Assembly (NCBI GenBank): GCA_963694095.1
Contig: CAVOCG010000001.1
Span: 9,663-73,662 of the forward strand
Reading direction: 5' to 3'
DNA: 64,000 nt
Source: Gammaproteobacteria bacterium
Lineage (GTDB): Bacteria > Pseudomonadota > Gammaproteobacteria > Pseudomonadales > Pseudohongiellaceae
Part shown: piece after piece, positions 1-64,000 of the stretch
How the letters are laid out: the number at the start of each line of letters is the position of its first letter
How positions within the stretch are numbered: position 1 is the stretch's first letter
Translations under genes and position numbers: made by a program
The notes under the pieces: generated by a model
What the model was told of the DNA's origin: nothing
The model's input: only the letters and a program-made list of their open reading frames with translations
Database searches by the model: none

Positions 1-42
1 TTATTATCTTTCCAATCAGTTATTGAATCTTTGTAATAACTG

Positions 43-429
43 TTATACACGTCGCTTCTTTGGTGGCCTACAGCCATTATGTGGAATCGGGGTTACATCA
101 GTAATGTTACTAACTTTCAACCCACAGGTATTAAGTGCTCGTACTGCAGACTCTCGACCTGGTCCTGGACCATTAATCTTGACATCAAGATTCTGCAATC
201 CATACAGCTCCATAGCTGACTTTCCTGCTTTCTCTGCCGCAACCTGAGCTGCGAAAGGCGTACTTTTTCTTGAACCCCTGAAACCGGAACCACCCGCAGT
301 CGCCCAACTCAACGCATTGCCTTGACGATCTGTTATCGTAATGATGGTGTTATTGAATGATGCATGCACGAATGCAATACCATCAATAACCGCTTTACGC
401 GTTTTCTTCTTGGTTGCTGGTTTGACCAT
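43..429 (-). CDS. rpsK: 30S ribosomal protein S11
   Basis: 128-aa ORF with typical S11 sequence ([34 protein letters not shown]). Follows rpsM as in the alpha operon. Confidence 0.97.
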
Positions 430-499
430 AAGTTATTCCATTTATTCCTTAAAGTTCTCCGATCAAGTCGTACTTGCACGAAGTGAAGAATTCTCACTA

Positions 500-856
500 C
501 TATTTACGTATCGGTTTACGTGGTCCCTTGCGGGTTCTTGCATTAGTTTTAGTACGCTGCCCTCTTACCGGTAAAGAGCGGCGATGACGAATACCCCGGT
601 TACAACCCAGGTCCATCAGTCGCTTAATATTCATTGAAATTTCTCGTCGCAAATCACCTTCGATAGGCAATTTGGCAACTTCGGCACGAACATCATCCAA
701 CTGCTCTGTGCTCAACTCAATGGTTTTTGTGGAGGGTGTGATACCAGTCCTCTCACAGATGGCTTGCGCCGTCGTCGGCCCAATGCCGTATACATAACGT
801 AATGAAATCACGATATGCTTGCTATCTGGTATGTTGACCCCGGCAATACGTGCCAT
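500..856 (-). CDS. rpsM: 30S ribosomal protein S13
   Basis: 118 aa, starts [10 protein letters not shown] and ends in a basic tail. Canonical S13 length and order. Confidence 0.97.
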
Positions 857-1004
857 AACCTCACTCCAAGTTTTCTTTGTTTCAGTATTTAACTGATAAC
901 CTAAATAATTGCTGCCTTAGCTAATTTTATTTGTAAGCATCGAGAGCTGCATGAAATAAGGGCACAGTACGTAAAAGCAGGCCTAATAAAACACCCCGCC
1001 AAAC

Positions 1005-1121
1005 TTAACCTTGCCGTTGTTTGTGTCGGGGTTCAGCCTTGCAAATCACCCTTACAGTCCCGTTACGCTTAATCACTTTACAGTTACGGCAAATTTTCTT
1101 AACGGAAGCTCGAACTTTCAC
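1005..1121 (-). CDS. rpmJ: 50S ribosomal protein L36
   Basis: Absent from the ORF track (<60 aa). Minus-strand GTG to TAA, 38 codons: [38 protein letters not shown]. This is canonical L36 with a zinc-ribbon Cys/His pattern, between secY and rpsM. Confidence 0.92.
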
Positions 1122-1159
1122 TTTTTCTCTCCACTCTATTGGCAATTAACGTACACTTA

Positions 1160-2485
1160 CTAAATACCACTGCGGCCGTAGTTGCCCAATTTGGACTTCT
1201 TCATCAAACCATCATACTGATGAGACATCAGATGGGATTGCACCTGAGACCAGAAATCCATAGTTACCACTACCGAAATCAGTAGTGCAGTGCCTCCAAG
1301 ATTGAATGGTACGCTTGCGAGCATTTGAACAAAATTTGGCAGCAGGCAAACCAGTGTTATGTATATCGCACCAAACATGGTTAATCTCGTTATTACACCA
1401 TCGATATATTTAGCAGTTTGCTCACCTGGTCGAATTCCAGGAATAAATGCGCCAGATCGTCGTAAATTCTCTGCCACATCCCGCGGATTGAAAACCAATG
1501 CTGTATAAAAGAAACAGAAGAAGATAATCATGGCGCTAAAAATAATAATATACAGCGGTTGCCCCGGACCGATCATTAACGCCAGATCCTGCAGCCATTC
1601 GGCACCCTCAGATTGCCCAAACCACTGCCCCAGTGAAGCAGGAAATAGCAGAATGCTGCTGGCAAAAATTGCTGGAATTACACCAGCCATATTAATCTTG
1701 AGTGGCAAATGGCTTGCCTGTGCTTGATAGAGTTTTCTACCCTGCTGCCGTTTTGCGTAATTAACCGTAATTCGACGTTGAGCGCGCTCAATGTAGACGA
1801 TGCATGCCACTACGCAAATTGCCAAAACACCAACCACTAATAATAATATCCCATTGATTTGGCCTTCATAGGCTTGGGTCAGGGAAGTGCCTATCGCTGC
1901 CGGAAATCCAGCGACGATACCAGCGAAAATCAGCATGGATATCCCGTTGCCAATCCCCTTCTCGGTAATTTGTTCCCCTAACCACATTAAAAACATAGCC
2001 CCGGTTACCAGCGATATAATAGCCGTCAGATTAAAAGCAATGCCTGGATTAATAGCCATCGGAGCAAGTAAACCAACCGTCATTCCAGTGCCCTGAAACG
2101 TAGCTAAAACCAGGGCGCCATAGCGCGTGTATTGGGTGATTTTACGCCGGCCCGACTCGCCCTCTTTCTTTAATTGGTCCAACTGCGGGCTCACAGCAGA
2201 TAGTAGCTGCATGATAATGGACGCCGAAATATAAGGCATAATGCCCAATGCAACGATACTCATTCGTTCCAGTGCTCCGCCGGAAAACATATTGAACAGA
2301 CCAAGGAATGTCTCTTCGTTCTGATCAAAAAATGAAGCAAGCTGCAACGGATCGATTCCAGGCACCGGAATATGCGTCCCGATCCTATAAACGAATAATG
2401 CAAACATCAAAAATAGCAGACGTGCCTTGAGCTCACCCAAGCCGGCGCCGATATTTTCTGGATTAATGTTTGGTTTCTTAGCCAT
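1160..2485 (-). CDS. secY: Preprotein translocase subunit SecY
   Basis: 441 aa, polytopic, with SecY-typical sequence ([23 protein letters not shown]). Located at the end of the spc operon. Confidence 0.97.
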
Positions 2486-2512
2486 TTTATTCTATTAACT
2501 GAATTAGCTTAA

Positions 2513-3193
2513 CTATTCCTCAGATCCACTTTCGTCTGAAATTTTCTCTTCCGTTTCTGGTGCTGGTTCGGTGCCCTTAACCTTGGCTGCAGGTTTAGGT
2601 TTAGATTTAGATTTAGATTTAGATTTAGGTTCTGCTTTTGGCTTGGCTTCTACTTTTGGCTTGGCTTCTGTTTTTGCTTTTGCTTTTGCTTTTGTTTTTT
2701 CTTTAGGCGACTCAGTCCTTGCTTCTTTTTTGACCAACTTGCCTTTAACCGAAACTTCCTCTTCTACAATCTTGCCACCCGCCGCTTCAATTGCTGCACG
2801 AGCACCCTTAGTTACACCAATACCCTTAAGTGTAACTGCCTTTGTTACATCACCAGAAAGCATTACTTTTACTCGCTTTATACCTACGGTAATCAAGTTT
2901 GCCTTACGCAGGGCCTCAACATCGATTACGTCTGCTGCGACCTTATTTAATTCAGAAGTGCGCACCTCGGCTGTTATTCTGCCAACACGTGAGCTAAAGC
3001 CAAATTTTGGCAACCGTATCTGCAATGGCATTTGACCACCTTCAAACCCAGGCCGAATTGAGCCTCCGCTACGAGATTTTTGGCCTTTATGGCCAGTGCC
3101 ACAGGTTTTCCCCCAGCCACTACCAATACCACGTCCGACTCGCTTTTTAGCTTTGGTACTGCCCGCTGCCGGACTTAGTGAATTCAGTTCCAT
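2513..3193 (-). CDS. rplO: 50S ribosomal protein L15 with ~80-aa Lys/Ala/Pro/Glu-rich C-terminal extension
   Basis: The N-terminal ~145 aa are canonical L15 ([31 protein letters not shown]). The ORF then continues in frame for ~80 low-complexity residues ([34 protein letters not shown]...). Confidence 0.9.
2594..2695. repeat. Coding micro/minisatellites inside the rplO tail
   Basis: Six TTTAGA/TTTAGG units at 2594-2629. The 16-nt TTTTGGCTTGGCTTCT occurs at 2636-2651 and again at 2654-2669. TTTTGC is repeated in tandem at ~2670-2695. Confidence 0.9.
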
Positions 3194-3196
3194 AAT

Positions 3197-3385
3197 TTAA
3201 CCCTCACCATCTACGGTAAGCATGTGTCGGACTTTGTTGATCATGCCACGAACCGCAGGCGTATCTTCCACTTCAACACTCTGGTGCATGCGTTTCAAAC
3301 CCAAACCTTTCACACAAAGCTTGTGCTTGGGAAGCGAGCCAATGGGGCTTCGTAGCAAAGTTATCTTGACGTTCTTCTTAGCCAT
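3197..3385 (-). CDS. rpmD: 50S ribosomal protein L30
   Basis: 62 aa, [16 protein letters not shown]. Order is rpsE-rpmD-rplO. Confidence 0.95.
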
Positions 3386-3389
3386 GTTG

Positions 3390-3899
3390 CTAACCTAAAA
3401 TCTCTTCTACTGTTTTACCGCGCTTCGCCGCGACATCGTCTGGGGAGTGCATACTTCGCAAACCCTCAAAAGTTGCTCTGACTACATTCACTGGGTTGGT
3501 TGAGCCATAGCATTTTGCCAATACATTCTGAACTCCAGCCAACTCCAATATTGCGCGCATAGCGCCACCAGCAATTATACCAGTACCCTCAGATGCTGGT
3601 TGCATATAAACTTTCGACGCACCATGCCGAGCTTTAATAGGGTATTGCAAAGTATGTCCATCCAGCTGCACACTAATCATGTTCCGGCGTGCGGACTCCA
3701 TAGCTTTCTGTATCGCCAAAGGAACTTCTCGTGCTTTACCACGCCCAAATCCGATCCGTCCGTTACCATCACCGACAGCCGTTAAAGCAGTAAATCCGAA
3801 GATACGACCACCTTTCACTACTTTGGCTACCCGGTTCACCTGGATCAGCTTTTCCTGTAGTCCTTCTTCATTCTTTTTTGGATCGTTGTTAAATACCAT
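3390..3899 (-). CDS. rpsE: 30S ribosomal protein S5
   Basis: 169 aa with S5 motifs ([23 protein letters not shown]). Confidence 0.97.
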
Positions 3900-3909
3900 C
3901 TCTTAACCC

Positions 3910-4260
3910 TTAAAATTCCAGACCGCCTTCTCTTGCTGCTTCAGCCAAGGCTTTAACCCGACCATGATAAGCATAACCTGACCGATCAAAAGCAACTTTG
4001 CTTACACCAGCCGCCTTAGCACGCTCAGCTATAATTGTTCCAATCTTAGTGGCTGCTTCAATATTGCCCGTCTTGTCAGCTTTAACTGATTTATCAACAG
4101 TTGAGGCACTCGCTAACACTTCATGTCCGTTTGGCGAAATTATTTGCGCATAAATGTGCCTCGGCGAGCGATACACGCACAAGCGGTTAACTCGCAACTC
4201 ACTGATTTTTGCTCTTGTTCGTTTTGCACGTCGTATACGCGCCTGTTTCTTAACGTTCAT
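3910..4260 (-). CDS. rplR: 50S ribosomal protein L18
   Basis: 116 aa, [16 protein letters not shown] and [16 protein letters not shown]. Confidence 0.97.
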
Positions 4261-4270
4261 AAATCAAGCC

Positions 4271-4804
4271 TTATTTCTTCTTCGCTTCTTTTCTGTACAC
4301 ACGTTCATCGACGTATCGGATACCCTTGCCTTTGTAAGGCTCTGGTGGACGAAACTCTCTGATCTCTGCCGCGACCTGACCTACTTGTTGTTTATCAACA
4401 CCAGAGATAACTATTTCTGTCTGTGAAGGCGTTTCTGCTGTAACACCTTCTGGTAATTTATAGTCAATCGGGTGTGAATATCCAACAGTAATATTTACAC
4501 TCTTTCCTTGCGCCTTGGCCCGATAACCGACACCTTGTAATTCGAGTTTCTTTACAAAACCCTCGGTCACACCTATAACCATGTTATTTACCAACGACCG
4601 AAATGTGCCAGCTAAAGCATTTGCTTGGCGCGAGGTGTTTTTGGCTGAAACCTTCAGCTGTTCACCATCTTGTGCAATAGCTATCAAATCATGCAACACC
4701 AGATTCAGGCTACCTTTACTACCTTTCACTGATATTTCCGTTTCAGACAAATTTGCCTCAACACCTTTTGGTATTGAAACTGGGACGTTAGCTACTCTAG
4801 ACAT
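4271..4804 (-). CDS. rplF: 50S ribosomal protein L6
   Basis: 177 aa, starts MSRVANVPVSIPKGVE and contains GYRA. Confidence 0.97.
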   Translation of the reverse strand: MSRVANVPVSIPKGVEANLSETEISVKGSKGSLNLVLHDLIAIAQDGEQLKVSAKNTSRQANALAGTFRSLVNNMVIGVTEGFVKKLELQGVGYRAKAQGKSVNITVGYSHPIDYKLPEGVTAETPSQTEIVISGVDKQQVGQVAAEIREFRPPEPYKGKGIRYVDERVYRKEAKKK

Positions 4805-4839
4805 ATCTATACTCTACTTAAAATCTCGAATCTGTTCTT

Positions 4840-5235
4840 CTAGAAAACAGTACATAAAATTTCGCCACCGATACCAGCAGCTTCGGCTTGCCTATTAGTC
4901 ATCAAGCCTTTGTTTGTGGACAAAATTGATATACCCAACCCAGCTCTGTTACCCGGTATGTCTGCCTTTCCTTTATAAAGTCTAAGGCCAGGTCGACTTA
5001 CTCGCTTAATTTCTTCAATGACTGGCTTGCCCTGAAAATATTTCAGCTCAATATTGAGAACGGACTTGCTATTTATTTCTTCAACGCCATAACCGGTTAT
5101 ATAACCTTCTTCTTCAAGTACCTTGCTTATCGCAACCTTAACCTTTGAAGAGGGGCAAGTCATCGTGGGCAATTGAGCCATTTGTGCATTTCTTATGCGA
5201 GTTAACAAATCTGCTATAGGGTCTGACATACTCAT
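4840..5235 (-). CDS. rpsH: 30S ribosomal protein S8
   Basis: Start moved to the internal Met ([17 protein letters not shown]), which matches the canonical S8 N-terminus and ~130-aa length. Confidence 0.95.
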
Positions 5236-5249
5236 AATTTTTCTTCCAA

Positions 5250-5555
5250 CTACCAACTTGCCTTAGTCAGGCCAGGAATATCGCCACGCATTGCCGCTTC
5301 GCGTAATTTGTTGCGACATAAACGAAATTTTCTATAAACACCGTGTGGACGACCAGTTATCTGGCAACGATTCCGCTGACGAACAGGGCTAGCATCTCGA
5401 GGTAGCTTTTGAAGCTTTATCTGTGCATCCCATTTATCTTCGTCGCTGGCATTAAGGTCGTTTAAAACTACTTTCATTGCAGCTCGTTTAGCCGCATATT
5501 TTTCAACCAATTGTGCTCGTTTTTTTTCGCGAGCAATCATTGAGGATTTAGCCAT
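5250..5555 (-). CDS. rpsN: 30S ribosomal protein S14
   Basis: Start at [13 protein letters not shown] gives 101 aa, the E. coli S14 length. C-terminus is ..[11 protein letters not shown]. Confidence 0.95.
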
Positions 5556-5556
5556 T

Positions 5557-6120
5557 CTAAGACTCCTTCGCATTCGCAGCGGGTCGCCTGAATGGGAAGC
5601 GCATAGCCGTTAACAAAGCACGTCCTTCTTCATCACTTTTCGCTGTAGTAGTAATTGTAATATCCAGCCCGCGCAAAGCGTCGATTTTATCGTAATCGAT
5701 CTCTGGAAAAATAATTTGTTCGGTTACACCCATCGCAAAATTACCTCTGCCATCGAATGCTTTAGGACTTAACCCTCTAAAGTCTCTGATTCGAGGAATT
5801 GCTATACTTACAAGACGCTCCAAAAATTCATACATCCGTTCGCCACGCAATGTCACTTTACAACCTACTGGCCAACCTGCTCTGATCTTAAATCCCGCAA
5901 TGGATCTCCGAGCATTCGTAACAACAACTTTTTGTCCGCTGATAAGACTTAAATCGTTGGTTGCGGCTTCCAGCACTTTCTTGTCAGAAACTGCCTCACC
6001 TAAGCCCATATTCAGGACTACTTTAGTGATTTTCGGCACCCGCATGGGATTATCGTAACCAAATTCTTTGGATAACGATGGAATTACTTCTTGTTTGTAA
6101 AACTCTCTAAACTGAGCCAT
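5557..6120 (-). CDS. rplE: 50S ribosomal protein L5
   Basis: ATG at 6120 ([12 protein letters not shown]) is preferred over the TTG at 6129. Contains the L5 motif LNMGLGEA. Confidence 0.95.
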
Positions 6121-6140
6121 TGTTGGCAACCTAAATGCTG

Positions 6141-6455
6141 TTAGTCAATTTCTTGATTATTTGATTTGAAGACTCGCTTTTTAGTGCCGTCTTCTGCTTC
6201 TTCAATTCCCACTCTATCCGCTTTGCTAGTTCCCGGATTAAATATGGCTATATTAGAAACACTTATAGCCGCCTCTTGCTCAATAATTCCGCCAGGCTGT
6301 CCCAGGTTTGGATTTGGTTTCGTGTGACGTTTAACCATATTCACACCAGAGACAAGTGCTTTTTCGCCTCCCACCAATCGAGTAATAGTTCCACGTTTAC
6401 CTTTGTCTTTGCCTGTGATCACAATCACTTCATCATCACTTTTTAATTTGCGCAT
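6141..6455 (-). CDS. rplX: 50S ribosomal protein L24
   Basis: 104 aa with a KOW motif ([13 protein letters not shown]). Confidence 0.96.
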
Positions 6456-6490
6456 TTTGTGGCTCTTTCCTCTATCACTTAATCTGATTC

Positions 6491-6859
6491 TTAAAGCACT
6501 TCTGGTGCCAACGAAATAATTCGCATGAATTTTTCGTTTCTCAATTCACGTGTAACTGGCCCGAATACGCGTGTACCAATTGGCGCGTCCTGGTTGTTTA
6601 GAAGAATCGCGGCATTGTCATCAAAACGAATCGATGATCCATCGCCCCTTCTTACCCCCTTCTTTGTCCGTACTACCAATGCTGTCAATACCTGTCCTTT
6701 TTTTACCTTTCCCCGTGGAATGGCTTCCTTCACTGATACCTTAATAACATCGCCAATGCGTGCGTAACGACGGTGAGATCCGCCAAGCACCTTGATACAC
6801 ATTACACGTCTCGCACCACTATTGTCTGCGACATCTAAATACGACTGTACTTGAATCAT
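6491..6859 (-). CDS. rplN: 50S ribosomal protein L14
   Basis: Start at [17 protein letters not shown] gives 122 aa, a canonical L14. Confidence 0.96.
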
Positions 6860-6920
6860 TGATCCGCTCCATCTCGCAATCTCCCATTGGGGGATTACCA
6901 GCACTTCCACTAAAATATTG

Positions 6921-7196
6921 CTAAATTTGAGTCGCTCTCACGTCTATCGAAACCAAAGACCATGACTTGGTTTTAGAAATCGGGCGAACTTCCATAATTG
7001 TTACTTCATCACCTGGTAAACAGTCATTATTTGCATCGTGCGCATGGATTTTAGTCGAACGCTTCATATATTTGCCGTAAACAGGGTGTTTAACAGTTCG
7101 TTCTACCAACACAACAATGGATTTATCCATACCACTGCTTACAACTTTGCCAGAAGTTGTTCGTGCGCGTTTTTCATGGTTTTCACTAGCTGACAT
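6921..7196 (-). CDS. rpsQ: 30S ribosomal protein S17
   Basis: ATG at 7196 is preferred over the TTG at 7202. Contains [25 protein letters not shown]. Confidence 0.94.
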
Positions 7197-7198
7197 AT

Positions 7199-7396
7199 TC
7201 AAGATCCAGTTTTCTGTTTTTCAGTAATTATCGTCTTTACTCGGGCAATATCTCTTTTCACCGTGTTTACCATGTGAACTTGAGCTAACTGACCAGTACT
7301 ATTTTGCATACGGTAATTGAACCGATCTTTATACAGTTCTTGCAATTGTCCGTGCAGTTCCTCAACTGATTTTTCACGTAGTTCACTAGCTTTCAT
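7199..7396 (-). CDS. rpmC: 50S ribosomal protein L29
   Basis: 65 aa, [14 protein letters not shown]. Confidence 0.95.
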
Positions 7397-7809
7397 TACA
7401 TAATCGTCCGCTTAACAAATGTTGTCTCGAATGGCAGTTTTGACGCAGCTAAACTAAAGGCTTCGCGTGCCGTCTTTTCGTCAATACCGTCGATTTCGAA
7501 CATAATTCGGCCGGGCTGAATCTGGGCAACCCAGTACTCAACATTACCCTTGCCCTTACCCTGCCTGACTTCTAATGGCTTCTGCGTGATAGGCTTATCC
7601 GGGAACACCCGAATCCATATCTTACCCCCACGTTTTACATGCCGGGTCATGGCTCGGCGTGCTGCTTCGATCTGACGCGCGGTGAGCCGACCACGAGACA
7701 AAGCTTTCAGACCAAATTCTCCAAAATCTACGTTGCTCCCACGATGAGACAGCCCCCGATTACGACCTTTCATCATTTTGCGAAATTTCGTGCGTTTTGG
7801 TTGTAACAT
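7396..7809 (-). CDS. rplP: 50S ribosomal protein L16
   Basis: 137 aa, [16 protein letters not shown]. Confidence 0.97.
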
Positions 7810-7821
7810 CTGGCCTTACCT

Positions 7822-8499
7822 CTAATTGGATTTGGGTTGCGGTGCAGCAGTTGTTGCTACATCTTTGTCCAAATCCAGTATTTCGCCTTTGAATATCCAC
7901 ACTTTTACGCCGATCAAACCATAAGTAGTGCTAGCTTCCGACGTGGCGTAATCAATGTCTGCCCGCAATGTATGCAAAGGTACGCGACCTTCTCGGTACC
8001 ATTCAGAACGAGCAATTTCTGCACCACCGAGTCGTCCACCAACCTGTACTTTGATACCTTCCGCACCCTGGCGCATAGCATTTTGTACAGCTCGCTTCAT
8101 CGCACGTCTAAACATAACTCGTCGTTCAAGTTGCTGCGCCACACTGTCAGCAACCAATTGTGCATCAAGATCAGGCTTCCTTATTTCTTCAATATTAATT
8201 TGGGCCGAAACACCCATTTTCTCTGACAGCACTCTACGCAACACCTCTACGTCTTCACCTTTCTTGCCAATAACGATACCCGGCCGAGCTGTATAAATTG
8301 TGATTTTTGCTGTTTGTGCAGATCGCTCTATTTCTACCCGGGATACAGATGCGCTAGCTAGTTTCTTTCGGACTAAAGCCCGCACCTTCAGGTCAACCAG
8401 TAAGTTTTCCGCATACTCTTTCCCCTCAGCATACCAAACTGAAGTATGCTTCTTAACAATTCCGAGCCGAATCCCGGTTGGATGTACTTTCTGACCCAT
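7822..8499 (-). CDS. rpsC: 30S ribosomal protein S3
   Basis: 225 aa, [14 protein letters not shown] with a KH domain. Confidence 0.97.
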
Positions 8500-8508
8500 C
8501 CGAATCTC

Positions 8509-8841
8509 CTAGCTATCAGCTACTGTAATTGTTATGTGACATGAACGCTTCAGGATACGATCTGCGCGCCCCTTGGCTCTTGGCATAATTCGTTTCATTG
8601 TCATACCTTCATCAACACAAATCGTTGATATTCTTAGTTCATCCACATCCGCACCTTCATTATGCTCAGCATTAGCTATTGCAGAATTTAAGATTTTCTT
8701 GATTATTTCTGCACCTTTTTTTGAGCTATAAGTCAATAATTCCAAGGCATCCTCCACAGATTTCCCCCGAACTTGATCAGCAACTAATCTCGCCTTTTGT
8801 GCAGAGAGAAGAGCACCTTTTAATCTGGCTATTACTTCCAT
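8509..8841 (-). CDS. rplV: 50S ribosomal protein L22
   Basis: 110 aa with an L22 pattern and the expected position. Confidence 0.95.
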
Positions 8842-8856
8842 CTCATTCCCCTCCGA

Positions 8857-9132
8857 CTAGCCCTTCACTTTTCTATCAGCGGTATGTCCGCGATAAGTAC
8901 GTGTGATAGAAAATTCACCCAATTTATGACCAACCATATCTTCATTAACAAATACTGGCACATGCTGACGACCATTATGTACAGCGATAGTGAGACCTAT
9001 CATTTCCGGAGAAACCATTGAGCGTCTGGACCAAGTTTTTATTGGTCGCTTATCGCCTTTCCCCGCCGCGACCTGCACTTTTTTCATCAAATGGAGATCA
9101 ATGAACGGTCCTTTTTTAAGTGAACGTGGCAC
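8857..9132 (-). CDS. rpsS: 30S ribosomal protein S19
   Basis: 91 aa, [15 protein letters not shown]. Confidence 0.97.
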
Positions 9133-9155
9133 TATTAAATTCCTCTAATCTCGTT

Positions 9156-9986
9156 TTATCGACTTGAATTTCTGCGTCGAACAATCATATTGTTGGTACG
9201 CTTATTTGTTCGTGTCTTGTAACCTTTAGTCGGTGTGCCCCAGGGTGAAACAGGGTGCCGTCCACCAGAAGTTCTGCCCTCACCACCACCATGGGGGTGG
9301 TCAACTGGATTCATCGCGACACCACGCACTGTCGGCCTGACACCTCTCCAGCGCTTGGCTCCCGCTTTGCCCAATGACCTAAGGCTATGCTCTGAGTTGG
9401 AAACCTCACCTACTGTTGCTCTGCATTCAGACAGGACCTTGCGCATCTCACCCGAACGTAATCTCAACGTTGCATATGCACCCTCGCGAGCAACCAATTG
9501 CGATGATGTACCGGCGCTGCGAGCAATTTGTGCCCCTTTGCCTGGCTTCATTTCAACACAATGCACTGTGCTACCGAGTGGGATGTTCCGCAAAGGCAAG
9601 CAATTGCCTACTTTAATCGGCGCATCCTCCCCAGAAGTCAGCACATCACCTGCACTTACGTTTGCAGGGGCTATTATGTATTTCCTTTCACCATCCCCAT
9701 AGAGCATTAAGGCAATAGTCGCGGAACGGTTCGGGTCATATTCCAGACGCTCAACCTTAGCTGGAATACCATCTTTGTCCCGTTTGAAATCGATAATCCT
9801 ATACTGTTGCTTGTGACCACCACCGGCATGACGTCGTGTTATACGCCCCTTGTTGTTTCTACCACCAGTCTTAGGTTTTGGTATCAACAAAGGCGCATAG
9901 GGTTTACCCTTGTGCAACTCAGGATTGACAACCTTAACTACAAAACGACGACCTGGAGAAGTAGGTTTACATTTTATTACAGCCAT
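9156..9986 (-). CDS. rplB: 50S ribosomal protein L2
   Basis: 276 aa, contains [16 protein letters not shown]. Confidence 0.98.
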
Positions 9987-9996
9987 TACTCGCCCC

Positions 9997-10293
9997 TTAA
10001 CCTAATTCAGCAAAGTCAATTTCATGACCCGCTTCCAGTCTTACATATGCTTTCTTCCAATTGGAGCAATGTCTCAATTTCCCTTTTGCTGTGCGCTTGG
10101 TTTTACCTTTTACATTCAGTACCTGTAGATCCTGAACGCTAACACTGAAAAGAGTCTCGACAGCTTCTCGAATCTCTGGCTTGGTAGCATTTGTGGCCAC
10201 CTTGAATGCGTATTGATTTTTTTCACCAAGCAGAGAAGTTTTCTCCGATACGTGAGGACCAAGAATTATTGAGTACATGCGCTCATGATTCAT
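9997..10293 (-). CDS. rplW: 50S ribosomal protein L23
   Basis: 98 aa in the expected position between rplD and rplB. Overlaps the rplD stop by 4 nt. Confidence 0.94.
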
Positions 10294-10910
10294 GACAACA
10301 TTTCCTCCACTTTCTTTAATGCAGGAACAGTTATCAGTACTTTCTCAAAGCCAATCAAGCTCACTGGATCTAGACCAGCAACGTCAAGGACATCGACTTT
10401 GTGCAAGTTTCGAGCGGCCAGGTAAAGATTCTGCTCAATCTGATCTGATACGATCAGAACGTTGTCCAATTCGAAATCTTTTAATTTACTAATGAGGGCT
10501 TTGGTTTTGTGGGTCTCAACTGTGAATTCATTGACTACCAGTAATCTATCTTGTCTTATTAACTCGGACAGAATGCATTTCATGGCACCGCGATACATTT
10601 TCTTATTGAGTTTCTTGCTGTGATCCTGGTGCCTGGCAGCAAACGTAACACCACCACTTCGCCAGATAGGGCTTCTAATTGTTCCGGAACGAGCGCGGCC
10701 TGTTCCTTTTTGACGCCATGGCTTGCGGCCACCACCACGAACTTCAGAACGAGTCTTCTGCTTTACAGAGCCCTGTCTCGCTCCAGCGAGATAGGTAACT
10801 ACTGTTTGATGCACCAGAGGTTCGTTAAATTCTTTGGCAAAAGAATCATCTGAAATTGAAATTTTTTCTTTACCCGTCTTCTTGCCAGGCATTGCAAGGC
10901 TGAGTTCCAT
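10290..10910 (-). CDS. rplD: 50S ribosomal protein L4
   Basis: 206 aa, contains [14 protein letters not shown]. Confidence 0.96.
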
Positions 10911-10911
10911 G

Positions 10912-11559
10912 CTACTTACCCCTGACTTTAACGGCTGGCCGAACTACTACATTGGATCCGGTAGCACCTGGAAGCGCACCTTTAATAAGAAGAAGATTAT
11001 TATCAAGGTCTACTCTTATTACTTCCAAACTCTGAGTGGTCTGTCTTACATTACCCATTTGTCCGGCCATCTTCTTACCTTTCCACACTCGACCCGGCGT
11101 TTGGCATTGACCAATTGAGCCCGGCGCTCTGTGGGATAGGGAGTTACCGTGAGTGGCATCTTGCATTTGGAAATTATGCCGCTTAACTCCACCCTGGAAG
11201 CCTTTACCTTTCGAAATGCCAGTCACATCAACTTTCTGGCCCTCTTCAAATACATCCACCTTAAATTCACTACCCTGGGTTAACTCTGATGTGTCTCCAG
11301 CTTCAGTACGAAATTCCCACAGACCTTCGCCCGCCTCGGTATTCGCCTTAGCAAAATGGCCAGCAAGGGCTTTACTCACTCTGGATGCCCGGCGCGCACC
11401 AGTGGTGACCTGGATGGCACTATATCCGTCATTTTCAGGAGTTTTAATTTGAGTTACCCTGTTCGGCGGCACTTCAACAACCGTTACGGGTATGGATACA
11501 CCATCTTCAGTGAAAACGCGGGTCATACCGCTTTTTCGACCGACTAAACCAATCGACAT
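10912..11559 (-). CDS. rplC: 50S ribosomal protein L3
   Basis: Start moved to [16 protein letters not shown], the canonical L3 N-terminus, giving 215 aa. Confidence 0.95.
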
Positions 11560-11663
11560 TTTATCAACCTCATCGTGCACGGGGCTAAAACCCGCTATGG
11601 CCGCTGACGCGTTACACTATGTGTGCTACCGGTATTGGTAACAAAATTTCAGTGCGCCAAAAC

Positions 11664-11701
11664 TTTTAAAAAAGGACAAAGATGACTGAACGCTCTTTGC
11701 C
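11664..11701 (-). terminator. Intrinsic-terminator-like hairpin between rpsJ and rplC
   Basis: The minus strand reads GGCAAAGA-gcgttcagtca-TCTTTGTCC followed by TTTTTT. It lies in an unusually long 155-nt rpsJ-rplC spacer. Confidence 0.4.
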
Positions 11702-11714
11702 TGGTATTTTGTAT

Positions 11715-12026
<312 letters not shown>

Positions 12027-12116
12027 CTACCTAAAACTCCAAATTTCACTTAATAATTACATAGTTACTGCTATCTTTCTTGGCAACTAGTTTTTAAATG
12101 CCAAAAAAGGATGCGA

Positions 12117-12145
12117 ATTTTAAGTTCGAACCCCTCTTAAGTCAA
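12117..12145 (-). promoter_or_regulatory. Sigma70-like promoter candidate for the S10 operon
   Basis: The minus strand reads TTGACT, 17 nt, TAAAAT, about 90 nt upstream of the rpsJ ATG. Confidence 0.5.
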
Positions 12146-12275
12146 GCAAAACCTTGCCTAGAGACCGCTTTTTTACTGGCTTTCGACGTTTTCACCTACC
12201 AACCACCCAGAAACCCAAAATACTCAGAATCTGCACATTTAAGGCAAGCTGGCTTCAGAAACGCGATCTAACATG

Positions 12276-13466
12276 CTATTCGATAATTTTAGCTACAACA
12301 CCTGCTCCAACGGTTCGACCACCTTCCCGAATCGCAAAACGGAGCCCTTCTTCCATCGCTATCGGAGAGATAAGACTGACTTCCATCTTCACATTATCTC
12401 CAGGCATTACCATCTCAACGCCCTCGGGTAGCTCACACGCGCCAGTCACATCCGTTGTTCTGAAGTAAAACTGAGGACGGTAGCCTTTGAAAAATGGCGT
12501 ATGACGGCCACCTTCGTCCTTACTCAATATATACACCTCGGCCTCAAACTTCGTGTGCGGTGTGATCGATCCTGGCTTGGCCAATACCTGGCCTCTTTCC
12601 ACGTCTTCACGCTTGGTGCCACGCAACAGTACGCCTACGTTCTCACCTGCCCGACCTTCGTCCAACAACTTACGGAACATCTCAACGCCCGTACAGGTAG
12701 TCTGCTCTGTATCCCTGATTCCTATTATCTCGATCTCGTCACTAACATTGACTATACCGCGCTCAATTCGACCGGTAACAACTGTCCCTCGACCTGAGAT
12801 GGAGAATACATCCTCAATTGGCATCAAAAATGGCTTTTCAATATCTCGAACCGGCTCGGGTATGTACTCATCGAGTGTCTCAACCAGTTTCTGTACCGCC
12901 GGCATACCAATATCCGATGTATCACCTTCCAGCGCCTTGAGTGCAGACCCAATTATTATGGGGGTATCGTTACCAGGAAACTCATAAGTATCCAATAACT
13001 CACGAATTTCCATCTCTACTAATTCAAGCAGTTCTTCATCATCTACCTGATCCGCTTTGTTCATAAACACAACAATGTACGGCACGCCCACTTGACGTGA
13101 CAGAAGTATGTGCTCGCGAGTCTGCGGCATAGGGCCGTCTGCAGCGGATACAACCAATATCGCGCCATCCATCTGCGCCGCACCGGTGATCATATTCTTC
13201 ACATAATCTGCGTGACCTGGGCAGTCAACATGGGCATAGTGGCGGTTGGCCGAATCATACTCTACATGCGATGTCGCGATGGTAATGCCGCGTTCTCTTT
13301 CTTCTGGCGCATTATCAATCTGACTAAAATCACGCACCTCACCACCGTAGGCTTCTGCGCAAACACGCGTTAAAGCCGCAGTCAGCGTTGTCTTGCCATG
13401 GTCAACGTGACCGATTGTGCCTACGTTTACGTGTAACTTCTTTCTCTCGAATTTTTCCTTCGCCAT
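12276..13466 (-). CDS. tuf: Elongation factor Tu
   Basis: 396 aa with [18 protein letters not shown] and NKAD motifs over the full length. Confidence 0.99.
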
Positions 13467-13569
13467 TTTCGACTGCCTCTATTTCTTTTAACTGTGTTAC
13501 AAAATCAGTTCTAGTTTCAATTCCCAAATCTTAGTTGAAACCCGCTTCAAAGCCGGCGTTCCACATGAA

Positions 13570-13645
13570 TGGTGCTCACATCCGGAGTTGAACCGGAGAC
13601 CTCTTCATTACCAATGAAGTGCTCTACCGCCTGAGCTATGCGAGC
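13570..13645 (-). tRNA. tRNA-Thr (anticodon GGU)
   Basis: The reverse complement folds as a cloverleaf. Acceptor stem is GCTCGCA/TGTGAGC, the anticodon loop is TTGGTAA, and the CCA end is encoded. 76 nt. Confidence 0.93.
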
Positions 13646-13727
13646 CAATCTCCAATAATCTCAGCTCAATCCAAGCTACTCAGGTAGCCTGTATCTTTCT
13701 TACTTTGTTCCAATTTCTTTGTAAAAC

Positions 13728-13801
13728 TGGAGCGGGTAGCGGGAATCGAACCCGCGCAACCAGCTTGGAAGGCTGGGGTTCTACCGCTGAACTATACCCG
13801 C
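13728..13801 (-). tRNA. tRNA-Gly (anticodon UCC)
   Basis: The reverse complement is GCGGGTATAGTTCAGCGGTAGAAC...CTTCCAA...GGTTCGATTCCCGCTACCCGCTCCA. 74 nt. Confidence 0.93.
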
Positions 13802-13833
13802 CGCCTAGAAACATACCCGCCATAGTTCCTAGA

Positions 13834-13917
13834 TGGTGGAGGGGGGTGGATTTGAACCACCGAAGCTTTCGCGTCAGATTTACAGTCTGATCCCTTTGGC
13901 CACTCGGGAACCCCTCC
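13834..13917 (-). tRNA. tRNA-Tyr (anticodon GUA)
   Basis: The reverse complement is GGAGGGGTTCCCGAGTGG...CTGTAAA...long variable arm...GGTTCAAATCCACCCCCCTCCACCA. 84 nt. Confidence 0.92.
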
Positions 13918-13978
13918 CAAAAGAGCTCCAAAGGGTCAAAACCCTGGCTCTTTTATCAGAGGCGGCATTTTATGGGAA

Positions 13979-14674
13979 TTATTGTCCTTGTGCAATCGTT
14001 TCGCAGAGATTTTCTACCTGTGTGAGATAGGGTCTATCTCGCGTCAATTCTAGCCATTGATCCGTTTCAAAAGGAAATTGATTATCAAGCATTAATTGAA
14101 CCCGAATATCGCCGTCGGCTCTGGGTATTTCACCGATTTCCGGGCTGTAACCAAGTTCCAAAGCCTGCGACTGAACACCTTCAGCATTCGAGAGTTGATC
14201 AAACACACCCAATGCAATGCCATTGCCCAATTCACCACGAGTAATCAAATAACTCTCTATGGCTAACTCAGCATCCCTTAGCTCTTCATTTAATCCAATA
14301 AGAGTGGAAGTCGCCTCTTCCCGAGAAGAGAGTGGTAGGATATAGACTCGGTATTGAGGACTCAGCAGCTCACCGGATAGCTTCAATTCTGTATCAATAC
14401 CCAATTTCTGGGCTCCGAGCATGAAGTAATTGGCATCATCTAGGTTTCGAAATAATCCAACCAATGCGCAATAGCCAGAGACAACCGCTGCCTGAGCCAC
14501 ACCAGCCTCCGGCAATTCGACAGAACCATTGCGTTCACTCAGCAAATTCAATCCATTGTTTATTGGAGGGATAGTCACTGGAGTTGGCCCTAATGCAGCA
14601 TCACGTGCTGTGTACTGATTCCAGGAAAAGTAGACCACATTAGCGAGTAACAAAAATACTGCTATATATCGCAT
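13979..14674 (-). CDS. Membrane-anchored SPOR-like protein
   Basis: 231 aa with an N-terminal TM helix and two SPOR-like segments (YCALVGLF..., YRVYILPLSSREEA). It occupies the coaX-to-tRNA position where Pseudomonas-type genomes have a SPOR protein. Confidence 0.5.
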   Translation of the reverse strand: MRYIAVFLLLANVVYFSWNQYTARDAALGPTPVTIPPINNGLNLLSERNGSVELPEAGVAQAAVVSGYCALVGLFRNLDDANYFMLGAQKLGIDTELKLSGELLSPQYRVYILPLSSREEATSTLIGLNEELRDAELAIESYLITRGELGNGIALGVFDQLSNAEGVQSQALELGYSPEIGEIPRADGDIRVQLMLDNQFPFETDQWLELTRDRPYLTQVENLCETIAQGQ

Positions 14675-14677
14675 ATT

Positions 14678-15436
14678 TTAGTCCTCCACCGCGCCTTTCC
14701 CGGGGCAGGCTAATACGAGTCCATCCAGCACAAGAGTTGGCACAAGCTCTACAAGCAATCCGCCAACTGCCAGCCCATCTGCAAATAAACTTGCGTCCCC
14801 GCCGGTGAGATAGACTTTTTCCAATCGCTTACTAGGCCCATCTGCTGCCTGAACACAGCTTCGAATTAGCGCCAACAAAGCAAAAAATGTTCCATTGTGA
14901 ACTGCCGACGTTGTCGAATGCCCGTACTCCGTTGAAAGATTCCCAGTAGTAGAATCCAGCTTTATTCCCGTATTTAATTCCAAACTGTCACGCATAAGAC
15001 TGAGTCCAGGAACAATATAGCCTCCAGCATGTTGACCAGATGCATCAAGCACATCAATAGTAAGTGCAGTCCCGCAATCGATTATGGCACAAGCGGTCTG
15101 TGCACGGTGATACGCTGCCAGCATGGCCAGCCATCGATCAATGCCCAATCGACTTATATCTTCATAGTTATTGGTTACACCTACACAGCTTCGGCTCACC
15201 TTCGCAATACTGATCGGGACCCGCACCGTTTTCCCAGCCCAAGCCACTAACTGATCTCGTATGTGGGAATTTCGCACAATGCTCGCTCGGATTTCGGTTA
15301 TTACTGGTCCATTGCCAATCTTATTAGTCAACTCGGTCAAGTCATTTGCCGCACCTGAATCAACCTCACTATTACAGCTGGCATCAAGTACCCGCCATTT
15401 AATTCGGCTATTGCCAACATCCAATTCCAAAATCAC
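14678..15436 (-). CDS. coaX: Type III pantothenate kinase
   Basis: 252 aa, MILELDVGNSRIKW. GTG start overlaps the birA stop (GTGA). Confidence 0.88.
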   Translation of the reverse strand: MILELDVGNSRIKWRVLDASCNSEVDSGAANDLTELTNKIGNGPVITEIRASIVRNSHIRDQLVAWAGKTVRVPISIAKVSRSCVGVTNNYEDISRLGIDRWLAMLAAYHRAQTACAIIDCGTALTIDVLDASGQHAGGYIVPGLSLMRDSLELNTGIKLDSTTGNLSTEYGHSTTSAVHNGTFFALLALIRSCVQAADGPSKRLEKVYLTGGDASLFADGLAVGGLLVELVPTLVLDGLVLACPGKGAVED

Positions 15437-16284
15437 GTTGCAGCTCCCAGGGGCGTGGCTCGCACCGTAGGGAAGACTTCTCCACCGGTAATCAACTCCC
15501 TTCCACTTGCTGTTTGTAAGATGAGGGCCCCAGTTTCATCAACGCCCTCAGACTTTCCAGTCATCTGAACCTTTCCATGGCAAATATCAACCGACTTATT
15601 ATAGAAGCAATCAGAATGATTCCATTCTTGCTGGTAGGGTGAAAAACCTTCTACCTCAAAACGATGCACATTTTTGACAAGTACATCCAATATACCGGCT
15701 ATGGCTACCTTCCGGTCCACGTCGCTTCCTAAAATCGATGCAATGTCTGTAACCGGCCTATCAATTTTAGCCCGGTCTGCAGGGTTCAGGCAGGCATTGA
15801 CTCCAATTCCGATTACCAGGCACAGCCCCCAATTACCACTCTGCAACTCCAGTAGTATGCCAGCTAGTTTGCTCCCCTCAAACAATACATCATTCGGCCA
15901 TTTCAACTTTAGGCCGTTAATACCTAATTCCTGCAATGCAGTTTTTACGCTCAGAGCAGTTACAAGGCTTAATCCTTGTAGTGCCGCCGAAGGCCCCTGT
16001 ACCGGCCACAATAACGACATATAGATACCAGCTGCAGCAGGGCTAATCCACTTACGCCCCCTTCTTCCACTCCCCTGCTTTTGCGAATCTGCAATAATCA
16101 AAGCTTTCTTTAATTCGCCCGCGCGTATTTTTCGGATAGCTTCCTGATTAGTGGAATCTATCTCGTCATACCAATAGACAGATTGGATTTCTGCTGCGAC
16201 CTCAGGAGAGAGATGTTGCTGCAATTCGTCAGTTTTCATTAAATTCTGCTGGTATATTGCATCGAGATTAAACTTGGGAGACAC
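15433..16284 (-). CDS. birA: Biotin-[acetyl-CoA-carboxylase] ligase, apparently without the N-terminal HTH repressor domain
   Basis: Contains GSGRRGRKW and DSTN motifs. Only ~40 aa precede the catalytic core. Start is uncertain: GTG at 16284 or ATG at 16239. Confidence 0.85.
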   Translation of the reverse strand: MSPKFNLDAIYQQNLMKTDELQQHLSPEVAAEIQSVYWYDEIDSTNQEAIRKIRAGELKKALIIADSQKQGSGRRGRKWISPAAAGIYMSLLWPVQGPSAALQGLSLVTALSVKTALQELGINGLKLKWPNDVLFEGSKLAGILLELQSGNWGLCLVIGIGVNACLNPADRAKIDRPVTDIASILGSDVDRKVAIAGILDVLVKNVHRFEVEGFSPYQQEWNHSDCFYNKSVDICHGKVQMTGKSEGVDETGALILQTASGRELITGGEVFPTVRATPLGAAT

Positions 16285-16313
16285 GATATTTAACTATTGC
16301 CTCTCCATAATTC

Positions 16314-16366
16314 AAAAAAAGGAGCGTGAATTACGTGTATGACACGTTAATTCTACGCTCCTTTTT
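16314..16366. terminator. Bidirectional intrinsic terminator downstream of cstA
   Basis: Long hairpin GGAGCGTGAATTACGTGT-atg-ACACGTTAATTCTACGCTCC, flanked by an A7 run on one side and a T5 run on the other. Confidence 0.8.
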
Positions 16367-16392
16367 GATTAGGGCCAGCTACTAAAGCCCGA

Positions 16393-18117
16393 TCATTCGC
16401 CTGTGGTTACGGCATCACTGTCAGAATCAGTCTTATCCAGCGCTATTTCGCCGCGCTTTAGTTTCGACATTACTGACAACGCTTCCAGCATAACCATGAT
16501 ACTGGTGATCATTACCAGAACTTCTATTATTACCAGAACCCATTGTCCAGCTAGATAATGCTGCACGATATACCAGGCAGATGCCCAAAATGCCATGGCG
16601 AAGATAAAGATCATCGGTGCCAGAATGAATTTTGGAGATCGGCCCAACCGCAGAAGGTAGACAGAAATAAGCATCAGTGTCATCGCAGCCAAGATTTGAT
16701 TAGTTCCTCCGAATACAGGCCAGATCAAAGCACCGCCATCACCTGGGTAGCCCCCGGCAGAGACTCCGAACGCCAGCATCAAGCACGCGGCAATCGCTAG
16801 CAAAGTAGAGAGAATATTGTGTTTCAGGGCCTTAATATTATAAATATTCCCCCATTCCTGAATGATATAACGTTGTAGTCGTAATCCGGCATCCATTGTC
16901 GTGCCAGCGAACAGTACTACCATCACTGCAAGCATAGTTTGGGCAAAACTTATAGGTATTCCCCAGCCCGTAGAAATTAGGATGGCACCTCCGTCAATGA
17001 ACCCAGCCTGTCCCGGCCCACCAGAATAGCTCGAATAGATTGCGCTCCAGTCTGATCCAGTGGCGGCATAAAGCGAACCGGTAACCGCAACAATGGTGAT
17101 CAATGCTAAAGAACCTTCGCCTAGCGCCCCAAGGTAGCCTACAAAACGCGCGTCTTTTTCATTACTCAATTGCTTGGAGCTGGTGCCCGAGGACACGATC
17201 CCGTGAAACCCTGAAAGCGCGCCACAGGCGATTGTTACAAAAAGAATTGGGAACAACGGGGGTGTGCCTTCAGCAAGATTTGAATTAAATGCCGGTGCTG
17301 ATATTTCTGGCAGGGCAATAAATACAGCTGAGTATAGTACCAATAGACCCAACACCAGTTGAGCACCATTGATATAGTCGCGCGGTTGTAGCAACAGCCA
17401 AACCGGTAGCATTGAAGCGATACCGGCATAAACAAATAACAAGATGATCCAGTTACCGTTCGGTCCAAGACCAAAGATATCCCCGGGCAATTCCATGGGC
17501 ATCACACTGCCGATGTAAATTGAGAAATAAAGAATACTCACGCCAATAATTGAAATAAGCAATAAATTGTATTTCTTTCGAATTAAGACGCCAATGGCCA
17601 CTGCCACAGGGATTGCAACCCAGGCGGGGAAAACGGAAGACGGAAAAATGACCATGTCAGTTGCAATGATGGTGGCAAACATAGCGTTAACTAGCACCAA
17701 CAACAGGAAGATAATGACCATAAACAAAGCCGAAGCACGCTTGCCTATTACATCTGTCGATAGCGCTCCAATGGACTTTGCGCCATGTCGAGTACTTGCC
17801 CAAAGCGCACCCATATCGTGAACACCGGCGAAAAATATCGAGCCAAAGGTTACCCAAAGCAAAGCAGGCACCCATCCCCAGTAGACCGCTATAGCGGGAC
17901 CCACAATCGGTGCTGCACCAGCTACTGCGGTAAAATGCGCTCCCCAGAGCACAAATTTATTAGTTGGCACATAGTCCACACCGTCATCGATCCGGACCGC
18001 AGGAGTAACATAGTCTGGATCCAGCCGATAGATTTTTTCAGCAATGAATTTGGAGTAAACAAACCAACCAAATGAAAAACCGCACAGGCCGAAAATTACG
18101 ATAAATACCGAGGACAT
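16393..18117 (-). CDS. cstA: Carbon starvation protein A family transporter
   Basis: 574 aa, polytopic. The N-terminus is CstA-typical (YVPTNKFVLWGAHFTAVAGAAPIVGP). Confidence 0.85.
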   Translation of the reverse strand: MSSVFIVIFGLCGFSFGWFVYSKFIAEKIYRLDPDYVTPAVRIDDGVDYVPTNKFVLWGAHFTAVAGAAPIVGPAIAVYWGWVPALLWVTFGSIFFAGVHDMGALWASTRHGAKSIGALSTDVIGKRASALFMVIIFLLLVLVNAMFATIIATDMVIFPSSVFPAWVAIPVAVAIGVLIRKKYNLLLISIIGVSILYFSIYIGSVMPMELPGDIFGLGPNGNWIILLFVYAGIASMLPVWLLLQPRDYINGAQLVLGLLVLYSAVFIALPEISAPAFNSNLAEGTPPLFPILFVTIACGALSGFHGIVSSGTSSKQLSNEKDARFVGYLGALGEGSLALITIVAVTGSLYAATGSDWSAIYSSYSGGPGQAGFIDGGAILISTGWGIPISFAQTMLAVMVVLFAGTTMDAGLRLQRYIIQEWGNIYNIKALKHNILSTLLAIAACLMLAFGVSAGGYPGDGGALIWPVFGGTNQILAAMTLMLISVYLLRLGRSPKFILAPMIFIFAMAFWASAWYIVQHYLAGQWVLVIIEVLVMITSIMVMLEALSVMSKLKRGEIALDKTDSDSDAVTTGE

Positions 18118-18312
18118 AAAGCACTCTCCCGAATTATTATTATCAATCCCAATCGTCGCATAATATCAACTTACATGCCGAATACACAACAAATGCGGGC
18201 AAACTATTTTCCGCTGGTTACCTGAAATTCCCAACCTGCTATCAATTCTCTGACACGAACAAATAAAGCACCCACTCAAGCAGTAGCTATCTGAATTGCC
18301 TGCGCTGCCTTA

Positions 18313-20019
18313 TCAATTGCTTGGTTTGGCTGTGTGATAAGTCAAATACCCGATAAACATCTCATCCGAGCTCTGCAATCCAAATGTCACTTCGTGGCTA
18401 GGGTTCGGATTAGCGGGGTTAAATTCAGAATTATCGAATGCACCACTTACATGTACCCTGGTTCCTGCAGGCAATGCCATCGGCTTATCAAGTATATAGG
18501 TTGGTTGCCAAGCGTAACTGTAATTAGGCACACTTAATAAATCTGTCAGGGTGCCATCCTGCGCTTCTGCTGTGAATTTCATGTTTTTACCACGAAAGTG
18601 CATATGAGGCCGAAGACCAGTAACGACGATGTTTTCCTCGAAAACATAGGTAGCAGATGCTTTATGATCCTGAGCATAGGCAGGAATTCTAAATCGACTA
18701 GATACCGGCTGCGTGAAGCTCTCATACTTAGGCGGTTCTTCATACATGTATAGACCCAGCAAAGTTTCATCGGTAGCAACTAAGCCATTGCTGGTAAAAT
18801 GAAACTGCATGGACAAGTTGTGACCTTTAGGAATAAAAACGCCAGTCCCGTTAGGAAAGACCATGGCATCAACCTTGCCAGGGGCGTAGCCCTCAAGGAA
18901 ACGAGTAGCGATGGACCCTGTATTGGTTTTATCGCCATCAAATTCTTCTGCCGGTGCAGTTACATAAGTTAACAAATGGTGGAGTACAGACTCATCACCT
19001 GGAATAAATTGTACTGCGCGCACCCACTTGTCTTCTTCGAACGGGAGATCTACAGCGATATTGATGTAATCAAGCACACCGGTGGCTGGAACTTCCATCT
19101 TAGGCGCCTTAACGATGTAGTCAGGCTGGCCTAGTGTCCAGGTTTTCCAGTGTGGGGCCTCTAATTCGGTTAATGGATCGCTGGAATTGGTTCCGCGAGG
19201 AGAACCTGCATCAATCCAGTGGACAAGAGTTTGCAGGTCTTCATTGCTCAAATTGCGAGCATTGGAAAAATGACTAATATTCGGATCAACCTGAGCCGGT
19301 GGCATACGTTTGGTAAGCAATACCTCTCGAATGATAGGTGACCAACCCTGAAGCACTAAATGACTGTTCATAGCGAATGGCCCTATTCCACCTTCTCGAT
19401 GACAAGTGGCACACTGCTTGGTAATTATAGGAGCGACTTCAGTTGCATAATCGGGTGTGGTCTCTGCATGCAAATCCTTAACTGGGTAGGCAAGAGCGCA
19501 GCCTGCTGCTTCTACAATCAAAGTGCTATCTGCGGTTCCTGCTACCTCGGCCGACAGAGATTCGTCAAGCTGAGACTGCAACGGACCCCTATAAATCAGG
19601 GCTAAGCTCTCAGGATCAAGCACCACCACTTCGCCAGCCTTCGACAAATTCAATGTTTCCGAGACGACCTGAGCGTCATCCAACAGCAAGGGAATATCGA
19701 TTTGCCGTCTTGCTATTGCGCTGCGAGCATTTTCCAGATCAAGCTCAACTGAAGAATTGATTAGCAAGAAGTCAACATTTCTTGCTTCCCACTCCGATTG
19801 TTTGGCTTTGAATTGGGTGAGAAAAGAGTCAATTGAATTACAGCTGTCCGCAAAGGACATTATTACCAACGCCTCTTTATTTCGATAGCGGCTAAGTTGA
19901 TGAAAGTTGCCATCACTGTCTAACAACCCGAAATCGCCAATCCTGTTAGGCGCACCACTCGCACCCGCGGATAATGCGCCAACAAGCAGCAAAACTGCCA
20001 TCCAGTGCAATCGCTTCAT
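18313..20019 (-). CDS. Exported Trx-like / haem-c (CxxCH) / PHM-DBH-like copper monooxygenase fusion protein
   Basis: Has a signal peptide and one CATCH haem site in a PSCyt1-like context. The C-terminal part carries HH, H, HxH and M motifs (VLHHLL, MQFHF, PHMHFRG, SSDEMF). ATG at 20019 is preferred over the TTG at 20034. Confidence 0.7.
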   Translation of the reverse strand: MKRLHWMAVLLLVGALSAGASGAPNRIGDFGLLDSDGNFHQLSRYRNKEALVIMSFADSCNSIDSFLTQFKAKQSEWEARNVDFLLINSSVELDLENARSAIARRQIDIPLLLDDAQVVSETLNLSKAGEVVVLDPESLALIYRGPLQSQLDESLSAEVAGTADSTLIVEAAGCALAYPVKDLHAETTPDYATEVAPIITKQCATCHREGGIGPFAMNSHLVLQGWSPIIREVLLTKRMPPAQVDPNISHFSNARNLSNEDLQTLVHWIDAGSPRGTNSSDPLTELEAPHWKTWTLGQPDYIVKAPKMEVPATGVLDYINIAVDLPFEEDKWVRAVQFIPGDESVLHHLLTYVTAPAEEFDGDKTNTGSIATRFLEGYAPGKVDAMVFPNGTGVFIPKGHNLSMQFHFTSNGLVATDETLLGLYMYEEPPKYESFTQPVSSRFRIPAYAQDHKASATYVFEENIVVTGLRPHMHFRGKNMKFTAEAQDGTLTDLLSVPNYSYAWQPTYILDKPMALPAGTRVHVSGAFDNSEFNPANPNPSHEVTFGLQSSDEMFIGYLTYHTAKPSN

Positions 20020-20179
20020 ATCGGATGATTCCAATTAATTGTGTAAATGGACGGATATAAAATCAACTATCAATTGGTAAGTTGCCCAATGATCAGGGCA
20101 CCCTAAGTAGCATCAGCATCCTGGCACACGTATAAAGGAAGCAAGACACTCAAGCTGAACAGTCTAAATGGTTGCCCAC

Positions 20180-21568
20180 CTAATCGCCGGAGGTCACGGT
20201 TTCCTGCATCCGATATTGACTACCAACACCAATTAGCGAAAAACGCCTGAAGACCTCAAACATGACCCAGATAGCCCCGGCAATAATGATTGTCATCATC
20301 CCCCAACGCATCAGTGCAGCGAAAAACAATGAATCAAAGATCGGCATTTGAAATTGATACTGATTAAGCTGGTCGCCGCGATCCAGCATCCAATGCCATG
20401 CGCTGTGGGCAAGCAGAGCTGAAATCAAAATAGTGCCAACCCGTTCCTTAACAAAAACCTTAAACAACAAATTCAAAGCAGGAACAACCAACACAAGCAA
20501 CATGAGCTGCCCCAGTTCAACACCGACATTGAAGGCCAACAGTGATGAAAATAAGTGTCCCCCGGCGAATTGCAGCGTATCGCTGAACATAAATGAAAAA
20601 CCGAACCCATGGATCAAACCGAAGCCGAATGTCACCAGCCAGCGATGCTCAAGTTTTGCTCCTACTATATTCTCAAAAGCCATATACACAATAGAAAGGG
20701 CAATCAGCGTCTCAATCAAAGCTGGAAACCAGATCACATTGGGCGCCACACCAAATGCCGAACCTATGAGGGTGATAGAATGGGCTATAGTAAACGAAGT
20801 AATCACCGGAATTAGACGGCGAATACTCCGCAGCGGAATTACCAAACAAAATAGGAACAACAGATGATCAGCACCTTCCAGAATGTGCACGAAGCCCATT
20901 TTGATAAAGCGATAAACTGCTTGATACCAGCGCGGATCCAGTAACACTACCCCAGGGTTACCAAGGTAGTTAAATACACGCTCGGCGCCATTTTCCGGCA
21001 AAATAAATCGAAGCACCGTCGTGGTTGCACTGGATAACGTTCCTAATTGTGGGTCAACTGAAAAATCAGAGCTTTCAGAGTCAATCGAGTACCGCACCAG
21101 CACATCGAGCACTCCCTGCCGCCAAAACATATCCACATCATCACCCAGAGGCGGGCTTTGGACGTTAGCGAGTGCATCCTCGTAGCTGGTAAAGGATCGA
21201 TCCGAAGGAAGTGAAACCCGGGTCGCCAGCAACTCTTTATCCGTAAGCTCAACCTCATTTTCATAAAAATGCATGGATTCGGTAATGTACACCTGAGCCG
21301 CGTCACGTAGCGCGAACTCGGCTTCAGAGAACTGCAGATAGCCTGGGCCGCGTAACGGGAAACTAATTTCACCAAAAGCTTCCATAGGCACTCTAAGTAT
21401 TGCCGTTAGCTGGTTTCCCTCCGGTTTGACAAATGCATATACAGTGACACGGGATGGAATATCGTGGGCCGAACTGAATGTAGAGAGCAATAACAGCGAG
21501 ACTAGAGCCAATCCCTGCAGCAGTTTGGAGTAAGCGAAGAACGTAGTTGTTCGATGACTTATATTCAT
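20180..21568 (-). CDS. HupE/UreJ-family (type 2) metal permease with a large N-terminal periplasmic domain
   Basis: 462 aa. Signal peptide plus a ~220-aa soluble domain, then TM helices containing GFVHILEGADHLLFLF, the HupE/UreJ signature. Confidence 0.7.
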   Translation of the reverse strand: MNISHRTTTFFAYSKLLQGLALVSLLLLSTFSSAHDIPSRVTVYAFVKPEGNQLTAILRVPMEAFGEISFPLRGPGYLQFSEAEFALRDAAQVYITESMHFYENEVELTDKELLATRVSLPSDRSFTSYEDALANVQSPPLGDDVDMFWRQGVLDVLVRYSIDSESSDFSVDPQLGTLSSATTTVLRFILPENGAERVFNYLGNPGVVLLDPRWYQAVYRFIKMGFVHILEGADHLLFLFCLVIPLRSIRRLIPVITSFTIAHSITLIGSAFGVAPNVIWFPALIETLIALSIVYMAFENIVGAKLEHRWLVTFGFGLIHGFGFSFMFSDTLQFAGGHLFSSLLAFNVGVELGQLMLLVLVVPALNLLFKVFVKERVGTILISALLAHSAWHWMLDRGDQLNQYQFQMPIFDSLFFAALMRWGMMTIIIAGAIWVMFEVFRRFSLIGVGSQYRMQETVTSGD

Positions 21569-21607
21569 AGTTTACTACTATTTATTTTGATAATTGGACA
21601 ATTCGGG

Positions 21608-21742
21608 AATCACTAGTAATTCGGAAAACTTCCTAATCACTAGTGACAGCAAGGATTTTGAGTTATGTGACAAATTTTTACAGACACATCCACTACAAAT
21701 AAGTTGCGAGTATACTGCCTAGGTGGAAGTGAGTATACTGCC
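21608..21742. promoter_or_regulatory. Two pairs of direct repeats in a divergent promoter region
   Basis: AATCACTAGT occurs at 21608-21617 and 21635-21644. GAGTATACTGCC occurs at 21708-21719 and 21731-21742. Each repeat contains a 6-bp palindrome (ACTAGT, GTATAC). Confidence 0.35.
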
Positions 21743-21791
21743 AGCTTGCTCTGAAAGTGATATGGCTCGGGAAATGGGCATGTAGAGGGAA

Positions 21792-22988
21792 ATGAGAATG
21801 ACAAAATTAAAACTAATTATTGGTACTACCTTACTCGTAGCATTGGTTGCACTCGGCGTGGGCCAGTTCAGTATGCAGCAACCAGCAGCAGCGGCGAATA
21901 ATGATGTGCTGGCTCCCGCATTTCTAGTTGATCCTTTGTGGCCCAAACCCTTACCCAACCACTGGGTGATGGGCAGAACTATTGGTGTGGATGTTGATGA
22001 ACGAGACCATATTTTTGTGGTTCACCGGGACCAGGCGGAAATGTTTTCCATGAACACGGAAATTGGTCTGTTTGCAGGTGTTTCGGAGTGTTGCACACCC
22101 GCGCCACCAATTCTTGAATTTGATATTGATGGAAATCTGGTCAACGCCTGGGGCGGTGCAGTCGAAGGCGCCCCCTATGTGTGGCCTGCCTCCAACCACG
22201 GCATTGACGTGGCACCTAATGGTGATGTGTGGATAGGTGGTAATGGTGGCGGTGACTCACACGTACTGGTATTTTCCCGTGACGGCGAATACATCCGTAC
22301 CATAGGTGAACCAGGTAATGATCGTGACAGCAACAGCACCACTCACTTTTCCCAAGTCGCAGAAATCGGCATTGATGGTGCCAACAGCGAAGCCTACATA
22401 GCCGATGGCTACGGTAATAAGCGGGTTGTAGTCGTCGACCTGGCTACCGGCGCATTTAAGCGCTTCTGGGGTGCATACGGCAATACGCCATCTGACGATC
22501 GCCTGCGTTATACACCCGGTGAACCACTGCCACAGCAATTCACCGGACCGGTGCACTGTGCAGAACCCTCTAATGACGGTTTAGTATATGTGTGTGACAG
22601 AACCTCGGACCGCGTTCAGGTATTTCGTACTGACGGTACCTTCGTGAAAGAAGCCCAGTTCACACCCGCCACGCTTTCGCAGGGTTCCACCTGGGATATC
22701 TCCTTTTCAGCAGATACTGAGCAAGAATTCCTGTATCTTGCTGATGGTCAGAACTTCAAGATTTACGTCGTAGATCGTGAGTCGCTGGAAGTATTGTATA
22801 CATTTGGAGATGGCGGCAGACAGCCTGGCTTATTCTATGCCCCGCACAGTATCGCTACTGATTTGCAAGGCAATCTTTACACTACAGAGACCTATGAAGG
22901 TAAACGTGTGCAGAAATTCCTGTTCCAGGGAATGCGCCCTGTAACTGTTCGAGACCGCGCACCTACTTGGCCTGCAGACGAGCTATAA
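21792..22988 (+). CDS. Exported NHL beta-propeller, peptidyl-alpha-hydroxyglycine alpha-amidating lyase (PAL)-like
   Basis: 398 aa with a signal anchor. Block-wise resemblance to animal PAL: FVVHRDQ, NHGIDVAPNGDVWIGG, ADGYGNKRVVVVD, YVCDRTSDRVQVFR, APHSIATDLQGNLYTTE. Confidence 0.65.
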   Translation: MRMTKLKLIIGTTLLVALVALGVGQFSMQQPAAAANNDVLAPAFLVDPLWPKPLPNHWVMGRTIGVDVDERDHIFVVHRDQAEMFSMNTEIGLFAGVSECCTPAPPILEFDIDGNLVNAWGGAVEGAPYVWPASNHGIDVAPNGDVWIGGNGGGDSHVLVFSRDGEYIRTIGEPGNDRDSNSTTHFSQVAEIGIDGANSEAYIADGYGNKRVVVVDLATGAFKRFWGAYGNTPSDDRLRYTPGEPLPQQFTGPVHCAEPSNDGLVYVCDRTSDRVQVFRTDGTFVKEAQFTPATLSQGSTWDISFSADTEQEFLYLADGQNFKIYVVDRESLEVLYTFGDGGRQPGLFYAPHSIATDLQGNLYTTETYEGKRVQKFLFQGMRPVTVRDRAPTWPADEL

Positions 22989-23023
22989 TTAGCCCATATC
23001 TCCTGCGCCATCTGGATCTAAGA

Positions 23024-23062
23024 AAAAGCTGTGTCGAAGCACTTCGATGCAGCTTTTTTTGG
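23024..23062 (+). terminator. Intrinsic terminator after the first PAL-like gene
   Basis: AAGCTGTGTCGAAGCACTTCGATGCAGCTT hairpin followed by a T7 run. Confidence 0.75.
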
Positions 23063-23200
23063 CCCCATGCACAACCGCCGGTAATTCGTCTATTTCACCC
23101 TGAAATTTGTGAATTCCTGTTTACCCCCCCGCTCAATAGATGCTAGTGTATGTTTGTTAGGACTAGTTTCTTAAATTCAATAGCTATTCAGGACAATATT

Positions 23201-24388
23201 ATGCAAATCACAACAAAAAGAATAATCTATTCTGCTGTAGCCATTACCCTCCTGCTATCTCTCGGGTTTGGTCAAAGTCGATTACAAGATAACGCCATTG
23301 CAGCGAATAATGATCGACTGGCACCGCAATTTATTGTGGACCCCTATTGGCCACAGCCATTACCCAATCAGTGGGTACTTGGACGCGCCATCGGCGTTGG
23401 GGTGGACGAGCGAGATCATGTGTATATCGTACACAGGACCCAAGACAGCAATTTTATGAATCAGGAAATTGCCCTGAATTCAGGCAGAGCCGAGTGCTGC
23501 ACCCAAGCTCCGCCCATTATCGAATTTGACAGCGAAGGTAATCTTATAAATGCCTGGGGAGGCCCTGGTGAAGGCTATACCTGGCCTGAGTCCAACCATG
23601 GGTTAGAGATAGCACCTAATGGCGATATCTGGATTGGCGGAAATGGGGGCGGTGATTCCCATGTATTGGTCTTTACTCGTGATGGAACCTTCGTAAGAGA
23701 GATTGGTATCCCTGGCGAAGATATAAACAGTAATAGCCAGACTTCCTACGGGCGTGTCGCAGAAATTGCCTTTTATCCTGCAGCTAATGAGATGTATTTT
23801 GCGGATGGATATGGCAATAAAAGAGTAGCAGTAGTCGATGCATCAACAGGGGCATTCAAGCGTTATTGGGGTGCTTATGGTAACCGCCCCTCTGATGATC
23901 GAGTGACCTATACACCAGGCGAGACGCTTCCTCAGCAATTTGTTGGTCCGGTGCATTGCGCGGAGCCTTCACTTGATGACCTGATCTATGTATGTGACAG
24001 AGGGGCAGACAGGATTCAGGTTTTCCGCCCAGATGGAACTTTCGTCAAAGAAGCCTTGGTGGCTCCATTGACGCTGTCAGGTTCAACCTGGGATATTACT
24101 TTTTCCAGGGATGCGGATCAGGAATTCATCTTTGTTGCTGATGGCTCCAATATGAAAGTGCATATCCTTGATCGAGACTCACTTGAAGTCCTCAGCACAT
24201 TTGGTCAGGGCGGCAGGCAGCCTGGCACTTTCTTCGCGCCTCACAGCATTGTATCTGACTCCAAAGGGGATCTTTACACTACCGAGACGTACGAAGGAAA
24301 GCGGGTGCAGAAATTTCTAAATCAAGGTTTACTCCCATTGAGCACCGCAAGATCAGGTGCACCATGGCCAGCCAATGAACTGAATTGA
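23201..24388 (+). CDS. Exported NHL beta-propeller, PAL-like (tandem paralogue)
   Basis: Collinear with 21792-22988 (IVHRTQD, ADGYGNKRVAVVD, YVCDRGADRIQVFR, APHSIVSDSKGDLYTTE). ATG at 23201 gives a signal peptide. An alternative ATG lies at 23150. Confidence 0.65.
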   Translation: MQITTKRIIYSAVAITLLLSLGFGQSRLQDNAIAANNDRLAPQFIVDPYWPQPLPNQWVLGRAIGVGVDERDHVYIVHRTQDSNFMNQEIALNSGRAECCTQAPPIIEFDSEGNLINAWGGPGEGYTWPESNHGLEIAPNGDIWIGGNGGGDSHVLVFTRDGTFVREIGIPGEDINSNSQTSYGRVAEIAFYPAANEMYFADGYGNKRVAVVDASTGAFKRYWGAYGNRPSDDRVTYTPGETLPQQFVGPVHCAEPSLDDLIYVCDRGADRIQVFRPDGTFVKEALVAPLTLSGSTWDITFSRDADQEFIFVADGSNMKVHILDRDSLEVLSTFGQGGRQPGTFFAPHSIVSDSKGDLYTTETYEGKRVQKFLNQGLLPLSTARSGAPWPANELN

Positions 24389-24403
24389 TTTTTGTTTCGT
24401 GAT

Positions 24404-24433
24404 AAAAAAAGGCCAGCATTTGCTGGCCTTTTT
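24404..24433. terminator. Bidirectional intrinsic terminator
   Basis: A7-GGCCAGCA-tt-TGCTGGCC-T5, between convergent genes. Confidence 0.85.
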
Positions 24434-24468
24434 GTTGCTTGAGTAATTAATGCCCATCAATAAATAGA

Positions 24469-24903
24469 CTAATTTGGATTCACGGCTAACCAGGTTATCC
24501 CGCTGAGTATTGAGTTTCTGCTGGGCAGCTCTTCACTTCCCGCTGGAAATGTATTCTTCTCCATGACAAAGGCGAGTATATCTACCTTTTCCGAACGCCT
24601 GACCGCCCCGGCATTGCCCAAAGGCATGGTGTCTCGAATGCGTTGAAACAAGGTTGCCACAGGCATTCCATCATAATTCCATATGAAATCTCCCTGGGCC
24701 AGCCCGGGGGCCATATCAATCCCAGCCAGAGACGCACCATGACATTCAGAACAACTTTCCCCATAGGCAACTTCGCCTCGCCTAGCTTGTTCCTCGGTAA
24801 ACACGCCATCCCACACTGACGGGGCTTGCTGTGCAATCACCCAGTGGAAACTGGTAACAACAATAGAGAGTATTCCTAAGGACAGCAAAATTCTGCTTTT
24901 CAT
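24469..24903 (-). CDS. Small periplasmic mono-haem c-type cytochrome
   Basis: 144 aa with a signal peptide and a single CSECH motif. Confidence 0.75.
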   Translation of the reverse strand: MKSRILLSLGILSIVVTSFHWVIAQQAPSVWDGVFTEEQARRGEVAYGESCSECHGASLAGIDMAPGLAQGDFIWNYDGMPVATLFQRIRDTMPLGNAGAVRRSEKVDILAFVMEKNTFPAGSEELPSRNSILSGITWLAVNPN

Positions 24904-25033
24904 AATTCCTTACCCCATTTGCCCTAAAATAACAGGGCACCAATTCGCCTTTAGTTTGTAAAAATGAGTCTGAGCAGTCTCAAACTACCATTCACGATTG
25001 TACTTATTTCCGAAACCAGAGACAGCTGAAGAA

Positions 25034-25852
25034 TCAATTACATCCCAGTTCCTGTTCCAGGCTTTCATTGGGAAGCTGCCCCAGTGCAGGAAAGAAATCC
25101 AAGTCGGTTAATTCCTCAACTTCCTCAACAGAGCTTAATTGTTGACAGTGGTGTATATGTATTGGCAAATCCTGTTCAAATATAAACGTCGAATTACTGC
25201 CTTGTTCAGAAATAAGTATTTTATAAAATGCATCCGGCACCCTATGTGGCATATTTGTTGGCAATTGCCGGGGTTCACTTTCCGAACGAAAAATTGGCCC
25301 GGTTAATACATAAATTGGCCCTTCACGATTAACCAGATTTCTCACTGCCCATTCAAGCCCATACCAGGCTCCCCTGTTCAGGGCAGAACTACGAGCCACA
25401 ATATTTGTCAAATAATTAACGTCACTCCAATACGGCGTGCCTGCAAAACTAACCATTGGCACGAAAGCTGAAAGACCCAAGTCGTTATCCTCCTCTGGAA
25501 TGCCAAAATCTGCTGCATCGAGAGTATCATCAACAAAGCCGTCCTCGACTGCTTCCCGGGACAAGCTGGTAGCTATCCCAATAGAATCTACACTGACTTT
25601 ATATGCCACCCAATCTGCAACCTTGTTCTCGTAATTGTAGGCAAGTGCATAGATCGATCTAATCACCAGTTGTGCGTTCGGCGACGCGCCAGTTGGACAC
25701 CCGAACAAGCAATGCGTTATATGCAATTCGCTTGCTGTTGTTGAATTGATTGTAAGCATGAAGAACAACGCTAAAGGAACCCGCAGAAAACACCCTGAAT
25801 TGAAACTCAGATTGCACTGCTCTGATCGATGCTTGCCTGATACTTTACTCAT
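25034..25852 (-). CDS. Exported DNA/RNA non-specific endonuclease (NucA)-like protein lacking the DRGH catalytic motif
   Basis: Collinear with Serratia NucA blocks (YALAYNYENKVADWVAY, NYLTNIV, LNRGAWYGLE). The DRGH position reads DLGL. Confidence 0.6.
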   Translation of the reverse strand: MSKVSGKHRSEQCNLSFNSGCFLRVPLALFFMLTINSTTASELHITHCLFGCPTGASPNAQLVIRSIYALAYNYENKVADWVAYKVSVDSIGIATSLSREAVEDGFVDDTLDAADFGIPEEDNDLGLSAFVPMVSFAGTPYWSDVNYLTNIVARSSALNRGAWYGLEWAVRNLVNREGPIYVLTGPIFRSESEPRQLPTNMPHRVPDAFYKILISEQGSNSTFIFEQDLPIHIHHCQQLSSVEEVEELTDLDFFPALGQLPNESLEQELGCN

Positions 25853-26181
25853 AGATCGAATATACCTTTATATTACTTGTTTGCTGAACCCGACAACCAA
25901 TCGTACCAAGGCCAGCAAACCCTTGTAATGAAAATCAAGATTTAATTGTAACAGCACCCTGGCCTATCAGGCATCTTTGTTATAGTTAAGGTGCCTCTGA
26001 CACCTATTTTCCGTTCTTCCCAGAGGTGCTTTCTATGGATTAATGATAAAACCGCTGTTTGATTATTCAAAATAGAGAAGCTTTTTAATTTACAGGAAGC
26101 ATTCCCGGCAATAACTAATTATTATCCGCAGCTGAAATTTCCTGCTAACGACCCAATCACTCAATTTCAAGGGAATCAGAA

Positions 26182-27918
26182 ATGTCCAAAATATCAACGC
26201 GAGTCAACTACGTAGCTACTACTATGTTAACGGCTTTGCTTAATGTTTCAGCCAGTGCCGCAGACCGGATCAGTGATTTTTCACTAATCGACCATACAGG
26301 CAAATACCATCAGCTGACTCGTTATTCCAATCGAGACGCCATTGTATTGATCGTGCACGACGGGGGTAGCGAGGTAGCAGAAGATGTTGCTTCTGACCTA
26401 GCCAAGGTGGCAGAGCACTTCGCAGAAAGCCGAATTAAATTTTTCATGATTAATTCCTCAGGAATTGAAGACAAGGCAATTATCGCCGCTGCAGCAAAAG
26501 ATGCGGAGATAGAGTTCCCCATACTCATTGACGAAACCCAACTAGTAGCGGAAGAGTTAGGTATTACCCGTGCCTTTGAGGCCCTTATTATCAACCCTTC
26601 AAGCAAAGAAGTACTGTACCGAGGAGCGATTAATGATCGGTTTTCCGAGGGCAGCACTCGCCGCAGAGCCAGAGACCATTACCTGCAAGATGCCCTCCAA
26701 TCCATGCTAGACGGTGAAGAGATCACGGTTGCGGCAACTGTGAGCAAGGGAGGTGCGATTCAATTTCAATCGCGCGATGTGCACCAGGCGGCTGGTATTT
26801 CCTATGCCCGGGAAGTTGCCCAGATTCTAGAAGCACGCTGTGTGACTTGTCATCAGGAAGGGGGTATTGCCCCGTTTGCCATGAGCAGCCATCAAATGGT
26901 ACAAGGCTGGTCTCCTATGATCAGGGAAACCCTGTACACAAAACGCATGCCGCCAGGCCAAATTGACAATGACTACCTGAAAAACTTCCACAATATAAAT
27001 CACATAACACCAGAGGAAACCCAAACTTTAGTTCACTGGATCGACAATGGATCAATCAATAATGATGACTCCGATCCGCTGACTATGACCGAACTCGCAT
27101 CGAATTCTTGGTCAAATGGTGAGCCGGATATTATCGTACCAATTCCCTCCCAGTCCATTCCAGCTAGCGGTGTAGTGGAATACCGCAATCTGCAAATACC
27201 CCTGGATATTGACGATGACATTTGGGTAAAGGCTGTTGAATTCTTACCCGGTGATACTTCCGTACTGCATCATATTATCGCTTTTTCATACGGCCCTGGT
27301 GGCGTGAATCAATTTGAAATTTTAAATCAGGGAATTGGACTTGGCGCCTATGCTCCGGGCAACAAACTTAATCTATACCCAAAAGATACTGGCTATCCGT
27401 TAGAAGTCGGTGGTGGATTAATGCTGCAGTTACACTACACCACATCAGGTAGAGAGGCTGTTGACGCCTCTTCAATTGGCTTGTATTTGTATGATGAAGA
27501 GCCACGCCAGGCAATATTAGGCGGTTCGGCTGCGATAATGGACCTGCACATTCCTGCTAATGTTGAGGATCATCAGCTTGTCGCCACCAAGTTATTTCGC
27601 AATGACGCTTACCTCACAATGGTCGGCCCGCACATGCACTATCGTGGCAAGGAAGCCCGTTTCACTCTGAAGTACCCTGATGGGTCCGAGGAAATGATCC
27701 TAAACGTGCCAAATTATCAGTTCAACTGGCAAAAAACTTATGATTTTATCGAACCCAGATTCGTCCCAGCAGGAACTGAGATGGTGTTTGAAGGTGCTTT
27801 CGACAATTCAGAAATGAACCCGTTCAACCCGGATCCAACAATCGAAATTACGTGGGGGGAACAAACCTGGAATGAAATGTTTTTTGGCTTCATTCGATAT
27901 TACGATGCCTTAGACTAG
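26182..27918 (+). CDS. Exported Trx-like / haem-c / PHM-DBH-like copper monooxygenase fusion protein (paralogue 2)
   Basis: 578 aa. CVTCHQEGGIAPFAM...KRMPP, then VLHHII, LQLHY, PHMHYRG, NEMF. The Trx-like part has no Cys at the CxxC position. Confidence 0.7.
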   Translation: MSKISTRVNYVATTMLTALLNVSASAADRISDFSLIDHTGKYHQLTRYSNRDAIVLIVHDGGSEVAEDVASDLAKVAEHFAESRIKFFMINSSGIEDKAIIAAAAKDAEIEFPILIDETQLVAEELGITRAFEALIINPSSKEVLYRGAINDRFSEGSTRRRARDHYLQDALQSMLDGEEITVAATVSKGGAIQFQSRDVHQAAGISYAREVAQILEARCVTCHQEGGIAPFAMSSHQMVQGWSPMIRETLYTKRMPPGQIDNDYLKNFHNINHITPEETQTLVHWIDNGSINNDDSDPLTMTELASNSWSNGEPDIIVPIPSQSIPASGVVEYRNLQIPLDIDDDIWVKAVEFLPGDTSVLHHIIAFSYGPGGVNQFEILNQGIGLGAYAPGNKLNLYPKDTGYPLEVGGGLMLQLHYTTSGREAVDASSIGLYLYDEEPRQAILGGSAAIMDLHIPANVEDHQLVATKLFRNDAYLTMVGPHMHYRGKEARFTLKYPDGSEEMILNVPNYQFNWQKTYDFIEPRFVPAGTEMVFEGAFDNSEMNPFNPDPTIEITWGEQTWNEMFFGFIRYYDALD

Positions 27919-27941
27919 TAAATTCCAGCGTTTATATCAAC

Positions 27942-27976
27942 AGCCCGGTCTGCTTTGTATGGTCGGGCTTTTTTTC
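27942..27976 (+). terminator. Intrinsic terminator
   Basis: AGCCCGGTC-loop-GGTCGGGCT stem (two G-U pairs) followed by a T7 run. Confidence 0.7.
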
Positions 27977-28259
27977 TTCTTGCTGTTGTAAAAGTACTGA
28001 TGCAAGGTAGCGCATCTGTATACAACTAAGTATTAAGTAGAGTTTTGATCAGTGCAAGCCAGAGTAACCATTCCACAATGTTCAGCAATTCAGCTCATGT
28101 TCCGATGCCCGAACTTGGGAATTAACTCACCCTGATTTATTTTAAGAATCTGAAGTGCTAAATTAGCTACAACAAAATATATACTGGTACCTGCTGAAAG
28201 ACCCTATAGGTACATCAGTGGACTCTATATTAGCCATCCGAACGATACAGTGAGCCATT

Positions 28260-29618
28260 ATGAAATTATTAATTTCCTCGCCCCGCCTGGTTATACTCTT
28301 TATTTATTCTTTACTGCTTTCCTGTGGCGAAGATACCCCTATAGCAGGCGCGAATAGTACGTCCACAGCCCAGCAATCTGAAAGTACGGAGTCTGAACAG
28401 GCGTTAATAGCAAGGGTGCGGGGAATTCACGAGCGGGTTATTACACTCGATACCCATGCGGATATTAACACCAGCAATTTCACGCCAAATAATAACTACA
28501 CTATGGATTTGGATACCCAAGTCACACTGCCTAAAATGGAGGCAGGTGGGCTGGATGTAGCCTGGTTTATTGTTTTCACCGGCCAGGGAACCCTGGACGC
28601 AGCCGGTTACGCTACAGCCTATGCCAATGCAATCGATAAATTTAACGCCATACACCGCCTGGCTGAAGAAATAGCACCCGACCAAATCGAGATTGCGTTT
28701 ACCTCAGATGACGTAAGGAGAATTAATGCTTCTGGTAAAAAAATTGCCATGATCGGAATTGAAAATGCCTATCCGGTCGGCTTGGATATGAGCAATATTA
28801 AAGATTTTCATGATCGTGGCGGCCGCTATATGTCGCTGGCGCATAATGGCCATAGCCAATTTTCTGATTCCAATACTGGAGAAAGAGATGGCGTGTGGTT
28901 GCACAACGGCCTTAGCCAAATGGGGCGCGATGCTGTATTAGAAATGAACAAATGGGGCATCATGGTTGATATCTCACACCCCTCTAAAGAGGCCATCATG
29001 GAGATGCTTGATCTTACGCAAGCGCCACTGATTGCGTCCCATTCTTCAGCTCGAGCAGTAAGCGAACACAGTCGCAATCTGGATAATGAACAGCTTCTAC
29101 GAATCAAGGAAAATGGAGGCGTAGTACAAACAGTTGCGTTCAAAAGCTACTTGAATGCGGGAAAAAACACGCGTAATGCCGAAGCCCTGTCTCGTCTAAA
29201 TGAAAGCATTGCTGCAGATTTAGGGTATGAAATACTTTCATTTCCAGAAAGGAACAGGCTGAATGCTGCTGACCGAGCAATCTATAATTCCCAAATGGAC
29301 GAAATTAGCCAACTGGCTGCCCCTAGAATAATAAGCGAGGTAAATACTATTGCACCGCCAGTTAATGTGGCTGACTTCGTGAATCACATCGACTACCTTG
29401 TTGAACTTATCGGAATTGAGCACGTTGGAATTAGTTCAGACTTCGACGGTGGTGGTGGCATCCAAGGTTGGAATAGTGCTTCTGAAAGTCTTAATGTCAC
29501 GCTTGAACTCGTGAAACGAGGTTACAGCGAAGCAGATATTGGTTTATTGTGGAGCGGCAATCTATTGAGAGTGCTGGACGATGTGCAGCGGATTGCTGCT
29601 GAATTACAAAGGCAATAA
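28260..29618 (+). CDS. Membrane dipeptidase (peptidase family M19), lipoprotein
   Basis: 452 aa with a lipobox-like LLLSCG. M19 blocks present: LDTHADI, LAHNGHSQF, VDISHPS, IASHSSAR, SSDFDGGGG. Confidence 0.85.
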   Translation: MKLLISSPRLVILFIYSLLLSCGEDTPIAGANSTSTAQQSESTESEQALIARVRGIHERVITLDTHADINTSNFTPNNNYTMDLDTQVTLPKMEAGGLDVAWFIVFTGQGTLDAAGYATAYANAIDKFNAIHRLAEEIAPDQIEIAFTSDDVRRINASGKKIAMIGIENAYPVGLDMSNIKDFHDRGGRYMSLAHNGHSQFSDSNTGERDGVWLHNGLSQMGRDAVLEMNKWGIMVDISHPSKEAIMEMLDLTQAPLIASHSSARAVSEHSRNLDNEQLLRIKENGGVVQTVAFKSYLNAGKNTRNAEALSRLNESIAADLGYEILSFPERNRLNAADRAIYNSQMDEISQLAAPRIISEVNTIAPPVNVADFVNHIDYLVELIGIEHVGISSDFDGGGGIQGWNSASESLNVTLELVKRGYSEADIGLLWSGNLLRVLDDVQRIAAELQRQ

Positions 29619-29748
29619 ACAAAGTCATACCGGTAATCTGTGCCGTTTTCATTATTGTAGATTACTCAGAATCCTGCCAAGCTGTGCAGCTTACACAATA
29701 CCCTTAAGAAACTTATAGTCGATTTTTTAGTGCGTCAAAGGAGACAAG

Positions 29749-30294
29749 ATGGAAAAATTAATGAAAATAATCATGGTGGCCGTAGTAGCTGGATTTTCGC
29801 TGCTAGCAAGCTCTGCACAAGATGGCGGATCGACCATCATGACCAAAGACGAAGTCGATGCAACTCTAAAACAAGGGTTGGTCAACCTTGAAGCCGGTAG
29901 AACCGTCAGTGATATCGTATTGCGCCATATTGATGTGGGCGAGGAATATATAGGCGTTTCAGTCGTTCAACGCAGCAAGGTCGAGGTCACTGCTACTGAA
30001 ACAGGTATCGCACACGTCTCTCTGGATGAAATTTACTACGTGGTTTCCGGCGAAGGCACTATGGTGACTGGGGGCGAATTTATCGACAAACAAGTCAGCG
30101 AAAGTAGCTTGTTAGGTACTATGGAAAGGGGTGAAATTCGCGGTGGTGTATTACAAAAAGTAAAACCCGGAGATATTGCCATAATCCCAAAAGGTATGCC
30201 CCATGGCTGGCACGAGATCGACACAGACACCATCAGTTATATTATCTTTCGTGGCGATCCAGAAGAAGAGATGGACGTAAAACTGAAGCAATAA
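29749..30294 (+). CDS. Exported cupin-domain protein
   Basis: 181 aa with a signal peptide and cupin-like motifs (YYVVSGEG, IAIIPKGMPHGWHEI). A good SD (AAGGAGA) precedes the start. Confidence 0.6.
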   Translation: MEKLMKIIMVAVVAGFSLLASSAQDGGSTIMTKDEVDATLKQGLVNLEAGRTVSDIVLRHIDVGEEYIGVSVVQRSKVEVTATETGIAHVSLDEIYYVVSGEGTMVTGGEFIDKQVSESSLLGTMERGEIRGGVLQKVKPGDIAIIPKGMPHGWHEIDTDTISYIIFRGDPEEEMDVKLKQ

Positions 30295-30587
30295 CTGGTA
30301 GCCGCTGGCAGAACTATTCCAGCAAGCGTCCGTCCTGCTGCCTTAGCGGGATTGAAGTATTTGCCAATGGGTGGCCGGATTCGTGAATTTCGGCCTTACC
30401 CATCTACTGTTGATCGGTAGAAACCTATTGATATTGTAGGATAACACCTCTTCCCCGCTTCTCCTTGCCTCCCAATACCAAGGTTTTGTTCAATTTTTCT
30501 CTTAAGTTCTCCAAAAATGTGCCCAAAATCATGCTATTTATGCGGATACCGTCACAGTTTTTACCCCTTTTGTTTCATCTAGCTTAC

Positions 30588-31424
30588 CTACTGCGGGGGG
30601 GTACCAATCGGCGTGCCCTCTTTGCGCCACTCGCCATACAAATATTCTTCCGAAAATTCAGCACATTTAAATTCAAGCAACTGCATATTTTCTTCCAATC
30701 GCTTGTATAGGGGAAAGCTGACTTTCCATGGGCGGGTAAATGTATTAAGGTCTGTAATAGTTGCCTCATACGTGATCACATTCGCACCAGCGGGCGACCA
30801 ACGCTCTTCAATTACCATCTCATAGCTGTGAAAATTACCCGCTCGATCAAACCAGGAATCAGGTATTTGACCCGTGACTTCAACTACCAATGTATCACCT
30901 TCCCAGTGGGCATTTGAGTGCCCCATCCACGCATCTACCTGTGATTCCAGCTCTGGCTGATCCACATACATTATGCGATTAGCTTCAGCGAATTCATAAG
31001 CGACCAGAATAACATCGCGAGATTGCACAATTTGAAATGGAAATGGTAAATAATTAGCTCGGGGGACACCAGGCATAAAGCACTTTGCTAGCGGATCAGT
31101 CTCCAGTGCGGCTGCTCTGTTCGCATCTCGTTGTCTGCGGCTTTGTTCATTGTAGGGAATTTGTCCACCTTCCACGATTCCAAGCCCGGCAGGAATAGCA
31201 GACAACGCGCCAAAAAGCCCGGGGTGAGGACCCCCTTCTGCGGCATGGGGTTCAATATTGTAGTGCGCAGATGTTATAGCCTGCCAAATACCACTAAAGT
31301 CCGGTTTCCCATCCGGTGTACGGATGACCCCACCATCTTGAGCCAAACTTGTCGATATCGCAAAGATTCCAATCAGCATCGTCAAACAAATTGTTAAAGC
31401 TACATCTTTAAATTTAGTCTTCAT
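30588..31424 (-). CDS. Exported protein of unknown function (paralogue of 61877-62905)
   Basis: 278 aa with a signal peptide. Shares blocks with the 61877 ORF (DGKPDFSGIWQ / DGAPDLQGMWT, HWEGDTLVVE, C-terminal ..EF.C.E). Confidence 0.6.
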   Translation of the reverse strand: MKTKFKDVALTICLTMLIGIFAISTSLAQDGGVIRTPDGKPDFSGIWQAITSAHYNIEPHAAEGGPHPGLFGALSAIPAGLGIVEGGQIPYNEQSRRQRDANRAAALETDPLAKCFMPGVPRANYLPFPFQIVQSRDVILVAYEFAEANRIMYVDQPELESQVDAWMGHSNAHWEGDTLVVEVTGQIPDSWFDRAGNFHSYEMVIEERWSPAGANVITYEATITDLNTFTRPWKVSFPLYKRLEENMQLLEFKCAEFSEEYLYGEWRKEGTPIGTPPQ

Positions 31425-31667
31425 TAATAACCTTAGTTTTCTAATGCGATTTTGCCACGGTCGATTATTCCATTAGCATAACTTAGATGTTTAGGCGCCA
31501 GAGAGCAATACAAATACAATCAAATCCCCCTATTAACTGGCATTCAACCAGGGCAGTGAGTAATTTCATTCCATCAACATTGAGCAGACTATAAATTAGA
31601 AAAACAGTAAATTCAACGAGCTGGGAATTTACCTAGTTATACCCAGAGCAGCATCTGTAACGCCCAA

Positions 31668-32663
31668 CTACTCGGTAATTTTAGAAGCGGGCCGCATTAA
31701 ATCTGCCGCCCAATCCTGTTGTAGCTCTCGAAGAAGATGGGCCATAGAGTCAAATCGATTGTCAGGGTCTTTTTGCAAACAGCGCATTGCCACTTGCTCT
31801 AGCACAGCTGGCATATGTTGACTCGATATCTCCGTTGGAGTCAGTGGATCATCATTCAGTGTACTGCTTATCACCTGATGGACTTTCTCTCCAACAAAAG
31901 GAGTGCGCCCGGTAAGTATCTCGTAAAGAATTGCACCCAAGCTGTATACATCAGTCCGATGATTGATGCTGTGATCTCTGTTTATCTGCTCCGGAGACAT
32001 GTAGGATGCTGTGCCCTGCAGCTTTCCATGATCGGTAATGGTTAACGCTCCTTCTGATGCGTCTCCTGAAACTAGGTCTTCTTCAGTAGACCCATCCGCA
32101 TTCCATACTTTAGCCAAGCCCCAATCCAACAGTAAAACTTCACCGTAAGGACCAACCAAAATATTCTCTGGCTTGATATCGCGGTGGGCCACACCATGGG
32201 TATGTGCGTATTCCAGCGCTTGGCCTATTTGAACAATGACATCCACTAATTGAGTTAGATCATAACGCTCGCGAAAATCGAGTATCTCTCGCAGGGTATA
32301 CCCGTGTACAAGCTTCATCGTAAAATAATAGTGTCCTTTGCTGTCCCGACCCAATTCGTATGTAGGCACCGTGTTCGGATGTTGTAACATTGCCGAAACT
32401 CGCGCCTCACGCAACAGGCGTTGTTGTTCAACTTCATCATCAACAAATTCAGGGCGCAGTGTCTTGTAACAAACAAATCTACACAGATGTAAATCCTTGC
32501 AAGACTTGATCAATGATTTTCCACCAGTGGCGATTGTGCTAAACATCGCATACCGCGTATTTAGATTAATCTTCTTTGGTAGTGATTTATCAGTATCCTC
32601 GAGGTATACCGACCCATAACTTTTAGGAGGTTGAGGAAAATTTAGCATGCTTTTACCACTCAC
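31668..32663 (-). CDS. Hanks-type Ser/Thr protein kinase, kinase domain only
   Basis: HRDIKPENILV, DWGLAK and GTASYMSPEQ are present, with no TM or sensor domain. Start is GTG at 32663 or ATG at 32648. Confidence 0.85.
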   Translation of the reverse strand: MSGKSMLNFPQPPKSYGSVYLEDTDKSLPKKINLNTRYAMFSTIATGGKSLIKSCKDLHLCRFVCYKTLRPEFVDDEVEQQRLLREARVSAMLQHPNTVPTYELGRDSKGHYYFTMKLVHGYTLREILDFRERYDLTQLVDVIVQIGQALEYAHTHGVAHRDIKPENILVGPYGEVLLLDWGLAKVWNADGSTEEDLVSGDASEGALTITDHGKLQGTASYMSPEQINRDHSINHRTDVYSLGAILYEILTGRTPFVGEKVHQVISSTLNDDPLTPTEISSQHMPAVLEQVAMRCLQKDPDNRFDSMAHLLRELQQDWAADLMRPASKITE

Positions 32664-33178
32664 TGGCTGAATTAAACTGTTGGCCCAACTTGACGTTAAC
32701 GTAGCTCAATTTACCGTAAAACCAGTCCGCGAGAAATTATTTGTTTTATTTGCCTAAATTCAGAAGCGACTTAACCCTGCTTTGGGTTATATTGTACCCA
32801 GTTATATTGGGGGGGTCTTGCGCTAAGGCGCAGACAGCAATGGGATGGAGCATTTAATTAACCCCCATAACAATCCCCTTGATACGCTACTGATACCGTT
32901 GTTCTGAACTTGCGTAATTCAGATTAAGAAAATTGAAGTATAAAAATGCGCTATATGCTCCAGCATCCCCTTTATAATGGTCTATAATATGTGAGCTTGA
33001 CGTAGCTTATAGCCAGCTTTGTCCGATTCATCTATTGAAATATTACGTGGAAGCCCTAAACAAAGTTAAATTCGCAGCCACCAAGTCCCTCACTCGACTG
33101 GTTATGGAAGCACTTCAAAGTGCCGAAGCCTGAGGCGGCAAACCCGTCTAGCCTAGGAATTCAAAAACACCGGGTCTA

Positions 33179-34126
33179 TTATCGACCTTCAGCTGCCTTA
33201 CCCCTTTGCAACGCATTAGCTGTCCCTGCAGATAGCCCCCCATCTGCCCCTACTGTAACAAAGCGAAACCCTTCGTGTATCCGTTGTTCGACAGTGTCCT
33301 GCCCTGTGGTAATGGCACATGGAACTCCGCTAGCAAGACAGCTATCAAGCACAGTTTGAATTGCCGCTTCCACTTCAGGTGCAGCCGGGCTGGTATAACC
33401 CATTGCGGTACTCAAATCTGACGGACCAATAAAGATGACTCCTACCCCAGGCACAGAAATAATTTCATCAATATTTGCTACACCTTCTGGTGTTTCGATT
33501 TGAATGATAGCCAGTAGTTCACCAACTGGATCGAGGGGCCAAACATCAGCGCGTTGATGATAGTCGCCAACACCCCAATACCACGTGGCATTAGAAGGAT
33601 TTCTACCGCGCAAACCAGCCGGTTCGTAATCCGGCGCATCGTTGAGTTGAGGATAGCGTGTTGCTCTTACCACCATCTCGGCTTCTTCTCTCGTGCTGAT
33701 GGAAGGATACATCACGCCAAATACACCAACATCCAAAACCTGCTTGGCCTGCGTAAGAATATCCTGCCCACCACTTGCTGGCACACGAACAAACGGCACA
33801 ACGTTTGGCTGCAGATTGCCCTTCTCTAAAATCATCCGCTTGTCAGTCATACCGAGAAGAAATTCCCGCAACCGCTCGATATCGAAAGGACTATGCTCCA
33901 TGTCGATAATGATGAAATCCAGGCCTGATCGCGACATCGAGCGCGCATTGTTCAAAGAGTAATCAAATGACAGTACACCGAAAGCGGGTTGGTCATTCTC
34001 CAACAATTCTATAGCCCGGTTTAATCGGGCATTATCATTAACCTGGCCGGATACTGAGCTTATTTGTGCTACTGATACAACAGCCAACAAGTAAAACATC
34101 TTCTTGAGCAAAGCAGTGCTTCTCAT
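33179..34126 (-). CDS. HpcH/HpaI-family aldolase with an N-terminal signal peptide
   Basis: 315 aa. FIIIDMEHSPFD, VRVP, IQIETPEGV and IFIGPSDLS blocks are present. The N-terminus MRSTALLKKMFYLLAVVSVAQISSVSGQ follows a strong SD (GGGAGAG). Confidence 0.75.
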   Translation of the reverse strand: MRSTALLKKMFYLLAVVSVAQISSVSGQVNDNARLNRAIELLENDQPAFGVLSFDYSLNNARSMSRSGLDFIIIDMEHSPFDIERLREFLLGMTDKRMILEKGNLQPNVVPFVRVPASGGQDILTQAKQVLDVGVFGVMYPSISTREEAEMVVRATRYPQLNDAPDYEPAGLRGRNPSNATWYWGVGDYHQRADVWPLDPVGELLAIIQIETPEGVANIDEIISVPGVGVIFIGPSDLSTAMGYTSPAAPEVEAAIQTVLDSCLASGVPCAITTGQDTVEQRIHEGFRFVTVGADGGLSAGTANALQRGKAAEGR

Positions 34127-34189
34127 TATTTCTCTCCCGACTTCATAAAGTACTTGATAAGGCTTAGGTTAAGTTAGAGCGGGTGGACA

Positions 34190-35683
34190 CTAAGCAGATC
34201 TAAGTGCCCCCAAAATCCTCGCCACTACCTCTGATGTGTTTACTTCTCTATATTTACTAAGTGTGTCAACGAAAACTAATTCATTCAAATTTGACCCGCA
34301 AGCGCGCCAACGTCGAATAAACCTTACATTATTGCTGCCTGCAAAAACAGTACAGGTTCTCACACCCTGTGCTGCAGCAATATGCTGGCAAGCTGAATCG
34401 TAACCGATAAACTCGTCACTCTGGCTTATCAGAGCAGCGATTTGTCCGATACTGCATTCGATACCAACAAGACTAGCTTTAACATCTGCAGCATCGAGGT
34501 CTGCGAAAGTACTACTTGCAACATGAATTCCTGAGGCGGCAACCTCCTCAATAATCGCACTCATCTGCTGCCTTTCTTCTACACCAAAGCCCAAATCCAG
34601 CAGCACCTTAACTTGAGTCTGCTCTAGTAGTTTTAATACCAGACTTATCTCAAAATCTCCACTAAGCCGTTTTCTTGAGTTACCTCCCACCCCCAGATTG
34701 ATGCAAACAATTTTATGACCTCCTGATGCCCGAAGCTTATTAATAAATGACTTCGCACACTCAATATTAAGGTTTGAGGGCCAAATTTTGGGATAGAAAA
34801 ATGCTTCTTCTCCAAAAATTGCATTAAGCCAGACATTAGTCAACTCAGAAATGGATGCCCTAGCGGGATAACTGGGCTTCCCACGGCTGTTAAAAAACCG
34901 ATAGCTAGCAGCGCCCGCCACTGGAAGTACGCCTAGTTGGCTAAGTCTGGAATCAGGGTCCAGCACCAGGTATTGCTCTTCATTCCAATCGGAAACCTCT
35001 TTATGAATAACATCGAGCAGGTTCAACCAGGCATTAAATTTTTCTATAAGGCCCCCACGACGAGAATACTGTAGCTCCCGAACCTCAGTATTAGGGATAT
35101 CGGACATAACTTCACCCAACTTACCATTACCAATAATGATGAGTCTAGCCTCCGGAAAAAGCCTGGTAGCTCGTTGGCAAATCACGCTGGTAACCGCTAT
35201 ATCAGCTCCTATAGTTACTCGAGACAAAACGATTATTTTTTGAGGTTTAAAACTATCGGGTAATTTTTCATCCAGCTTTACACGATTGTTTTCTACTCGC
35301 TGGTAGATTTCCTCTTCGGTGTGCAGGCCCATCTTACTAAGCTGCTTATGCAGTTTATTGCCTTTCCGATTGCAGCGAATATTAGCTATTACCTGTGAAA
35401 TCAAGCGATTATATGTTTCGGTCTGCAATTCCTCAAAATCGTCACAAAGGCGCTCAACAACGGTACCAAAAATTGCGTTGGCTGCGAGTTGATTTAATTT
35501 CGGATCATCAAAAAAAGTTGCCATCTCGCAAAGTAAATCAATGTATTGCCTTTCATATTCGTCATTGTAAAAATAACGATCTATAAAATTTGCAGCAATT
35601 CGCTCAGCAAGGAAGCCTAAAGATTCTGCGTTGGGTGTCTTTTTTTGTTGCCCCCACTGCTCGATATAAAATTCAGGTTTCAA
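34190..35683 (-). CDS. Glycosyltransferase family 9-like protein with a ~150-aa N-terminal extension
   Basis: 497 aa. GT9-like blocks present (IIVLSRVTIGADIAVTSV, INLGVGGNSRKR, IGYDSACQHIAAA). The TTG start overlaps the upstream stop (TTGA). Confidence 0.55.
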   Translation of the reverse strand: MKPEFYIEQWGQQKKTPNAESLGFLAERIAANFIDRYFYNDEYERQYIDLLCEMATFFDDPKLNQLAANAIFGTVVERLCDDFEELQTETYNRLISQVIANIRCNRKGNKLHKQLSKMGLHTEEEIYQRVENNRVKLDEKLPDSFKPQKIIVLSRVTIGADIAVTSVICQRATRLFPEARLIIIGNGKLGEVMSDIPNTEVRELQYSRRGGLIEKFNAWLNLLDVIHKEVSDWNEEQYLVLDPDSRLSQLGVLPVAGAASYRFFNSRGKPSYPARASISELTNVWLNAIFGEEAFFYPKIWPSNLNIECAKSFINKLRASGGHKIVCINLGVGGNSRKRLSGDFEISLVLKLLEQTQVKVLLDLGFGVEERQQMSAIIEEVAASGIHVASSTFADLDAADVKASLVGIECSIGQIAALISQSDEFIGYDSACQHIAAAQGVRTCTVFAGSNNVRFIRRWRACGSNLNELVFVDTLSKYREVNTSEVVARILGALRSA

Positions 35684-36726
35684 CTTTTATTCCTAGCTAT
35701 TATCTTTGCAACTTCTGCAGCCACCAAATCAGGCACTATTTCCTGCATACACGCATGATGACCAAGTGGGCAAGTCTTTTTATGACAGGGGGAACAAGAC
35801 ATCTCTTTCCGTAGCACTACAGCATTCTCGGTGTTCCGGGAAGTATAAACAGGATTGGTGGGGCCCATGAGCACGATGCTCGGTATATCGAATGCTGCTG
35901 CATAGTGGCGAGGCCCGATGTCATTCGTAATTAAAATGTCGCAGCGTTTGATGGTAGGTTTTAGCTCTTCTAAATTTAATGTTTTCTCCGCTGTGCTAAT
36001 TATACTTGCCGAGCTTTCACTTACTATATTGTGCGCAATAGATTCCTCTCCCGGCCCTACCAGCAATAAAATTTTACACGCATACTTTTTCTGCAACAAA
36101 TCGCAAAGTCTGGCAAAATATTTTGAAGGCCAACACTTTGAAGATCCGAAGCTCCCCCCTGGACTTATGCCGATGAGAAAATCAGTACTTTTAATACCAA
36201 AGTTTTTTAGCAAATCATCGCCATGCTGCTGCAATTCATTGGACACAAACAATCTGGGACGTGGATTATTTGGCAACACAAGCCCCAGGAATTCACAAAG
36301 CTTCAGGTAATAGTCCTGCATTGGTTCGGGAACAACCTTCCCGCCAAGTATTTGCGGGATAGGACCACCGGATAGGAAATGTTTCCGCAAATTTCTCTTA
36401 TAACCATATATTTGAGAAATTCCTGCCATTTTAAAAGCAAGAAAAGAGCTTGTTGTATTGGTCAATAGCAAGCCAGCATCTGGCCTGTAATGCTCCATTG
36501 CACGACGTAACTTCCTGAGCCCAGAAAAGCTCTTGTCGTCACAGTCAACGATTGCATCCACATTGGGATTGTCTGCCAGGATTCCCCTTGCGTAGGGGCG
36601 CACGCAGAGAATTAGCCTGGTTTCAGGGAGGTTTTCCTTTAAACATTGAATAACGGGAGTTGCCATGACGATATCGCCAACCCAGTTGGGACACCGAATA
36701 GCCAGGGTATTAACTGATTTGGGCAT
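35680..36726 (-). CDS. Glycosyltransferase family 9 (heptosyltransferase-like)
   Basis: 348 aa with NWVGDIVMATP, ISPGGSFGSSKCWP and ITNDIGPRHYAAAF. Confidence 0.8.
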   Translation of the reverse strand: MPKSVNTLAIRCPNWVGDIVMATPVIQCLKENLPETRLILCVRPYARGILADNPNVDAIVDCDDKSFSGLRKLRRAMEHYRPDAGLLLTNTTSSFLAFKMAGISQIYGYKRNLRKHFLSGGPIPQILGGKVVPEPMQDYYLKLCEFLGLVLPNNPRPRLFVSNELQQHGDDLLKNFGIKSTDFLIGISPGGSFGSSKCWPSKYFARLCDLLQKKYACKILLLVGPGEESIAHNIVSESSASIISTAEKTLNLEELKPTIKRCDILITNDIGPRHYAAAFDIPSIVLMGPTNPVYTSRNTENAVVLRKEMSCSPCHKKTCPLGHHACMQEIVPDLVAAEVAKIIARNKS

Positions 36727-36735
36727 GGGTAGCGT

Positions 36736-38307
36736 TTAGCTCTGATCAAGTGTGTATGCCACAGCCTGGTCCAACTTACCCGCTGCCATTTGTTCTCTTT
36801 CTTGTTGAATGTAGTCTGACCTTACGCCCATTACGTTTGAATAACGGATGGTGTAATGAATTTTATTTTGAGCTATTAATTCCTCTGACAAATCTCTGTC
36901 ATAGGCAACCAGGTCATCCCGTTCTGCCAGCCACGTGCTTCGATCCATTGCTTCTACTTTGTCTACCAATTTTCTGTAAATCGGCGCACAGTCCCATTTA
37001 GTTTCAGCATTTACGTACCAGTTACACAAGCTGCTTAGCTTATCCAGAAAAAGATCATGTTCAGGTCCAAAGTTTAGACAGGAACCATCGAAGTAATTCC
37101 CTTTTCCTGACATCTTCGATTCATCTATTAGTGGCTTGGCTATTTCATAGCCGGCCGTGCCCTTAAAGGGGAAAAATAATGCCCACCTAAATCTGCCCAT
37201 TTCCACTTCTGCACAGAGCCTTATGGTTTCCATAATTTCATCGCGAGATTCATAGGGCAAGCCAAACATGACGAAAGCAGAACTGTGTAATTCAAAGGCA
37301 TGGGCGGCATGAAAAGACCGCACAATTTGTTCGTTTTTCATGTAGCGCTTTAACACTTCCCTGCGAACTCTAGCAGAGCCTGATTCGAGTCCAAACTTGA
37401 CAATAATACAGCCGGCCGCCTTAAGTGCACTGGCCGCGGTTTCTTCGAAACAGTTTACATGTCCGTTTACTACAAAAGGGATATTAACTTTATGTTCAAT
37501 ATACGCATCACAAAATTTAATAACGTAATCAGTATTCAGCGTAAATAAATCATCATCAAAAATAAATGTGTTTATTTGCGGATTTTCATTTTTAAGTTTT
37601 TTCAAATCATTCATCATTACATCGATAGGAAAATGCCGAAGAAAGTCTTTAACATTTTTTGCCGCGCCGTCTTTAATATATTGATCAACAATTTCAATAT
37701 TAAAGCAATAGGTACATTTGTAAGGACAACCTCTCGAAGTCAATATCCCCATCCAACCTCGGGTTTCTTCCATAACTGCTTCCATATCAAAAACGTTATA
37801 GTCCAGAGGCGGCAGTTTATCTAAATCCGGAAAGGGCGCGACCGGATTAACTACAGGGACATCTCCTATCCAAGATCGGAAATTAGCCAGCATTTGCGTT
37901 GGTTTTCCATTTTCTAACGCATCCATTAATTCAAGTAAGGCGTAGTCGCCTTCTCCCACACAAACATAATCAAATAATTTGGATTTATGTACTTCATCAG
38001 GAACCATGGTGCAGTGAACGCCACCGATTACCTGAACAAATTCAGGCATTTCAAGCCGAATTGCCTTGCTCATGCCCACAATCCAGTCATATTGCTGCGA
38101 CATGGCGGAGAAGCCAATTAGCCCCGGATTTGTACGTTTTATGTAAGCAATAAGCTCTTCACTGCTTGGCACAGGCTCATATTTCTCAGATACATGCATA
38201 AGGTCCAGTTCGTGGCCATTGGCGTGGAGTACACCCGCCAGAGAGGCAATGCCATGATTGGTTCCCAAGGGAGCATCTATTTGTGGGTAAACCATTAAAA
38301 TCTTCAC
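36736..38307 (-). CDS. B12-binding-domain radical SAM enzyme
   Basis: 523 aa. An N-terminal cobalamin-binding-type Rossmann domain is followed by a CPYKCTYC (CxxxCxxC) cluster motif. Confidence 0.8.
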   Translation of the reverse strand: MKILMVYPQIDAPLGTNHGIASLAGVLHANGHELDLMHVSEKYEPVPSSEELIAYIKRTNPGLIGFSAMSQQYDWIVGMSKAIRLEMPEFVQVIGGVHCTMVPDEVHKSKLFDYVCVGEGDYALLELMDALENGKPTQMLANFRSWIGDVPVVNPVAPFPDLDKLPPLDYNVFDMEAVMEETRGWMGILTSRGCPYKCTYCFNIEIVDQYIKDGAAKNVKDFLRHFPIDVMMNDLKKLKNENPQINTFIFDDDLFTLNTDYVIKFCDAYIEHKVNIPFVVNGHVNCFEETAASALKAAGCIIVKFGLESGSARVRREVLKRYMKNEQIVRSFHAAHAFELHSSAFVMFGLPYESRDEIMETIRLCAEVEMGRFRWALFFPFKGTAGYEIAKPLIDESKMSGKGNYFDGSCLNFGPEHDLFLDKLSSLCNWYVNAETKWDCAPIYRKLVDKVEAMDRSTWLAERDDLVAYDRDLSEELIAQNKIHYTIRYSNVMGVRSDYIQQEREQMAAGKLDQAVAYTLDQS

Positions 38308-38482
38308 AATAATTTCTATCCAGCTTCAGTATCAATCCAAGTATCAATTTATGATGGCGAACCCAATTCTAGCATCATAATCGGAACCAGTTGTAACCAA
38401 TTCCGCTGCAGCAGCTGTCAAGGCTGTTGCTCAACACCACACAGTTTGCACACCATTATAAATCGGCCTCTGAAGTCGCAAA

Positions 38483-39769
38483 CTACCGCTGTTCAATCGC
38501 TCCACCACTAACGAATGAAAACAACCCGATTAGCCCTGCCAGGGCCGCAACAGCATAGGGCATGCTATATTGATTTTGACTCGCCGTGAAAATGAGTCCA
38601 AGCAGCGCGGGTCCAGAAGCTGTCCCCAATGACGACATCAGGTTACATATGGAAAAAATTCGAGCATAGTCTTTGGCGCCAAATGCTTCGGCAATTAACA
38701 GCGGTTGCAACATCAATAAATTTCCAACCGTCAAACCGAATAGTGCCAGGCCAATGCCCAAGCTAATAGCACTGAAACCTCCGGCTAACAGACTCAACGC
38801 AATCACCTGCAATACCATCACCACAATCGAAAAAACCCGGATAGAAATTTGTTCTACTAACCAACCGCCAATCAGGCGACCGATAATGCTGGCAATTGGC
38901 AAAATTGCCACCGTAGCCGCTGTTTGCACGTCAGTCAAAATTTCTCTGGCTAAACCGTATTGGTGGGCAATTCCTCCTACTTGCGCCAGCATCAGAAAAA
39001 CATAAGCGATACTGACTCCCCAGAAAAAGCGATTCCGGCTAGCATTTCCCAAAGAGGTTCCATCAGTGTACATAGTATCACCGACCGCCGCTGGAATCGG
39101 TGTATTCTTTTTCGATTGATTAATCAGACTAGTATCGAGCCGCGTGGCATCATAAGAACCATAAATTCTTAATCCCATCGATTCCGGGCTAGGTCGAAGC
39201 CATATCCAGGCTACCGGTATTACTCCAATTAAATAAAGTATTCCAAAAATCGGAGCCGCCCGGGATAAACCCTGTGTCTCAACAACAACCACGCTAATCG
39301 GGGTAATAACCACCCCACCCAGGGACAAACCGGTTGATGCAATTGATAATGCGATAGCTCTATTTTTCTGAAACCAACGCGTTACTAACGTAGTAGCAGG
39401 TATTAGGGACGAGGCGGAGAAACCAACTCCAAAAACGGCATAGACCAGATAAAGATGCCAGACTTCCTTCACCAAAGCGAGTGAAGACAAGGCGCCCCCG
39501 GAGATCACTGCCCCGACAATAATACTGAGACGAGGGTCAAAATCCTGCACCCATTTCGCTACCCACAATCCGGCAATACCACTGCTGAGAAAAAAAATGG
39601 AAACCGCGAAAGAAACAGACCGTACCGTGAATGCCGGATTCGTAGCAAGCGCATTAAGGTACACCGCTTGATTGTAAAAACTCAGCCCGCTGGCAAAGGT
39701 TAGTAAAACCAAAATTGCCGCAATTATTTTCCACCCGTAGTAGATTTCTGCGGTTTTGACTTTAGACAT
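38483..39769 (-). CDS. MFS transporter
   Basis: 428 aa, about 12 hydrophobic helices split by a central loop. Confidence 0.7.
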   Translation of the reverse strand: MSKVKTAEIYYGWKIIAAILVLLTFASGLSFYNQAVYLNALATNPAFTVRSVSFAVSIFFLSSGIAGLWVAKWVQDFDPRLSIIVGAVISGGALSSLALVKEVWHLYLVYAVFGVGFSASSLIPATTLVTRWFQKNRAIALSIASTGLSLGGVVITPISVVVVETQGLSRAAPIFGILYLIGVIPVAWIWLRPSPESMGLRIYGSYDATRLDTSLINQSKKNTPIPAAVGDTMYTDGTSLGNASRNRFFWGVSIAYVFLMLAQVGGIAHQYGLAREILTDVQTAATVAILPIASIIGRLIGGWLVEQISIRVFSIVVMVLQVIALSLLAGGFSAISLGIGLALFGLTVGNLLMLQPLLIAEAFGAKDYARIFSICNLMSSLGTASGPALLGLIFTASQNQYSMPYAVAALAGLIGLFSFVSGGAIEQR

Positions 39770-39833
39770 GTAGCATTGGCTTAACCATGAGCCCCATAGA
39801 TTTTCCCCACCCTGATTAACCCCTTGGGGTTTG

Positions 39834-40370
39834 TCAGTGTTTAACTCTCAGTGGTGCTATACCCCTGTCTATGATCGAGGCTACAGTAGACAGTAACAAC
39901 AGATAACCCAATAGGGCTATCAAACCTAGAAAAAGATCATTGACTACCACATTCATATCAATCCTGGACAACGCAATTAACAACAACGGCACAAAATAGA
40001 AAACACCATTCCAGCGACCAAGATAACTCATGTGTAGTTGTTTTTCTCGATAGTAAAAATGAGAATCCAGCACATATTGCGAGAATGCCACTACGATAAA
40101 AACAGGTAAAAATGGATTTAAAATGCCGGCATAAGCAGCACCGGCAAGACTGCAGGTGACAAACAAAAAATCCGTGGAATGGTCAAAAATCTGCCCTCTG
40201 GCGGATGCCGTGTTAGCTCTGCGTGCCACAATGCCATCAAAATAGTCAGTTGCAATAGCAACAATCAACAGCGCTAACAATAAAAACGCTGACATGTATT
40301 CGGGCCGTGCGAAAGCCATTGCGCTCGGAATAGTCAGCAATAATCGAATGCCAGTTAGAAAATTAGCCAC
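39834..40370 (-). CDS. CDP-alcohol phosphatidyltransferase family protein
   Basis: 178 aa. DYFDGIVARRANTASARGQIFDHSTD matches D-x2-DG-x2-AR-x8-G-x3-D-x3-D. Confidence 0.85.
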   Translation of the reverse strand: MANFLTGIRLLLTIPSAMAFARPEYMSAFLLLALLIVAIATDYFDGIVARRANTASARGQIFDHSTDFLFVTCSLAGAAYAGILNPFLPVFIVVAFSQYVLDSHFYYREKQLHMSYLGRWNGVFYFVPLLLIALSRIDMNVVVNDLFLGLIALLGYLLLLSTVASIIDRGIAPLRVKH

Positions 40371-40409
40371 CCTTGATTAGACAACCGAGCGTATGTTCAG
40401 CAAAGCACT

Positions 40410-41417
40410 TCACGACTTTTCAGGGGGATTCATAAAAAGATCCCGCTGTGCGCGACGCCAAAAAAGTAAGCCGATCACCGCATTAAACAGGATGAAGAAA
40501 TTGTGCTGCACGAAGCCAAATGCTGCCATTTGCCCCTCATTTTCTGGAAACAGAATAACCCAGAATGTGATTGCTGCGGCTCGCATTGGAGTTGGCACTG
40601 TGGCAGCAAAAAAAATCACAGGTAAATAACCCAACAATAAAACAAAAGAAATTTCGATACCGAACAGGCGTAAAGCAATGGTATAAACCGCAACTGCAGA
40701 AATTAAAGCCGGTGAACGCAATAAAAAGAATGCACCATAATGCCATGGCCTAGCCAATTTGAAAGCATGCAGCAAGCGTCGGTTCCGAATTTGACTATCA
40801 GGTAATATTTTTCCCTGAAAGTAAAGTATCCATAAGCAGAGCACTAAAGCTGCGCCTGCCGCTATGTAAGGAATAAGGCCAAACACCTCAGGTAGCGTAT
40901 CGCGACTGAATACATAACCTATAGCGGCCCACACCAATAAATAGAACATTTCGCAAAACATGATAAACAACATCACCGAACCAACTTCCCAGCCAGGCAC
41001 CTGATCTCGCTTATTGAGATAATAAGCCATGGCACCTTTACCAATCTGCTCGTTGAAAATGGAAATTATATAAGCGCTAGCTCGGATGGGAAGAATATCC
41101 CGGTATCGAATTTTCTCGATAAACCAGTTAAGTGAACGAGTTACAACTAACGTATCAATGACAAAATAGAAACCTGAATATGCCATCATCAACAGTAACC
41201 AGGGAATCCATTGCACATTGGCGAAAACTTCAGTCATATAATCAGCAAGCGATAGCCCTTCTCTCATTGCCGCACCGTTCAAGCGATAATACAAATACGC
41301 AAAACACAGTGCGGTAAGAACCAGAAACATAAATCGTTGCAAAGCACTGGACTTGCGTGGAGCTTTTACCTCGTTGTTTTCTGATGCTGTGCTTTCTTCG
41401 GTTTCAGACTCATTCAT
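40410..41417 (-). CDS. Polytopic membrane protein, tentatively flippase-like / LPG-synthase-TM-like
   Basis: 335 aa, about 8 TM helices. The start ATG shares one base with the upstream TAA (TAATG). The family assignment is a guess from topology and context. Confidence 0.4.
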   Translation of the reverse strand: MNESETEESTASENNEVKAPRKSSALQRFMFLVLTALCFAYLYYRLNGAAMREGLSLADYMTEVFANVQWIPWLLLMMAYSGFYFVIDTLVVTRSLNWFIEKIRYRDILPIRASAYIISIFNEQIGKGAMAYYLNKRDQVPGWEVGSVMLFIMFCEMFYLLVWAAIGYVFSRDTLPEVFGLIPYIAAGAALVLCLWILYFQGKILPDSQIRNRRLLHAFKLARPWHYGAFFLLRSPALISAVAVYTIALRLFGIEISFVLLLGYLPVIFFAATVPTPMRAAAITFWVILFPENEGQMAAFGFVQHNFFILFNAVIGLLFWRRAQRDLFMNPPEKS

Positions 41418-42316
41418 TAGGACGGTTTCCGTACTGTTAATATTTTTTCCAATGTTTCTTTTAGGGGAGTCAGTGCAATACCAATATCAACATCTGCATT
41501 GCTCTGCACCACCTCATCCATCGTGATGACATCAATCACAGTCGGTGAAATCCCACCTCCTTTCAGTCGACTGCTAATTGCTGCAACTAATTTAGCACTC
41601 CAAATTGGTATAGTACCAATGACCACATCTTTTCCCAGTAACTTTGCAACTTGTCGGACTAGGTCGCAATAAGATATCGAGTCTGGGCCGGCCAACTCAT
41701 GCACCGCTACACCTTTAGCCTGGCGTTTGCAACTTTGCAGAATAGCCTTGCTCAAATCGTCAACATCAAGCGGACGCATAAAATAACGCCCTCCACCCAA
41801 AAGCTTGGCTCGAGATTTAGTTGCAGATCCAACCAGTGAGCGCGCTCCTGCTGTATTTGGCCCAAGTAAAATGGGTGTGCGAATGATTGTTGCTGAAATC
41901 TCGGACTCCTCCACGACTTTCTCCGCCAATGCCTTCGACCTGAAATAGGCATTTGGCGAATCAAGGCTGGCACCAACAACGCTTATAAAAACTAGGTGTT
42001 TTATTTCTGCTCTTCGGGCCGCGTTAACCACCGCCTCGGTTGCCGCTATATTGGAACTTGCATAAGTCGAGCCCTTTCCTTCGATAAGAATGCCAGCCAA
42101 GTGCACAATACAGGAAGCGCCAGTAAATAAATTAGCCATTTCATCAACATCTTGATAGGAAATTATGTTGGCATCAACCTGCGAGGCTACCGGCAGTGTC
42201 GCTAGAGCTCGGGCCGAGCGCACTGCGGGAATTATGCTGAGCTCACTCTCTCCAGAAACATGAGTCATCAAATTCAAACCAACGCTGCTGTTGGCACCAG
42301 TTACTGCTATCTTCAT
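41417..42316 (-). CDS. NAD(P)-binding SDR/NmrA-like oxidoreductase or epimerase
   Basis: 299 aa with an N-terminal Rossmann motif (MKIAVTGANSSVG). Confidence 0.7.
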   Translation of the reverse strand: MKIAVTGANSSVGLNLMTHVSGESELSIIPAVRSARALATLPVASQVDANIISYQDVDEMANLFTGASCIVHLAGILIEGKGSTYASSNIAATEAVVNAARRAEIKHLVFISVVGASLDSPNAYFRSKALAEKVVEESEISATIIRTPILLGPNTAGARSLVGSATKSRAKLLGGGRYFMRPLDVDDLSKAILQSCKRQAKGVAVHELAGPDSISYCDLVRQVAKLLGKDVVIGTIPIWSAKLVAAISSRLKGGGISPTVIDVITMDEVVQSNADVDIGIALTPLKETLEKILTVRKPS

Positions 42317-42436
42317 ATTTCAATACTTCCCGATTTCCTCGATCATGCCAGAGCAATTCGGTTTGCGTGCTAGTATAGGCAAACAATGCTAGAGCTCCGA
42401 CGCAAGCCACAGTTTTACTACAGCAGATCGATAGTT

Positions 42437-44917
42437 TTAGACTACTTGGGCAAGATTATTCAATCGTTTGTTGGTTTGCAACTTGCCTGCAGATGAGTTT
42501 TCAATTTCCGCAAGTCGCCCAGCACTGAATGCCGCATTACGACGTTCCTCAGATACATTTCCATACAGCGTGTTTCGCATTCGAGGCACTCTTCCCATAT
42601 TACGAATGGTTTCTTCAATTAACCCCGGAGACCATTCCTGTCCGTGGTCGGCACCAGCAGCCCGCGTAATGCTTTCATTCATTAAGGTTCCCCCTAAGTC
42701 ATTAGCACCAGAATTCAAACAGGCCTTAACTCCCTCAGCACCCATCTTTACCCAGGATGACTGGATATTAGAAATCAGCCCATGGAACACCAGACGCGCT
42801 ACAGCATGCATTAAGATTGCTTCCCGAAAGCTAGGGCCACGACGCGATCTACCCTTTAAATATAACGGGGCTTCCATGTGAACGTAAGGCAGTGGAACAA
42901 ATTCGGTAAACCCACCGGTTTGTTGTTGCAACTGCCTAACATGCAGTAAATGGCTAGCCCAGTGTTGTGGCGTATCAATATGCCCATACATAATAGTGGC
43001 GGTAGTATTAAACCCCACCTTGTGGGCTACCTCCATGACTTGCAACCATTCTGCCGTATTTAACTTGTCCGGACAGATTTGTTTGCGTACATCGTCATGT
43101 AAGATCTCAGCGGCAGTACCAGGCAATGTGTTCAGCCCCGCGCTCTGTAAGCGTTGCAGGAATTCCTCCAGCCCGATTCCCAGAGTGGCAGCCCCCTGCC
43201 AAACCTCCAGCGGTGAAAAGGCATGGATATGCATGTCGGGCACGGACTCGCGGACCGTATGTACTATGTCCAGATAAGTTTGGCCGGTGTAATCTGGGTG
43301 AATGCCCCCTTGCATACACACCTCTGTTGCACCTCGAGCCCAAGCCTCATTGCACCTTCTGGAAACTTCCTGTGCACTGATATCATAGGGTCGTCCACGC
43401 AAGTTCTCGCTGAATTTTCCTTTGGAAAAGGCGCAAAACTGACATTTAAAATAACAAACATTGGTGTAATTTATATTGCGATTAACTACGTAGCTAACCT
43501 CATCACCATTAACCTGTTGTCGAAGCAAGTCAGCCTGTTGGGTGATATAAGAAAAATCTGCACCCCGACTCTCGAATAATCGGGCAACTTCGTCCAGCTC
43601 GAGCGGAGCCTGCGCTACACATTTCTCTACAATTTTTCCAACATCCCTAGTTACTGATTCCTTCTTTGCCGGTTTATCTATCAGCCGAACCTCTGCGAGA
43701 GGAACCGCCTGAATTGCACCCGGAGTCCAGTCGTCTCGTCGAGCAAAGCCACTGCCGTCACTTTGGTTCAAAACTGAAAGTTGCACAGCAGAATCCAACC
43801 AGCGTTCGGGGTTAGCAGCAAATCGAGGGTAGATCGTCAGTCTTTGTTCCAGAAACTTGCCCGCGACCTGAGATTCGTTGGCTAATTTGTCCAAGTGTGG
43901 CCAAGGCGCTTCGGGATTCACATGGTCCGGTGTCAGCGGCGACACGCCGCCCCAGTCATTTATACCTGCAGCCACCAATTGCGGCAATACACCAGGACTA
44001 AGATTGGGTGGTGCCTGAATATTCATTTCGGCTCCAAAAATCAACCTTGTCACCGCGATTGTCCACAGCAAATCATTCAAATCCGGTTCCGGAGACTGGG
44101 CCATCTTGGTATTTTGTTTGGCACGGAAATTTTGCACGATGATTTCCTGAATGTGCCCATGACGCTCATGCAATGTACGCAGTAGCAATAGCGACTCGAT
44201 CCGCTCCTGTCTGGTCTCGCCAATTCCTATCAGAATTCCGGAGGTGAAAGGCACTGAAGCCTGACCTGCCAGATCAATGGTTTTTAACCGAATGGATGGT
44301 TTTTTATCGGGTGAGCCATAATGTGGCATACCCTTCTCACACAACCGCGATGAGGCAGATTCCAACATAATCCCCATGGAGGCACTGACTTTTCGAGCGG
44401 CGGCGATCTCATCACCCGTCATGCAGCCTGCATTTATATGAGGCAACAAGCTCGTTTCGGCCAATATTCTTCGCGCTACCTCGTTTACATAATCCAGTGT
44501 GGTGGCAAACCCTAAGTCATCCAGAGCCTGCCGTGACGCTTTATAACGCAGTTCGGGTTTTTCACCCAACGTGAGCAAGGCTTCCTGACATCCGGCTTCA
44601 GCACCCTGTAGGCAAAGCTCCAACACCTCCTCGATCTGCATGTACGGTTGGGGGAGCTTTTTCGGAGTTTGGGCAAAGGTGCAATAGTGGCAAACGTCAC
44701 GGCACAGATGCGTCAGAGGAATAAAAACTTTACGAGAATAAGTAATTATATTGCGATGATACTGATCACGCAGAGCGCCAGCAGCATCAACCAATGTCGC
44801 GGTGTCGTCACAATCAGCCAGAGCCAATGCCTGGTCTTCATTTAATCTGTCGCCCGAAAGCGATATGTCTTGCAAACCGTGTCTCTCAATAATGTGCTGA
44901 ATTGCGCGTATCCGCAA
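42437..44917 (-). CDS. fbiC: Bifunctional FO synthase (7,8-didemethyl-8-hydroxy-5-deazariboflavin synthase, CofG+CofH fused)
   Basis: 826 aa. Two radical-SAM halves with CRDVCHYC and CYFKCQFC clusters, matching FbiC length and architecture. TTG start. Confidence 0.82.
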   Translation of the reverse strand: MRIRAIQHIIERHGLQDISLSGDRLNEDQALALADCDDTATLVDAAGALRDQYHRNIITYSRKVFIPLTHLCRDVCHYCTFAQTPKKLPQPYMQIEEVLELCLQGAEAGCQEALLTLGEKPELRYKASRQALDDLGFATTLDYVNEVARRILAETSLLPHINAGCMTGDEIAAARKVSASMGIMLESASSRLCEKGMPHYGSPDKKPSIRLKTIDLAGQASVPFTSGILIGIGETRQERIESLLLLRTLHERHGHIQEIIVQNFRAKQNTKMAQSPEPDLNDLLWTIAVTRLIFGAEMNIQAPPNLSPGVLPQLVAAGINDWGGVSPLTPDHVNPEAPWPHLDKLANESQVAGKFLEQRLTIYPRFAANPERWLDSAVQLSVLNQSDGSGFARRDDWTPGAIQAVPLAEVRLIDKPAKKESVTRDVGKIVEKCVAQAPLELDEVARLFESRGADFSYITQQADLLRQQVNGDEVSYVVNRNINYTNVCYFKCQFCAFSKGKFSENLRGRPYDISAQEVSRRCNEAWARGATEVCMQGGIHPDYTGQTYLDIVHTVRESVPDMHIHAFSPLEVWQGAATLGIGLEEFLQRLQSAGLNTLPGTAAEILHDDVRKQICPDKLNTAEWLQVMEVAHKVGFNTTATIMYGHIDTPQHWASHLLHVRQLQQQTGGFTEFVPLPYVHMEAPLYLKGRSRRGPSFREAILMHAVARLVFHGLISNIQSSWVKMGAEGVKACLNSGANDLGGTLMNESITRAAGADHGQEWSPGLIEETIRNMGRVPRMRNTLYGNVSEERRNAAFSAGRLAEIENSSAGKLQTNKRLNNLAQVV

Positions 44918-45046
44918 CGGTAGTGGGTTTTAGGCTGAGAATCAACCAATACACATCGGAACTGCTTTCACTGATTGACTGGACTTTTGCCTATCAGATT
45001 CGTAACCTTCCAGATACCATCAATAAAAACAAAAATTGGAGGCAAT

Positions 45047-45856
45047 ATGATCTGGAATTTCAGGGTGTGGTTAAAGCTGGCCTTGTTATTAGAACTACTG
45101 GTCATTGGCCTATGGGGCTTCGCCGCATCCGCACAGGATGCAGGAAACCTTTACGATACGGCAGTCGATGTCCGCCTTGGTGAGCGTTATTTTCAGCGTC
45201 AATGTACCCGCTGCCATGGTGAAGACGCAAAAGGCAACGATGAGACTGGCGCACCTGATTTAACGGGGAGGCTTTCCCGGGCCAGCACCGTTGCAGGTAT
45301 TTATAGAATCCTGCGCGAGGGAATAGCTGGCACAGCGATGCTTCCCTTAAGCCCAGACACACCGGATCCAACTGTTTGGCAACTGGTAGCTTACGTCGAT
45401 TCACTAAGCACAGACCCTGCCAATATCAACCTGCCGGGCTCCGCTTCAAACGGTCAGACCCTTTATGCAAGTAAAGGTGGCTGTAGCACCTGCCACATGA
45501 TCCGTGGCAACGGTGGCAGACTCGGACCGGATCTAAGCCGGGTTGGCGAGCGTCGTGACCCAGATGAGTTAATGTCAGACATTGTCAGTCCGCATGAAGA
45601 AGTACTGCCGCGCTGGTGGACAGTCAAGGCGTTACTCGAGAATGGCTCCACGGTCGAAGGACTCAGAATGAATGAAGACACATTCACATTGCGGGTCATC
45701 GATCGAAATTCAGAATTGTGGTCATTACCCAAGAATCAAATAGCGTCCTTCGAGCGCATTCAGAGCTCGACCATGCCAAGCTACTTACAGACACTAGCCG
45801 AGAGCGAGTTAGACGACCTGGTTGCCTATCTCTTCTCTTTGCGAAAGGAGAATTAA
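45047..45856 (+). CDS. Exported di-haem c-type cytochrome
   Basis: ATG at 45047 lies 4 nt after a GGAGG SD. Has a signal peptide and two CxxCH sites (CTRCH, CSTCH). Confidence 0.8.
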   Translation: MIWNFRVWLKLALLLELLVIGLWGFAASAQDAGNLYDTAVDVRLGERYFQRQCTRCHGEDAKGNDETGAPDLTGRLSRASTVAGIYRILREGIAGTAMLPLSPDTPDPTVWQLVAYVDSLSTDPANINLPGSASNGQTLYASKGGCSTCHMIRGNGGRLGPDLSRVGERRDPDELMSDIVSPHEEVLPRWWTVKALLENGSTVEGLRMNEDTFTLRVIDRNSELWSLPKNQIASFERIQSSTMPSYLQTLAESELDDLVAYLFSLRKEN

Positions 45857-45858
45857 TC

Positions 45859-47493
45859 ATGCAACGCCTTGTGATTTTGTTTTTTGTATTCATGTCTTCG
45901 GTGCAGACTCTGGCGCAGGAAGAACCCTTTGCCACCGTCATAACTCCAGATTTTTCATCAGTGACCTGGGACCGATTGGTTAATTCAAACGACGAGCCTG
46001 AAAACTGGCTCATGTATTCCGGTTCGTTGAGCAGTCAGCGTTATAGTGCTCTCGATCAAATCAATACTGAAAATGTTAGCAATCTGGAATTCAAGTGGTC
46101 TTATCAAATACCGGTGATCGATAGAGCGGAAACAGTGCCACTGGTTGTCGATGGCATCATGTTTATTACTGAGGCTCCCAGCAATGTGGTAGCAGTTGAT
46201 GCGGTAACTGGACGCCAATACTGGCGCTATAACCACGATCTACCTGAAGATCTGCGCATTTGCTGTGGTCGCAACAACCGGGGCGTTGCCATACTGGGCG
46301 AGACCTTATTTATGAGTACACTTGATGCCCATTTGGTTGCGCTAGATGCCCGTACTGGCAATTTACTCTGGGACGTGGAAGTTGCTGATTACGCATCCGG
46401 ATACAGTAAAACCGCTGCACCGCTGATTGTCAAAGACACGGTGGTAACTGGTATTGCTGGTGGCGAATTTGGGATTCGCGGATTTATTGATGGCTACGAT
46501 CCAGAAACGGGTGACCGTAAGTGGCGCACCTATACCATAGCAGGACCAGACAATCCCGATGTGGCGAGCTGGGCAGGTGATTCATGGGAGACCGGTGGCG
46601 GCGCCAGTTGGATAACGGGTTCCTATGATCCCGAACTTAATTTGATTTATTGGGGCACTGGCAACCCAGGACCTGACTGGAACGGGGATGCGCGACTAGG
46701 TGACAATCTCTACTCGGATTCGGCACTGGCACTGAATGGCGATACCGGCGAGCTGGAATGGTACTTTCAGTTCACCCCACATGATGTGCATGATTGGGAC
46801 GCTATCCAGGTGCCAATTCTTGCTGATATCGAATATGAAGGCGAGATGCGCAAGGTAATAATGTGGGCTAATCGCAATGCGTTCTACTACACCCTGGACC
46901 GTGTAACCGGTGAATTCCTGGTAGGCAAACCCTATGCCACCCAAACTTGGGCACTGGGCCTGGATGCGAACGGCCGACCTATACGAGCGCCTAACACATT
47001 TCCAACCTATGAAGGGGTGGTCGTATCACCCTCGGTTGGCGGCGCTACCAATTGGTGGTCACCTGGTTATAGTCCAAAGTCTGGGTTGTTTTATGTCAAT
47101 GCCTTCGACGCAGAACAGCGGTACGTAAAACGTGATGAAGAGTATGAACGGGGTGAACGGTTCACCGGAGGCGGTGGTTCTTATACGCGCCCAATGGACA
47201 CTTATTACAGCGCCCTTCGGGCTATTGATCCAGCAACGGGCGACATAGCTTGGGAGTTTCCAGTGCAGCCTCGCTCATCTGCCGGTATCACCACCACGGC
47301 TGGTGACCTAATATTAAGCGGTAGCGTTGACGGGTATTTCTACGCACTTGATGCCAACACAGGCGATGAACTGTGGCATATCTCGCTGGGAAGAAGAGTG
47401 CATGCCGCGCCAATGACATATGCCGTAGATGGTAAACAGTACATGACGGTCGCTGCTGGCAATGTAGTTTACACATTTAGCTTGCGCGATTAG
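45859..47493 (+). CDS. PQQ-dependent dehydrogenase, methanol/ethanol (quinoprotein ADH) family
   Basis: ATG at 45859 follows an AAGGAG SD and lies 2 nt after the cytochrome stop. Has a signal peptide, the vicinal Cys-Cys (RICCGRNNRG), W-motif propeller repeats and HDWD. Confidence 0.85.
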   Translation: MQRLVILFFVFMSSVQTLAQEEPFATVITPDFSSVTWDRLVNSNDEPENWLMYSGSLSSQRYSALDQINTENVSNLEFKWSYQIPVIDRAETVPLVVDGIMFITEAPSNVVAVDAVTGRQYWRYNHDLPEDLRICCGRNNRGVAILGETLFMSTLDAHLVALDARTGNLLWDVEVADYASGYSKTAAPLIVKDTVVTGIAGGEFGIRGFIDGYDPETGDRKWRTYTIAGPDNPDVASWAGDSWETGGGASWITGSYDPELNLIYWGTGNPGPDWNGDARLGDNLYSDSALALNGDTGELEWYFQFTPHDVHDWDAIQVPILADIEYEGEMRKVIMWANRNAFYYTLDRVTGEFLVGKPYATQTWALGLDANGRPIRAPNTFPTYEGVVVSPSVGGATNWWSPGYSPKSGLFYVNAFDAEQRYVKRDEEYERGERFTGGGGSYTRPMDTYYSALRAIDPATGDIAWEFPVQPRSSAGITTTAGDLILSGSVDGYFYALDANTGDELWHISLGRRVHAAPMTYAVDGKQYMTVAAGNVVYTFSLRD

Positions 47494-47575
47494 TCTTTTT
47501 GGTTATGAAGGGTTAATGCTGCTACCGGGATTGGTTGCCGGGTGCAGCCCGCCGTTTGCGCTTTGAGAACGCTCA

Positions 47576-47610
47576 GATACACGCTAACTTGAGCGTGTAT
47601 CAATTTTCTT
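47576..47610 (+). terminator. Intrinsic terminator-like hairpin
   Basis: Perfect 10-bp stem GATACACGCT-aacttg-AGCGTGTATC followed by AATTTTCTT. Confidence 0.6.
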
Positions 47611-47819
47611 GGCAATGCAACGAATTGCAACCATTGCCATCTTATAATTTACATGTCGGCCCCACATGGCTAGACTCTGTATCCAATGGCGATAATCCTC
47701 CGTTTTATTGTGGGTATAGCCCTTGTAAGTAGTACAGTGCGCCAGAGAATGTTTACGAACGTAATATTACTGGAAAAATTAACGGAGTTATTCGCAATAA
47801 CATTTTGGAGACAACACCA

Positions 47820-48749
47820 ATGAACAAGATTCACAAAATACTCATTAACCTGGCTATGCTTCTGTTAGCCGTGGCAGTGCAGGCTCAGGACTCACCACCA
47901 TTATTATTGACGCTGGCACCCCCTGATGGTTTCGCTATAATTCCTGTCATGGAAGGCTGGACTGCCAATGAAGATGACACAGTATCCTATTCTTTTGGTG
48001 CGATAAATCGAGGTACCGAGGCCGCTGTGGATATTCCTGTGGGCGAGAGAAATTACATTGAACCAGCACGATTCAATGGCATGCAGCCAACCCATTTCCC
48101 ACCAGGTCATATAGTTGGAGTATTTACAGTAACTGTTCCTGCAAATATGACCGATGTAGACATTTGGTGGCATCTCATTTCAGAAGACGGAGAGGAGCTG
48201 AAAGTACCAGGGCGAAGCACTGCTGGCGCTTACGAACTCGACTTCATACTCCCTAGACCCCAGGGTTCCTTGCAGCCCCTGGCGGGTTTTGGCGAGAACG
48301 GCGACACTTCTGCTGGCCTGCTAGCCCGAGTGGAAGATTATCAGGGTTCAGTATCTGTGGGAGATCCCGTAACTTTGACGGCAAATGTTATTGATCGCTC
48401 AGATCGAGACCCTACTGATCCCCGTTTCGAAGAGCCATTGGACATTGGAGTGATGTGGTTTCACCACCAGGGTCCAGGTATGGTTGAATTCACCAGACAC
48501 GCATCAACCCCTGAGCCGGAAGAGGTGGATCTAGATTCACCCCGGGGCAGGCGTGCAGCCAGAAACCAGGGGCCTAATCGGGTGAACGTTGCTGGCCCAA
48601 GCGGCGTGGCAAACGTCACTGCTACCTTTTCAGCGCCAGGTGAGTATATCTTGCGCACCAGAGCGGATACCTTCGCAGGCTCGGATAGCTCGGAAGGCGA
48701 CCAGTGCTGTTGGAGTAATATTTATCAAAGAATAACTGTATCACCCTGA
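47820..48749 (+). CDS. Exported protein of unknown function
   Basis: ATG at 47820 with a GGAG SD. Has a signal peptide (LLLAVAVQAQ) and no recognised motifs. Confidence 0.6.
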   Translation: MNKIHKILINLAMLLLAVAVQAQDSPPLLLTLAPPDGFAIIPVMEGWTANEDDTVSYSFGAINRGTEAAVDIPVGERNYIEPARFNGMQPTHFPPGHIVGVFTVTVPANMTDVDIWWHLISEDGEELKVPGRSTAGAYELDFILPRPQGSLQPLAGFGENGDTSAGLLARVEDYQGSVSVGDPVTLTANVIDRSDRDPTDPRFEEPLDIGVMWFHHQGPGMVEFTRHASTPEPEEVDLDSPRGRRAARNQGPNRVNVAGPSGVANVTATFSAPGEYILRTRADTFAGSDSSEGDQCCWSNIYQRITVSP

Positions 48750-48922
48750 TTTTACTTGCTTTGGTCGGTACAATCCCGGCCAATTTAGGGTAATGCGCTC
48801 TTATATAGTTGCAATTTGTTACAAGAAAGTGGCTATATTTAGCATAAATGGTGGACTTTTAAAGCAGGCACACTTATCCTTTTAGATGTAACAGGTGATA
48901 ATTTAATTATAAGGGGAACAGC

Positions 48923-50251
48923 ATGAGAATAATGCAAAAGACAAGCTTGCTGACTAGCGCCGCAGTAATGGTGTTTGGGCTTCAAGCACAGGCACAGGAA
49001 CAGATTACTTACGCTGATCATGTCGCCCAGATTATCACAGACAACTGTGTTGTCTGTCATCAGGAAGGTGGAATCGGCCCTATGCAATTCACCAGCTATG
49101 AGCAGGTGCGTCCTTGGGCTCCTCTTATTCAGATGAAAGTCGCAAATCGGGAAATGCCTCCCTATGCATACGACCACGGCATTGGCATCCAGGACCTGCA
49201 AGGCGACTGGCGCTTAGCACAGGAAGATATCGATACTATCGTAAACTGGGTAAGCCAGGGTGCGCCTCTTGGCGATTGGGGTGATAGATCACATCCTATA
49301 GCTGATGTTAGGGACCCTAATGAGTGGAATTTCACCGAAGATTACGGCAAACCTGATCTCGTTGTTGCGTCAACTCCTATAGACATCCCTGCTAATGGCA
49401 ATGACATGTGGCACTCGCCCTACAATCAAATCGATAATCCTTCAGATCGCTGCATCCAGGCGATGCAGGTTAAGCCACAAGCCCAGTCTAAAGCGGTGGT
49501 ACACCACGCCAACACTTCCGTCGAAGTACTAAATGAAGATGGAGAGTATGAGCGCCATAGCCAGTTGAATGAGTATGCCATGGGCAAATGGGGTGAAGTC
49601 ATCCCCGAAGGCGTATGTCGCACTTTGCCTAAAGATTCACGCGTCAAGTGGACTATACATCTATTTCCTGGTGGCGTTGGACCAACAGCAGAGGGTCAGA
49701 TAATTGAGAATAATGTAGTCGAGCTCGGGCTCTGGCTCCATGACGAGGGCTATGAGACGGTGGCTCCTTACAAGCAAGACCTAGCATCGTATGGGATTAG
49801 AGAAGGCTATGTAGGCGGAGAGTTGATCATACCTCCTCATGGCACCATCATGACACAGGGGTTTCATTCTTTTGACCACCCAATTCGATTAGACAGCTTC
49901 CAGCCACATGGCCACCTGCGTATGAATGCGGCTTCACTGGAAATTTTCTATCCGAAAACTGGTCGAACTGAAGCGATCAGCCAGGTTTCAAAGTGGAGTG
50001 CTACTTGGCATCACAGCCACTTGTATGAGCCTGAATCAGCGCCGTTGTTGCCAGCTGGTGCGGTACTGGTGATCAAGCAGTGGTATGACAATACAGCCAA
50101 TAACCCCAACAACCCTGATCCTGATCAATGGGTCTTTGGGGGCAGTCGCACAGGTGATGAAATGTCACACGCTTGGTTAGCTATCACTCACCTTGACGAT
50201 GAAGGCTATGAAGCACTTCTCTCAGAGCGTGAAGCGACTGACGCAGACTAG
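48923..50251 (+). CDS. Exported haem-c / PHM-DBH-like copper monooxygenase fusion protein (short form, no Trx domain)
   Basis: 442 aa. CVVCHQEGGIGPMQF...REMPP, then VVHHAN, IHLFPGG, PHGHLRM, GDEMSH. Confidence 0.7.
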   Translation: MRIMQKTSLLTSAAVMVFGLQAQAQEQITYADHVAQIITDNCVVCHQEGGIGPMQFTSYEQVRPWAPLIQMKVANREMPPYAYDHGIGIQDLQGDWRLAQEDIDTIVNWVSQGAPLGDWGDRSHPIADVRDPNEWNFTEDYGKPDLVVASTPIDIPANGNDMWHSPYNQIDNPSDRCIQAMQVKPQAQSKAVVHHANTSVEVLNEDGEYERHSQLNEYAMGKWGEVIPEGVCRTLPKDSRVKWTIHLFPGGVGPTAEGQIIENNVVELGLWLHDEGYETVAPYKQDLASYGIREGYVGGELIIPPHGTIMTQGFHSFDHPIRLDSFQPHGHLRMNAASLEIFYPKTGRTEAISQVSKWSATWHHSHLYEPESAPLLPAGAVLVIKQWYDNTANNPNNPDPDQWVFGGSRTGDEMSHAWLAITHLDDEGYEALLSEREATDAD

Positions 50252-50274
50252 TTAGTCTGGAGATTCGGTAAGTT

Positions 50275-50310
50275 AAAAAAGGCCGGTGTGGTTTATCCCC
50301 ACCGGCCTTT
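50275..50310. terminator. Intrinsic terminator (strong for the minus-strand NHL gene)
   Basis: A6-GGCCGGTG-loop-CACCGGCC-TTT. Confidence 0.7.
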
Positions 50311-50331
50311 CCTATTACTGGTTTTAAACTT

Positions 50332-51456
50332 CTAAAATAACCCGGTAATTGCCCGCACTCGGTGGCTTTCACTATCTGTTACATATACGATGCCTTCGTG
50401 AACACATACACCGTGGGGCCGATTAAGCTTGCAGCTAAGTGGGTCTCCATCGGGCCCATCCCCTCTTTCACCACTGCCAAGTACCGTGTCAATTAGCCCC
50501 GATGCCAGTCGCATACGGCGGATAACATGATTCTCTGTATCGACAATATAAAGACTGTGATCCACAACTGAATACGCAATCCCCTTTGGCCCATTGAATG
50601 TCGCTATGTCGGCAGAACCACCATCACCAGTATATCCACGCTCACCAGTGCCAGCAATTCGTTGCAGGGTGCCGGCTTCTGAATCCAACCTGAATACCGC
50701 ATTACCCTCTCTAAGCACCAGATAAGCATTCCCATCGGGGTCAGTATCCAGTGAGCGAGGCCCCAGCAGTGGTGTTCCCACGAGCGGACCATCATCCGGA
50801 GTAGCCTCGCGTTCACCCGTGCCAGACAGAGTGGAGATTATCCCGTTATACATGTCCACGCGACGAACTCGAGAATTGCCTATATCGCAAATAAGTAAAT
50901 TGCCCATGGCATCGAAGGCAATACTGTGGGGCTGTCTAAGCTGAGCAGCTATTGCTGGCCCGCCGTCACCTGCGTACCCCGCCTCTCCGATACCTGCTAC
51001 AGTAGACACCAAACCGGAACGGCCATCTATGCGTCGCACCACATGGGCATCCCGCTCCACTACAAAAAGATTGCCCTGGGTATCAAATCGGATTTCGTGC
51101 GGCGCAGAAAAAGAAGCATTCAATGCCTGGCTTCCATCGCCCAAATAAGCTTTCTCGCCATTTCCGGCGATGGTTGTAAGTCGACCGCTTGCCAAGTCCA
51201 AACGTCGTGTGCGCCCAGTATCTACCTCGCAGAAGTACAGTGCACCGTCAGGGCCGGTGATGACACCATAAGGATTATTCACGGGTGTTTCTGGGCCAGG
51301 TAAGCCCGCGGAGCCTTCTGCCTGATACCCTGCGATTCCGGTTCCAGCTACAGTTTGAACACTGGTGCTCTGTGCCAGGACTGATTGTGGTTTGCCTGCC
51401 ACAGTCGATGCAGCGATGGCTAGCTGTAAAAAGCGCCGTCGGTTAAGGTGAGTCAT
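50332..51456 (-). CDS. Tat-signal NHL-repeat beta-propeller protein
   Basis: ATG at 51456 gives MTHLNRRRFLQLAIAAS, a twin-arginine signal. Repeated GYxGDGG...P.GIA.D..GNL...D..N..VRR units follow. Confidence 0.7.
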   Translation of the reverse strand: MTHLNRRRFLQLAIAASTVAGKPQSVLAQSTSVQTVAGTGIAGYQAEGSAGLPGPETPVNNPYGVITGPDGALYFCEVDTGRTRRLDLASGRLTTIAGNGEKAYLGDGSQALNASFSAPHEIRFDTQGNLFVVERDAHVVRRIDGRSGLVSTVAGIGEAGYAGDGGPAIAAQLRQPHSIAFDAMGNLLICDIGNSRVRRVDMYNGIISTLSGTGEREATPDDGPLVGTPLLGPRSLDTDPDGNAYLVLREGNAVFRLDSEAGTLQRIAGTGERGYTGDGGSADIATFNGPKGIAYSVVDHSLYIVDTENHVIRRMRLASGLIDTVLGSGERGDGPDGDPLSCKLNRPHGVCVHEGIVYVTDSESHRVRAITGLF

Positions 51457-51675
51457 TTGGGAGTAAATCCTATGTTTTAAGGAAAGCCTCAGCTTATCCA
51501 CCTTTGACAGTGAAGACAAACACCGAGTTTAACTGATCAGCCAAAATACTTAGAAGCATTTTGACATGCACCAATTTGGGCCGCCGCGGGTAAGCAGAAC
51601 TAGTAACCTTCAATGGGCGAGCTTTTCAAGAGCATTGGGAGATGCGAGTTAGCGCCATGTTTTACAAAAGCCACA

Positions 51676-51714
51676 AATAAAAAGGGCCGGCAGGAATTAC
51701 TCCCTAACCGGCCC
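51676..51714 (-). terminator. Intrinsic terminator after 51737-53077
   Basis: The minus strand reads GGGCCGG-loop-CCGGCCC followed by TTTTTATTTG. Confidence 0.65.
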
Positions 51715-51736
51715 CCCGAGTAGTCAAATGCTTCTT

Positions 51737-53077
51737 CTAATCGACGTCGGCTTCTGTCCGCTCTGCGAGCAGTCCCTCATAGCCTTCTTCGTCAAGATGA
51801 GTAACAGCTATCCACGCGTGTGACATTTCATCACCTGTACGACTGCCTCCAAAGACCCATTGATCAGGATCAGGGTTGTTGGGGTTATTGGCTGTATTGT
51901 CATACCACTGCTTGATCACCAGTACCGCACCAGCTGGCAACAACGGCGCTGATTCAGTCTCATACAAGTGGCTGTGATGCCAAGTAGCACTCCACTTTGA
52001 AATCTGGCTGATCGCTTCAGTTCGACCAGTTTCCGGATAGAAAATTTCCAGTGAAGCCGCATTCATACGCAGGTGGCCATGTGGCTGAAAGCTATCGATT
52101 CGAACCGGGTGGTCAAAAGAGTGAAAACCCTGTGTCATCGTTGTGCCGTTAGGAGGAACGATTAACTGCCCACCCACGTAGCCCCCTCTAATACCGTACA
52201 ATCTTAAGTCCTGTTTGTAGGGATCTGTTTGCGCTATGAAATCTTCATCATGGAACCAGATACCGATTTCAACAACGTTATCCAAAACCGCTTTGTTTTG
52301 CGCAGCGCCACCGACCCCTCCTGGGAACATATGAATATCCCAAGCAACACGAGAATTGGCTGGTATTGTGCGGCATACACCAGGAGGCATGATCTCACCC
52401 CATTTACCCATAGCGTATTCAGTTAATTGGCCGTATTTCTCATACTCACCATCTTCGTTGAGAACCTCAACATCAGAATTAGCATGGTGAACCACCGATT
52501 TGGCATCGCCTCGGGGTTTCACCTGAATTGCCTGGATGCAACGATCCTGAGTCACTCCAGTAGGAACGTGATGCTTGTGCCAAAGATCAGTTCCATTAGC
52601 AGGAATATCGATTGCAATTGACGGAATAATCAATGACGGAGGACCAAACTGCCCGGCAAAGTTCCATTCATCAACGTCTGCAATATCAGCTACCAATGGC
52701 TCACGGTCGCCCCAATTACCTAGTGGCGCACCCTGGTCTACCCAGTTTACGATAGTATCGATATCTTCCTGTGCTAAGCGCCAGTCGCCTTGCAGGTCCT
52801 GGATACCAATGCCGTGGTCGTATGCATAGGGAGGCATTTCCCGATTTGCGACTTTCATCTGAATAAGAGGAGCCCAAGGGCGCACCTGATCAAAAGTCTC
52901 GAACTGCATTGGTCCGATGCCACCTTCACGGTGACAAACCACACAGTTTTCATTAATAATCTTGGCTACGTGATCTGCGTAAGTGATTTGATCCTGCGCC
53001 TGAGCTTGAAGCCCAAACACAAGCACTGCAGCGCCGCTTAGGGCTGCCCAAATGCGCGTTTTAAAAAGAATACTCAT
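51737..53077 (-). CDS. Exported haem-c / PHM-DBH-like copper monooxygenase fusion protein (short form, paralogue)
   Basis: 446 aa. CVVCHREGGIGPMQF, VVHHAN, IHMFPGG, PHGHLRM, GDEMSH. Confidence 0.7.
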   Translation of the reverse strand: MSILFKTRIWAALSGAAVLVFGLQAQAQDQITYADHVAKIINENCVVCHREGGIGPMQFETFDQVRPWAPLIQMKVANREMPPYAYDHGIGIQDLQGDWRLAQEDIDTIVNWVDQGAPLGNWGDREPLVADIADVDEWNFAGQFGPPSLIIPSIAIDIPANGTDLWHKHHVPTGVTQDRCIQAIQVKPRGDAKSVVHHANSDVEVLNEDGEYEKYGQLTEYAMGKWGEIMPPGVCRTIPANSRVAWDIHMFPGGVGGAAQNKAVLDNVVEIGIWFHDEDFIAQTDPYKQDLRLYGIRGGYVGGQLIVPPNGTTMTQGFHSFDHPVRIDSFQPHGHLRMNAASLEIFYPETGRTEAISQISKWSATWHHSHLYETESAPLLPAGAVLVIKQWYDNTANNPNNPDPDQWVFGGSRTGDEMSHAWIAVTHLDEEGYEGLLAERTEADVD

Positions 53078-53512
53078 ATTGCTCTCCGTGCTGTTAGAAA
53101 TTTAGGTGAAAGAGCTAAAAATAGCATCTTTGACTCTAAGTAAACTCACACCCATATAAATTTTCGTCTACCTATAATACATCATAAAACAATAATTAAA
53201 TAAGCTTTTATTGATATATCAATTTTGTATAGTCCAGAAATTAGAGATGTAAGAGCTCTTAAGCTGACTCCAACGCTAAATGGCTACCAGCCTTTAAATC
53301 TGAAAATGGGTTTAAATAACTAATATGAGTCAAGTAGCAGCGATTACCGAGCTCAAAGCTATTGATCAAGCTCAATAAGTGCTTATTTCAGCAAGGAATT
53401 TAAGCTATTGTGCTCTAGGTCTAGAATAGACTCCCCCTCAATCCAATTAATTAGGTCGGAGCCTCGTCTCTCTTCACGTATAATCTCCGCATTTCAGCCC
53501 GCGCAATCTTAT

Positions 53513-55138
53513 CTAGCTGTTCGATGCATTTAGAAACGGACCATCGACACACAGCCTTCTACCGTCAGGGGCACCGCAAGCACCACAGATGCCCACACCA
53601 CATTTAGTTAGATAATCGATTGCGCTGAAAATTTGATTGTCTCCGCAGAATTTTCTCTGTACTTCCACCGCTGCATGCACCATTGGCTCCGGCCCACAAT
53701 TATAAAATATCAGCGTATCCAATTCTTCAGAAGACATTGATTCTAACTGCTTTGCCAGTAATTCAGTGACGAGACCATGATGACCCCGACTACCATCATC
53801 GGTAGCAATATGCAGATTACCTATGGCAGCACATTCATCGAGGAAATACAGACGCTCCTCAGTACGCGCACCGATGAATATTTGGGCATTGCCAAAATCC
53901 CGGGCAATTTGATACACCGCAGCCAGTCCAGTGCCGCCCGCCACAGCAATAATTTTTCTATCCTTCGGCGGTAACACCGCATTACCATGGGGACCTCGCA
54001 CATAAGCCTCGGTACCCACTTCAAGACTGATTAACGCTTCAGTAAACGCACCAAGATTGATTGCTACCAGGGAAAAAGGATCATCGGTCAGTGCAGAAAA
54101 TGGTTTCTCTCCCAAACCTGGAATCCACAGATAAATGAATTCACCCGCCTGCACACTTACCTTACGATCAAAAGTCAGGATGGAGATATCGTCAGTTATT
54201 AGTTTGTTTTCGACCAGCGTTACTGGCCTAAAATCCATATCAATATCGTAGCGAACCAACGCCTCAGCATGTTCTGTGCCATTGGCAAGATCAGCGCTTA
54301 ATACCTGGAAGTATTCCGTTATTTCATCGCTGTTCATACCAGTCAGCGCTGAGCCAACACCGATAACTGATGCGCCGGCAGCTTGGAAAGCGCGCACATT
54401 ATCCGCACTGCTTATCCCGCCGCAGGCGATTACAGGGCATTGAACACTAACGCATATTTCTTTCACACACTTTAACGCGGTAGACAACACTCCCTTGCCC
54501 GATACACCGCCTTTACCGTTGCTCAGAACCGGGTGACCCTGGCTGCTGAAGCTCTCAGGTCCCATAGTGTTTATCGCACAAATCCCATCGGCACCCCAGG
54601 CGGCGGCGGCCATCGCGATCTCGCCAATATTAGGCACATTGGGAGTTAGCTTGGCGACTACAGGTATGTCCACAGCCGCCTTGACCGCTTTCACTATGTT
54701 CTTTACAAGTTCAGGATCTTGCCCCATTGCCATGCCATAGCCCTTTGCATGCGGACAGGACAGGTTAAGTTCCAATCCATCCCCGTGGGGGGCCATGATT
54801 TTCGCCACTTCAACATATTCCTCGATACTGCCTCCAAAGATGGATATCAACAAAAATCGATCTTCGGGAATTATTAACTGCGACATTAACTCAGCAGAAG
54901 CCAGTGCGCCGGGGTTAGTTAACCCTACTGCGTTTAGAAAACAACCAGGCTCATATTGAGTTAGAACAGGTTCGCGATAGCCCAATCTAGGCTCGGGACC
55001 TATGCTCTTGGTAGTGAGTACTCCCACCTCGGGTATGGAGTCGAAAATCAACTGAATAATCGGTGCGGAGCAGGTTACGATGCCAGAAGGAATTGTGAAA
55101 ATGCCGGAGAGGGTCTTGCCTAAGAATTCTGTTTTCAA
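53513..55138 (-). CDS. Fusion of a class-1B-type dihydroorotate dehydrogenase-like catalytic domain with a PyrK-like FAD/[2Fe-2S] electron-transfer domain
   Basis: 541 aa. NAVGLTNPG, LELNLSCPH, VAKLTPN and GGVSGK are followed by a flavodoxin-reductase-like part ending CGVGICGACG. TTG start. Confidence 0.7.
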   Translation of the reverse strand: MKTEFLGKTLSGIFTIPSGIVTCSAPIIQLIFDSIPEVGVLTTKSIGPEPRLGYREPVLTQYEPGCFLNAVGLTNPGALASAELMSQLIIPEDRFLLISIFGGSIEEYVEVAKIMAPHGDGLELNLSCPHAKGYGMAMGQDPELVKNIVKAVKAAVDIPVVAKLTPNVPNIGEIAMAAAAWGADGICAINTMGPESFSSQGHPVLSNGKGGVSGKGVLSTALKCVKEICVSVQCPVIACGGISSADNVRAFQAAGASVIGVGSALTGMNSDEITEYFQVLSADLANGTEHAEALVRYDIDMDFRPVTLVENKLITDDISILTFDRKVSVQAGEFIYLWIPGLGEKPFSALTDDPFSLVAINLGAFTEALISLEVGTEAYVRGPHGNAVLPPKDRKIIAVAGGTGLAAVYQIARDFGNAQIFIGARTEERLYFLDECAAIGNLHIATDDGSRGHHGLVTELLAKQLESMSSEELDTLIFYNCGPEPMVHAAVEVQRKFCGDNQIFSAIDYLTKCGVGICGACGAPDGRRLCVDGPFLNASNS

Positions 55139-55281
55139 CGGGCTGAAAAACTCATGATCAAATGGAAATACTGTGGCGCATTCTACCCGTTGCTGATGCG
55201 GAGTGCATTAGCCGATTTGATTTTACAAAATTGGATGTTGACTAGATAGCTAAAACACCCAGCCTTCCGCGAGAACAGGCC

Positions 55282-56319
55282 TTATGCGATCCCCGCTCCC
55301 CGCACACCAACATAAACAGAATACAGTGACTGACTTGCTGTCATAAAAAGACGATTTCGCCGTGTGCCACCGAAGCACACATTGGCACAAACTTCAGGGA
55401 GACGGATAACGCCAATGGTGTCGCCATCCGGAGCAACTATCTGCACACCAGGACGCGCACCCGCCCAAATATTGCCATCAACATCACATCGAATACCGTC
55501 TGCTGAGGTCGTCGACTCAGAACCATCCAGTGCTGACAGCTCCGCATGACGGCGGCCATTACCCAATGTCTCTCCATTTACATCCCAGACACGAATTTCA
55601 CGACCACTACCGGTATCTGCCACATAAAGGAGGTCATAATCAGGCGAGAAACACAGTCCATTAGGCGCACCAATGTCGTCGGTGACTTTGTCGATCCGAC
55701 CGGAGGCCCCATCGACACGATAGATAGACAGCGGCAATTCAACATCGGCCCGGCTGCCTTCATAGTTTCCCCGAATTCCATAGGGTGGATCGGTAAACCA
55801 AATGCTTTTGTCGGGGTGGACTACCACATCGTTTGGGGAATTCAGCGGTTTCCCATCAAAGTGGCTGGCAACAACGGTTACAGTGCCGGACTGTTCGTAT
55901 CGGACTACCCTGCGACCACCGTGTTCACAAGATAATTGACGCCCCTCATGGTCAAATGTATTTCCATTGCTGTTCCCCGATGGATTGCGAAATTCAGTAA
56001 CGCGCTCATCTTCCTCAATCCATCGCAGCTGACGGTTGTTGGGAATGTCGCTCCATACCAGGTAGCGACCGACACCGTTCCATGCCGGCCCCTCGGCCCA
56101 CAAAGTGCCAGTATGGTGACGCTGGATAGGAGTATTAAAGAGGATGTAACGCTGAAAGCGTGAATCGAGAGCGATAATATCAGGATCTGGATACATCAAC
56201 GGATTCGCGCCGGTCCAATCCCTTGCCTGATAAGCTGAAAGTTCAGTTTGTGCATGTCCCAAAATGGGCAGCAAAGCACCACTGGCTAAGGTCGCTGAGA
56301 GAAAAGTTCGACGCTTCAT
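55282..56319 (-). CDS. SMP-30/gluconolactonase/LRE-family propeller with a Tat-like signal
   Basis: 345 aa with MKRRTFLSATLASGA and AEGPAWNGVGRYLVWSDIPNNR. Confidence 0.82.
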   Translation of the reverse strand: MKRRTFLSATLASGALLPILGHAQTELSAYQARDWTGANPLMYPDPDIIALDSRFQRYILFNTPIQRHHTGTLWAEGPAWNGVGRYLVWSDIPNNRQLRWIEEDERVTEFRNPSGNSNGNTFDHEGRQLSCEHGGRRVVRYEQSGTVTVVASHFDGKPLNSPNDVVVHPDKSIWFTDPPYGIRGNYEGSRADVELPLSIYRVDGASGRIDKVTDDIGAPNGLCFSPDYDLLYVADTGSGREIRVWDVNGETLGNGRRHAELSALDGSESTTSADGIRCDVDGNIWAGARPGVQIVAPDGDTIGVIRLPEVCANVCFGGTRRNRLFMTASQSLYSVYVGVRGAGIA

Positions 56320-56606
56320 TTAGTCCCCATTGGCACAATGTCGTTCGGATAATCAATTAATAGTGTCTGTGTTGATGTCACAGTTCTATGAATGCTAACC
56401 AAACACGGGTTTATTGTCGAGAATACCATTTAGGAGAAACTTATGATTGCGGATTCTGTAGCATAGGCGCTTTCTGGAAAACTGCATGTGAAAAGGAATA
56501 CGGCTAACCTCGATTTCTTCCAGATTATTTAACTTATTGTTTAATAAAGAAAATAAATAAATAAATTTCACAAATATCATAATTTGTAACATTTATCTCC
56601 AGCCAG

Positions 56607-56635
56607 TTGGGCTAGAATGCGTACGCAATTATAAT
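56607..56635 (+). promoter_or_regulatory. Sigma70-like promoter candidate for the TonB-dependent receptor gene
   Basis: TTGGGC, 17 nt, TATAAT, about 80 nt upstream of the ATG at 56715. Confidence 0.4.
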
Positions 56636-56714
56636 CGCTGCGAGCTGTAACCAGCCTAACCCGCTTACCTAATTGTAGCTTTACATCCTAAAACCAGCAC
56701 TTGAACTAACAACG

Positions 56715-58898
56715 ATGGACAGCCAACTGATGCGCATCTCCAACACTTTTAAACTCTTATACGTCTCCCTGTTACTCCTTGCGAATATGCTCCAGCCTGC
56801 CGCTGCCCAGGACGGCAACGCAGATGGAGACACCACTGTAATGTTTCCAGCATCCTATTTCACAGAATATGCACCGGTAAATGCCCGCGACATGCTAGAT
56901 CGAATTCCGGGTGTTGGCTCAACCACAGGCGGGGGACCTAATGGTGGTAATAGTGGCCGTAGTGACCGCGGAGGACGTGGTTTTGGCAGCGGCAGCAGCA
57001 GCAGTGAAATCTTGATCAACGGCAAAAGGACTGCGGGCAAAAACAATCAAACCCGAAATCTCTTACGCAGGATATCTGCAGAACAAGTAAACTATATTGA
57101 GCTCATTCGCGGCACCTCGGGGGACCTCGATGTACGCGGCAGTGCCCAGGTAGTCAATGTGGTTCTATTTGAAGAACTGTCCGACTCCAGCGTCTCCTAT
57201 GAGGCGAACATGGATCGATACCGAGACGGAAAAAATCAACCCGGTGGTTCAATTACCTATAGCAGTAAGATTGGCAATCTGGATTTTGTTTTAGGCGCTG
57301 TTGCAGAACCAAGATACAGCCATTCTGAAAGTGATGAATACAGTATTTTGGGTGATTTCTCGCCTAATGACATAGTGCGCGAAGACAGAATTACAGACCA
57401 GCTAAGCAGAGATCTCAGCGCGAATCTGGAATATGAAATTAACGCCAAAAACAGTGCCCGCTTTAATGCACTATATTCCGAGAATGACAATCCGACAGAT
57501 TTATTTCGCCAGACTAGCGATCTTACCACTACGCCAAATAGCCTATTGAGCGAGCGCGAAGACATACCCGGAGAACGGGATAATTGGGAGATTGGTGGAG
57601 ATTACGAATACATATCCGAGCAGGGTTCCCGCTTCAAAGTATTATTTATATCCAATCAGGATAATCGAACTGCCACACGGGAGCGGTATGAAATTGCCGC
57701 TGACGGCTCCGAAACCAAGAATTTATTTCTAGATTCAAGCAGTACTTTCGAAGAGCAAATCATCCGCGGATCCTATACTTTCGATATATTCGAAAATCAG
57801 GATATAGAATTCGGTGCAGAGCGCGCCCAGACAACCCTGGACTCAAATTTAGCGCTTGGTCTCAGCGATACCACCGGAATTCCATCGCCAGATTATGGAG
57901 GCCTGGTTCCGGTTGCCATCTCCAATGCCAATTCCAAAGTCAAAGAAATTCGCTACGAACCTTTTGCTATTCATAACTGGGTTATTAATTCCAGAATGTC
58001 ATTGGAAAGCACTTTATTGTATGAAAGTTCTGAGATTAGCCAATCCGGTGACGTGTCGAAAAAGCGCGATTTCGATTTTTTAAAACCCAAAGTGGACTAT
58101 CGCTTCGATTTGACCCCCACCTTACAACTCCGTGGTTCCATAGAAAAAAGGGTCTCTCAGTTGAGTTTCAATGATTTTGTTGCTTCGACTGATGAGCAAG
58201 ATAATGATTCCAATACGCTAGCAGGCAATGCGAACCTTACACAGATGTGGTTTTGGAAATACGACTTCAATGCCGAATACCGCCTGCCAAATGATGCCGG
58301 TGTGGTGGATGCTAATATTTTCTATCATGACCATCACGACGTGATCGATCGCATTGATGTTTCGCCATCTAAAGATGACCTCCAATCTGCCGCCGGCAAC
58401 ATTGGTGACGGCACCATGTACGGCCTCCGTCTTAATGCCAGTGTAAGAATGAATATGATTAATATGCCCAACTTACTGGTTTCATCGCAGTTCAGTGTGG
58501 CCGATTCAAATATCACGGATCCTTTTTTGGGGATTGAGAGAAGGTTCGCCAACTTTGGTCGTGGCCGCTGGACCCTTAGTGCCCGCCATGATCTACCACA
58601 ATGGAATATGAATTATGGTGCCAGTTGGAGTAATCGTTTCGATGATAACCAGAAACGTTACGATATTGATGATGTGGTCAGTAGTGTTGGGGAGCCCAAT
58701 ATCTCCGTTTTTCTCGAGTTTATCGCCTTCGGCGGGACTACATTTCGCTTCGATGCCAGAGATACCAGCAACAACCTACAGTGCCGCGAGCGCACGCGAT
58801 ATCTTGGACGTATCTCTACCGGTATAATCGAGGAAATCGAGGACCAGTGCAGTAGCCGCGGTCGTGTGGTGTCTTTAAAGATTAGCGGGACTTATTAA
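56715..58898 (+). CDS. TonB-dependent outer-membrane receptor
   Basis: 727 aa with a signal peptide and a plug region (DMLDRIPGV...ILINGKR). The long beta-rich body ends in an aromatic residue (SLKISGTY). Confidence 0.8.
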   Translation: MDSQLMRISNTFKLLYVSLLLLANMLQPAAAQDGNADGDTTVMFPASYFTEYAPVNARDMLDRIPGVGSTTGGGPNGGNSGRSDRGGRGFGSGSSSSEILINGKRTAGKNNQTRNLLRRISAEQVNYIELIRGTSGDLDVRGSAQVVNVVLFEELSDSSVSYEANMDRYRDGKNQPGGSITYSSKIGNLDFVLGAVAEPRYSHSESDEYSILGDFSPNDIVREDRITDQLSRDLSANLEYEINAKNSARFNALYSENDNPTDLFRQTSDLTTTPNSLLSEREDIPGERDNWEIGGDYEYISEQGSRFKVLFISNQDNRTATRERYEIAADGSETKNLFLDSSSTFEEQIIRGSYTFDIFENQDIEFGAERAQTTLDSNLALGLSDTTGIPSPDYGGLVPVAISNANSKVKEIRYEPFAIHNWVINSRMSLESTLLYESSEISQSGDVSKKRDFDFLKPKVDYRFDLTPTLQLRGSIEKRVSQLSFNDFVASTDEQDNDSNTLAGNANLTQMWFWKYDFNAEYRLPNDAGVVDANIFYHDHHDVIDRIDVSPSKDDLQSAAGNIGDGTMYGLRLNASVRMNMINMPNLLVSSQFSVADSNITDPFLGIERRFANFGRGRWTLSARHDLPQWNMNYGASWSNRFDDNQKRYDIDDVVSSVGEPNISVFLEFIAFGGTTFRFDARDTSNNLQCRERTRYLGRISTGIIEEIEDQCSSRGRVVSLKISGTY

Positions 58899-58905
58899 CG
58901 AAGAA

Positions 58906-59490
58906 TTAGCGTTCCAAAGCTCGGTCCAGGAAATCCAATTTATCCTGACCCCAAAATATTTGCTTCTCAAAGACAAATGTTGGCGCGCCAAAAACGCCCA
59001 CTTCCAGTGCTTTGTGACTGTCACTGGTTCTAAATTGGAGCGCCTCATCAATTTGGCTTAATAACAAACTCCCGTCCAGCTGACATTCTGCAGCGATAGA
59101 AAGCAATGTCTCTGAATCACTAATATCACGTTCTTCTACCCAGCATGCACGCAAAAAAGCGCCAGCCAAAACCAGCGCCGCATCGGGTTGGGTTTCCCGT
59201 AAATTGATGACCATTGCAGCCGCTAATTTATCGCTGGTTGGAAAATACTTGGGCTCAACTATCAATGGCAAGTCCAGGAAGTCGCGCCAGCGCTGCAATT
59301 CCAGCAAGCGATAGGCTTGACGAACCGGTGCACGTTTAGGCAGAGGCAAGCCACCGCTATTTGGAAAAATCACGCTGAAATCTACGGGCCAGATATTAAT
59401 TGAAACTCGATGGCGTTCGGCGATTTCAAGTAATCGCTGGTGCCCCAGATAACTCCAGGGAGAGATCAGGGATAAATAGTAATCAATCAT
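58906..59490 (-). CDS. 2-hydroxychromene-2-carboxylate isomerase / DsbA-like thioredoxin-fold protein
   Basis: 194 aa. MIDYYLSLISPWSYLG at the N-terminus and GAPTFVFEKQIFWGQDKL at the C-terminus. Confidence 0.7.
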   Translation of the reverse strand: MIDYYLSLISPWSYLGHQRLLEIAERHRVSINIWPVDFSVIFPNSGGLPLPKRAPVRQAYRLLELQRWRDFLDLPLIVEPKYFPTSDKLAAAMVINLRETQPDAALVLAGAFLRACWVEERDISDSETLLSIAAECQLDGSLLLSQIDEALQFRTSDSHKALEVGVFGAPTFVFEKQIFWGQDKLDFLDRALER

Positions 59491-59537
59491 TTAAGTCTCT
59501 CATAACTATTCTCTGTCTAGCCCAGTTTTTATTGCGT

Positions 59538-61571
59538 TTAGTGTGCCCCGCCAGCTTCCACCGCAGCGCCCGGTAGTGCCAACGCCGTAAGTGTGGCACC
59601 AGTTTGCAATATAATGTACTGATACCCATCAAGGACCCAGGAGCTCATGCCGTAGCGGCTGGCAGCGGGCACTTCGATTTCACCAATGATTTCTCCGCTT
59701 GCTTTGTCGATGCCGTAGAGCATGGGCGTGCCATCACTAGCGGCATCCGAATAGATCAGCATGTTAGCTGTCACCACCATCGGAACAAGCGCTCCAGTAC
59801 CAGTATTGCCAATATCAATGCCGGCAAGTGCCGGGTTATTTTTATACCGATCCGGGGTTTCACCGGTTGGAATCATCCATGCATGCTCACCCGTATTCAT
59901 GTCAATTGCAGTAATACGACTATAGGGAGGCTTCCACATAGGAATCCCAGCTGGATGGCGTGGAGGCCTCGCAGTGGCTCCACCCGTGCTGGCATATTGA
60001 GATAGCGTAGTCCCTGTTGTGTTTTCATAAAACAGGTCAGATTCCTCACCAGGTAATAAACGCAATGCGAAGCAGGCCTTGTGAGAAGAAACAAACAAAT
60101 AACCAGAAGTTGGATCAGCAACAGCCGGCGCTGTGATATTGGAACCACCAGACCCACCAGGGCAATTCATTGCCGCATACTTACCTTCGGGGTTTGTATC
60201 GTGAATAGGCGGATTGAAAAGCGGCCCCATCACATAGTCTGATATTGCCTCGATTGCCTGTGCCCGTAACTCCGGCGTGAAATCAACCAGATCATCGATG
60301 CCTATACCCTGCATATCGTAGGCTGCCGGTTTGGTGACATGGGGCTGAGTTGGTGATAACACTTCACCCGGCACAATGGATGGGGGTACCGGGCGATCCA
60401 CGATCGGCCACAGTGGTTCTCCTGTCAGGCGATCAAATGCATATACCCAGGCCTGCTTGGTAATTTGAGCCACTGCTGGAACCTGCCCTCGTCCTGGCAT
60501 ATCAAGATTAAGTAGCACCGGCGCTGTGGGGTTATCAAAATTCCAGATTTCATGTTTCACCATCTGGAAATGCCAGGCGCGTTCACCCGTTCGCGTATCG
60601 AGTGCGATCAGTGCAGCACCGTAAAGGTTGTCACCTGGTCTGAATCCCCCGTAGTAATCGATAGTGGCGCTATTAGTGGGGATGTAGACCAGATTATTCT
60701 CCGGATCTGCTGAAAGCGGCGCCCAGGAAGAGACATCTCCGGTCCATTCCCAGGCATCGTTTTCCCAGGTTTCGTGTCCATACTCGCCCGGCTTGGGAAT
60801 TACATTGAATTTCCATTTAAAGTCACCAGTTCTAGCGTCATAAGCCAGGATATCGCCTGGTACATTTTCAATTCGAGACTGGTGATAACCTTGTTCGGCG
60901 GAGTTACCAACAATTATTACATCGTTCACCACGATTGGCGGCGACGAGGAGGTGATGTAACCGGTTTCCAGCGGAATCCCTTCATAGGGATCATAGGGGT
61001 GTCCGAGATCAGCTATTAGATCGACGACTCCCGTTTGTGGAAAGCCATCAATCGGTACTGGATTACCGAAGCCTTCTAATGGGATGCCAGTATCAGCATC
61101 CAAAGCGGTGAGAAAGAAGGCTGGAGAGACGATGTAAATTACTCCGCGACCATCGATTTCCCCGTAACCCACTCCCTTGCCGTAATCGGCTCGCATCGAA
61201 TATTCTCCACGTGGTGTACCCGGCTCCCGATAAGACCAAATCGTCTCACCGGTCTTTGCATCTATGGCAACTACATGACGTCGATTTCCGACAACGGTGA
61301 ACATTTTCCCGTCAATAAAAGAAGGTGTGGAACGCCCGCTTACTGCATTAAAGCTGGCACCATTCCATTCCCACGCCACCTCAAGTTCTCCAAAGTTTTC
61401 TGCAGTAATCTGGTCAGCTGGCGTATAACGCGTGTGAGCGAAATCATTACCAAGTGTTGTCCATTCAATAGTGTCCTGTGCGACCACCAGATTTGAAGCA
61501 AGCACCAGCAAGATGGCTATCAAAGCATTTCTAAAAGCCCGCGAAATTTTACTAGTTACTAGAATTTGCAT
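59538..61571 (-). CDS. PQQ-dependent dehydrogenase, glucose/quinate/shikimate-type propeller with a single N-terminal anchor
   Basis: 677 aa. N-terminus W..LGND...TRY.P..QI and an internal block collinear with E. coli mGDH (KHEIWNFDNPTAPVL, FDRLTGEPLW, LSPTQP). Confidence 0.75.
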   Translation of the reverse strand: MQILVTSKISRAFRNALIAILLVLASNLVVAQDTIEWTTLGNDFAHTRYTPADQITAENFGELEVAWEWNGASFNAVSGRSTPSFIDGKMFTVVGNRRHVVAIDAKTGETIWSYREPGTPRGEYSMRADYGKGVGYGEIDGRGVIYIVSPAFFLTALDADTGIPLEGFGNPVPIDGFPQTGVVDLIADLGHPYDPYEGIPLETGYITSSSPPIVVNDVIIVGNSAEQGYHQSRIENVPGDILAYDARTGDFKWKFNVIPKPGEYGHETWENDAWEWTGDVSSWAPLSADPENNLVYIPTNSATIDYYGGFRPGDNLYGAALIALDTRTGERAWHFQMVKHEIWNFDNPTAPVLLNLDMPGRGQVPAVAQITKQAWVYAFDRLTGEPLWPIVDRPVPPSIVPGEVLSPTQPHVTKPAAYDMQGIGIDDLVDFTPELRAQAIEAISDYVMGPLFNPPIHDTNPEGKYAAMNCPGGSGGSNITAPAVADPTSGYLFVSSHKACFALRLLPGEESDLFYENTTGTTLSQYASTGGATARPPRHPAGIPMWKPPYSRITAIDMNTGEHAWMIPTGETPDRYKNNPALAGIDIGNTGTGALVPMVVTANMLIYSDAASDGTPMLYGIDKASGEIIGEIEVPAASRYGMSSWVLDGYQYIILQTGATLTALALPGAAVEAGGAH

Positions 61572-61876
61572 GAACCCCTCCTAATTTATTCGGAATCAAC
61601 CCATCAAGGTCAAATTAAAAATATCGTATTTTCTTCTGGCTAAAGACACATCTCAAGATATGGTCAGACAGATTGCTCCTGATCCGCAGATTAACCAATA
61701 AATGGCGCGTGGACCATATTTTTCTGCATTCATGTAACAATGGAAAAGAAATAAACCTGAATTAAACCCACTGAGATCTATTTGTGTATTCATAGTGATG
61801 TTTGGTAACCTTTCTGGCAACAAGCAACTCACTTAAACTAACCCCCAATTAGACAGGCAAATGCCGGGATAAGAAT

Positions 61877-62905
61877 ATGATCAACTATTCCTCACGTTCA
61901 TTGCAGTGCGCATTCGGTATTTTAGTTTCAGTCACAGCCTTGTCGAGCGCACTCCCTATTTCAGCTCAGAATAACGGGTCTTACACTATTCCAAGAACCA
62001 TAGATGGAGCGCCGGATTTACAAGGCATGTGGACTAATAACACGATTACACCTCTTTCCAGACCCGATCAGTTCGGTGACAAGCTGGTACTAACTGCGCA
62101 AGAGGCTTACCAGTTGGAACTGGATGTGGCAAACTACAATTCAGGTAGGGATCTGCCCAGCGACCCCGGTAGAGAAGCGCCTACCAAGGATCAAATCGAA
62201 ACAGCGGACAGCTACAACAATTTCTGGATGGATGGTGGCACAACAGTAGTCATGTACAACAATGAGTTTCGCAGTTCCCTGATTGTAGACCCACCAAATG
62301 GCCAAATGCCTGCCTATACCTTACAAGCTCAGGCGCGAATCGACATGGCAACTGCGTTAAGACGATCCCGTGGTGCCTTCGATGGTCCTGAATCTCGCCC
62401 TCTGGCAGAACGCTGCCTTATGTCCTTCGGGTCCAGTTCCGGGCCTCCCATGCTGCCAATACTTTACAACAACCACTATCAGATTGTGCAATCACCAGGC
62501 TATGTAATGATTCTGGTGGAAATGGTACATGACGTAAGGATCATTCGTGTCAGCGATCAACCTCTGCCAGCGGGTATGGAGCGCTGGATGGGCGACTCCG
62601 TCGGGCACTGGGAGGGAGACACACTAGTAGTAGAAACAGATGAATTTAACCCAAGCCAACGATTCAGGGGTGCATCGGAAAATTTGAAAGTTACCGAGCG
62701 CTTTACCCGGGTAGCAGACAACATCATCAACTACGGTTTTACCATAGAAGACCCGGATACTTTTACCGAATCCTGGTCTGCCGAGATGCCATTGAACCTG
62801 ACTGATGACAGGCTCTATGAATATGCCTGCCATGAAGGCAATTATTCCCTATCTGGTGTATTAGCTGGTGCCAGATTGGCTGAAAGTGAAGAGGCTTCCA
62901 GATAG
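61877..62905 (+). CDS. Exported protein of unknown function (paralogue of 30588-31424)
   Basis: 342 aa with a signal peptide. Shares HWEGDTLVVE and other blocks with the 30588 ORF. Confidence 0.6.
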   Translation: MINYSSRSLQCAFGILVSVTALSSALPISAQNNGSYTIPRTIDGAPDLQGMWTNNTITPLSRPDQFGDKLVLTAQEAYQLELDVANYNSGRDLPSDPGREAPTKDQIETADSYNNFWMDGGTTVVMYNNEFRSSLIVDPPNGQMPAYTLQAQARIDMATALRRSRGAFDGPESRPLAERCLMSFGSSSGPPMLPILYNNHYQIVQSPGYVMILVEMVHDVRIIRVSDQPLPAGMERWMGDSVGHWEGDTLVVETDEFNPSQRFRGASENLKVTERFTRVADNIINYGFTIEDPDTFTESWSAEMPLNLTDDRLYEYACHEGNYSLSGVLAGARLAESEEASR

Positions 62906-62984
62906 GCATTAGCAAGAACAAACTACGGTTTCTCAACTGGGATTAGCTGGCAAACCATAGCTGTAATTCGAAAAATTTAAGCGG

Positions 62985-64000
62985 CTAGTCTCCTAATGCA
63001 AAGGTTGACAGCCCGTGTCCTGAAATCACTGACACGTATTGAATTTCGTCTACCATAAAGGTAACTGGTGCCATCACTATTTGACCGCCCAGGTTTATCT
63101 TCCAAATCAACTCCCCTGTGCGTGCATCAATTGCATGAAAATAGCCTTCACGTCCGCCCGTAAATAATAGATCCGACGCCGTAGTTAACATGCCACTGTC
63201 ACTCACGTCGAACTGGTCATAGGACCACACCGCTTCACCGGTTTGCGGATCCATTGCCTTGAGTGAGGCATGGCCTACTTCACTAGTCCAGTTATTGATA
63301 GGGTTAGTGCGACCTATGCCAATAGTCGGTGCGCCAGGTGCCGGTGCCAGCACAGAAAATCCACCACCGAGAAACGCCCGTCCAGGTTCGTACTCAGATT
63401 CTTCAGCACGGTATATCGTGGCGTAATCATTCCAGGCGCTAAAATAAAACAGCCCAGTGCTTGGACTATATGAAGGGGGATACCAGTTGGTTCCACCCTG
63501 GTTGCCTGGGTAAGTCGGCATGCCTTCAGGTTGTGGGGTGGGGATTGGTCTGCCATGCTCATCCAAGCCGCTGGACCAGTTCACTCGCACATAAGGTTTG
63601 CCTTCGAGAAAATTTCCGGTTACGCGGTCCAGTACATAAAAGTAGCCATTGCGATTCGCCCACATCATGACTTTGGAGGGGGTGCCGCGCCATACTATAT
63701 CTGCCAGCACTGGAACCTGTACCGAGTCGTAGTCATATCCATCGTTCGGAGTAAACTGAAAATACCACTTGAGGTCGCCTGTATCTGCATCAAGCGCTAT
63801 AACTGAATCTGAGTATAGGTTATCACCCGGGCGTTGCCCTGCATTCCAGTCCGGCCCCGGATTGCCGACTCCCCAATAAGTCAGATTGAGTTCCGGGTCG
63901 AAGGAACCCGTGATCCACACCGGTGCACCACCATGCTTCCAGTCATCACCCTGCCAGGAATCATGATTTGGTTCACCAGGTGCCGGAATTGTATAAGTCT
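62985..64000 (-). CDS. PQQ-dependent dehydrogenase, methanol/ethanol family, with the 5' end beyond the window
   Basis: The frame stays open upstream of the listed GVG start to base 64000 (..TYTIPAPGEPNHDSWQGDDWKHGGAPVWITGSFDPELNL). It is collinear with 45859-47493. Confidence 0.85.
   Translation of the reverse strand, partial: TYTIPAPGEPNHDSWQGDDWKHGGAPVWITGSFDPELNLTYWGVGNPGPDWNAGQRPGDNLYSDSVIALDADTGDLKWYFQFTPNDGYDYDSVQVPVLADIVWRGTPSKVMMWANRNGYFYVLDRVTGNFLEGKPYVRVNWSSGLDEHGRPIPTPQPEGMPTYPGNQGGTNWYPPSYSPSTGLFYFSAWNDYATIYRAEESEYEPGRAFLGGGFSVLAPAPGAPTIGIGRTNPINNWTSEVGHASLKAMDPQTGEAVWSYDQFDVSDSGMLTTASDLLFTGGREGYFHAIDARTGELIWKINLGGQIVMAPVTFMVDEIQYVSVISGHGLSTFALGD

Follow-up and report, generated by a model that had tools for sequence, protein, structure and literature searches.

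The enzymes PHM (peptidylglycine alpha-hydroxylating monooxygenase) and DBH (dopamine beta-monooxygenase), which serve in animals to amidate peptide hormones and to produce noradrenaline, are the standard examples of non-coupled binuclear copper monooxygenases. Their two mononuclear copper sites face each other across a solvent cleft, about 11 Å apart. They are reduced by ascorbate and are known nearly exclusively from animals, and the route that electrons take to and across their two copper sites is still debated. In DBH the copper core is preceded by an N-terminal DOMON module, whose fold is known elsewhere to bind haem. The three-domain copper nitrite reductases, for their part, are periplasmic copper enzymes fused to their own cytochrome c donor.

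Here we consider a gene, W1, in a stretch of 64,000 nucleotides of DNA from a marine bacterium (the window, throughout), whose predicted product joins a PHM/DBH-like core to a cytochrome c. As in DBH, an extra N-terminal module stands ahead of the core of W1. Unlike that of DBH, however, the module appears to be a covalent c-type cytochrome; the dimerisation domain is lacking, and the substrate-binding residues are not comparable. W1 differs from PHM in being bacterial and predicted periplasmic, in its low identity (~15–17%), and in its N-terminal c-type cytochrome, to which the family often adds a thioredoxin (Trx)-like module; the cytochrome implies a haem reductant in place of ascorbate. 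The nitrite reductases provide an analogy of wiring and not of homology, since their cupredoxin trimer and the reduction of nitrite are unrelated to W1. A natural PHM-like core with a tethered c-type haem would offer a built-in electron donor that is spectroscopically visible and can be triggered, and would thereby allow direct tests of electron transfer within the molecule and of the activation of O2.

The W1 protein, its PHM/DBH-like core and its haem-c module

W1 is a complete gene on the minus strand (18313..20019), encoding 568 amino acids followed by a stop codon. Its start codon is ATG. A protein in public metagenomes that is 100% identical (P0001) also has 568 residues, and the TTG at 20034 is therefore unlikely to be the start. 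From the N-terminus, the protein consists of a signal peptide, an AhpC/Trx-like module, a mono-haem cytochrome c and a core of ~290 residues, the coordinates of all these parts being on the minus strand. The Sec-type signal peptide (residues ~1–22, MKRLHWMAVLLLVGALSAGASG, 19954..20019) was recognised by eye, its n-region being basic, its core hydrophobic and its end AxA-like. The AhpC/TSA module, of thioredoxin fold, spans residues 28–127 (19639..19938; Pfam PF00578), and the cytochrome module, recognised by its invariant CxxCH and MPP, spans residues 186–287 (19159..19464). In the core, profile alignment, the AlphaFold model and Foldseek delimit an N-subdomain (residues ~288–440, 18700..19158) with putative CuH ligands H347, H348 and H407, while PF03712 and profile alignment delimit a C-subdomain (residues ~441–568, 18316..18699) with putative CuM ligands H472, H474 and M554. 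W1 is thus, as judged from its sequence, a secreted periplasmic protein of three modules and a predicted redox enzyme.

Most of this layout had been proposed in a preliminary description, which was silent on the strand of the gene. The reading frame is intact, each motif listed there is present (ADSCNS, CATCH, KRMPP, WIDAG, VLHHLL, MQFHF, RPHMHFRG and SSDEMF), and all four parts of the architecture were recovered. The description had also counted four paralogues in the window, and three further open reading frames lie exactly where it placed them: W2 (26182..27918, plus strand, 578 aa), which has the Trx-like, cytochrome c and PHM-like modules, and the Trx-less W3 (48923..50251, plus strand, 442 aa) and W4 (51737..53077, minus strand, 446 aa), with cytochrome c and PHM-like modules. 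An HMM of the core finds exactly W1–W4 in the window, with E-values from 4e-113 to 4e-69, and no other open reading frame at E≤10.

The Pfam model of the C-terminal half of the copper monooxygenases (PF03712, Cu2_monoox_C) matches W1 over residues 457–564 with 26.7 bits, above the gathering score of 23. W2 reaches only 15.2 bits, and W3 and W4 give no match, so that the membership of W2–W4 rests on the family profile. The N-terminal model (PF01082, Cu2_monooxygen) has no match at E≤1 in W1–W4; thus, of the three profiles to which the preliminary description had pointed, Cu2_monoox_C finds W1, and Cu2_monooxygen and PSCyt1 do not. Sequence comparison with the PDB is correspondingly remote. A phmmer search with W1 finds neither PHM nor DBH, neither sequence nor profile searches bring up a PHM chain at E≤1, and a profile of the C-subdomain by itself finds nothing there. 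A family profile built from 25 diverse cores, on the other hand, has human DBH as its sole match in the PDB (E 5.3e-8), extending over both catalytic subdomains. Five histidine ligands of DBH (4ZEL), whose group also takes in MOXD1 and tyramine beta-monooxygenase, align with this profile: H347 and H348 fall on VHHMEVF of DBH, H407 on EVHYH, and H472 and H474 on LHTHLTG. The alignment ends before M554, the candidate for the methionine ligand (M314 in PHM, M487 in DBH), which sits in SSDEM, as in PHM, within the PF03712 match.

The AlphaFold (AF2) model of W1 has a pLDDT of 88.2 and a pTM of 0.84. When it is compared with the PDB by Foldseek, structures of PHM and DBH fill the best 31 places, with E-values from 5e-13 to 5e-8 and TM-scores of 0.56–0.71 across 277–324 columns; below them come jelly-rolls of no relation, whose E-values are weaker by a factor of at least ~600. 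W1 shares with PHM (1PHM, 1OPM, 1SDW) the two-subdomain beta-sandwich core, matched at E 5e-13, as well as the motif order HH...H...HxH...M, the approximate spacing and the Glu-Met motif. PHM N316 is not conserved in W1, whose family has instead an additional invariant arginine (R476, in HxHxR; 144/146).

Conservation was assessed in 146 relatives with pairwise identities of at most 50%. The residues H347, H348 and H407 are conserved in 145–146 of these, H472 and H474 in 144, and E553-M554 in all 146. Since all six ligand positions are retained in 144–146 of the 146 relatives, the pattern is far above chance. A four-way alignment of W1–W4 gives C203, C206, H207, M239-P240-P241, H347, H348, H407, H472, H474, E553 and M554 as invariant. 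The six PHM/DBH ligands named in the preliminary description therefore stand as conserved positions, five of them as histidines aligned to DBH, with the methionine outside that alignment. The idea that the His and Met motifs arose by chance is rejected on the grounds of ligand conservation, the DBH profile match and the PHM/DBH fold. We conclude from the Pfam match, the family profile and the predicted fold that the C-terminal core of W1 is a true homologue of PHM and DBH.

In the haem module, the CxxCH occupies residues 203–207 (19399–19413), and the putative axial ligand is Met239, in MPP (19303–19305). Both signatures are kept in the four paralogues, in all 21 of a set of diverse members and in 119–120 of the 120 orthologues. 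Together with the N-terminal leader for export, they agree with what is expected of a class-I-type c cytochrome. The Pfam models Cytochrome_CBB3, Cytochrom_C and Haem_bd all match below threshold (20.1 versus 27 bits), and PSCyt1 returned no match; of the earlier label 'PSCyt1-like', then, the haem-c signature survives and the family name does not. A profile of the module has haem-c domains as its top matches in the PDB (E 7e-4 to 3e-3), and resembles CcoP and the haem domain of the alpha subunit of hydrazine synthase. A CxxCH precedes the core in 130 of 133 family representatives, at a median distance of 81 residues. This near-universal fusion argues against ascorbate as the donor, and because of it we count W1 as a variant of the copper type II ascorbate-dependent monooxygenases and not as an ordinary member.

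We consider it probable that W1 is, in its general mechanism, a haem-c-fed two-copper monooxygenase. The tethered haem would be reduced by periplasmic carriers, and would pass single electrons to CuH in the place of ascorbate. Electrons would then cross from CuH to CuM, where O2 would bind and a C-H bond of the bound substrate would be hydroxylated.

PAL-like neighbours of W1 and W2

The gene next upstream of W1, in the same orientation, encodes a membrane protein of the HupE/UreJ_2 family (20180..21568, minus strand; Pfam PF13795, E 8e-40), which is found in every related locus. Transcribed divergently from these two genes is NHL1 (21792..22988, plus strand), which encodes a secreted six-bladed NHL propeller resembling PAL by phmmer, by alignment, and by an AF2 model compared with Foldseek. 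PAL is peptidyl-alpha-hydroxyglycine alpha-amidating lyase, which is paired with PHM in PAM, the peptide-amidating enzyme of eukaryotes. NHL1 is followed by NHL2 (23150..24388, plus strand), a paralogue 65% identical to it in which the Arg, His and Tyr set is likewise conserved. The third NHL protein of the window (50332–51519) was considered as well and set aside as a generic NHL propeller with no specific PAL-like signal.

In a phmmer comparison, NHL1 matches rat PAL (3fvz) over its full length with E 4.6e-10. The AF2 model (pLDDT 80.8) has 3fvz as its first Foldseek match (E 1.8e-17, TMt 0.77), with the NHL domains of TRIM and Thin ranked lower. We take the catalytic set of PAL to be the zinc ligands H585, H690 and H786, Tyr654, and the substrate-binding Arg533 and Arg706 (Chufan et al. 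2009); the numbers V520, R533, H585, Y654 and H690 agree with the 3fvz sequence. In NHL1, R79, H136 and Y207 are aligned with R533, H585 and Y654. H255 corresponds to H690, one residue off in the ungapped alignment and hence by position only, H352 corresponds to H786 by spacing, and R270 or R274 corresponds to R706 by position and motif only. In sequence searches the NHL domains of TRIM and Thin rank above the C-terminal half of the NHL1-PAL alignment, so that the equivalence to H690 and H786 is one of positions. All of these NHL1 residues (R79, H136, Y207, H255, R270/R274, H352) are invariant in 22 orthologues. Against these likenesses, the identity to PAL is ~19%, the calcium ligand D787 is apparently Ser in NHL1, and NHL1 and NHL2 are stand-alone bacterial proteins, predicted to be secreted, that are PAL-like by sequence and model.

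Further along lies a small secreted mono-haem cytochrome c (24469..24903, minus strand), whose CSECH motif is accompanied by a weak match to Cytochrome_CBB3, and which is a candidate electron donor to the tethered haem. In the related loci its position is held by an unannotated gene of 180–196 aa with no Pfam match on record, an equivalence that is positional. Seven related loci, representing four or five types of genome, retain the cluster of PHM-like, PAL-like, HupE-like and cytochrome genes, and a W2-type gene is present in every related cluster (L001–L005, L126, L127). Peptide-handling genes lie near the cluster: in the window these are CstA and an M19 dipeptidase, and in relatives an amidohydrolase together with a penicillin amidase. 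A promoter and terminator scan of 16000–30500 performed no better than shuffled sequence, and operon claims are therefore limited to gene order and strand.

W1 also has residues that might hold a carboxylate. Its R470, two residues N-terminal of HxH, and Y558, four residues after the Met, are at what we take to be the positions of PHM R240 and Y318, the carboxylate anchor, and both are conserved in 120/120 W1 orthologues. We tentatively propose, as the least certain part of this account, that in the Pseudohongiellaceae-type lineage the substrate of W1 may be a carboxylate that ends in glycine or resembles an N-acylglycine. The PAL-like zinc lyases would then cleave the alpha-hydroxyglycine product to an amide and glyoxylate, and the two activities would form a split, haem-driven bacterial counterpart of PAM, probably for the breakdown of peptide-like dissolved organic matter. 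The pairing of PHM-like and PAL-like genes echoes PAM, although here the two are separate genes. If functional, it would represent peptide alpha-amidation, or oxidative removal of glycine, outside the eukaryotes, and it would inform the question of how the neuropeptide-processing PAM arose. The PAM-like reading is weakened by W2, which is always found with the PAL-like genes and has Gly in place of the R240-equivalent Arg.

The wider family and its quinoprotein neighbours

The family of W1 comprises 7,570 clusters at 50% identity, from Acidobacteriota, Planctomycetota, Gammaproteobacteria, Verrucomicrobiota, Gemmatimonadota and other phyla, and marine metagenomes contain it in abundance. A scan for a degenerate DNA motif yielded 120 loci from other phyla, each of which (120/120) contains a family member. 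No NCBIfam model matches W1–W4, the HupE-like protein, an EndoNS-like protein or unk314, a secreted protein described below. A literature search found no paper on the biochemistry of bacterial cytochrome-fused PHM-like or PAL-like proteins, in agreement with the preliminary description, subscription journals being thinly covered.

The Trx-less members have neighbours of a different kind. Upstream of W3 are the genes of a dihaem cytochrome c (44975–45856) and of a PQQ-type dehydrogenase of the methanol/ethanol family, which together span 44975..47493 on the plus strand; the probable start of the dehydrogenase is at 45859 (MQRLVILFF...), and the protein scores 567 bits against TIGR03075, whose cut-off is 480. 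Immediately upstream of W3 is unk314 (47805..48749, plus strand), which has no Pfam match either. Across the 120 loci, unk314 and PQQ dehydrogenases are the only recurrent neighbours: homologues of unk314 lie directly beside Trx-less members, on the same strand, in 12 loci, and PQQ-type genes lie beside Trx-less members in 9 loci of other phyla. Neighbour 'families' in 108, 17 and 14 loci were rejected as antisense shadow frames of the family gene itself. The preliminary description overlooked both this gene group and the PAL-like neighbours, which are the strongest functional clues.

For the Trx-less paralogues, the adjoining PQQ dehydrogenase and dihaem cytochrome are candidate reductants. 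Such an arrangement would parallel the systems in which a flavoprotein or quinoprotein feeds a copper oxygenase by way of haem, as cellobiose dehydrogenase and the cytochrome domains of PQQ-pyranose dehydrogenase do for LPMO; the proposed coupling of pMMO with methanol dehydrogenase is a second parallel. Those systems differ, however, in having a histidine brace or a CuMMO site, haem b and not haem c, and separate partners, and no homology to the family is implied.

The breadth of the family bears directly on the question of substrate. It may be, and we hold this as a tentative alternative, that the same haem-fed two-copper chemistry acts on a substrate unrelated to glycine-extended amides, such as an amine (as with DBH), a glycan, or some alkyl or aromatic constituent of the dissolved organic matter, while the NHL propellers act elsewhere. 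No PAL-like partner accompanies the family constantly from phylum to phylum: a PAL-like gene is found within the 8-kb stretch around the family gene in 0/120 loci, so that the pairing, by gene content, is confined to one lineage. Elsewhere in the family the accessory domains include CBM48/AMPK1_CBM, Ig-like, He_PIG, MBOAT, EF-hand and DUF3471, which suggests varied substrates with no requirement for peptides, and in one locus the family gene comes directly downstream of the gene for a TonB-dependent receptor. An arginine at the position of PHM R240 is present in only 11 of the 146 representatives, and is absent from W2–W4. The pairing of Trx-less forms with PQQ alcohol-type dehydrogenases would fit a cascade in which a substrate is hydroxylated and then dehydrogenated. 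Within the Pseudohongiellaceae-type genomes, in contrast, PAL-like genes are conserved beside the PHM-like genes, sometimes in 3–4 copies, the NHL proteins keep the catalytic Arg, His and Tyr of PAL, and the equivalents of R240 and Y318 hold without exception among the W1 orthologues.

Returning to the glycine reading, we may join it to the evidence on the family. W1 and its neighbours might then form a split bacterial PAM driven by the respiratory chain, in which a haem-c PHM-type enzyme and PAL-type lyases convert the C-terminal glycine of peptides or N-acylglycines to an amide and glyoxylate, free of ascorbate; and the cytochrome-c-PHM-like family might be a major, unrecognised group of periplasmic copper monooxygenases, some fed by PQQ dehydrogenases in a hydroxylation and dehydrogenation cascade, with a possible prokaryotic ancestry of PHM, DBH and PAM. 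This joint proposal, taken as a whole, we regard as possible but doubtful.

The thioredoxin-fold module and readings other than hydroxylation

The Trx-fold module scores 28.7 bits in W1 and 37.6 bits in W2 against the AhpC-TSA model, with a cut-off of 26. The CxxC that the preliminary description called degenerate is missing. W1 has a single cysteine in the module (C60), conserved in 120/120 orthologues in the context F-A/D-x-S-C, with Asp or Ala at position -3, where peroxiredoxin has Thr; W2 has no Cys at the matching position of the four-way alignment. The module is dispensable, at least 66 family members, including W3 and W4, being without it. To judge by these residues, the module of W1 has lost the catalytic CxxC or peroxidatic motif, and a peroxiredoxin function is rejected because Thr/Ser-x-x-Cys is missing.

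The PHM fold and metal sites might nevertheless serve a chemistry other than hydroxylation, in a cytochrome-c-dependent oxidase or peroxidase acting on O2, H2O2 or a nitrogen oxide, or in a protein of electron transfer or copper handling. We consider this improbable. The tethering of a cytochrome c to a copper centre does have a precedent in the nitrite reductases described above, and a metal-transporter-like protein of HupE/UreJ type is conserved next to W1. The attached peroxiredoxin-like module, named peroxiredoxin or alkyl hydroperoxide reductase by database sources, points the same way, but it has no Thr-x-x-Cys, W2 has no Cys there at all, and many members do without the module. Furthermore, the full sets of CuH and CuM ligands are invariant, with the Met typical of an O2-activating CuM, and the presence of several diverged paralogues per genome, with varied accessory binding domains, is seen more typically in catabolic enzymes that are specific for their substrates.

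The database label itself would make the protein a peroxiredoxin or thiol-disulfide oxidoreductase with an unrelated C-terminal beta-sandwich; redoxin, AhpC or cytochrome c is indeed the sole family-level annotation in most sources, and the AhpC-TSA match is above threshold, but this reading is extremely improbable and effectively already refuted by ligand positions invariant over 146 diverged sequences, by a core that resembles DBH in its profile (E 5e-8) and PHM/DBH in its predicted fold (E 5e-13), and by a Trx-like module that has neither CxxC nor peroxidatic motif and is wholly missing from many members. Since members are routinely named peroxiredoxin, redoxin, alkyl hydroperoxide reductase or cytochrome c, models of organic-matter turnover may be overlooking a whole class of periplasmic oxygenases. 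A role for the Trx-like module as a Sco-like copper chaperone was likewise rejected, as the module has neither CxxxC nor the His.

The putative copper core of W1

The W1 gene (18313-20019, minus strand) is an intact reading frame of 568 amino acids counted from its ATG, a start supported by a protein from public metagenome assemblies (P0001) that is 100% identical to W1 and has the same 568-residue length. Every motif that the preliminary description had quoted for W1 is found in this reading frame, and its three paralogues lie where that description had placed them: W2 (26182-27918, plus strand), which also carries a thioredoxin-like (Trx) module, and the Trx-less W3 (48923-50251, plus strand) and W4 (51737-53077, minus strand). 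Its count of four holds as well, since an HMM of the core matches exactly W1-W4, and no further reading frame, in the window. In the four-way alignment the invariant positions (W1 numbering) include the haem site C203-x-x-C206-H207, M239-P-P, and H347, H348, H407, H472, H474 and E553-M554.

The C-terminal region had been described as resembling peptidylglycine alpha-hydroxylating monooxygenase (PHM) and dopamine beta-hydroxylase (DBH), with the six ligand positions of their two copper sites, CuH and CuM. A Pfam profile check favors this assignment: Cu2_monoox_C matches W1 residues 457-564 at 26.7 bits, over its cut-off of 23. No NCBIfam model matches W1, and phmmer with W1 alone reached neither PHM nor DBH in the PDB. 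When the core (W1 residues 280-568) was searched against 1.84 billion cluster representatives, 7,570 clusters matched at E<=1e-3 and 3,964 at E<=1e-10. Of the 150 best representatives, 146 entered our count of ligands; their mutual identity is at most 50%. H347, H407, E553 and M554 are present in 146/146, H348 in 145/146, and H472 and H474 in 144/146 each.

A profile built from 25 diverse family cores has one match in the PDB, human DBH (4ZEL, E 5.3e-8), and this match spans both catalytic subdomains. The family motifs vHHv, fqlHy and PHmHlrg align with VHHMEVF, LEVHYH and LHTHLTG of DBH, and the aligned DBH residues are its CuH and CuM histidines. The methionine falls outside the alignment, and it has no residue-level alignment to PHM or DBH, as a profile of the C-terminal subdomain alone has no match in the PDB. 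An AlphaFold2 model of the core, computed from the same 25-member alignment, is confident (pLDDT 88.2, pTM 0.84). Its best 31 Foldseek matches in the PDB are PHM or DBH only, with E-values from 5e-13 to 5e-8 and TM-scores of 0.56-0.71; viral jelly-roll capsids come next, at E>3e-5. From the ligand conservation, the DBH profile match and the PHM/DBH fold matches, we conclude that the W1 core is truly homologous to PHM and DBH and that, as first proposed, each of the six ligand positions is present, the histidines being those aligned to DBH. By fold and ligands it belongs to the same superfamily and, going beyond homology, we infer that it works like PHM and DBH. The protein shares about 15-17% identity with these enzymes, and it fails the curated Pfam PHM/DBH models or passes them only marginally.

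Among W1 orthologues, an arginine two residues before the HxH motif and a tyrosine four residues after the ligand methionine are present in 120/120. We take these to sit at the positions of R240 and Y318 of PHM, which reportedly anchor the carboxylate of the substrate. These anchor residues are missing from W2-W4 and from most of the family, the arginine occurring in only 11/146 representatives. An arginine two residues after HxH (R476, 144/146) is invariant in the family, and should lie on the same strand face as the CuM histidines.

A few family representatives (P0121 and P0126) have lost CuM histidines (RARMNFRG and RPRMNQRG), and one of them also lacks the second CuH histidine (VIHNL); the core is otherwise retained. 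Paralogues of this kind may bind metal differently or lack catalytic activity.

The fused haem and the wider family

We scanned for the family with a degenerate DNA motif (D-N-S-x2-N-x2-N-P-x-P-x3-V-x2-G-x5-E-M), which detected at least 120 loci; a family member is present in every one of the 120 listed. The listed loci come from Acidobacteriota (many), Planctomycetota, Verrucomicrobiota, Gemmatimonadota, Bdellovibrionales, Gammaproteobacteria (Pseudohongiella included) and Alphaproteobacteria (Phenylobacterium, Hyphomonadaceae, Kordiimonas), among others. By synteny and its nearest homologues, the window itself belongs to a marine gammaproteobacterium of Pseudohongiellaceae/SAR86-like type. 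Database entries customarily call these proteins 'redoxin domain-containing protein', 'peroxiredoxin', 'alkyl hydroperoxide reductase', 'thiol-disulfide isomerase' or 'mono/dihaem cytochrome c', labels that refer to an accessory module and leave the catalytic core unmentioned. In a few cases JGI does use 'copper type II ascorbate-dependent monooxygenase-like', so the domain has not wholly escaped automated annotation.

Pfam cytochrome models match W1 residues 194-270 only under their cut-offs. The CxxCH and MPP motifs are kept in 119-120 of 120 W1 orthologues and in 21/21 diverse family members. In 133 representatives the sequence extends 100 residues or more beyond the core on its N-terminal side; 130 of these have a CxxCH no more than 130 residues before the core (median distance 81), so the haem-c fusion is the rule for the family, not a peculiarity of one genome. 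The best matches of a haem-module profile are CcoP and the haem domain of hydrazine synthase alpha.

The Trx-like module (AhpC-TSA, W1 residues 28-127, 28.7 bits versus a Pfam cut-off of 26) is absent from most family members: across 125 loci (the 120 listed motif-scan matches and L001-L005, relatives of the W1/W2 cluster), 66 reading frames have the cytochrome-core architecture and 28 the Trx-cytochrome-core architecture, the remainder being split or truncated. W1 orthologues carry a single conserved cysteine in the context Asp/Ala-x-x-Cys, as opposed to the Thr-x-x-Cys of peroxiredoxins, and W2 has no cysteine at that position; a peroxidase or disulfide-reductase role for this module is thereby effectively ruled out.

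W1 combines an export signal, a haem-c site and a PHM/DBH core in which both ligand sets, CuH-type and CuM-type, are present. Electrons from periplasmic carriers would enter at the haem and pass to CuH and on to CuM, where O2 would be activated and a C-H bond of the substrate hydroxylated, a general mechanism that we consider likely. Animal PHM and DBH are reduced by ascorbate, and we know of no evidence for ascorbate as a periplasmic reductant in bacteria; the fused haem would take its place. W1 would depart from PHM and DBH in its electron donor, a feature that defines how these enzymes operate. The wiring is analogous, and not homologous, to that of cytochrome-tethered copper nitrite reductases and of LPMO/CDH-cytochrome systems, and the N-terminal DOMON domain of DBH is a distant conceptual parallel. 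A literature search, with most subscription journals outside its scope, found no publication on the cytochrome-c/PHM-like architecture, in agreement with the earlier statement that no biochemical characterization was known. We regard the architecture as a real feature, of high interest for copper enzymology and marine microbial biochemistry; all beyond homology we infer.

Other family members carry accessory CBM48/AMPK1_CBM, He_PIG Ig, EF-hand, DUF3471, N-terminal MBOAT or TPR domains, or a tandem duplication, a variety that points to a substrate-diverse family of putative enzymes. Six proteins (P0400, P0215, P0122, P0181, P0202 and P0242) supply C-terminal CBM48/AMPK1_CBM and N-terminal MBOAT acyltransferase fusions, together with EF-hands, He_PIG Ig and a tandem Trx-cytochrome-core duplication (1251 aa). 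Fusions of this sort hint that some branches act on glycan-related substrates or on substrates at the cell surface.

The W1/W2 cluster and its PAL-like neighbors

The genes around W1 and W2 run, from the left, CstA (-), W1 (-), a HupE/UreJ_2-family membrane protein (-), the propellers NHL1 (21792-22988, +) and NHL2 (23150-24388, +), a small cytochrome c (-), an Endonuclease_NS-like gene (-), W2 (+), an M19 dipeptidase (+) and a cupin (+). NHL1 matches rat peptidyl-alpha-hydroxyglycine alpha-amidating lyase (PAL, 3FVZ) over its full length in a single stretch (E 4.6e-10), and NHL2 matches the same structure over its full length (E 4.9e-6). The top PDB match of an AlphaFold2 model of NHL1 (pLDDT 80.8) is PAL (E 1.8e-17), followed by an NHL domain at E 2.9e-15. 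With PAL numbering verified by counting along the 3FVZ and 5WM0 sequence, R79, H136 and Y207 of NHL1 align with PAL R533, H585 and Y654. By position, H255 is within one residue of PAL H690; H352 is at the expected place of H786, judged from the alignment ends; and R270 and R274 fall in the blade motif of R706. All seven NHL1 residues are invariant among 22 orthologues.

The best specific hypothesis for this cluster, tentative and on balance rather doubtful, is a split PAM-like pathway, in which glycine-terminated amides would be alpha-hydroxylated and then undergo PAL-type cleavage to amide and glyoxylate. Peptide transport and hydrolysis genes near W1 and W2 fit a catabolic role. The cluster is kept in seven related loci (L001-L005, L126 and L127), which belong to a single lineage and are hence not phylogenetically independent evidence; no PAL-like gene occurs in the 8 kb around the family gene among the 120 listed loci from elsewhere. 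L126 has four NHL copies. L127 has no W1 type and keeps the HupE-like, NHL, Endonuclease_NS-like and W2-type genes, with an unannotated 185-aa gene where the window has the small cytochrome.

In each of the related loci, the HupE/UreJ_2 gene (20180-21568, -) keeps its place next to the PHM-like and the PAL-like genes. Its product has a periplasmic N-terminal region of about 220 residues, and its predicted leader ends FSSA/HDIPS (cleavage at the slash), so that the mature protein would begin with histidine; a role in handling metal, perhaps copper, is possible. The secreted Endonuclease_NS-like protein (25034-25852, -) matches the second half of that domain only (E 9e-19), and its gene is a constant cluster member in all relatives. 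Adjoining it is the small mono-haem cytochrome c (24469-24903, -), at whose position relatives have an unannotated gene of 180-196 aa.

The surroundings of W3 and W4

Here a dihaem cytochrome c and a PQQ-type dehydrogenase (together 44975-47493) come first, then unk314 (47805-48749) and W3, all on the plus strand, followed by NHL3 (-) and W4 (-). Against TIGR03075 (methanol/ethanol family) the dehydrogenase reaches 567 bits; its 530 bits with the 'acido-empty-quinoprotein' (group A) model stay under that model's cut-off. With the listed GTG at 45718 as its start, the dehydrogenase gene would overlap that of the cytochrome, and the true start is probably the methionine at 45859 (MQRLVILFF..., with a signal peptide).

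Only two gene families recur as neighbors among the 120 listed loci, both beside Trx-less members; the remaining contexts are heterogeneous. PQQ-type dehydrogenases occur at 9 of the 120. Homologues of unk314 occur at 12, from several phyla (L013, L022, L038, L062, L069, L072, L080, L081, L089, L098, L115 and L118), and are always directly adjacent on the same strand. The unk314 protein is secreted, about 310 aa long, and matches neither Pfam nor NCBIfam; its conserved motifs include EGW..N.DGS, FGY.NRN, GQPT.F and W..(Y/H)(R/Q)GPG, as well as QCCW(S/T)N at the C-terminus, in which the cysteines are vicinal. It probably serves the Trx-less subfamily as a dedicated partner. The obvious candidate electron source of W3 and W4 would be the PQQ dehydrogenase together with its cytochrome, and a hydroxylation/dehydrogenation cascade is possible but speculative.

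At one further locus (L129, 5042-9347) the gene for a TonB-dependent receptor is followed immediately, after a gap of 17 bp and on the same strand, by a family member, which suggests a nutrient-uptake locus; the window too encodes a TonB-dependent receptor (56715-58898). The propeller NHL3 (50332-51519, -), between W3 and W4, shows PH motifs in several of its blades; its ScyE/ScyF-like matches are weak, and it has no specific similarity to PAL, NHL1 or NHL2. Just upstream of the cytochrome/PQQ cluster, 42437-44917 (-) encodes an 826-aa protein with two radical-SAM/CofH-like regions, an FO synthase-like fusion.

Follow-up and report, generated by a model that had tools for sequence, protein, structure and literature searches.

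A PAL-like propeller pair beside PHM-like copper monooxygenases and a metal permease: a possible split PAM-like pathway in a gammaproteobacterium

Genes at the locus

The window, the 64,000-nucleotide stretch of a Pseudohongiellaceae contig analysed here, contains two tandem genes for NHL-repeat propellers, NHL-1 and NHL-2. The following features in and around this pair are considered.

16393..18117, minus strand: CstA-family transporter (a family of pyruvate/peptide uptake proteins); same strand as PHM1 and downstream of it
18313..20034, minus strand: PHM1, exported; degenerate AhpC/TSA-like, cytochrome c (CxxCH) and PHM-like two-copper monooxygenase domains
20180..21568, minus strand: predicted anglerase-type HupE/UreJ-2 metal permease; PF13795 (HupE_UreJ_2), E 8e-40
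21569..21791, no strand: divergent intergenic region with two AGTATACT palindromes and an inverted repeat
21792..22988, plus strand: NHL-1, 398 aa; exported six-bladed NHL propeller assigned to the PAL superfamily; R79, H136, Y207, H255, R270, H352
23150..24388, plus strand: NHL-2, 412-aa open reading frame; tandem paralogue of NHL-1 with the same six residues
24469..24903, minus strand: small periplasmic cytochrome c, directly after NHL-2
26182..27918, plus strand: PHM2; redoxin-like, cytochrome c and PHM-like fusion
28260..29618, plus strand: M19 membrane dipeptidase, near the NHL genes

NHL-1 and NHL-2 are real genes. As the original prediction held, they encode two exported paralogues of about 395 aa: both open reading frames exist, the products are 65% identical, and Sec-type signal peptides with AxA ends can be read in both. 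For NHL-2, Met18 at 23201 is the likely true start, with a product of about 395 aa. The PHM-like gene that had been placed directly across the divergent promoter is not there; that position is occupied by HupE_UreJ_2, and PHM1 lies one gene further, downstream on the same strand. The second PHM-like gene, placed 1.8 kb downstream, is PHM2, which begins at 26182, and the fusion of the PHM half to a cytochrome is borne out by the CxxCH domains of PHM1 and PHM2. The small cytochrome c and the M19 dipeptidase noted as neighbours are both present, but the dipeptidase is probably incidental because conserved synteny does not extend to it (it occurs in 4 of 80 loci). The dipeptidase and a cupin, both lacking synteny, were rejected as pathway members. 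Two PQQ dehydrogenases are encoded elsewhere in the window.

The NHL propellers in the PAL superfamily

Among PDB sequences, only rat PALcc (3fvz) aligns across the whole propeller (query residues 61-368 with chain residues 24-311, E 4.6e-10). The ranking of PDB searches is misleading when read by itself, as the repeat-rich TRIM and Thin NHL domains outscore PAL, in phmmer and profile searches alike, only through repeat matches. By hhalign, the family profile aligns over the full length with rat PALcc (99.6% probability, E 7.5e-25) and also with Exiguobacterium PAL (ExiPAL; 99.7% probability, E 1.8e-26), both alignments spanning NHL-1 residues 49-379; the PAL alignment is in register through all six blades. 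The AF2 model of the propeller (pLDDT 87) has six four-stranded blades, and its best Foldseek match is 3fvz (E 1.5e-18), with TM-scores to the generic NHL domains of Thin and TRIM71 nearly as good as to PAL.

The metal-binding His triad of PAL has aligned counterparts in H136, H255 and H352, which correspond to rat His585, His690 and His786 and to ExiPAL H95, H210 and H309; in the AF2 model each opens the innermost strand of its blade (2, 4 and 6). Y207, R270 and R79 align with rat Tyr654, Arg706 and Arg533, the first two corresponding to ExiPAL Y178 and R225, and the motif D-G-Y-x-N-x-R is common to the NHL proteins and rat PAL. The PAL sequence and its residue numbering were recovered by a chimeric query, rat numbering being the 3fvz chain index plus 491. 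Profile and structure comparison with the PAL core finds the His triad, Tyr and Arg positions all kept, and each motif pair of the block-by-block alignment in the original prediction aligns by hhalign as proposed. One assignment made there was wrong: the His of FVVHRDQ is not a Zn ligand. PHGLSID supplies the Zn ligand His585, whose aligned counterpart is the His of NHGIDV (H136), and FVVHRDQ carries R79, the equivalent of Arg533, while its His varies among His, Gln, Asn and Thr over the family. The role of rat Arg533 was reportedly described by Chufan et al. in 2009.

All six catalytic columns are kept in 120/120 close relatives, in 99-106 of about 106 genome loci and in about 83-94% of 50%-identity representatives (about 83-87% for the His triad), and they are likewise invariant across the annotated bacterial PAL family. 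The equivalent of the Ca-ligand Asp787 (ExiPAL D310) is missing; at this position NHL-1 and NHL-2 have Ser353, and most clade members also have Ser. Compared with rat PAL, the two proteins have extra loops that include a conserved vicinal Cys-Cys and an insert of 20-30 residues before the second His. The metal-binding His residues of ExiPAL (H95, H210, H309) and the roles of Y178 and R225 have been described (PMC10900485), and ExiPAL converts peptidyl-hydroxyglycine to the amide in vitro.

Overall, the sequence comparisons support NHL-1 and NHL-2 as members of the PAL superfamily with an intact His3/Tyr/Arg/Arg site, belonging to a large, unnamed bacterial clade within it. The site suggests that both would be metal-dependent C-N lyases. 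A likely substrate would be a carbinolamide of the alpha-hydroxyglycine type bearing a free carboxylate, which they would split to an amide and glyoxylate.

PHM-like copper monooxygenases with a fused cytochrome c

PHM2 is 37% identical to PHM1, and the redoxin-like domain of both proteins is Cys-less. In alignment A3, the numbering of which is one lower than that of the full PHM open reading frame, the CxxCH motif and H351, H352, H411, H476, H478 and M558 are invariant; the latter six align with the CuH and CuM ligands H107, H108, H172, H242, H244 and M314 of PHM (PMC12164859). The PHM-like domains align over both PHM subdomains, with an hhalign probability of only 83% (E 9.5e-6). PHM1 matches Pfam Cu2_monoox_C at 26.7 bits (cut-off 23), and PHM2 has no Pfam match. 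These alignments support PHM1 and PHM2 as genuine PHM-superfamily proteins with a fused cytochrome c and six Cu ligands, the cytochrome presumably being the electron donor that replaces ascorbate.

In PHM, Arg240 and Tyr318 bind the glycine carboxylate of the substrate, and Asn316 belongs to the same binding set. The PHM1 type retains the equivalents of Arg240 (53/53) and Tyr318 (52/52), its Asn316 position being taken by Ile or Met. The Arg240, Tyr318 and Asn316 positions are occupied by Gly, Phe and Phe in the PHM2 type, and by Gln, His and Trp (His in L055) in the NHL-adjacent PHM-like proteins of loci L024, L026 and L055. The neighbours of independent PHM-like genes are only MFS transporters and beta-lactamase-like genes, which give no functional clue.

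The permease and the shared intergenic region

In the product of 20180..21568 a signal peptide is followed by a mature N-terminus that reads H-D-I-P; the beta-sandwich domain is periplasmic and the transmembrane domain is rich in His. In 62/62 permease sequences the mature N-terminus is H-[DE]-[IV]-P, within an invariant A-H-[DE]-[IV]-P. This layout resembles that of the anglerase (Ang-1)-HupE/UreJ-2 proteins, in which a signal peptide and invariant His1 are followed by a periplasmic beta-sandwich of ~180 residues and a HupE_UreJ_2 transmembrane domain in which His, Asp and Glu residues are conserved. The permease N-domain differs in having no detectable sequence similarity to PDB entries; a PDB search with the HupE profile gave no match. 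The N-domain model best matches Cu-bound RbAng-1a (PDB 9GCE), a modest structural match (TMt 0.55) obtained from a mediocre model (pLDDT 53, with low confidence outside the N-domain), followed by ZrgA and PA4063. The latter two are Zur-regulated Zn binders. From layout and model, the protein is an anglerase-type HupE/UreJ-2 metal permease, with metal binding predicted. For anglerases, metal capture feeding the permease has been proposed; pairing with a PAL-like propeller and a AGTATACT operator are not described there (Nat Commun 2025, PMC12537917).

Two AGTATACT palindromes (21709-21716 and 21732-21739) precede the NHL-1 ATG by about 55 bp, and an inverted repeat with 17-nt arms occupies 21610-21646 of the same HupE-NHL intergenic region. 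All 51 occurrences of AGTATACT in 1.32 Mb of related loci fall in this intergenic position, to which the sequence is exclusive in 32 loci of several phyla. It is found only ahead of HupE and NHL and is absent before PHM2. We know of no convincing match between AGTATACT and the known Zur, Fur, NikR, RcnR or CueR operators. Promoter and terminator scans were uninformative, the counts being no better than in shuffled sequence.

Gene linkage across lineages

A HupE-like gene lies immediately upstream of and divergent to NHL in 66/74 informative loci from at least three phyla (Pseudomonadota, Gemmatimonadota and Acidobacteriota); the taxa include Gammaproteobacteria, Woeseiaceae, Kordiimonadaceae, Gemmatimonadota and Acidobacteriota. 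These counts were obtained with alignment A2, as A1 was too divergent to serve as a genome-locus query, and with tblastn and HMM matches in place of ORF clustering, which was contaminated by antisense ORFs in GC-rich loci.

PHM1 orthologues (>=55% identity) adjoin HupE and NHL in 31/31 informative metagenome loci, and NHL is missing in 10/12 informative loci of PHM-like homologues below 55% identity. PHM-like genes occur within 10 kb in 27/80 NHL loci, including the L024 sister group and some Acidobacteriota. Among the distant NHL loci the number is 5 of about 52; the Gemmatimonadota NHL loci have none within 10 kb and many Acidobacteriota NHL loci also have none. The association of NHL with PHM-like genes is thus found mainly in Pseudohongiellaceae and sporadically elsewhere. 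In the sister group L024-L027, NHL and a PHM-like gene are kept and HupE is lost, the L024 pair being adjacent on the same strand. The CstA-family transporter is syntenic within the lineage.

A PQQ dehydrogenase (PF01011, E 5e-163) and a small cytochrome c lie beside HupE in about 15 non-Pseudohongiella loci, corresponding to about a quarter of the distant NHL loci; the cytochrome in these other phyla is of the same family as that following NHL-2. Neither HupE nor PHM-like neighbours are present in three ExiPAL-type gene contexts examined, nor in the context of the 40%-identical NHL relative P0141.

Across phyla, the conserved genomic partner of the NHL lyases is the metal permease, not PHM, and the co-occurrence with PHM-like genes that had been expected did not hold beyond the lineage. 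The NHL-PHM1 linkage is strict only within one orthologous group, and inherited synteny is a possible cause.

A possible split pathway and its alternatives

The best explanation for the locus is a split periplasmic PAM-like two-step pathway, because PHM1 keeps the Cu ligands and the glycine-carboxylate Arg/Tyr pair beside the NHL lyases. The ancestral unit would be an NHL lyase and a divergent anglerase-HupE/UreJ-2 metal-capture permease under a common AGTATACT palindromic operator. In marine Gammaproteobacteria of the Pseudohongiellaceae type, the permease gene seems to come first in a string of genes on one strand that includes PHM1 and the CstA-type transporter; co-transcription of the three genes is suggested by strand and spacing alone. 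PHM1 would hydroxylate the C-alpha of X-NH-CH2-COO- with cytochrome c as donor instead of ascorbate, and the NHL lyases would then cleave the hydroxylated product to X-NH2 (amide) and glyoxylate. Gly-ended peptides, N-acylglycines or another glycine conjugate are candidate substrates. The permease would serve the metal economy of the Cu- and Zn-type enzymes, and CstA might import 2-oxoacid or peptide products.

This pathway is plausible rather than proven, at a probability of about 0.4, because the most faithful partner across phyla is a metal-capturing permease. The earlier split-PAM reading is supported by the PAL site, the PHM ligands and the PHM1 linkage, and weakened by the lack of wider co-occurrence, the missing Arg/Tyr pair in PHM2 and the non-syntenic M19 dipeptidase. 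The PAL-like site, the Arg240/Tyr318 pair of PHM1 and its unbroken locus linkage speak for the pathway. Against it are the absence of Arg/Tyr from PHM2 and from the PHM-like proteins of L024, L026 and L055, the loss of the Asn316 equivalent even in PHM1, the Ser at the Ca2+ ligand site and the identity of only 23-25% to proven PALs. The want of a PHM-like gene at most distant NHL loci, the want of NHL at most loci of PHM-like homologues below 55% identity and the absence of AGTATACT before PHM2 also count against it. That the locus encodes a complete bacterial PAM-type pathway of separate periplasmic enzymes, joined by an anglerase permease under common regulation and by an importer of the CstA type, is a more tentative proposal.

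A rather unlikely alternative is that the propeller and the permease form the functional unit, with the PHM-like proteins as lineage-specific neighbours that share a need for copper. The propeller might destroy an aminocarboxylate or glycine-like ligand or metallophore, freeing Cu, Ni or Zn for capture by the anglerase His1 and import, or its own metal supply might be coupled to the permease. The frequency of the divergent permease gene, its uniform H-[DE]-[IV]-P terminus, the resemblance of its N-domain to Cu- and Zn-binding proteins, the capture proposed for anglerases, the confinement of AGTATACT to the shared intergenic region and the scarcity of PHM-like genes at distant NHL loci are all consistent with such a unit. 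However, HupE-type permeases import metal to the cytoplasm, with no obvious service to a periplasmic enzyme; the kept substrate-carboxylate Arg residues and catalytic Tyr suggest that, as in PAL, a specific organic molecule is the substrate; the vicinity holds no metallophore genes; the permease model is of low confidence beyond its N-domain; and the L024-L027 group retains NHL and PHM-like genes without HupE.

It is improbable that the NHL proteins are stand-alone PAL-like lyases or related hydrolases, not specifically PAM analogues, that process the products of periplasmic oxidoreductases or spontaneous glyoxylate-amide adducts. The oxidant partner would then be interchangeable, PHM-like at this locus and a PQQ dehydrogenase with cytochrome c in Gemmatimonadota and others, in line with the cytochrome after NHL-2, the PQQ dehydrogenases within the window and the ExiPAL-type PALs that have no oxygenase neighbour. 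Yet PQQ dehydrogenases make no carbinolamides, and their association with NHL covers only the minority of distant loci given above. Weak Pfam SGL/lactonase matches to the propellers would also fit a hydrolase, but they fall below Pfam thresholds and the active site resembles that of PAL rather than that of a lactonase, so a lactonase reading was dropped. That the proteins are generic, non-catalytic NHL-repeat binding propellers resembling PAL in fold only is hardly credible. The close TM-scores of Thin and TRIM71, the high sequence-search scores of such domains and the names 'YncE' or 'YvrE' given to relatives in sources would agree with this, but the near-invariant polar columns are exactly the six catalytic and ligand residues of PAL, in an alignment that is in register over six blades where TRIM-type matches are repeats. 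The third NHL protein of the window, which neither aligns in register with PAL nor carries the six residues, was dropped as a PAL-like candidate and is a generic NHL protein.

Relation to known systems and significance

The rat PAL core (PDB 3FVZ/3FW0) shares with the split-pathway lyase candidates a six-bladed NHL propeller, a full-length in-register alignment and six key residues. At 23% identity, the NHL proteins differ in being free-standing, periplasmic and bacterial, whereas rat PAL is fused to PHM and a membrane anchor; they also have the Ser replacement at Asp787 and the extra loops, and their lyase activity is a prediction. ExiPAL-type PALs (US patent 9,096,843 B2), annotated as 'peptidyl-alpha-hydroxyglycine alpha-amidating lyase family protein', are likewise bacterial and single-domain with the same six invariant residues, but are about 25% identical, form a clade separate from NHL-1/NHL-2 and keep the Ca-ligand Asp (99/117). 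PHM1 and PHM2 are similar to the PHM core and the DBH/TBM family in aligning over both subdomains with six Cu ligands, and differ in being bacterial and periplasmic, in the preceding Cys-less redoxin-like and c-type cytochrome domains, in the non-conserved Asn316 and in the missing carboxylate-binding residues of PHM2.

PAL-like enzymes are already known in bacteria, where active ones are patented, in use and widely annotated; what is new is the clade and the gene arrangement, for an enzyme of a known kind. PAM has been described as the sole peptide-amidating enzyme and treated as a eukaryotic invention, and no bacterial PHM-PAL gene cluster was found described in the literature searched. The locus is the first genomic context found here with a PAL-like clade beside PHM-like copper oxygenases. 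With it, what bacterial PALs and PHM-like proteins do physiologically becomes directly testable, because one oxygenase keeps the glycine-carboxylate pair and a built-in cytochrome c donor; the candidate substrates would be glycine conjugates of the marine pool of dissolved organic nitrogen, N-acylglycines and Gly-ended peptides among them. A complete pathway, if it exists, would be without natural bacterial precedent as an amidation or oxidative deglycination system, and both halves of eukaryotic PAM would have a candidate prokaryotic source. In addition, propeller and anglerase-HupE permease, with their AGTATACT operator, constitute a conserved two-gene module of at least three phyla with no described function. 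This module ties the anglerases, themselves newly described, to one particular enzyme.

Members of the window clade carry no PAL annotation in public sources. The sole NCBIfam match to the window NHL proteins is ScyF (scytonemin biosynthesis, NF035926; E 1.6e-20), also an exported bacterial NHL propeller; at 74 bits against a family cut-off of 350 bits, they are not members. A Pfam scan of 10 long or multi-domain NHL representatives from the top 150 found no PHM fusion. The fusion partners in these long representatives are FAA hydrolase, SGL and periplasmic binding protein domains, and such fusions are probably merged gene calls.

Organization of the NHL locus

NHL-1 and NHL-2, the tandem exported propeller paralogues, are flanked by PHM1 and PHM2, two genes for PHM-like copper monooxygenase fusions, in a segment containing the following genes.

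16393-18117, CstA-family transporter, next after PHM1
18313-20034, minus strand, PHM1, exported three-part protein with Pfam Cu2_monoox_C at its C-terminus
20180-21568, minus strand, HupE_UreJ_2 membrane protein (HupE-like; 462 aa; PF13795, E 8e-40), directly divergent from NHL-1
21792-22988, plus strand, NHL-1, ORF of 398 aa
23150-24388, plus strand, NHL-2, ORF of 412 aa as listed
24469-24903, minus strand, small cytochrome c, first after NHL-2
25034-25852, minus strand, non-specific endonuclease, between the small cytochrome c and PHM2
26182-27918, plus strand, PHM2, exported three-part protein

The original prediction placed a PHM-like gene directly across the divergent promoter; that position is in fact occupied by the HupE-like gene (PF13795), and PHM1 lies one gene beyond, 145 bp past it on the same strand. 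The small cytochrome c and M19 dipeptidase, which had also been predicted nearby, are both found past NHL-2, where the order is small cytochrome c, non-specific endonuclease, PHM2, M19 dipeptidase and cupin. The flanks of the locus carry housekeeping genes (EF-Tu, pantothenate kinase and BirA). CstA-family proteins carry pyruvate and peptides (PMC7730263; PMC5847655); import of glyoxylate or peptide products by the transporter next to PHM1 is speculation. In Pseudohongiellaceae relatives (L007-L023), an island of amide-bond enzymes, comprising an Amidohydro_3 amidohydrolase, a penicillin-amidase-family acylase and a gamma-glutamyltranspeptidase, lies downstream of PHM2, at the position taken in the window by the M19 dipeptidase and cupin.

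Elsewhere in the window are two PQQ-dependent dehydrogenases and a TonB-dependent receptor (45718-47493, plus; 59538-61571, minus; 56715-58898, plus). A B12-binding radical SAM protein and a large radical SAM/CofH-like protein are encoded beside heptosyltransferase genes (36736-38307 and 42437-44917, minus) and are unrelated to the NHL and PHM genes discussed here.

NHL-1 and NHL-2 as members of the PAL superfamily

NHL-1 and NHL-2 are 65% identical, and both carry a Sec-type signal peptide with Ala-x-Ala at its end. In NHL-2, the signal peptide and the homology to NHL-1 both begin at Met18 (coordinate 23201); the true start is probably 17 codons inside the listed ORF, with 23150-23200 upstream of it. 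In Pfam, the only matches are to NHL repeats and, weakly, to generic propeller families, and the sole NCBIfam match, ScyF, is far below threshold. The nearest relatives (at most 95% identity) are from marine Gammaproteobacteria and from Pseudohongiellaceae MAGs and are labelled hypothetical, "YncE" or "YvrE" in their sources. The family is large: grouping at the 90% level gives more than 8000 clusters, and clustering at 50% leaves 688 representatives with E < 1e-30.

In a plain sequence search of the PDB, the rat PAL catalytic core (PALcc; 3fvz) was the only chain aligned over the whole NHL protein, the TRIM and Thin NHL domains ranking above it solely through multiple repeat matches. The PALcc sequence was rebuilt from HMMER alignments, in which chain index + 491 gives the rat PAM residue; this numbering puts Tyr654, His690, Arg706 and His786 in the right places. 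A profile of 33 diverse NHL family members (A1) was aligned by hhalign in register over all six blades with both PALcc (99.6% probability, E 7.5e-25) and the PAL of Exiguobacterium (ExiPAL; sequence from the supplement of PMC9155641; 99.7%, E 1.8e-26), an enzyme experimentally active in converting peptidyl-hydroxyglycine to the amide. Six catalytic columns are thereby matched, and the ExiPAL residue numbers agree with the published set (PMC10900485).

Catalytic residues of NHL-1 with their motifs and equivalents in rat PAL and ExiPAL
R79, VHRDQ: rat Arg533; ExiPAL Arg of the YLHRGD motif (without a published number)
H136, NHGID: rat Zn ligand His585; ExiPAL H95
Y207, ADGYGNKR: rat Tyr654; ExiPAL Y178
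H255, GPVHC: rat Zn ligand His690; ExiPAL H210
R270, VCDR: rat Arg706; ExiPAL R225
H352, APHS: rat Zn ligand His786; ExiPAL H309

The motif pairs with PAL proposed in the original prediction thus hold in both profile alignments, with three His, the Tyr and the Arg aligned, except that its choice of the FVVHRDQ His as a Zn ligand was wrong: that position varies (H/Q/N/T) over the family, and the ligand is the NHG His. All six columns are kept in 120/120 close relatives, in 99-106 of about 106 genome-locus ORFs and at about 83-94% in the representatives at 50% identity, which are often fragments, and the same six are the invariant ones in the annotated bacterial PAL family. The Ca2+-ligand Asp787 (ExiPAL D310) is not kept, being Ser353 in NHL-1 and Ser in most of the clade.

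The AF2 model of NHL-1 is a six-bladed propeller (pLDDT 87) in which the innermost strands of blades 2, 4 and 6 each begin with a His of the triad; 3fvz is its best Foldseek match, with generic NHL domains close behind. NHL-1 and NHL-2 belong to the PAL superfamily and have a complete catalytic constellation, and their chemistry would be the cleavage of a C-N bond in a carboxylate-bearing carbinolamide, assisted by metal and Tyr.

A third NHL-repeat protein in the window (50332-51519, minus strand; 395 aa; Pfam Teneurin-NHL/NHL matches) served as an internal control; it gave no in-register PAL alignment and lacks the six catalytic residues, and is thus ruled out as PAL-like. In NHL-1, vicinal Cys100-Cys101 (window 22089-22094; family alignment A1; E-C-C-x-P-A-P-P) lie in a blade-1 loop modelled with low confidence. 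The Cys100 column, the one counted, is Cys in 291/379 family sequences, and no Cys of rat PAL or ExiPAL is aligned with it; the pair may form a vicinal disulfide or an additional metal site.

PHM1 and PHM2

PHM1 and PHM2 (37% identity) share a domain order of an AhpC/TSA-like domain, a c-type cytochrome (CxxCH) and a C-terminal PHM-like region, in which Pfam calls Cu2_monoox_C in PHM1; the predicted fusion to a cytochrome is therefore present in both. The N-terminal redoxin domain (~170 aa), which is absent from a shorter PHM-like subtype (L024, L026, L027, L055 and L061), is probably non-catalytic because it has no conserved Cys.

Across 13 PHM-like sequences (A3), C207/C210/H211, H351, H352, H411, H476, H478 and M558 are invariant. 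hhalign of A3 with the rat PHM catalytic core (PHMcc; sequence from the supplement of PMC9155641) covered both subdomains (83% probability, E 9.5e-6) and put these His and Met residues on H107, H108, H172, H242, H244 and M314, the Cu ligands of PHM (PMC12164859). These alignments identify PHM1 and PHM2 as genuine PHM-superfamily proteins with fused cytochrome c, which we infer to be the electron donor.

In PHM, the substrate carboxylate is bound by Arg240, with secondary contacts from Tyr318 and Asn316 (PMC12164859). Proteins of the PHM1 type keep equivalents of Arg240 (53/53) and Tyr318 (52/52), but not Asn316, whereas those of the PHM2 type have Gly, Phe and Phe at the three positions (29/29), so that PHM1 alone appears suited to a glycine-like substrate with a terminal carboxylate. 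PHM-like genes adjoining NHL outside the Pseudohongiellaceae-type lineage are of another subtype with Gln, His and Trp (His in L055) at the substrate positions.

Four marine contigs without NHL (L128, L139, L141 and L143) encode, at about 10 kb, PHM1-like paralogues with identity of about 50%, in which CuM ligands are replaced (His242 to Arg, His244 to Asn) and Met314, Arg240 and Tyr318 are kept, suggesting that they may be degenerate or re-purposed; these contigs also hold the short 'Q/H/W' PHM-like subtype in tandem arrays.

The HupE-like permease and the shared intergenic region

The HupE-like protein has the architecture of an anglerase-HupE/UreJ-2 permease, as seen in its mature N-terminus, H-[DE]-[IV]-P in 62/62 sequences, and in the invariant His, Asp and Glu residues of its transmembrane domain. 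In anglerase-HupE/UreJ-2, His1 of the periplasmic beta-sandwich binds Cu2+ or Ni2+, and this metal capture is proposed to feed the permease (PMC12537917). The protein has no sequence-level match in the PDB. Its AF2 model is of low overall confidence (pLDDT 53), poor in the membrane part and better in the N-domain (65-87), and best matches Cu-bound RbAng-1a (9gce, E 7.5e-6; PMC12537917), followed by the Zur-regulated Zn binders ZrgA and PA4063.

The HupE-NHL intergenic region contains two perfect palindromes, AGTATACT (GAGTATACTG), at 21709-21716 and 21732-21739, 23 bp apart and some 55 bp upstream of the NHL-1 start codon. Related loci totalling 1.32 Mb contain 51 copies of the octamer, all of them in the HupE-NHL intergenic position (L001-L023, L030-34, L039, L052, L065-67 and L071), with two copies in Pseudohongiellaceae-type loci, 23 bp apart in close relatives, and one in several distant lineages and phyla; it is absent upstream of PHM2. 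This exclusive placement across lineages suggests that the palindrome is probably a conserved operator for a regulator of the HupE-NHL pair. Closer to the HupE-like start lies an inverted repeat with 17-nt arms, TCACTAGTAATTCGGAA / TTCCTAATCACTAGTGA (21610-21646), whose ACTAGT core is otherwise confined to the closest relatives (L001 and L004).

Conservation of linkage

NHL relatives (54-94% identity) were surveyed in 80 genome loci of 20 kb from Gammaproteobacteria, Gemmatimonadota, Acidobacteriota, Woeseiaceae and Kordiimonadaceae. A HupE-like gene is immediately upstream of NHL in 66/80, or in 66/74 when 6 of the 14 HupE-less loci are left out as uninformative (<1.3 kb of DNA upstream), and is divergent in all but one locus. 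The permease-propeller module is thus conserved across phyla.

A PHM-like gene is within 10 kb of NHL in 27/80 loci, including about 19/24 Pseudohongiellaceae-type loci and 3/4 of the HupE-less sister group; in one of the latter (L024) it lies 45 bp after NHL, in the same orientation. Among about 52 distant loci, only five, all from Acidobacteriota (L055, L061, L070, L072 and L079), have one, and Gemmatimonadota loci have none within 10 kb. About 15 distant loci instead carry a PQQ dehydrogenase and a small cytochrome c, of the family of the gene after NHL-2, beside HupE.

Of the 80 metagenome loci that the PHM-like profile retrieved, HupE and NHL are present in 31/31 informative loci at PHM1 identity of at least 55% and in only 2/12 below it; in the remaining loci the neighbours give no functional clue. 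Neither HupE-like nor PHM-like genes adjoin the ExiPAL-type PAL genes of Exiguobacterium, Veronia and Prosthecobacter, and neither is present at the locus of a 40%-identical NHL relative. From the counts on both sides, PHM-PAL linkage holds strictly among the orthologues of a single group; beyond that group it recurs loosely, and most of the clade lacks it. The linkage is compatible with functional coupling, with inherited synteny as an alternative.

Functional interpretation

The top-ranked explanation, with a probability of about 0.4, is a lineage-specific split PAM-like pathway on top of an older lyase-permease module. A PHM-like partner would hydroxylate the substrate with cytochrome c as donor, and the NHL lyase would then act on the product; the strict linkage among PHM1 orthologues and the carboxylate-binding pair in PHM1 are compatible with coupling of the two enzymes. 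A role of the lyase-permease pair in metal economy, with the PHM-like genes as bystanders, is ranked second and is rather doubtful; the near-constant HupE-like neighbour, its resemblance to metal binders and the palindrome shared by that pair are in keeping with it.

That the lyase serves interchangeable periplasmic oxidoreductases is unlikely; the PQQ dehydrogenases beside HupE in distant loci point this way. A non-catalytic propeller is very improbable, given the six conserved catalytic columns.

PAL-like propellers in bacteria are not new, since bacterial PALs with measured activity are already known (patent US 9,096,843 B2; ExiPAL) and bacterial PALs are widely annotated; what they do in nature is described as unclear (PMC10900485). 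In the literature, no paper was found describing a bacterial PHM-PAL gene cluster of this kind. The new elements are a separate, unannotated PAL-superfamily clade without the Asp that serves as Ca ligand; an anglerase permease as the near-obligate partner of this clade, together with a conserved putative operator; and the presence in the cluster of PHM-like oxygenases fused to cytochrome c, including one type that keeps the glycine-carboxylate binding pair.
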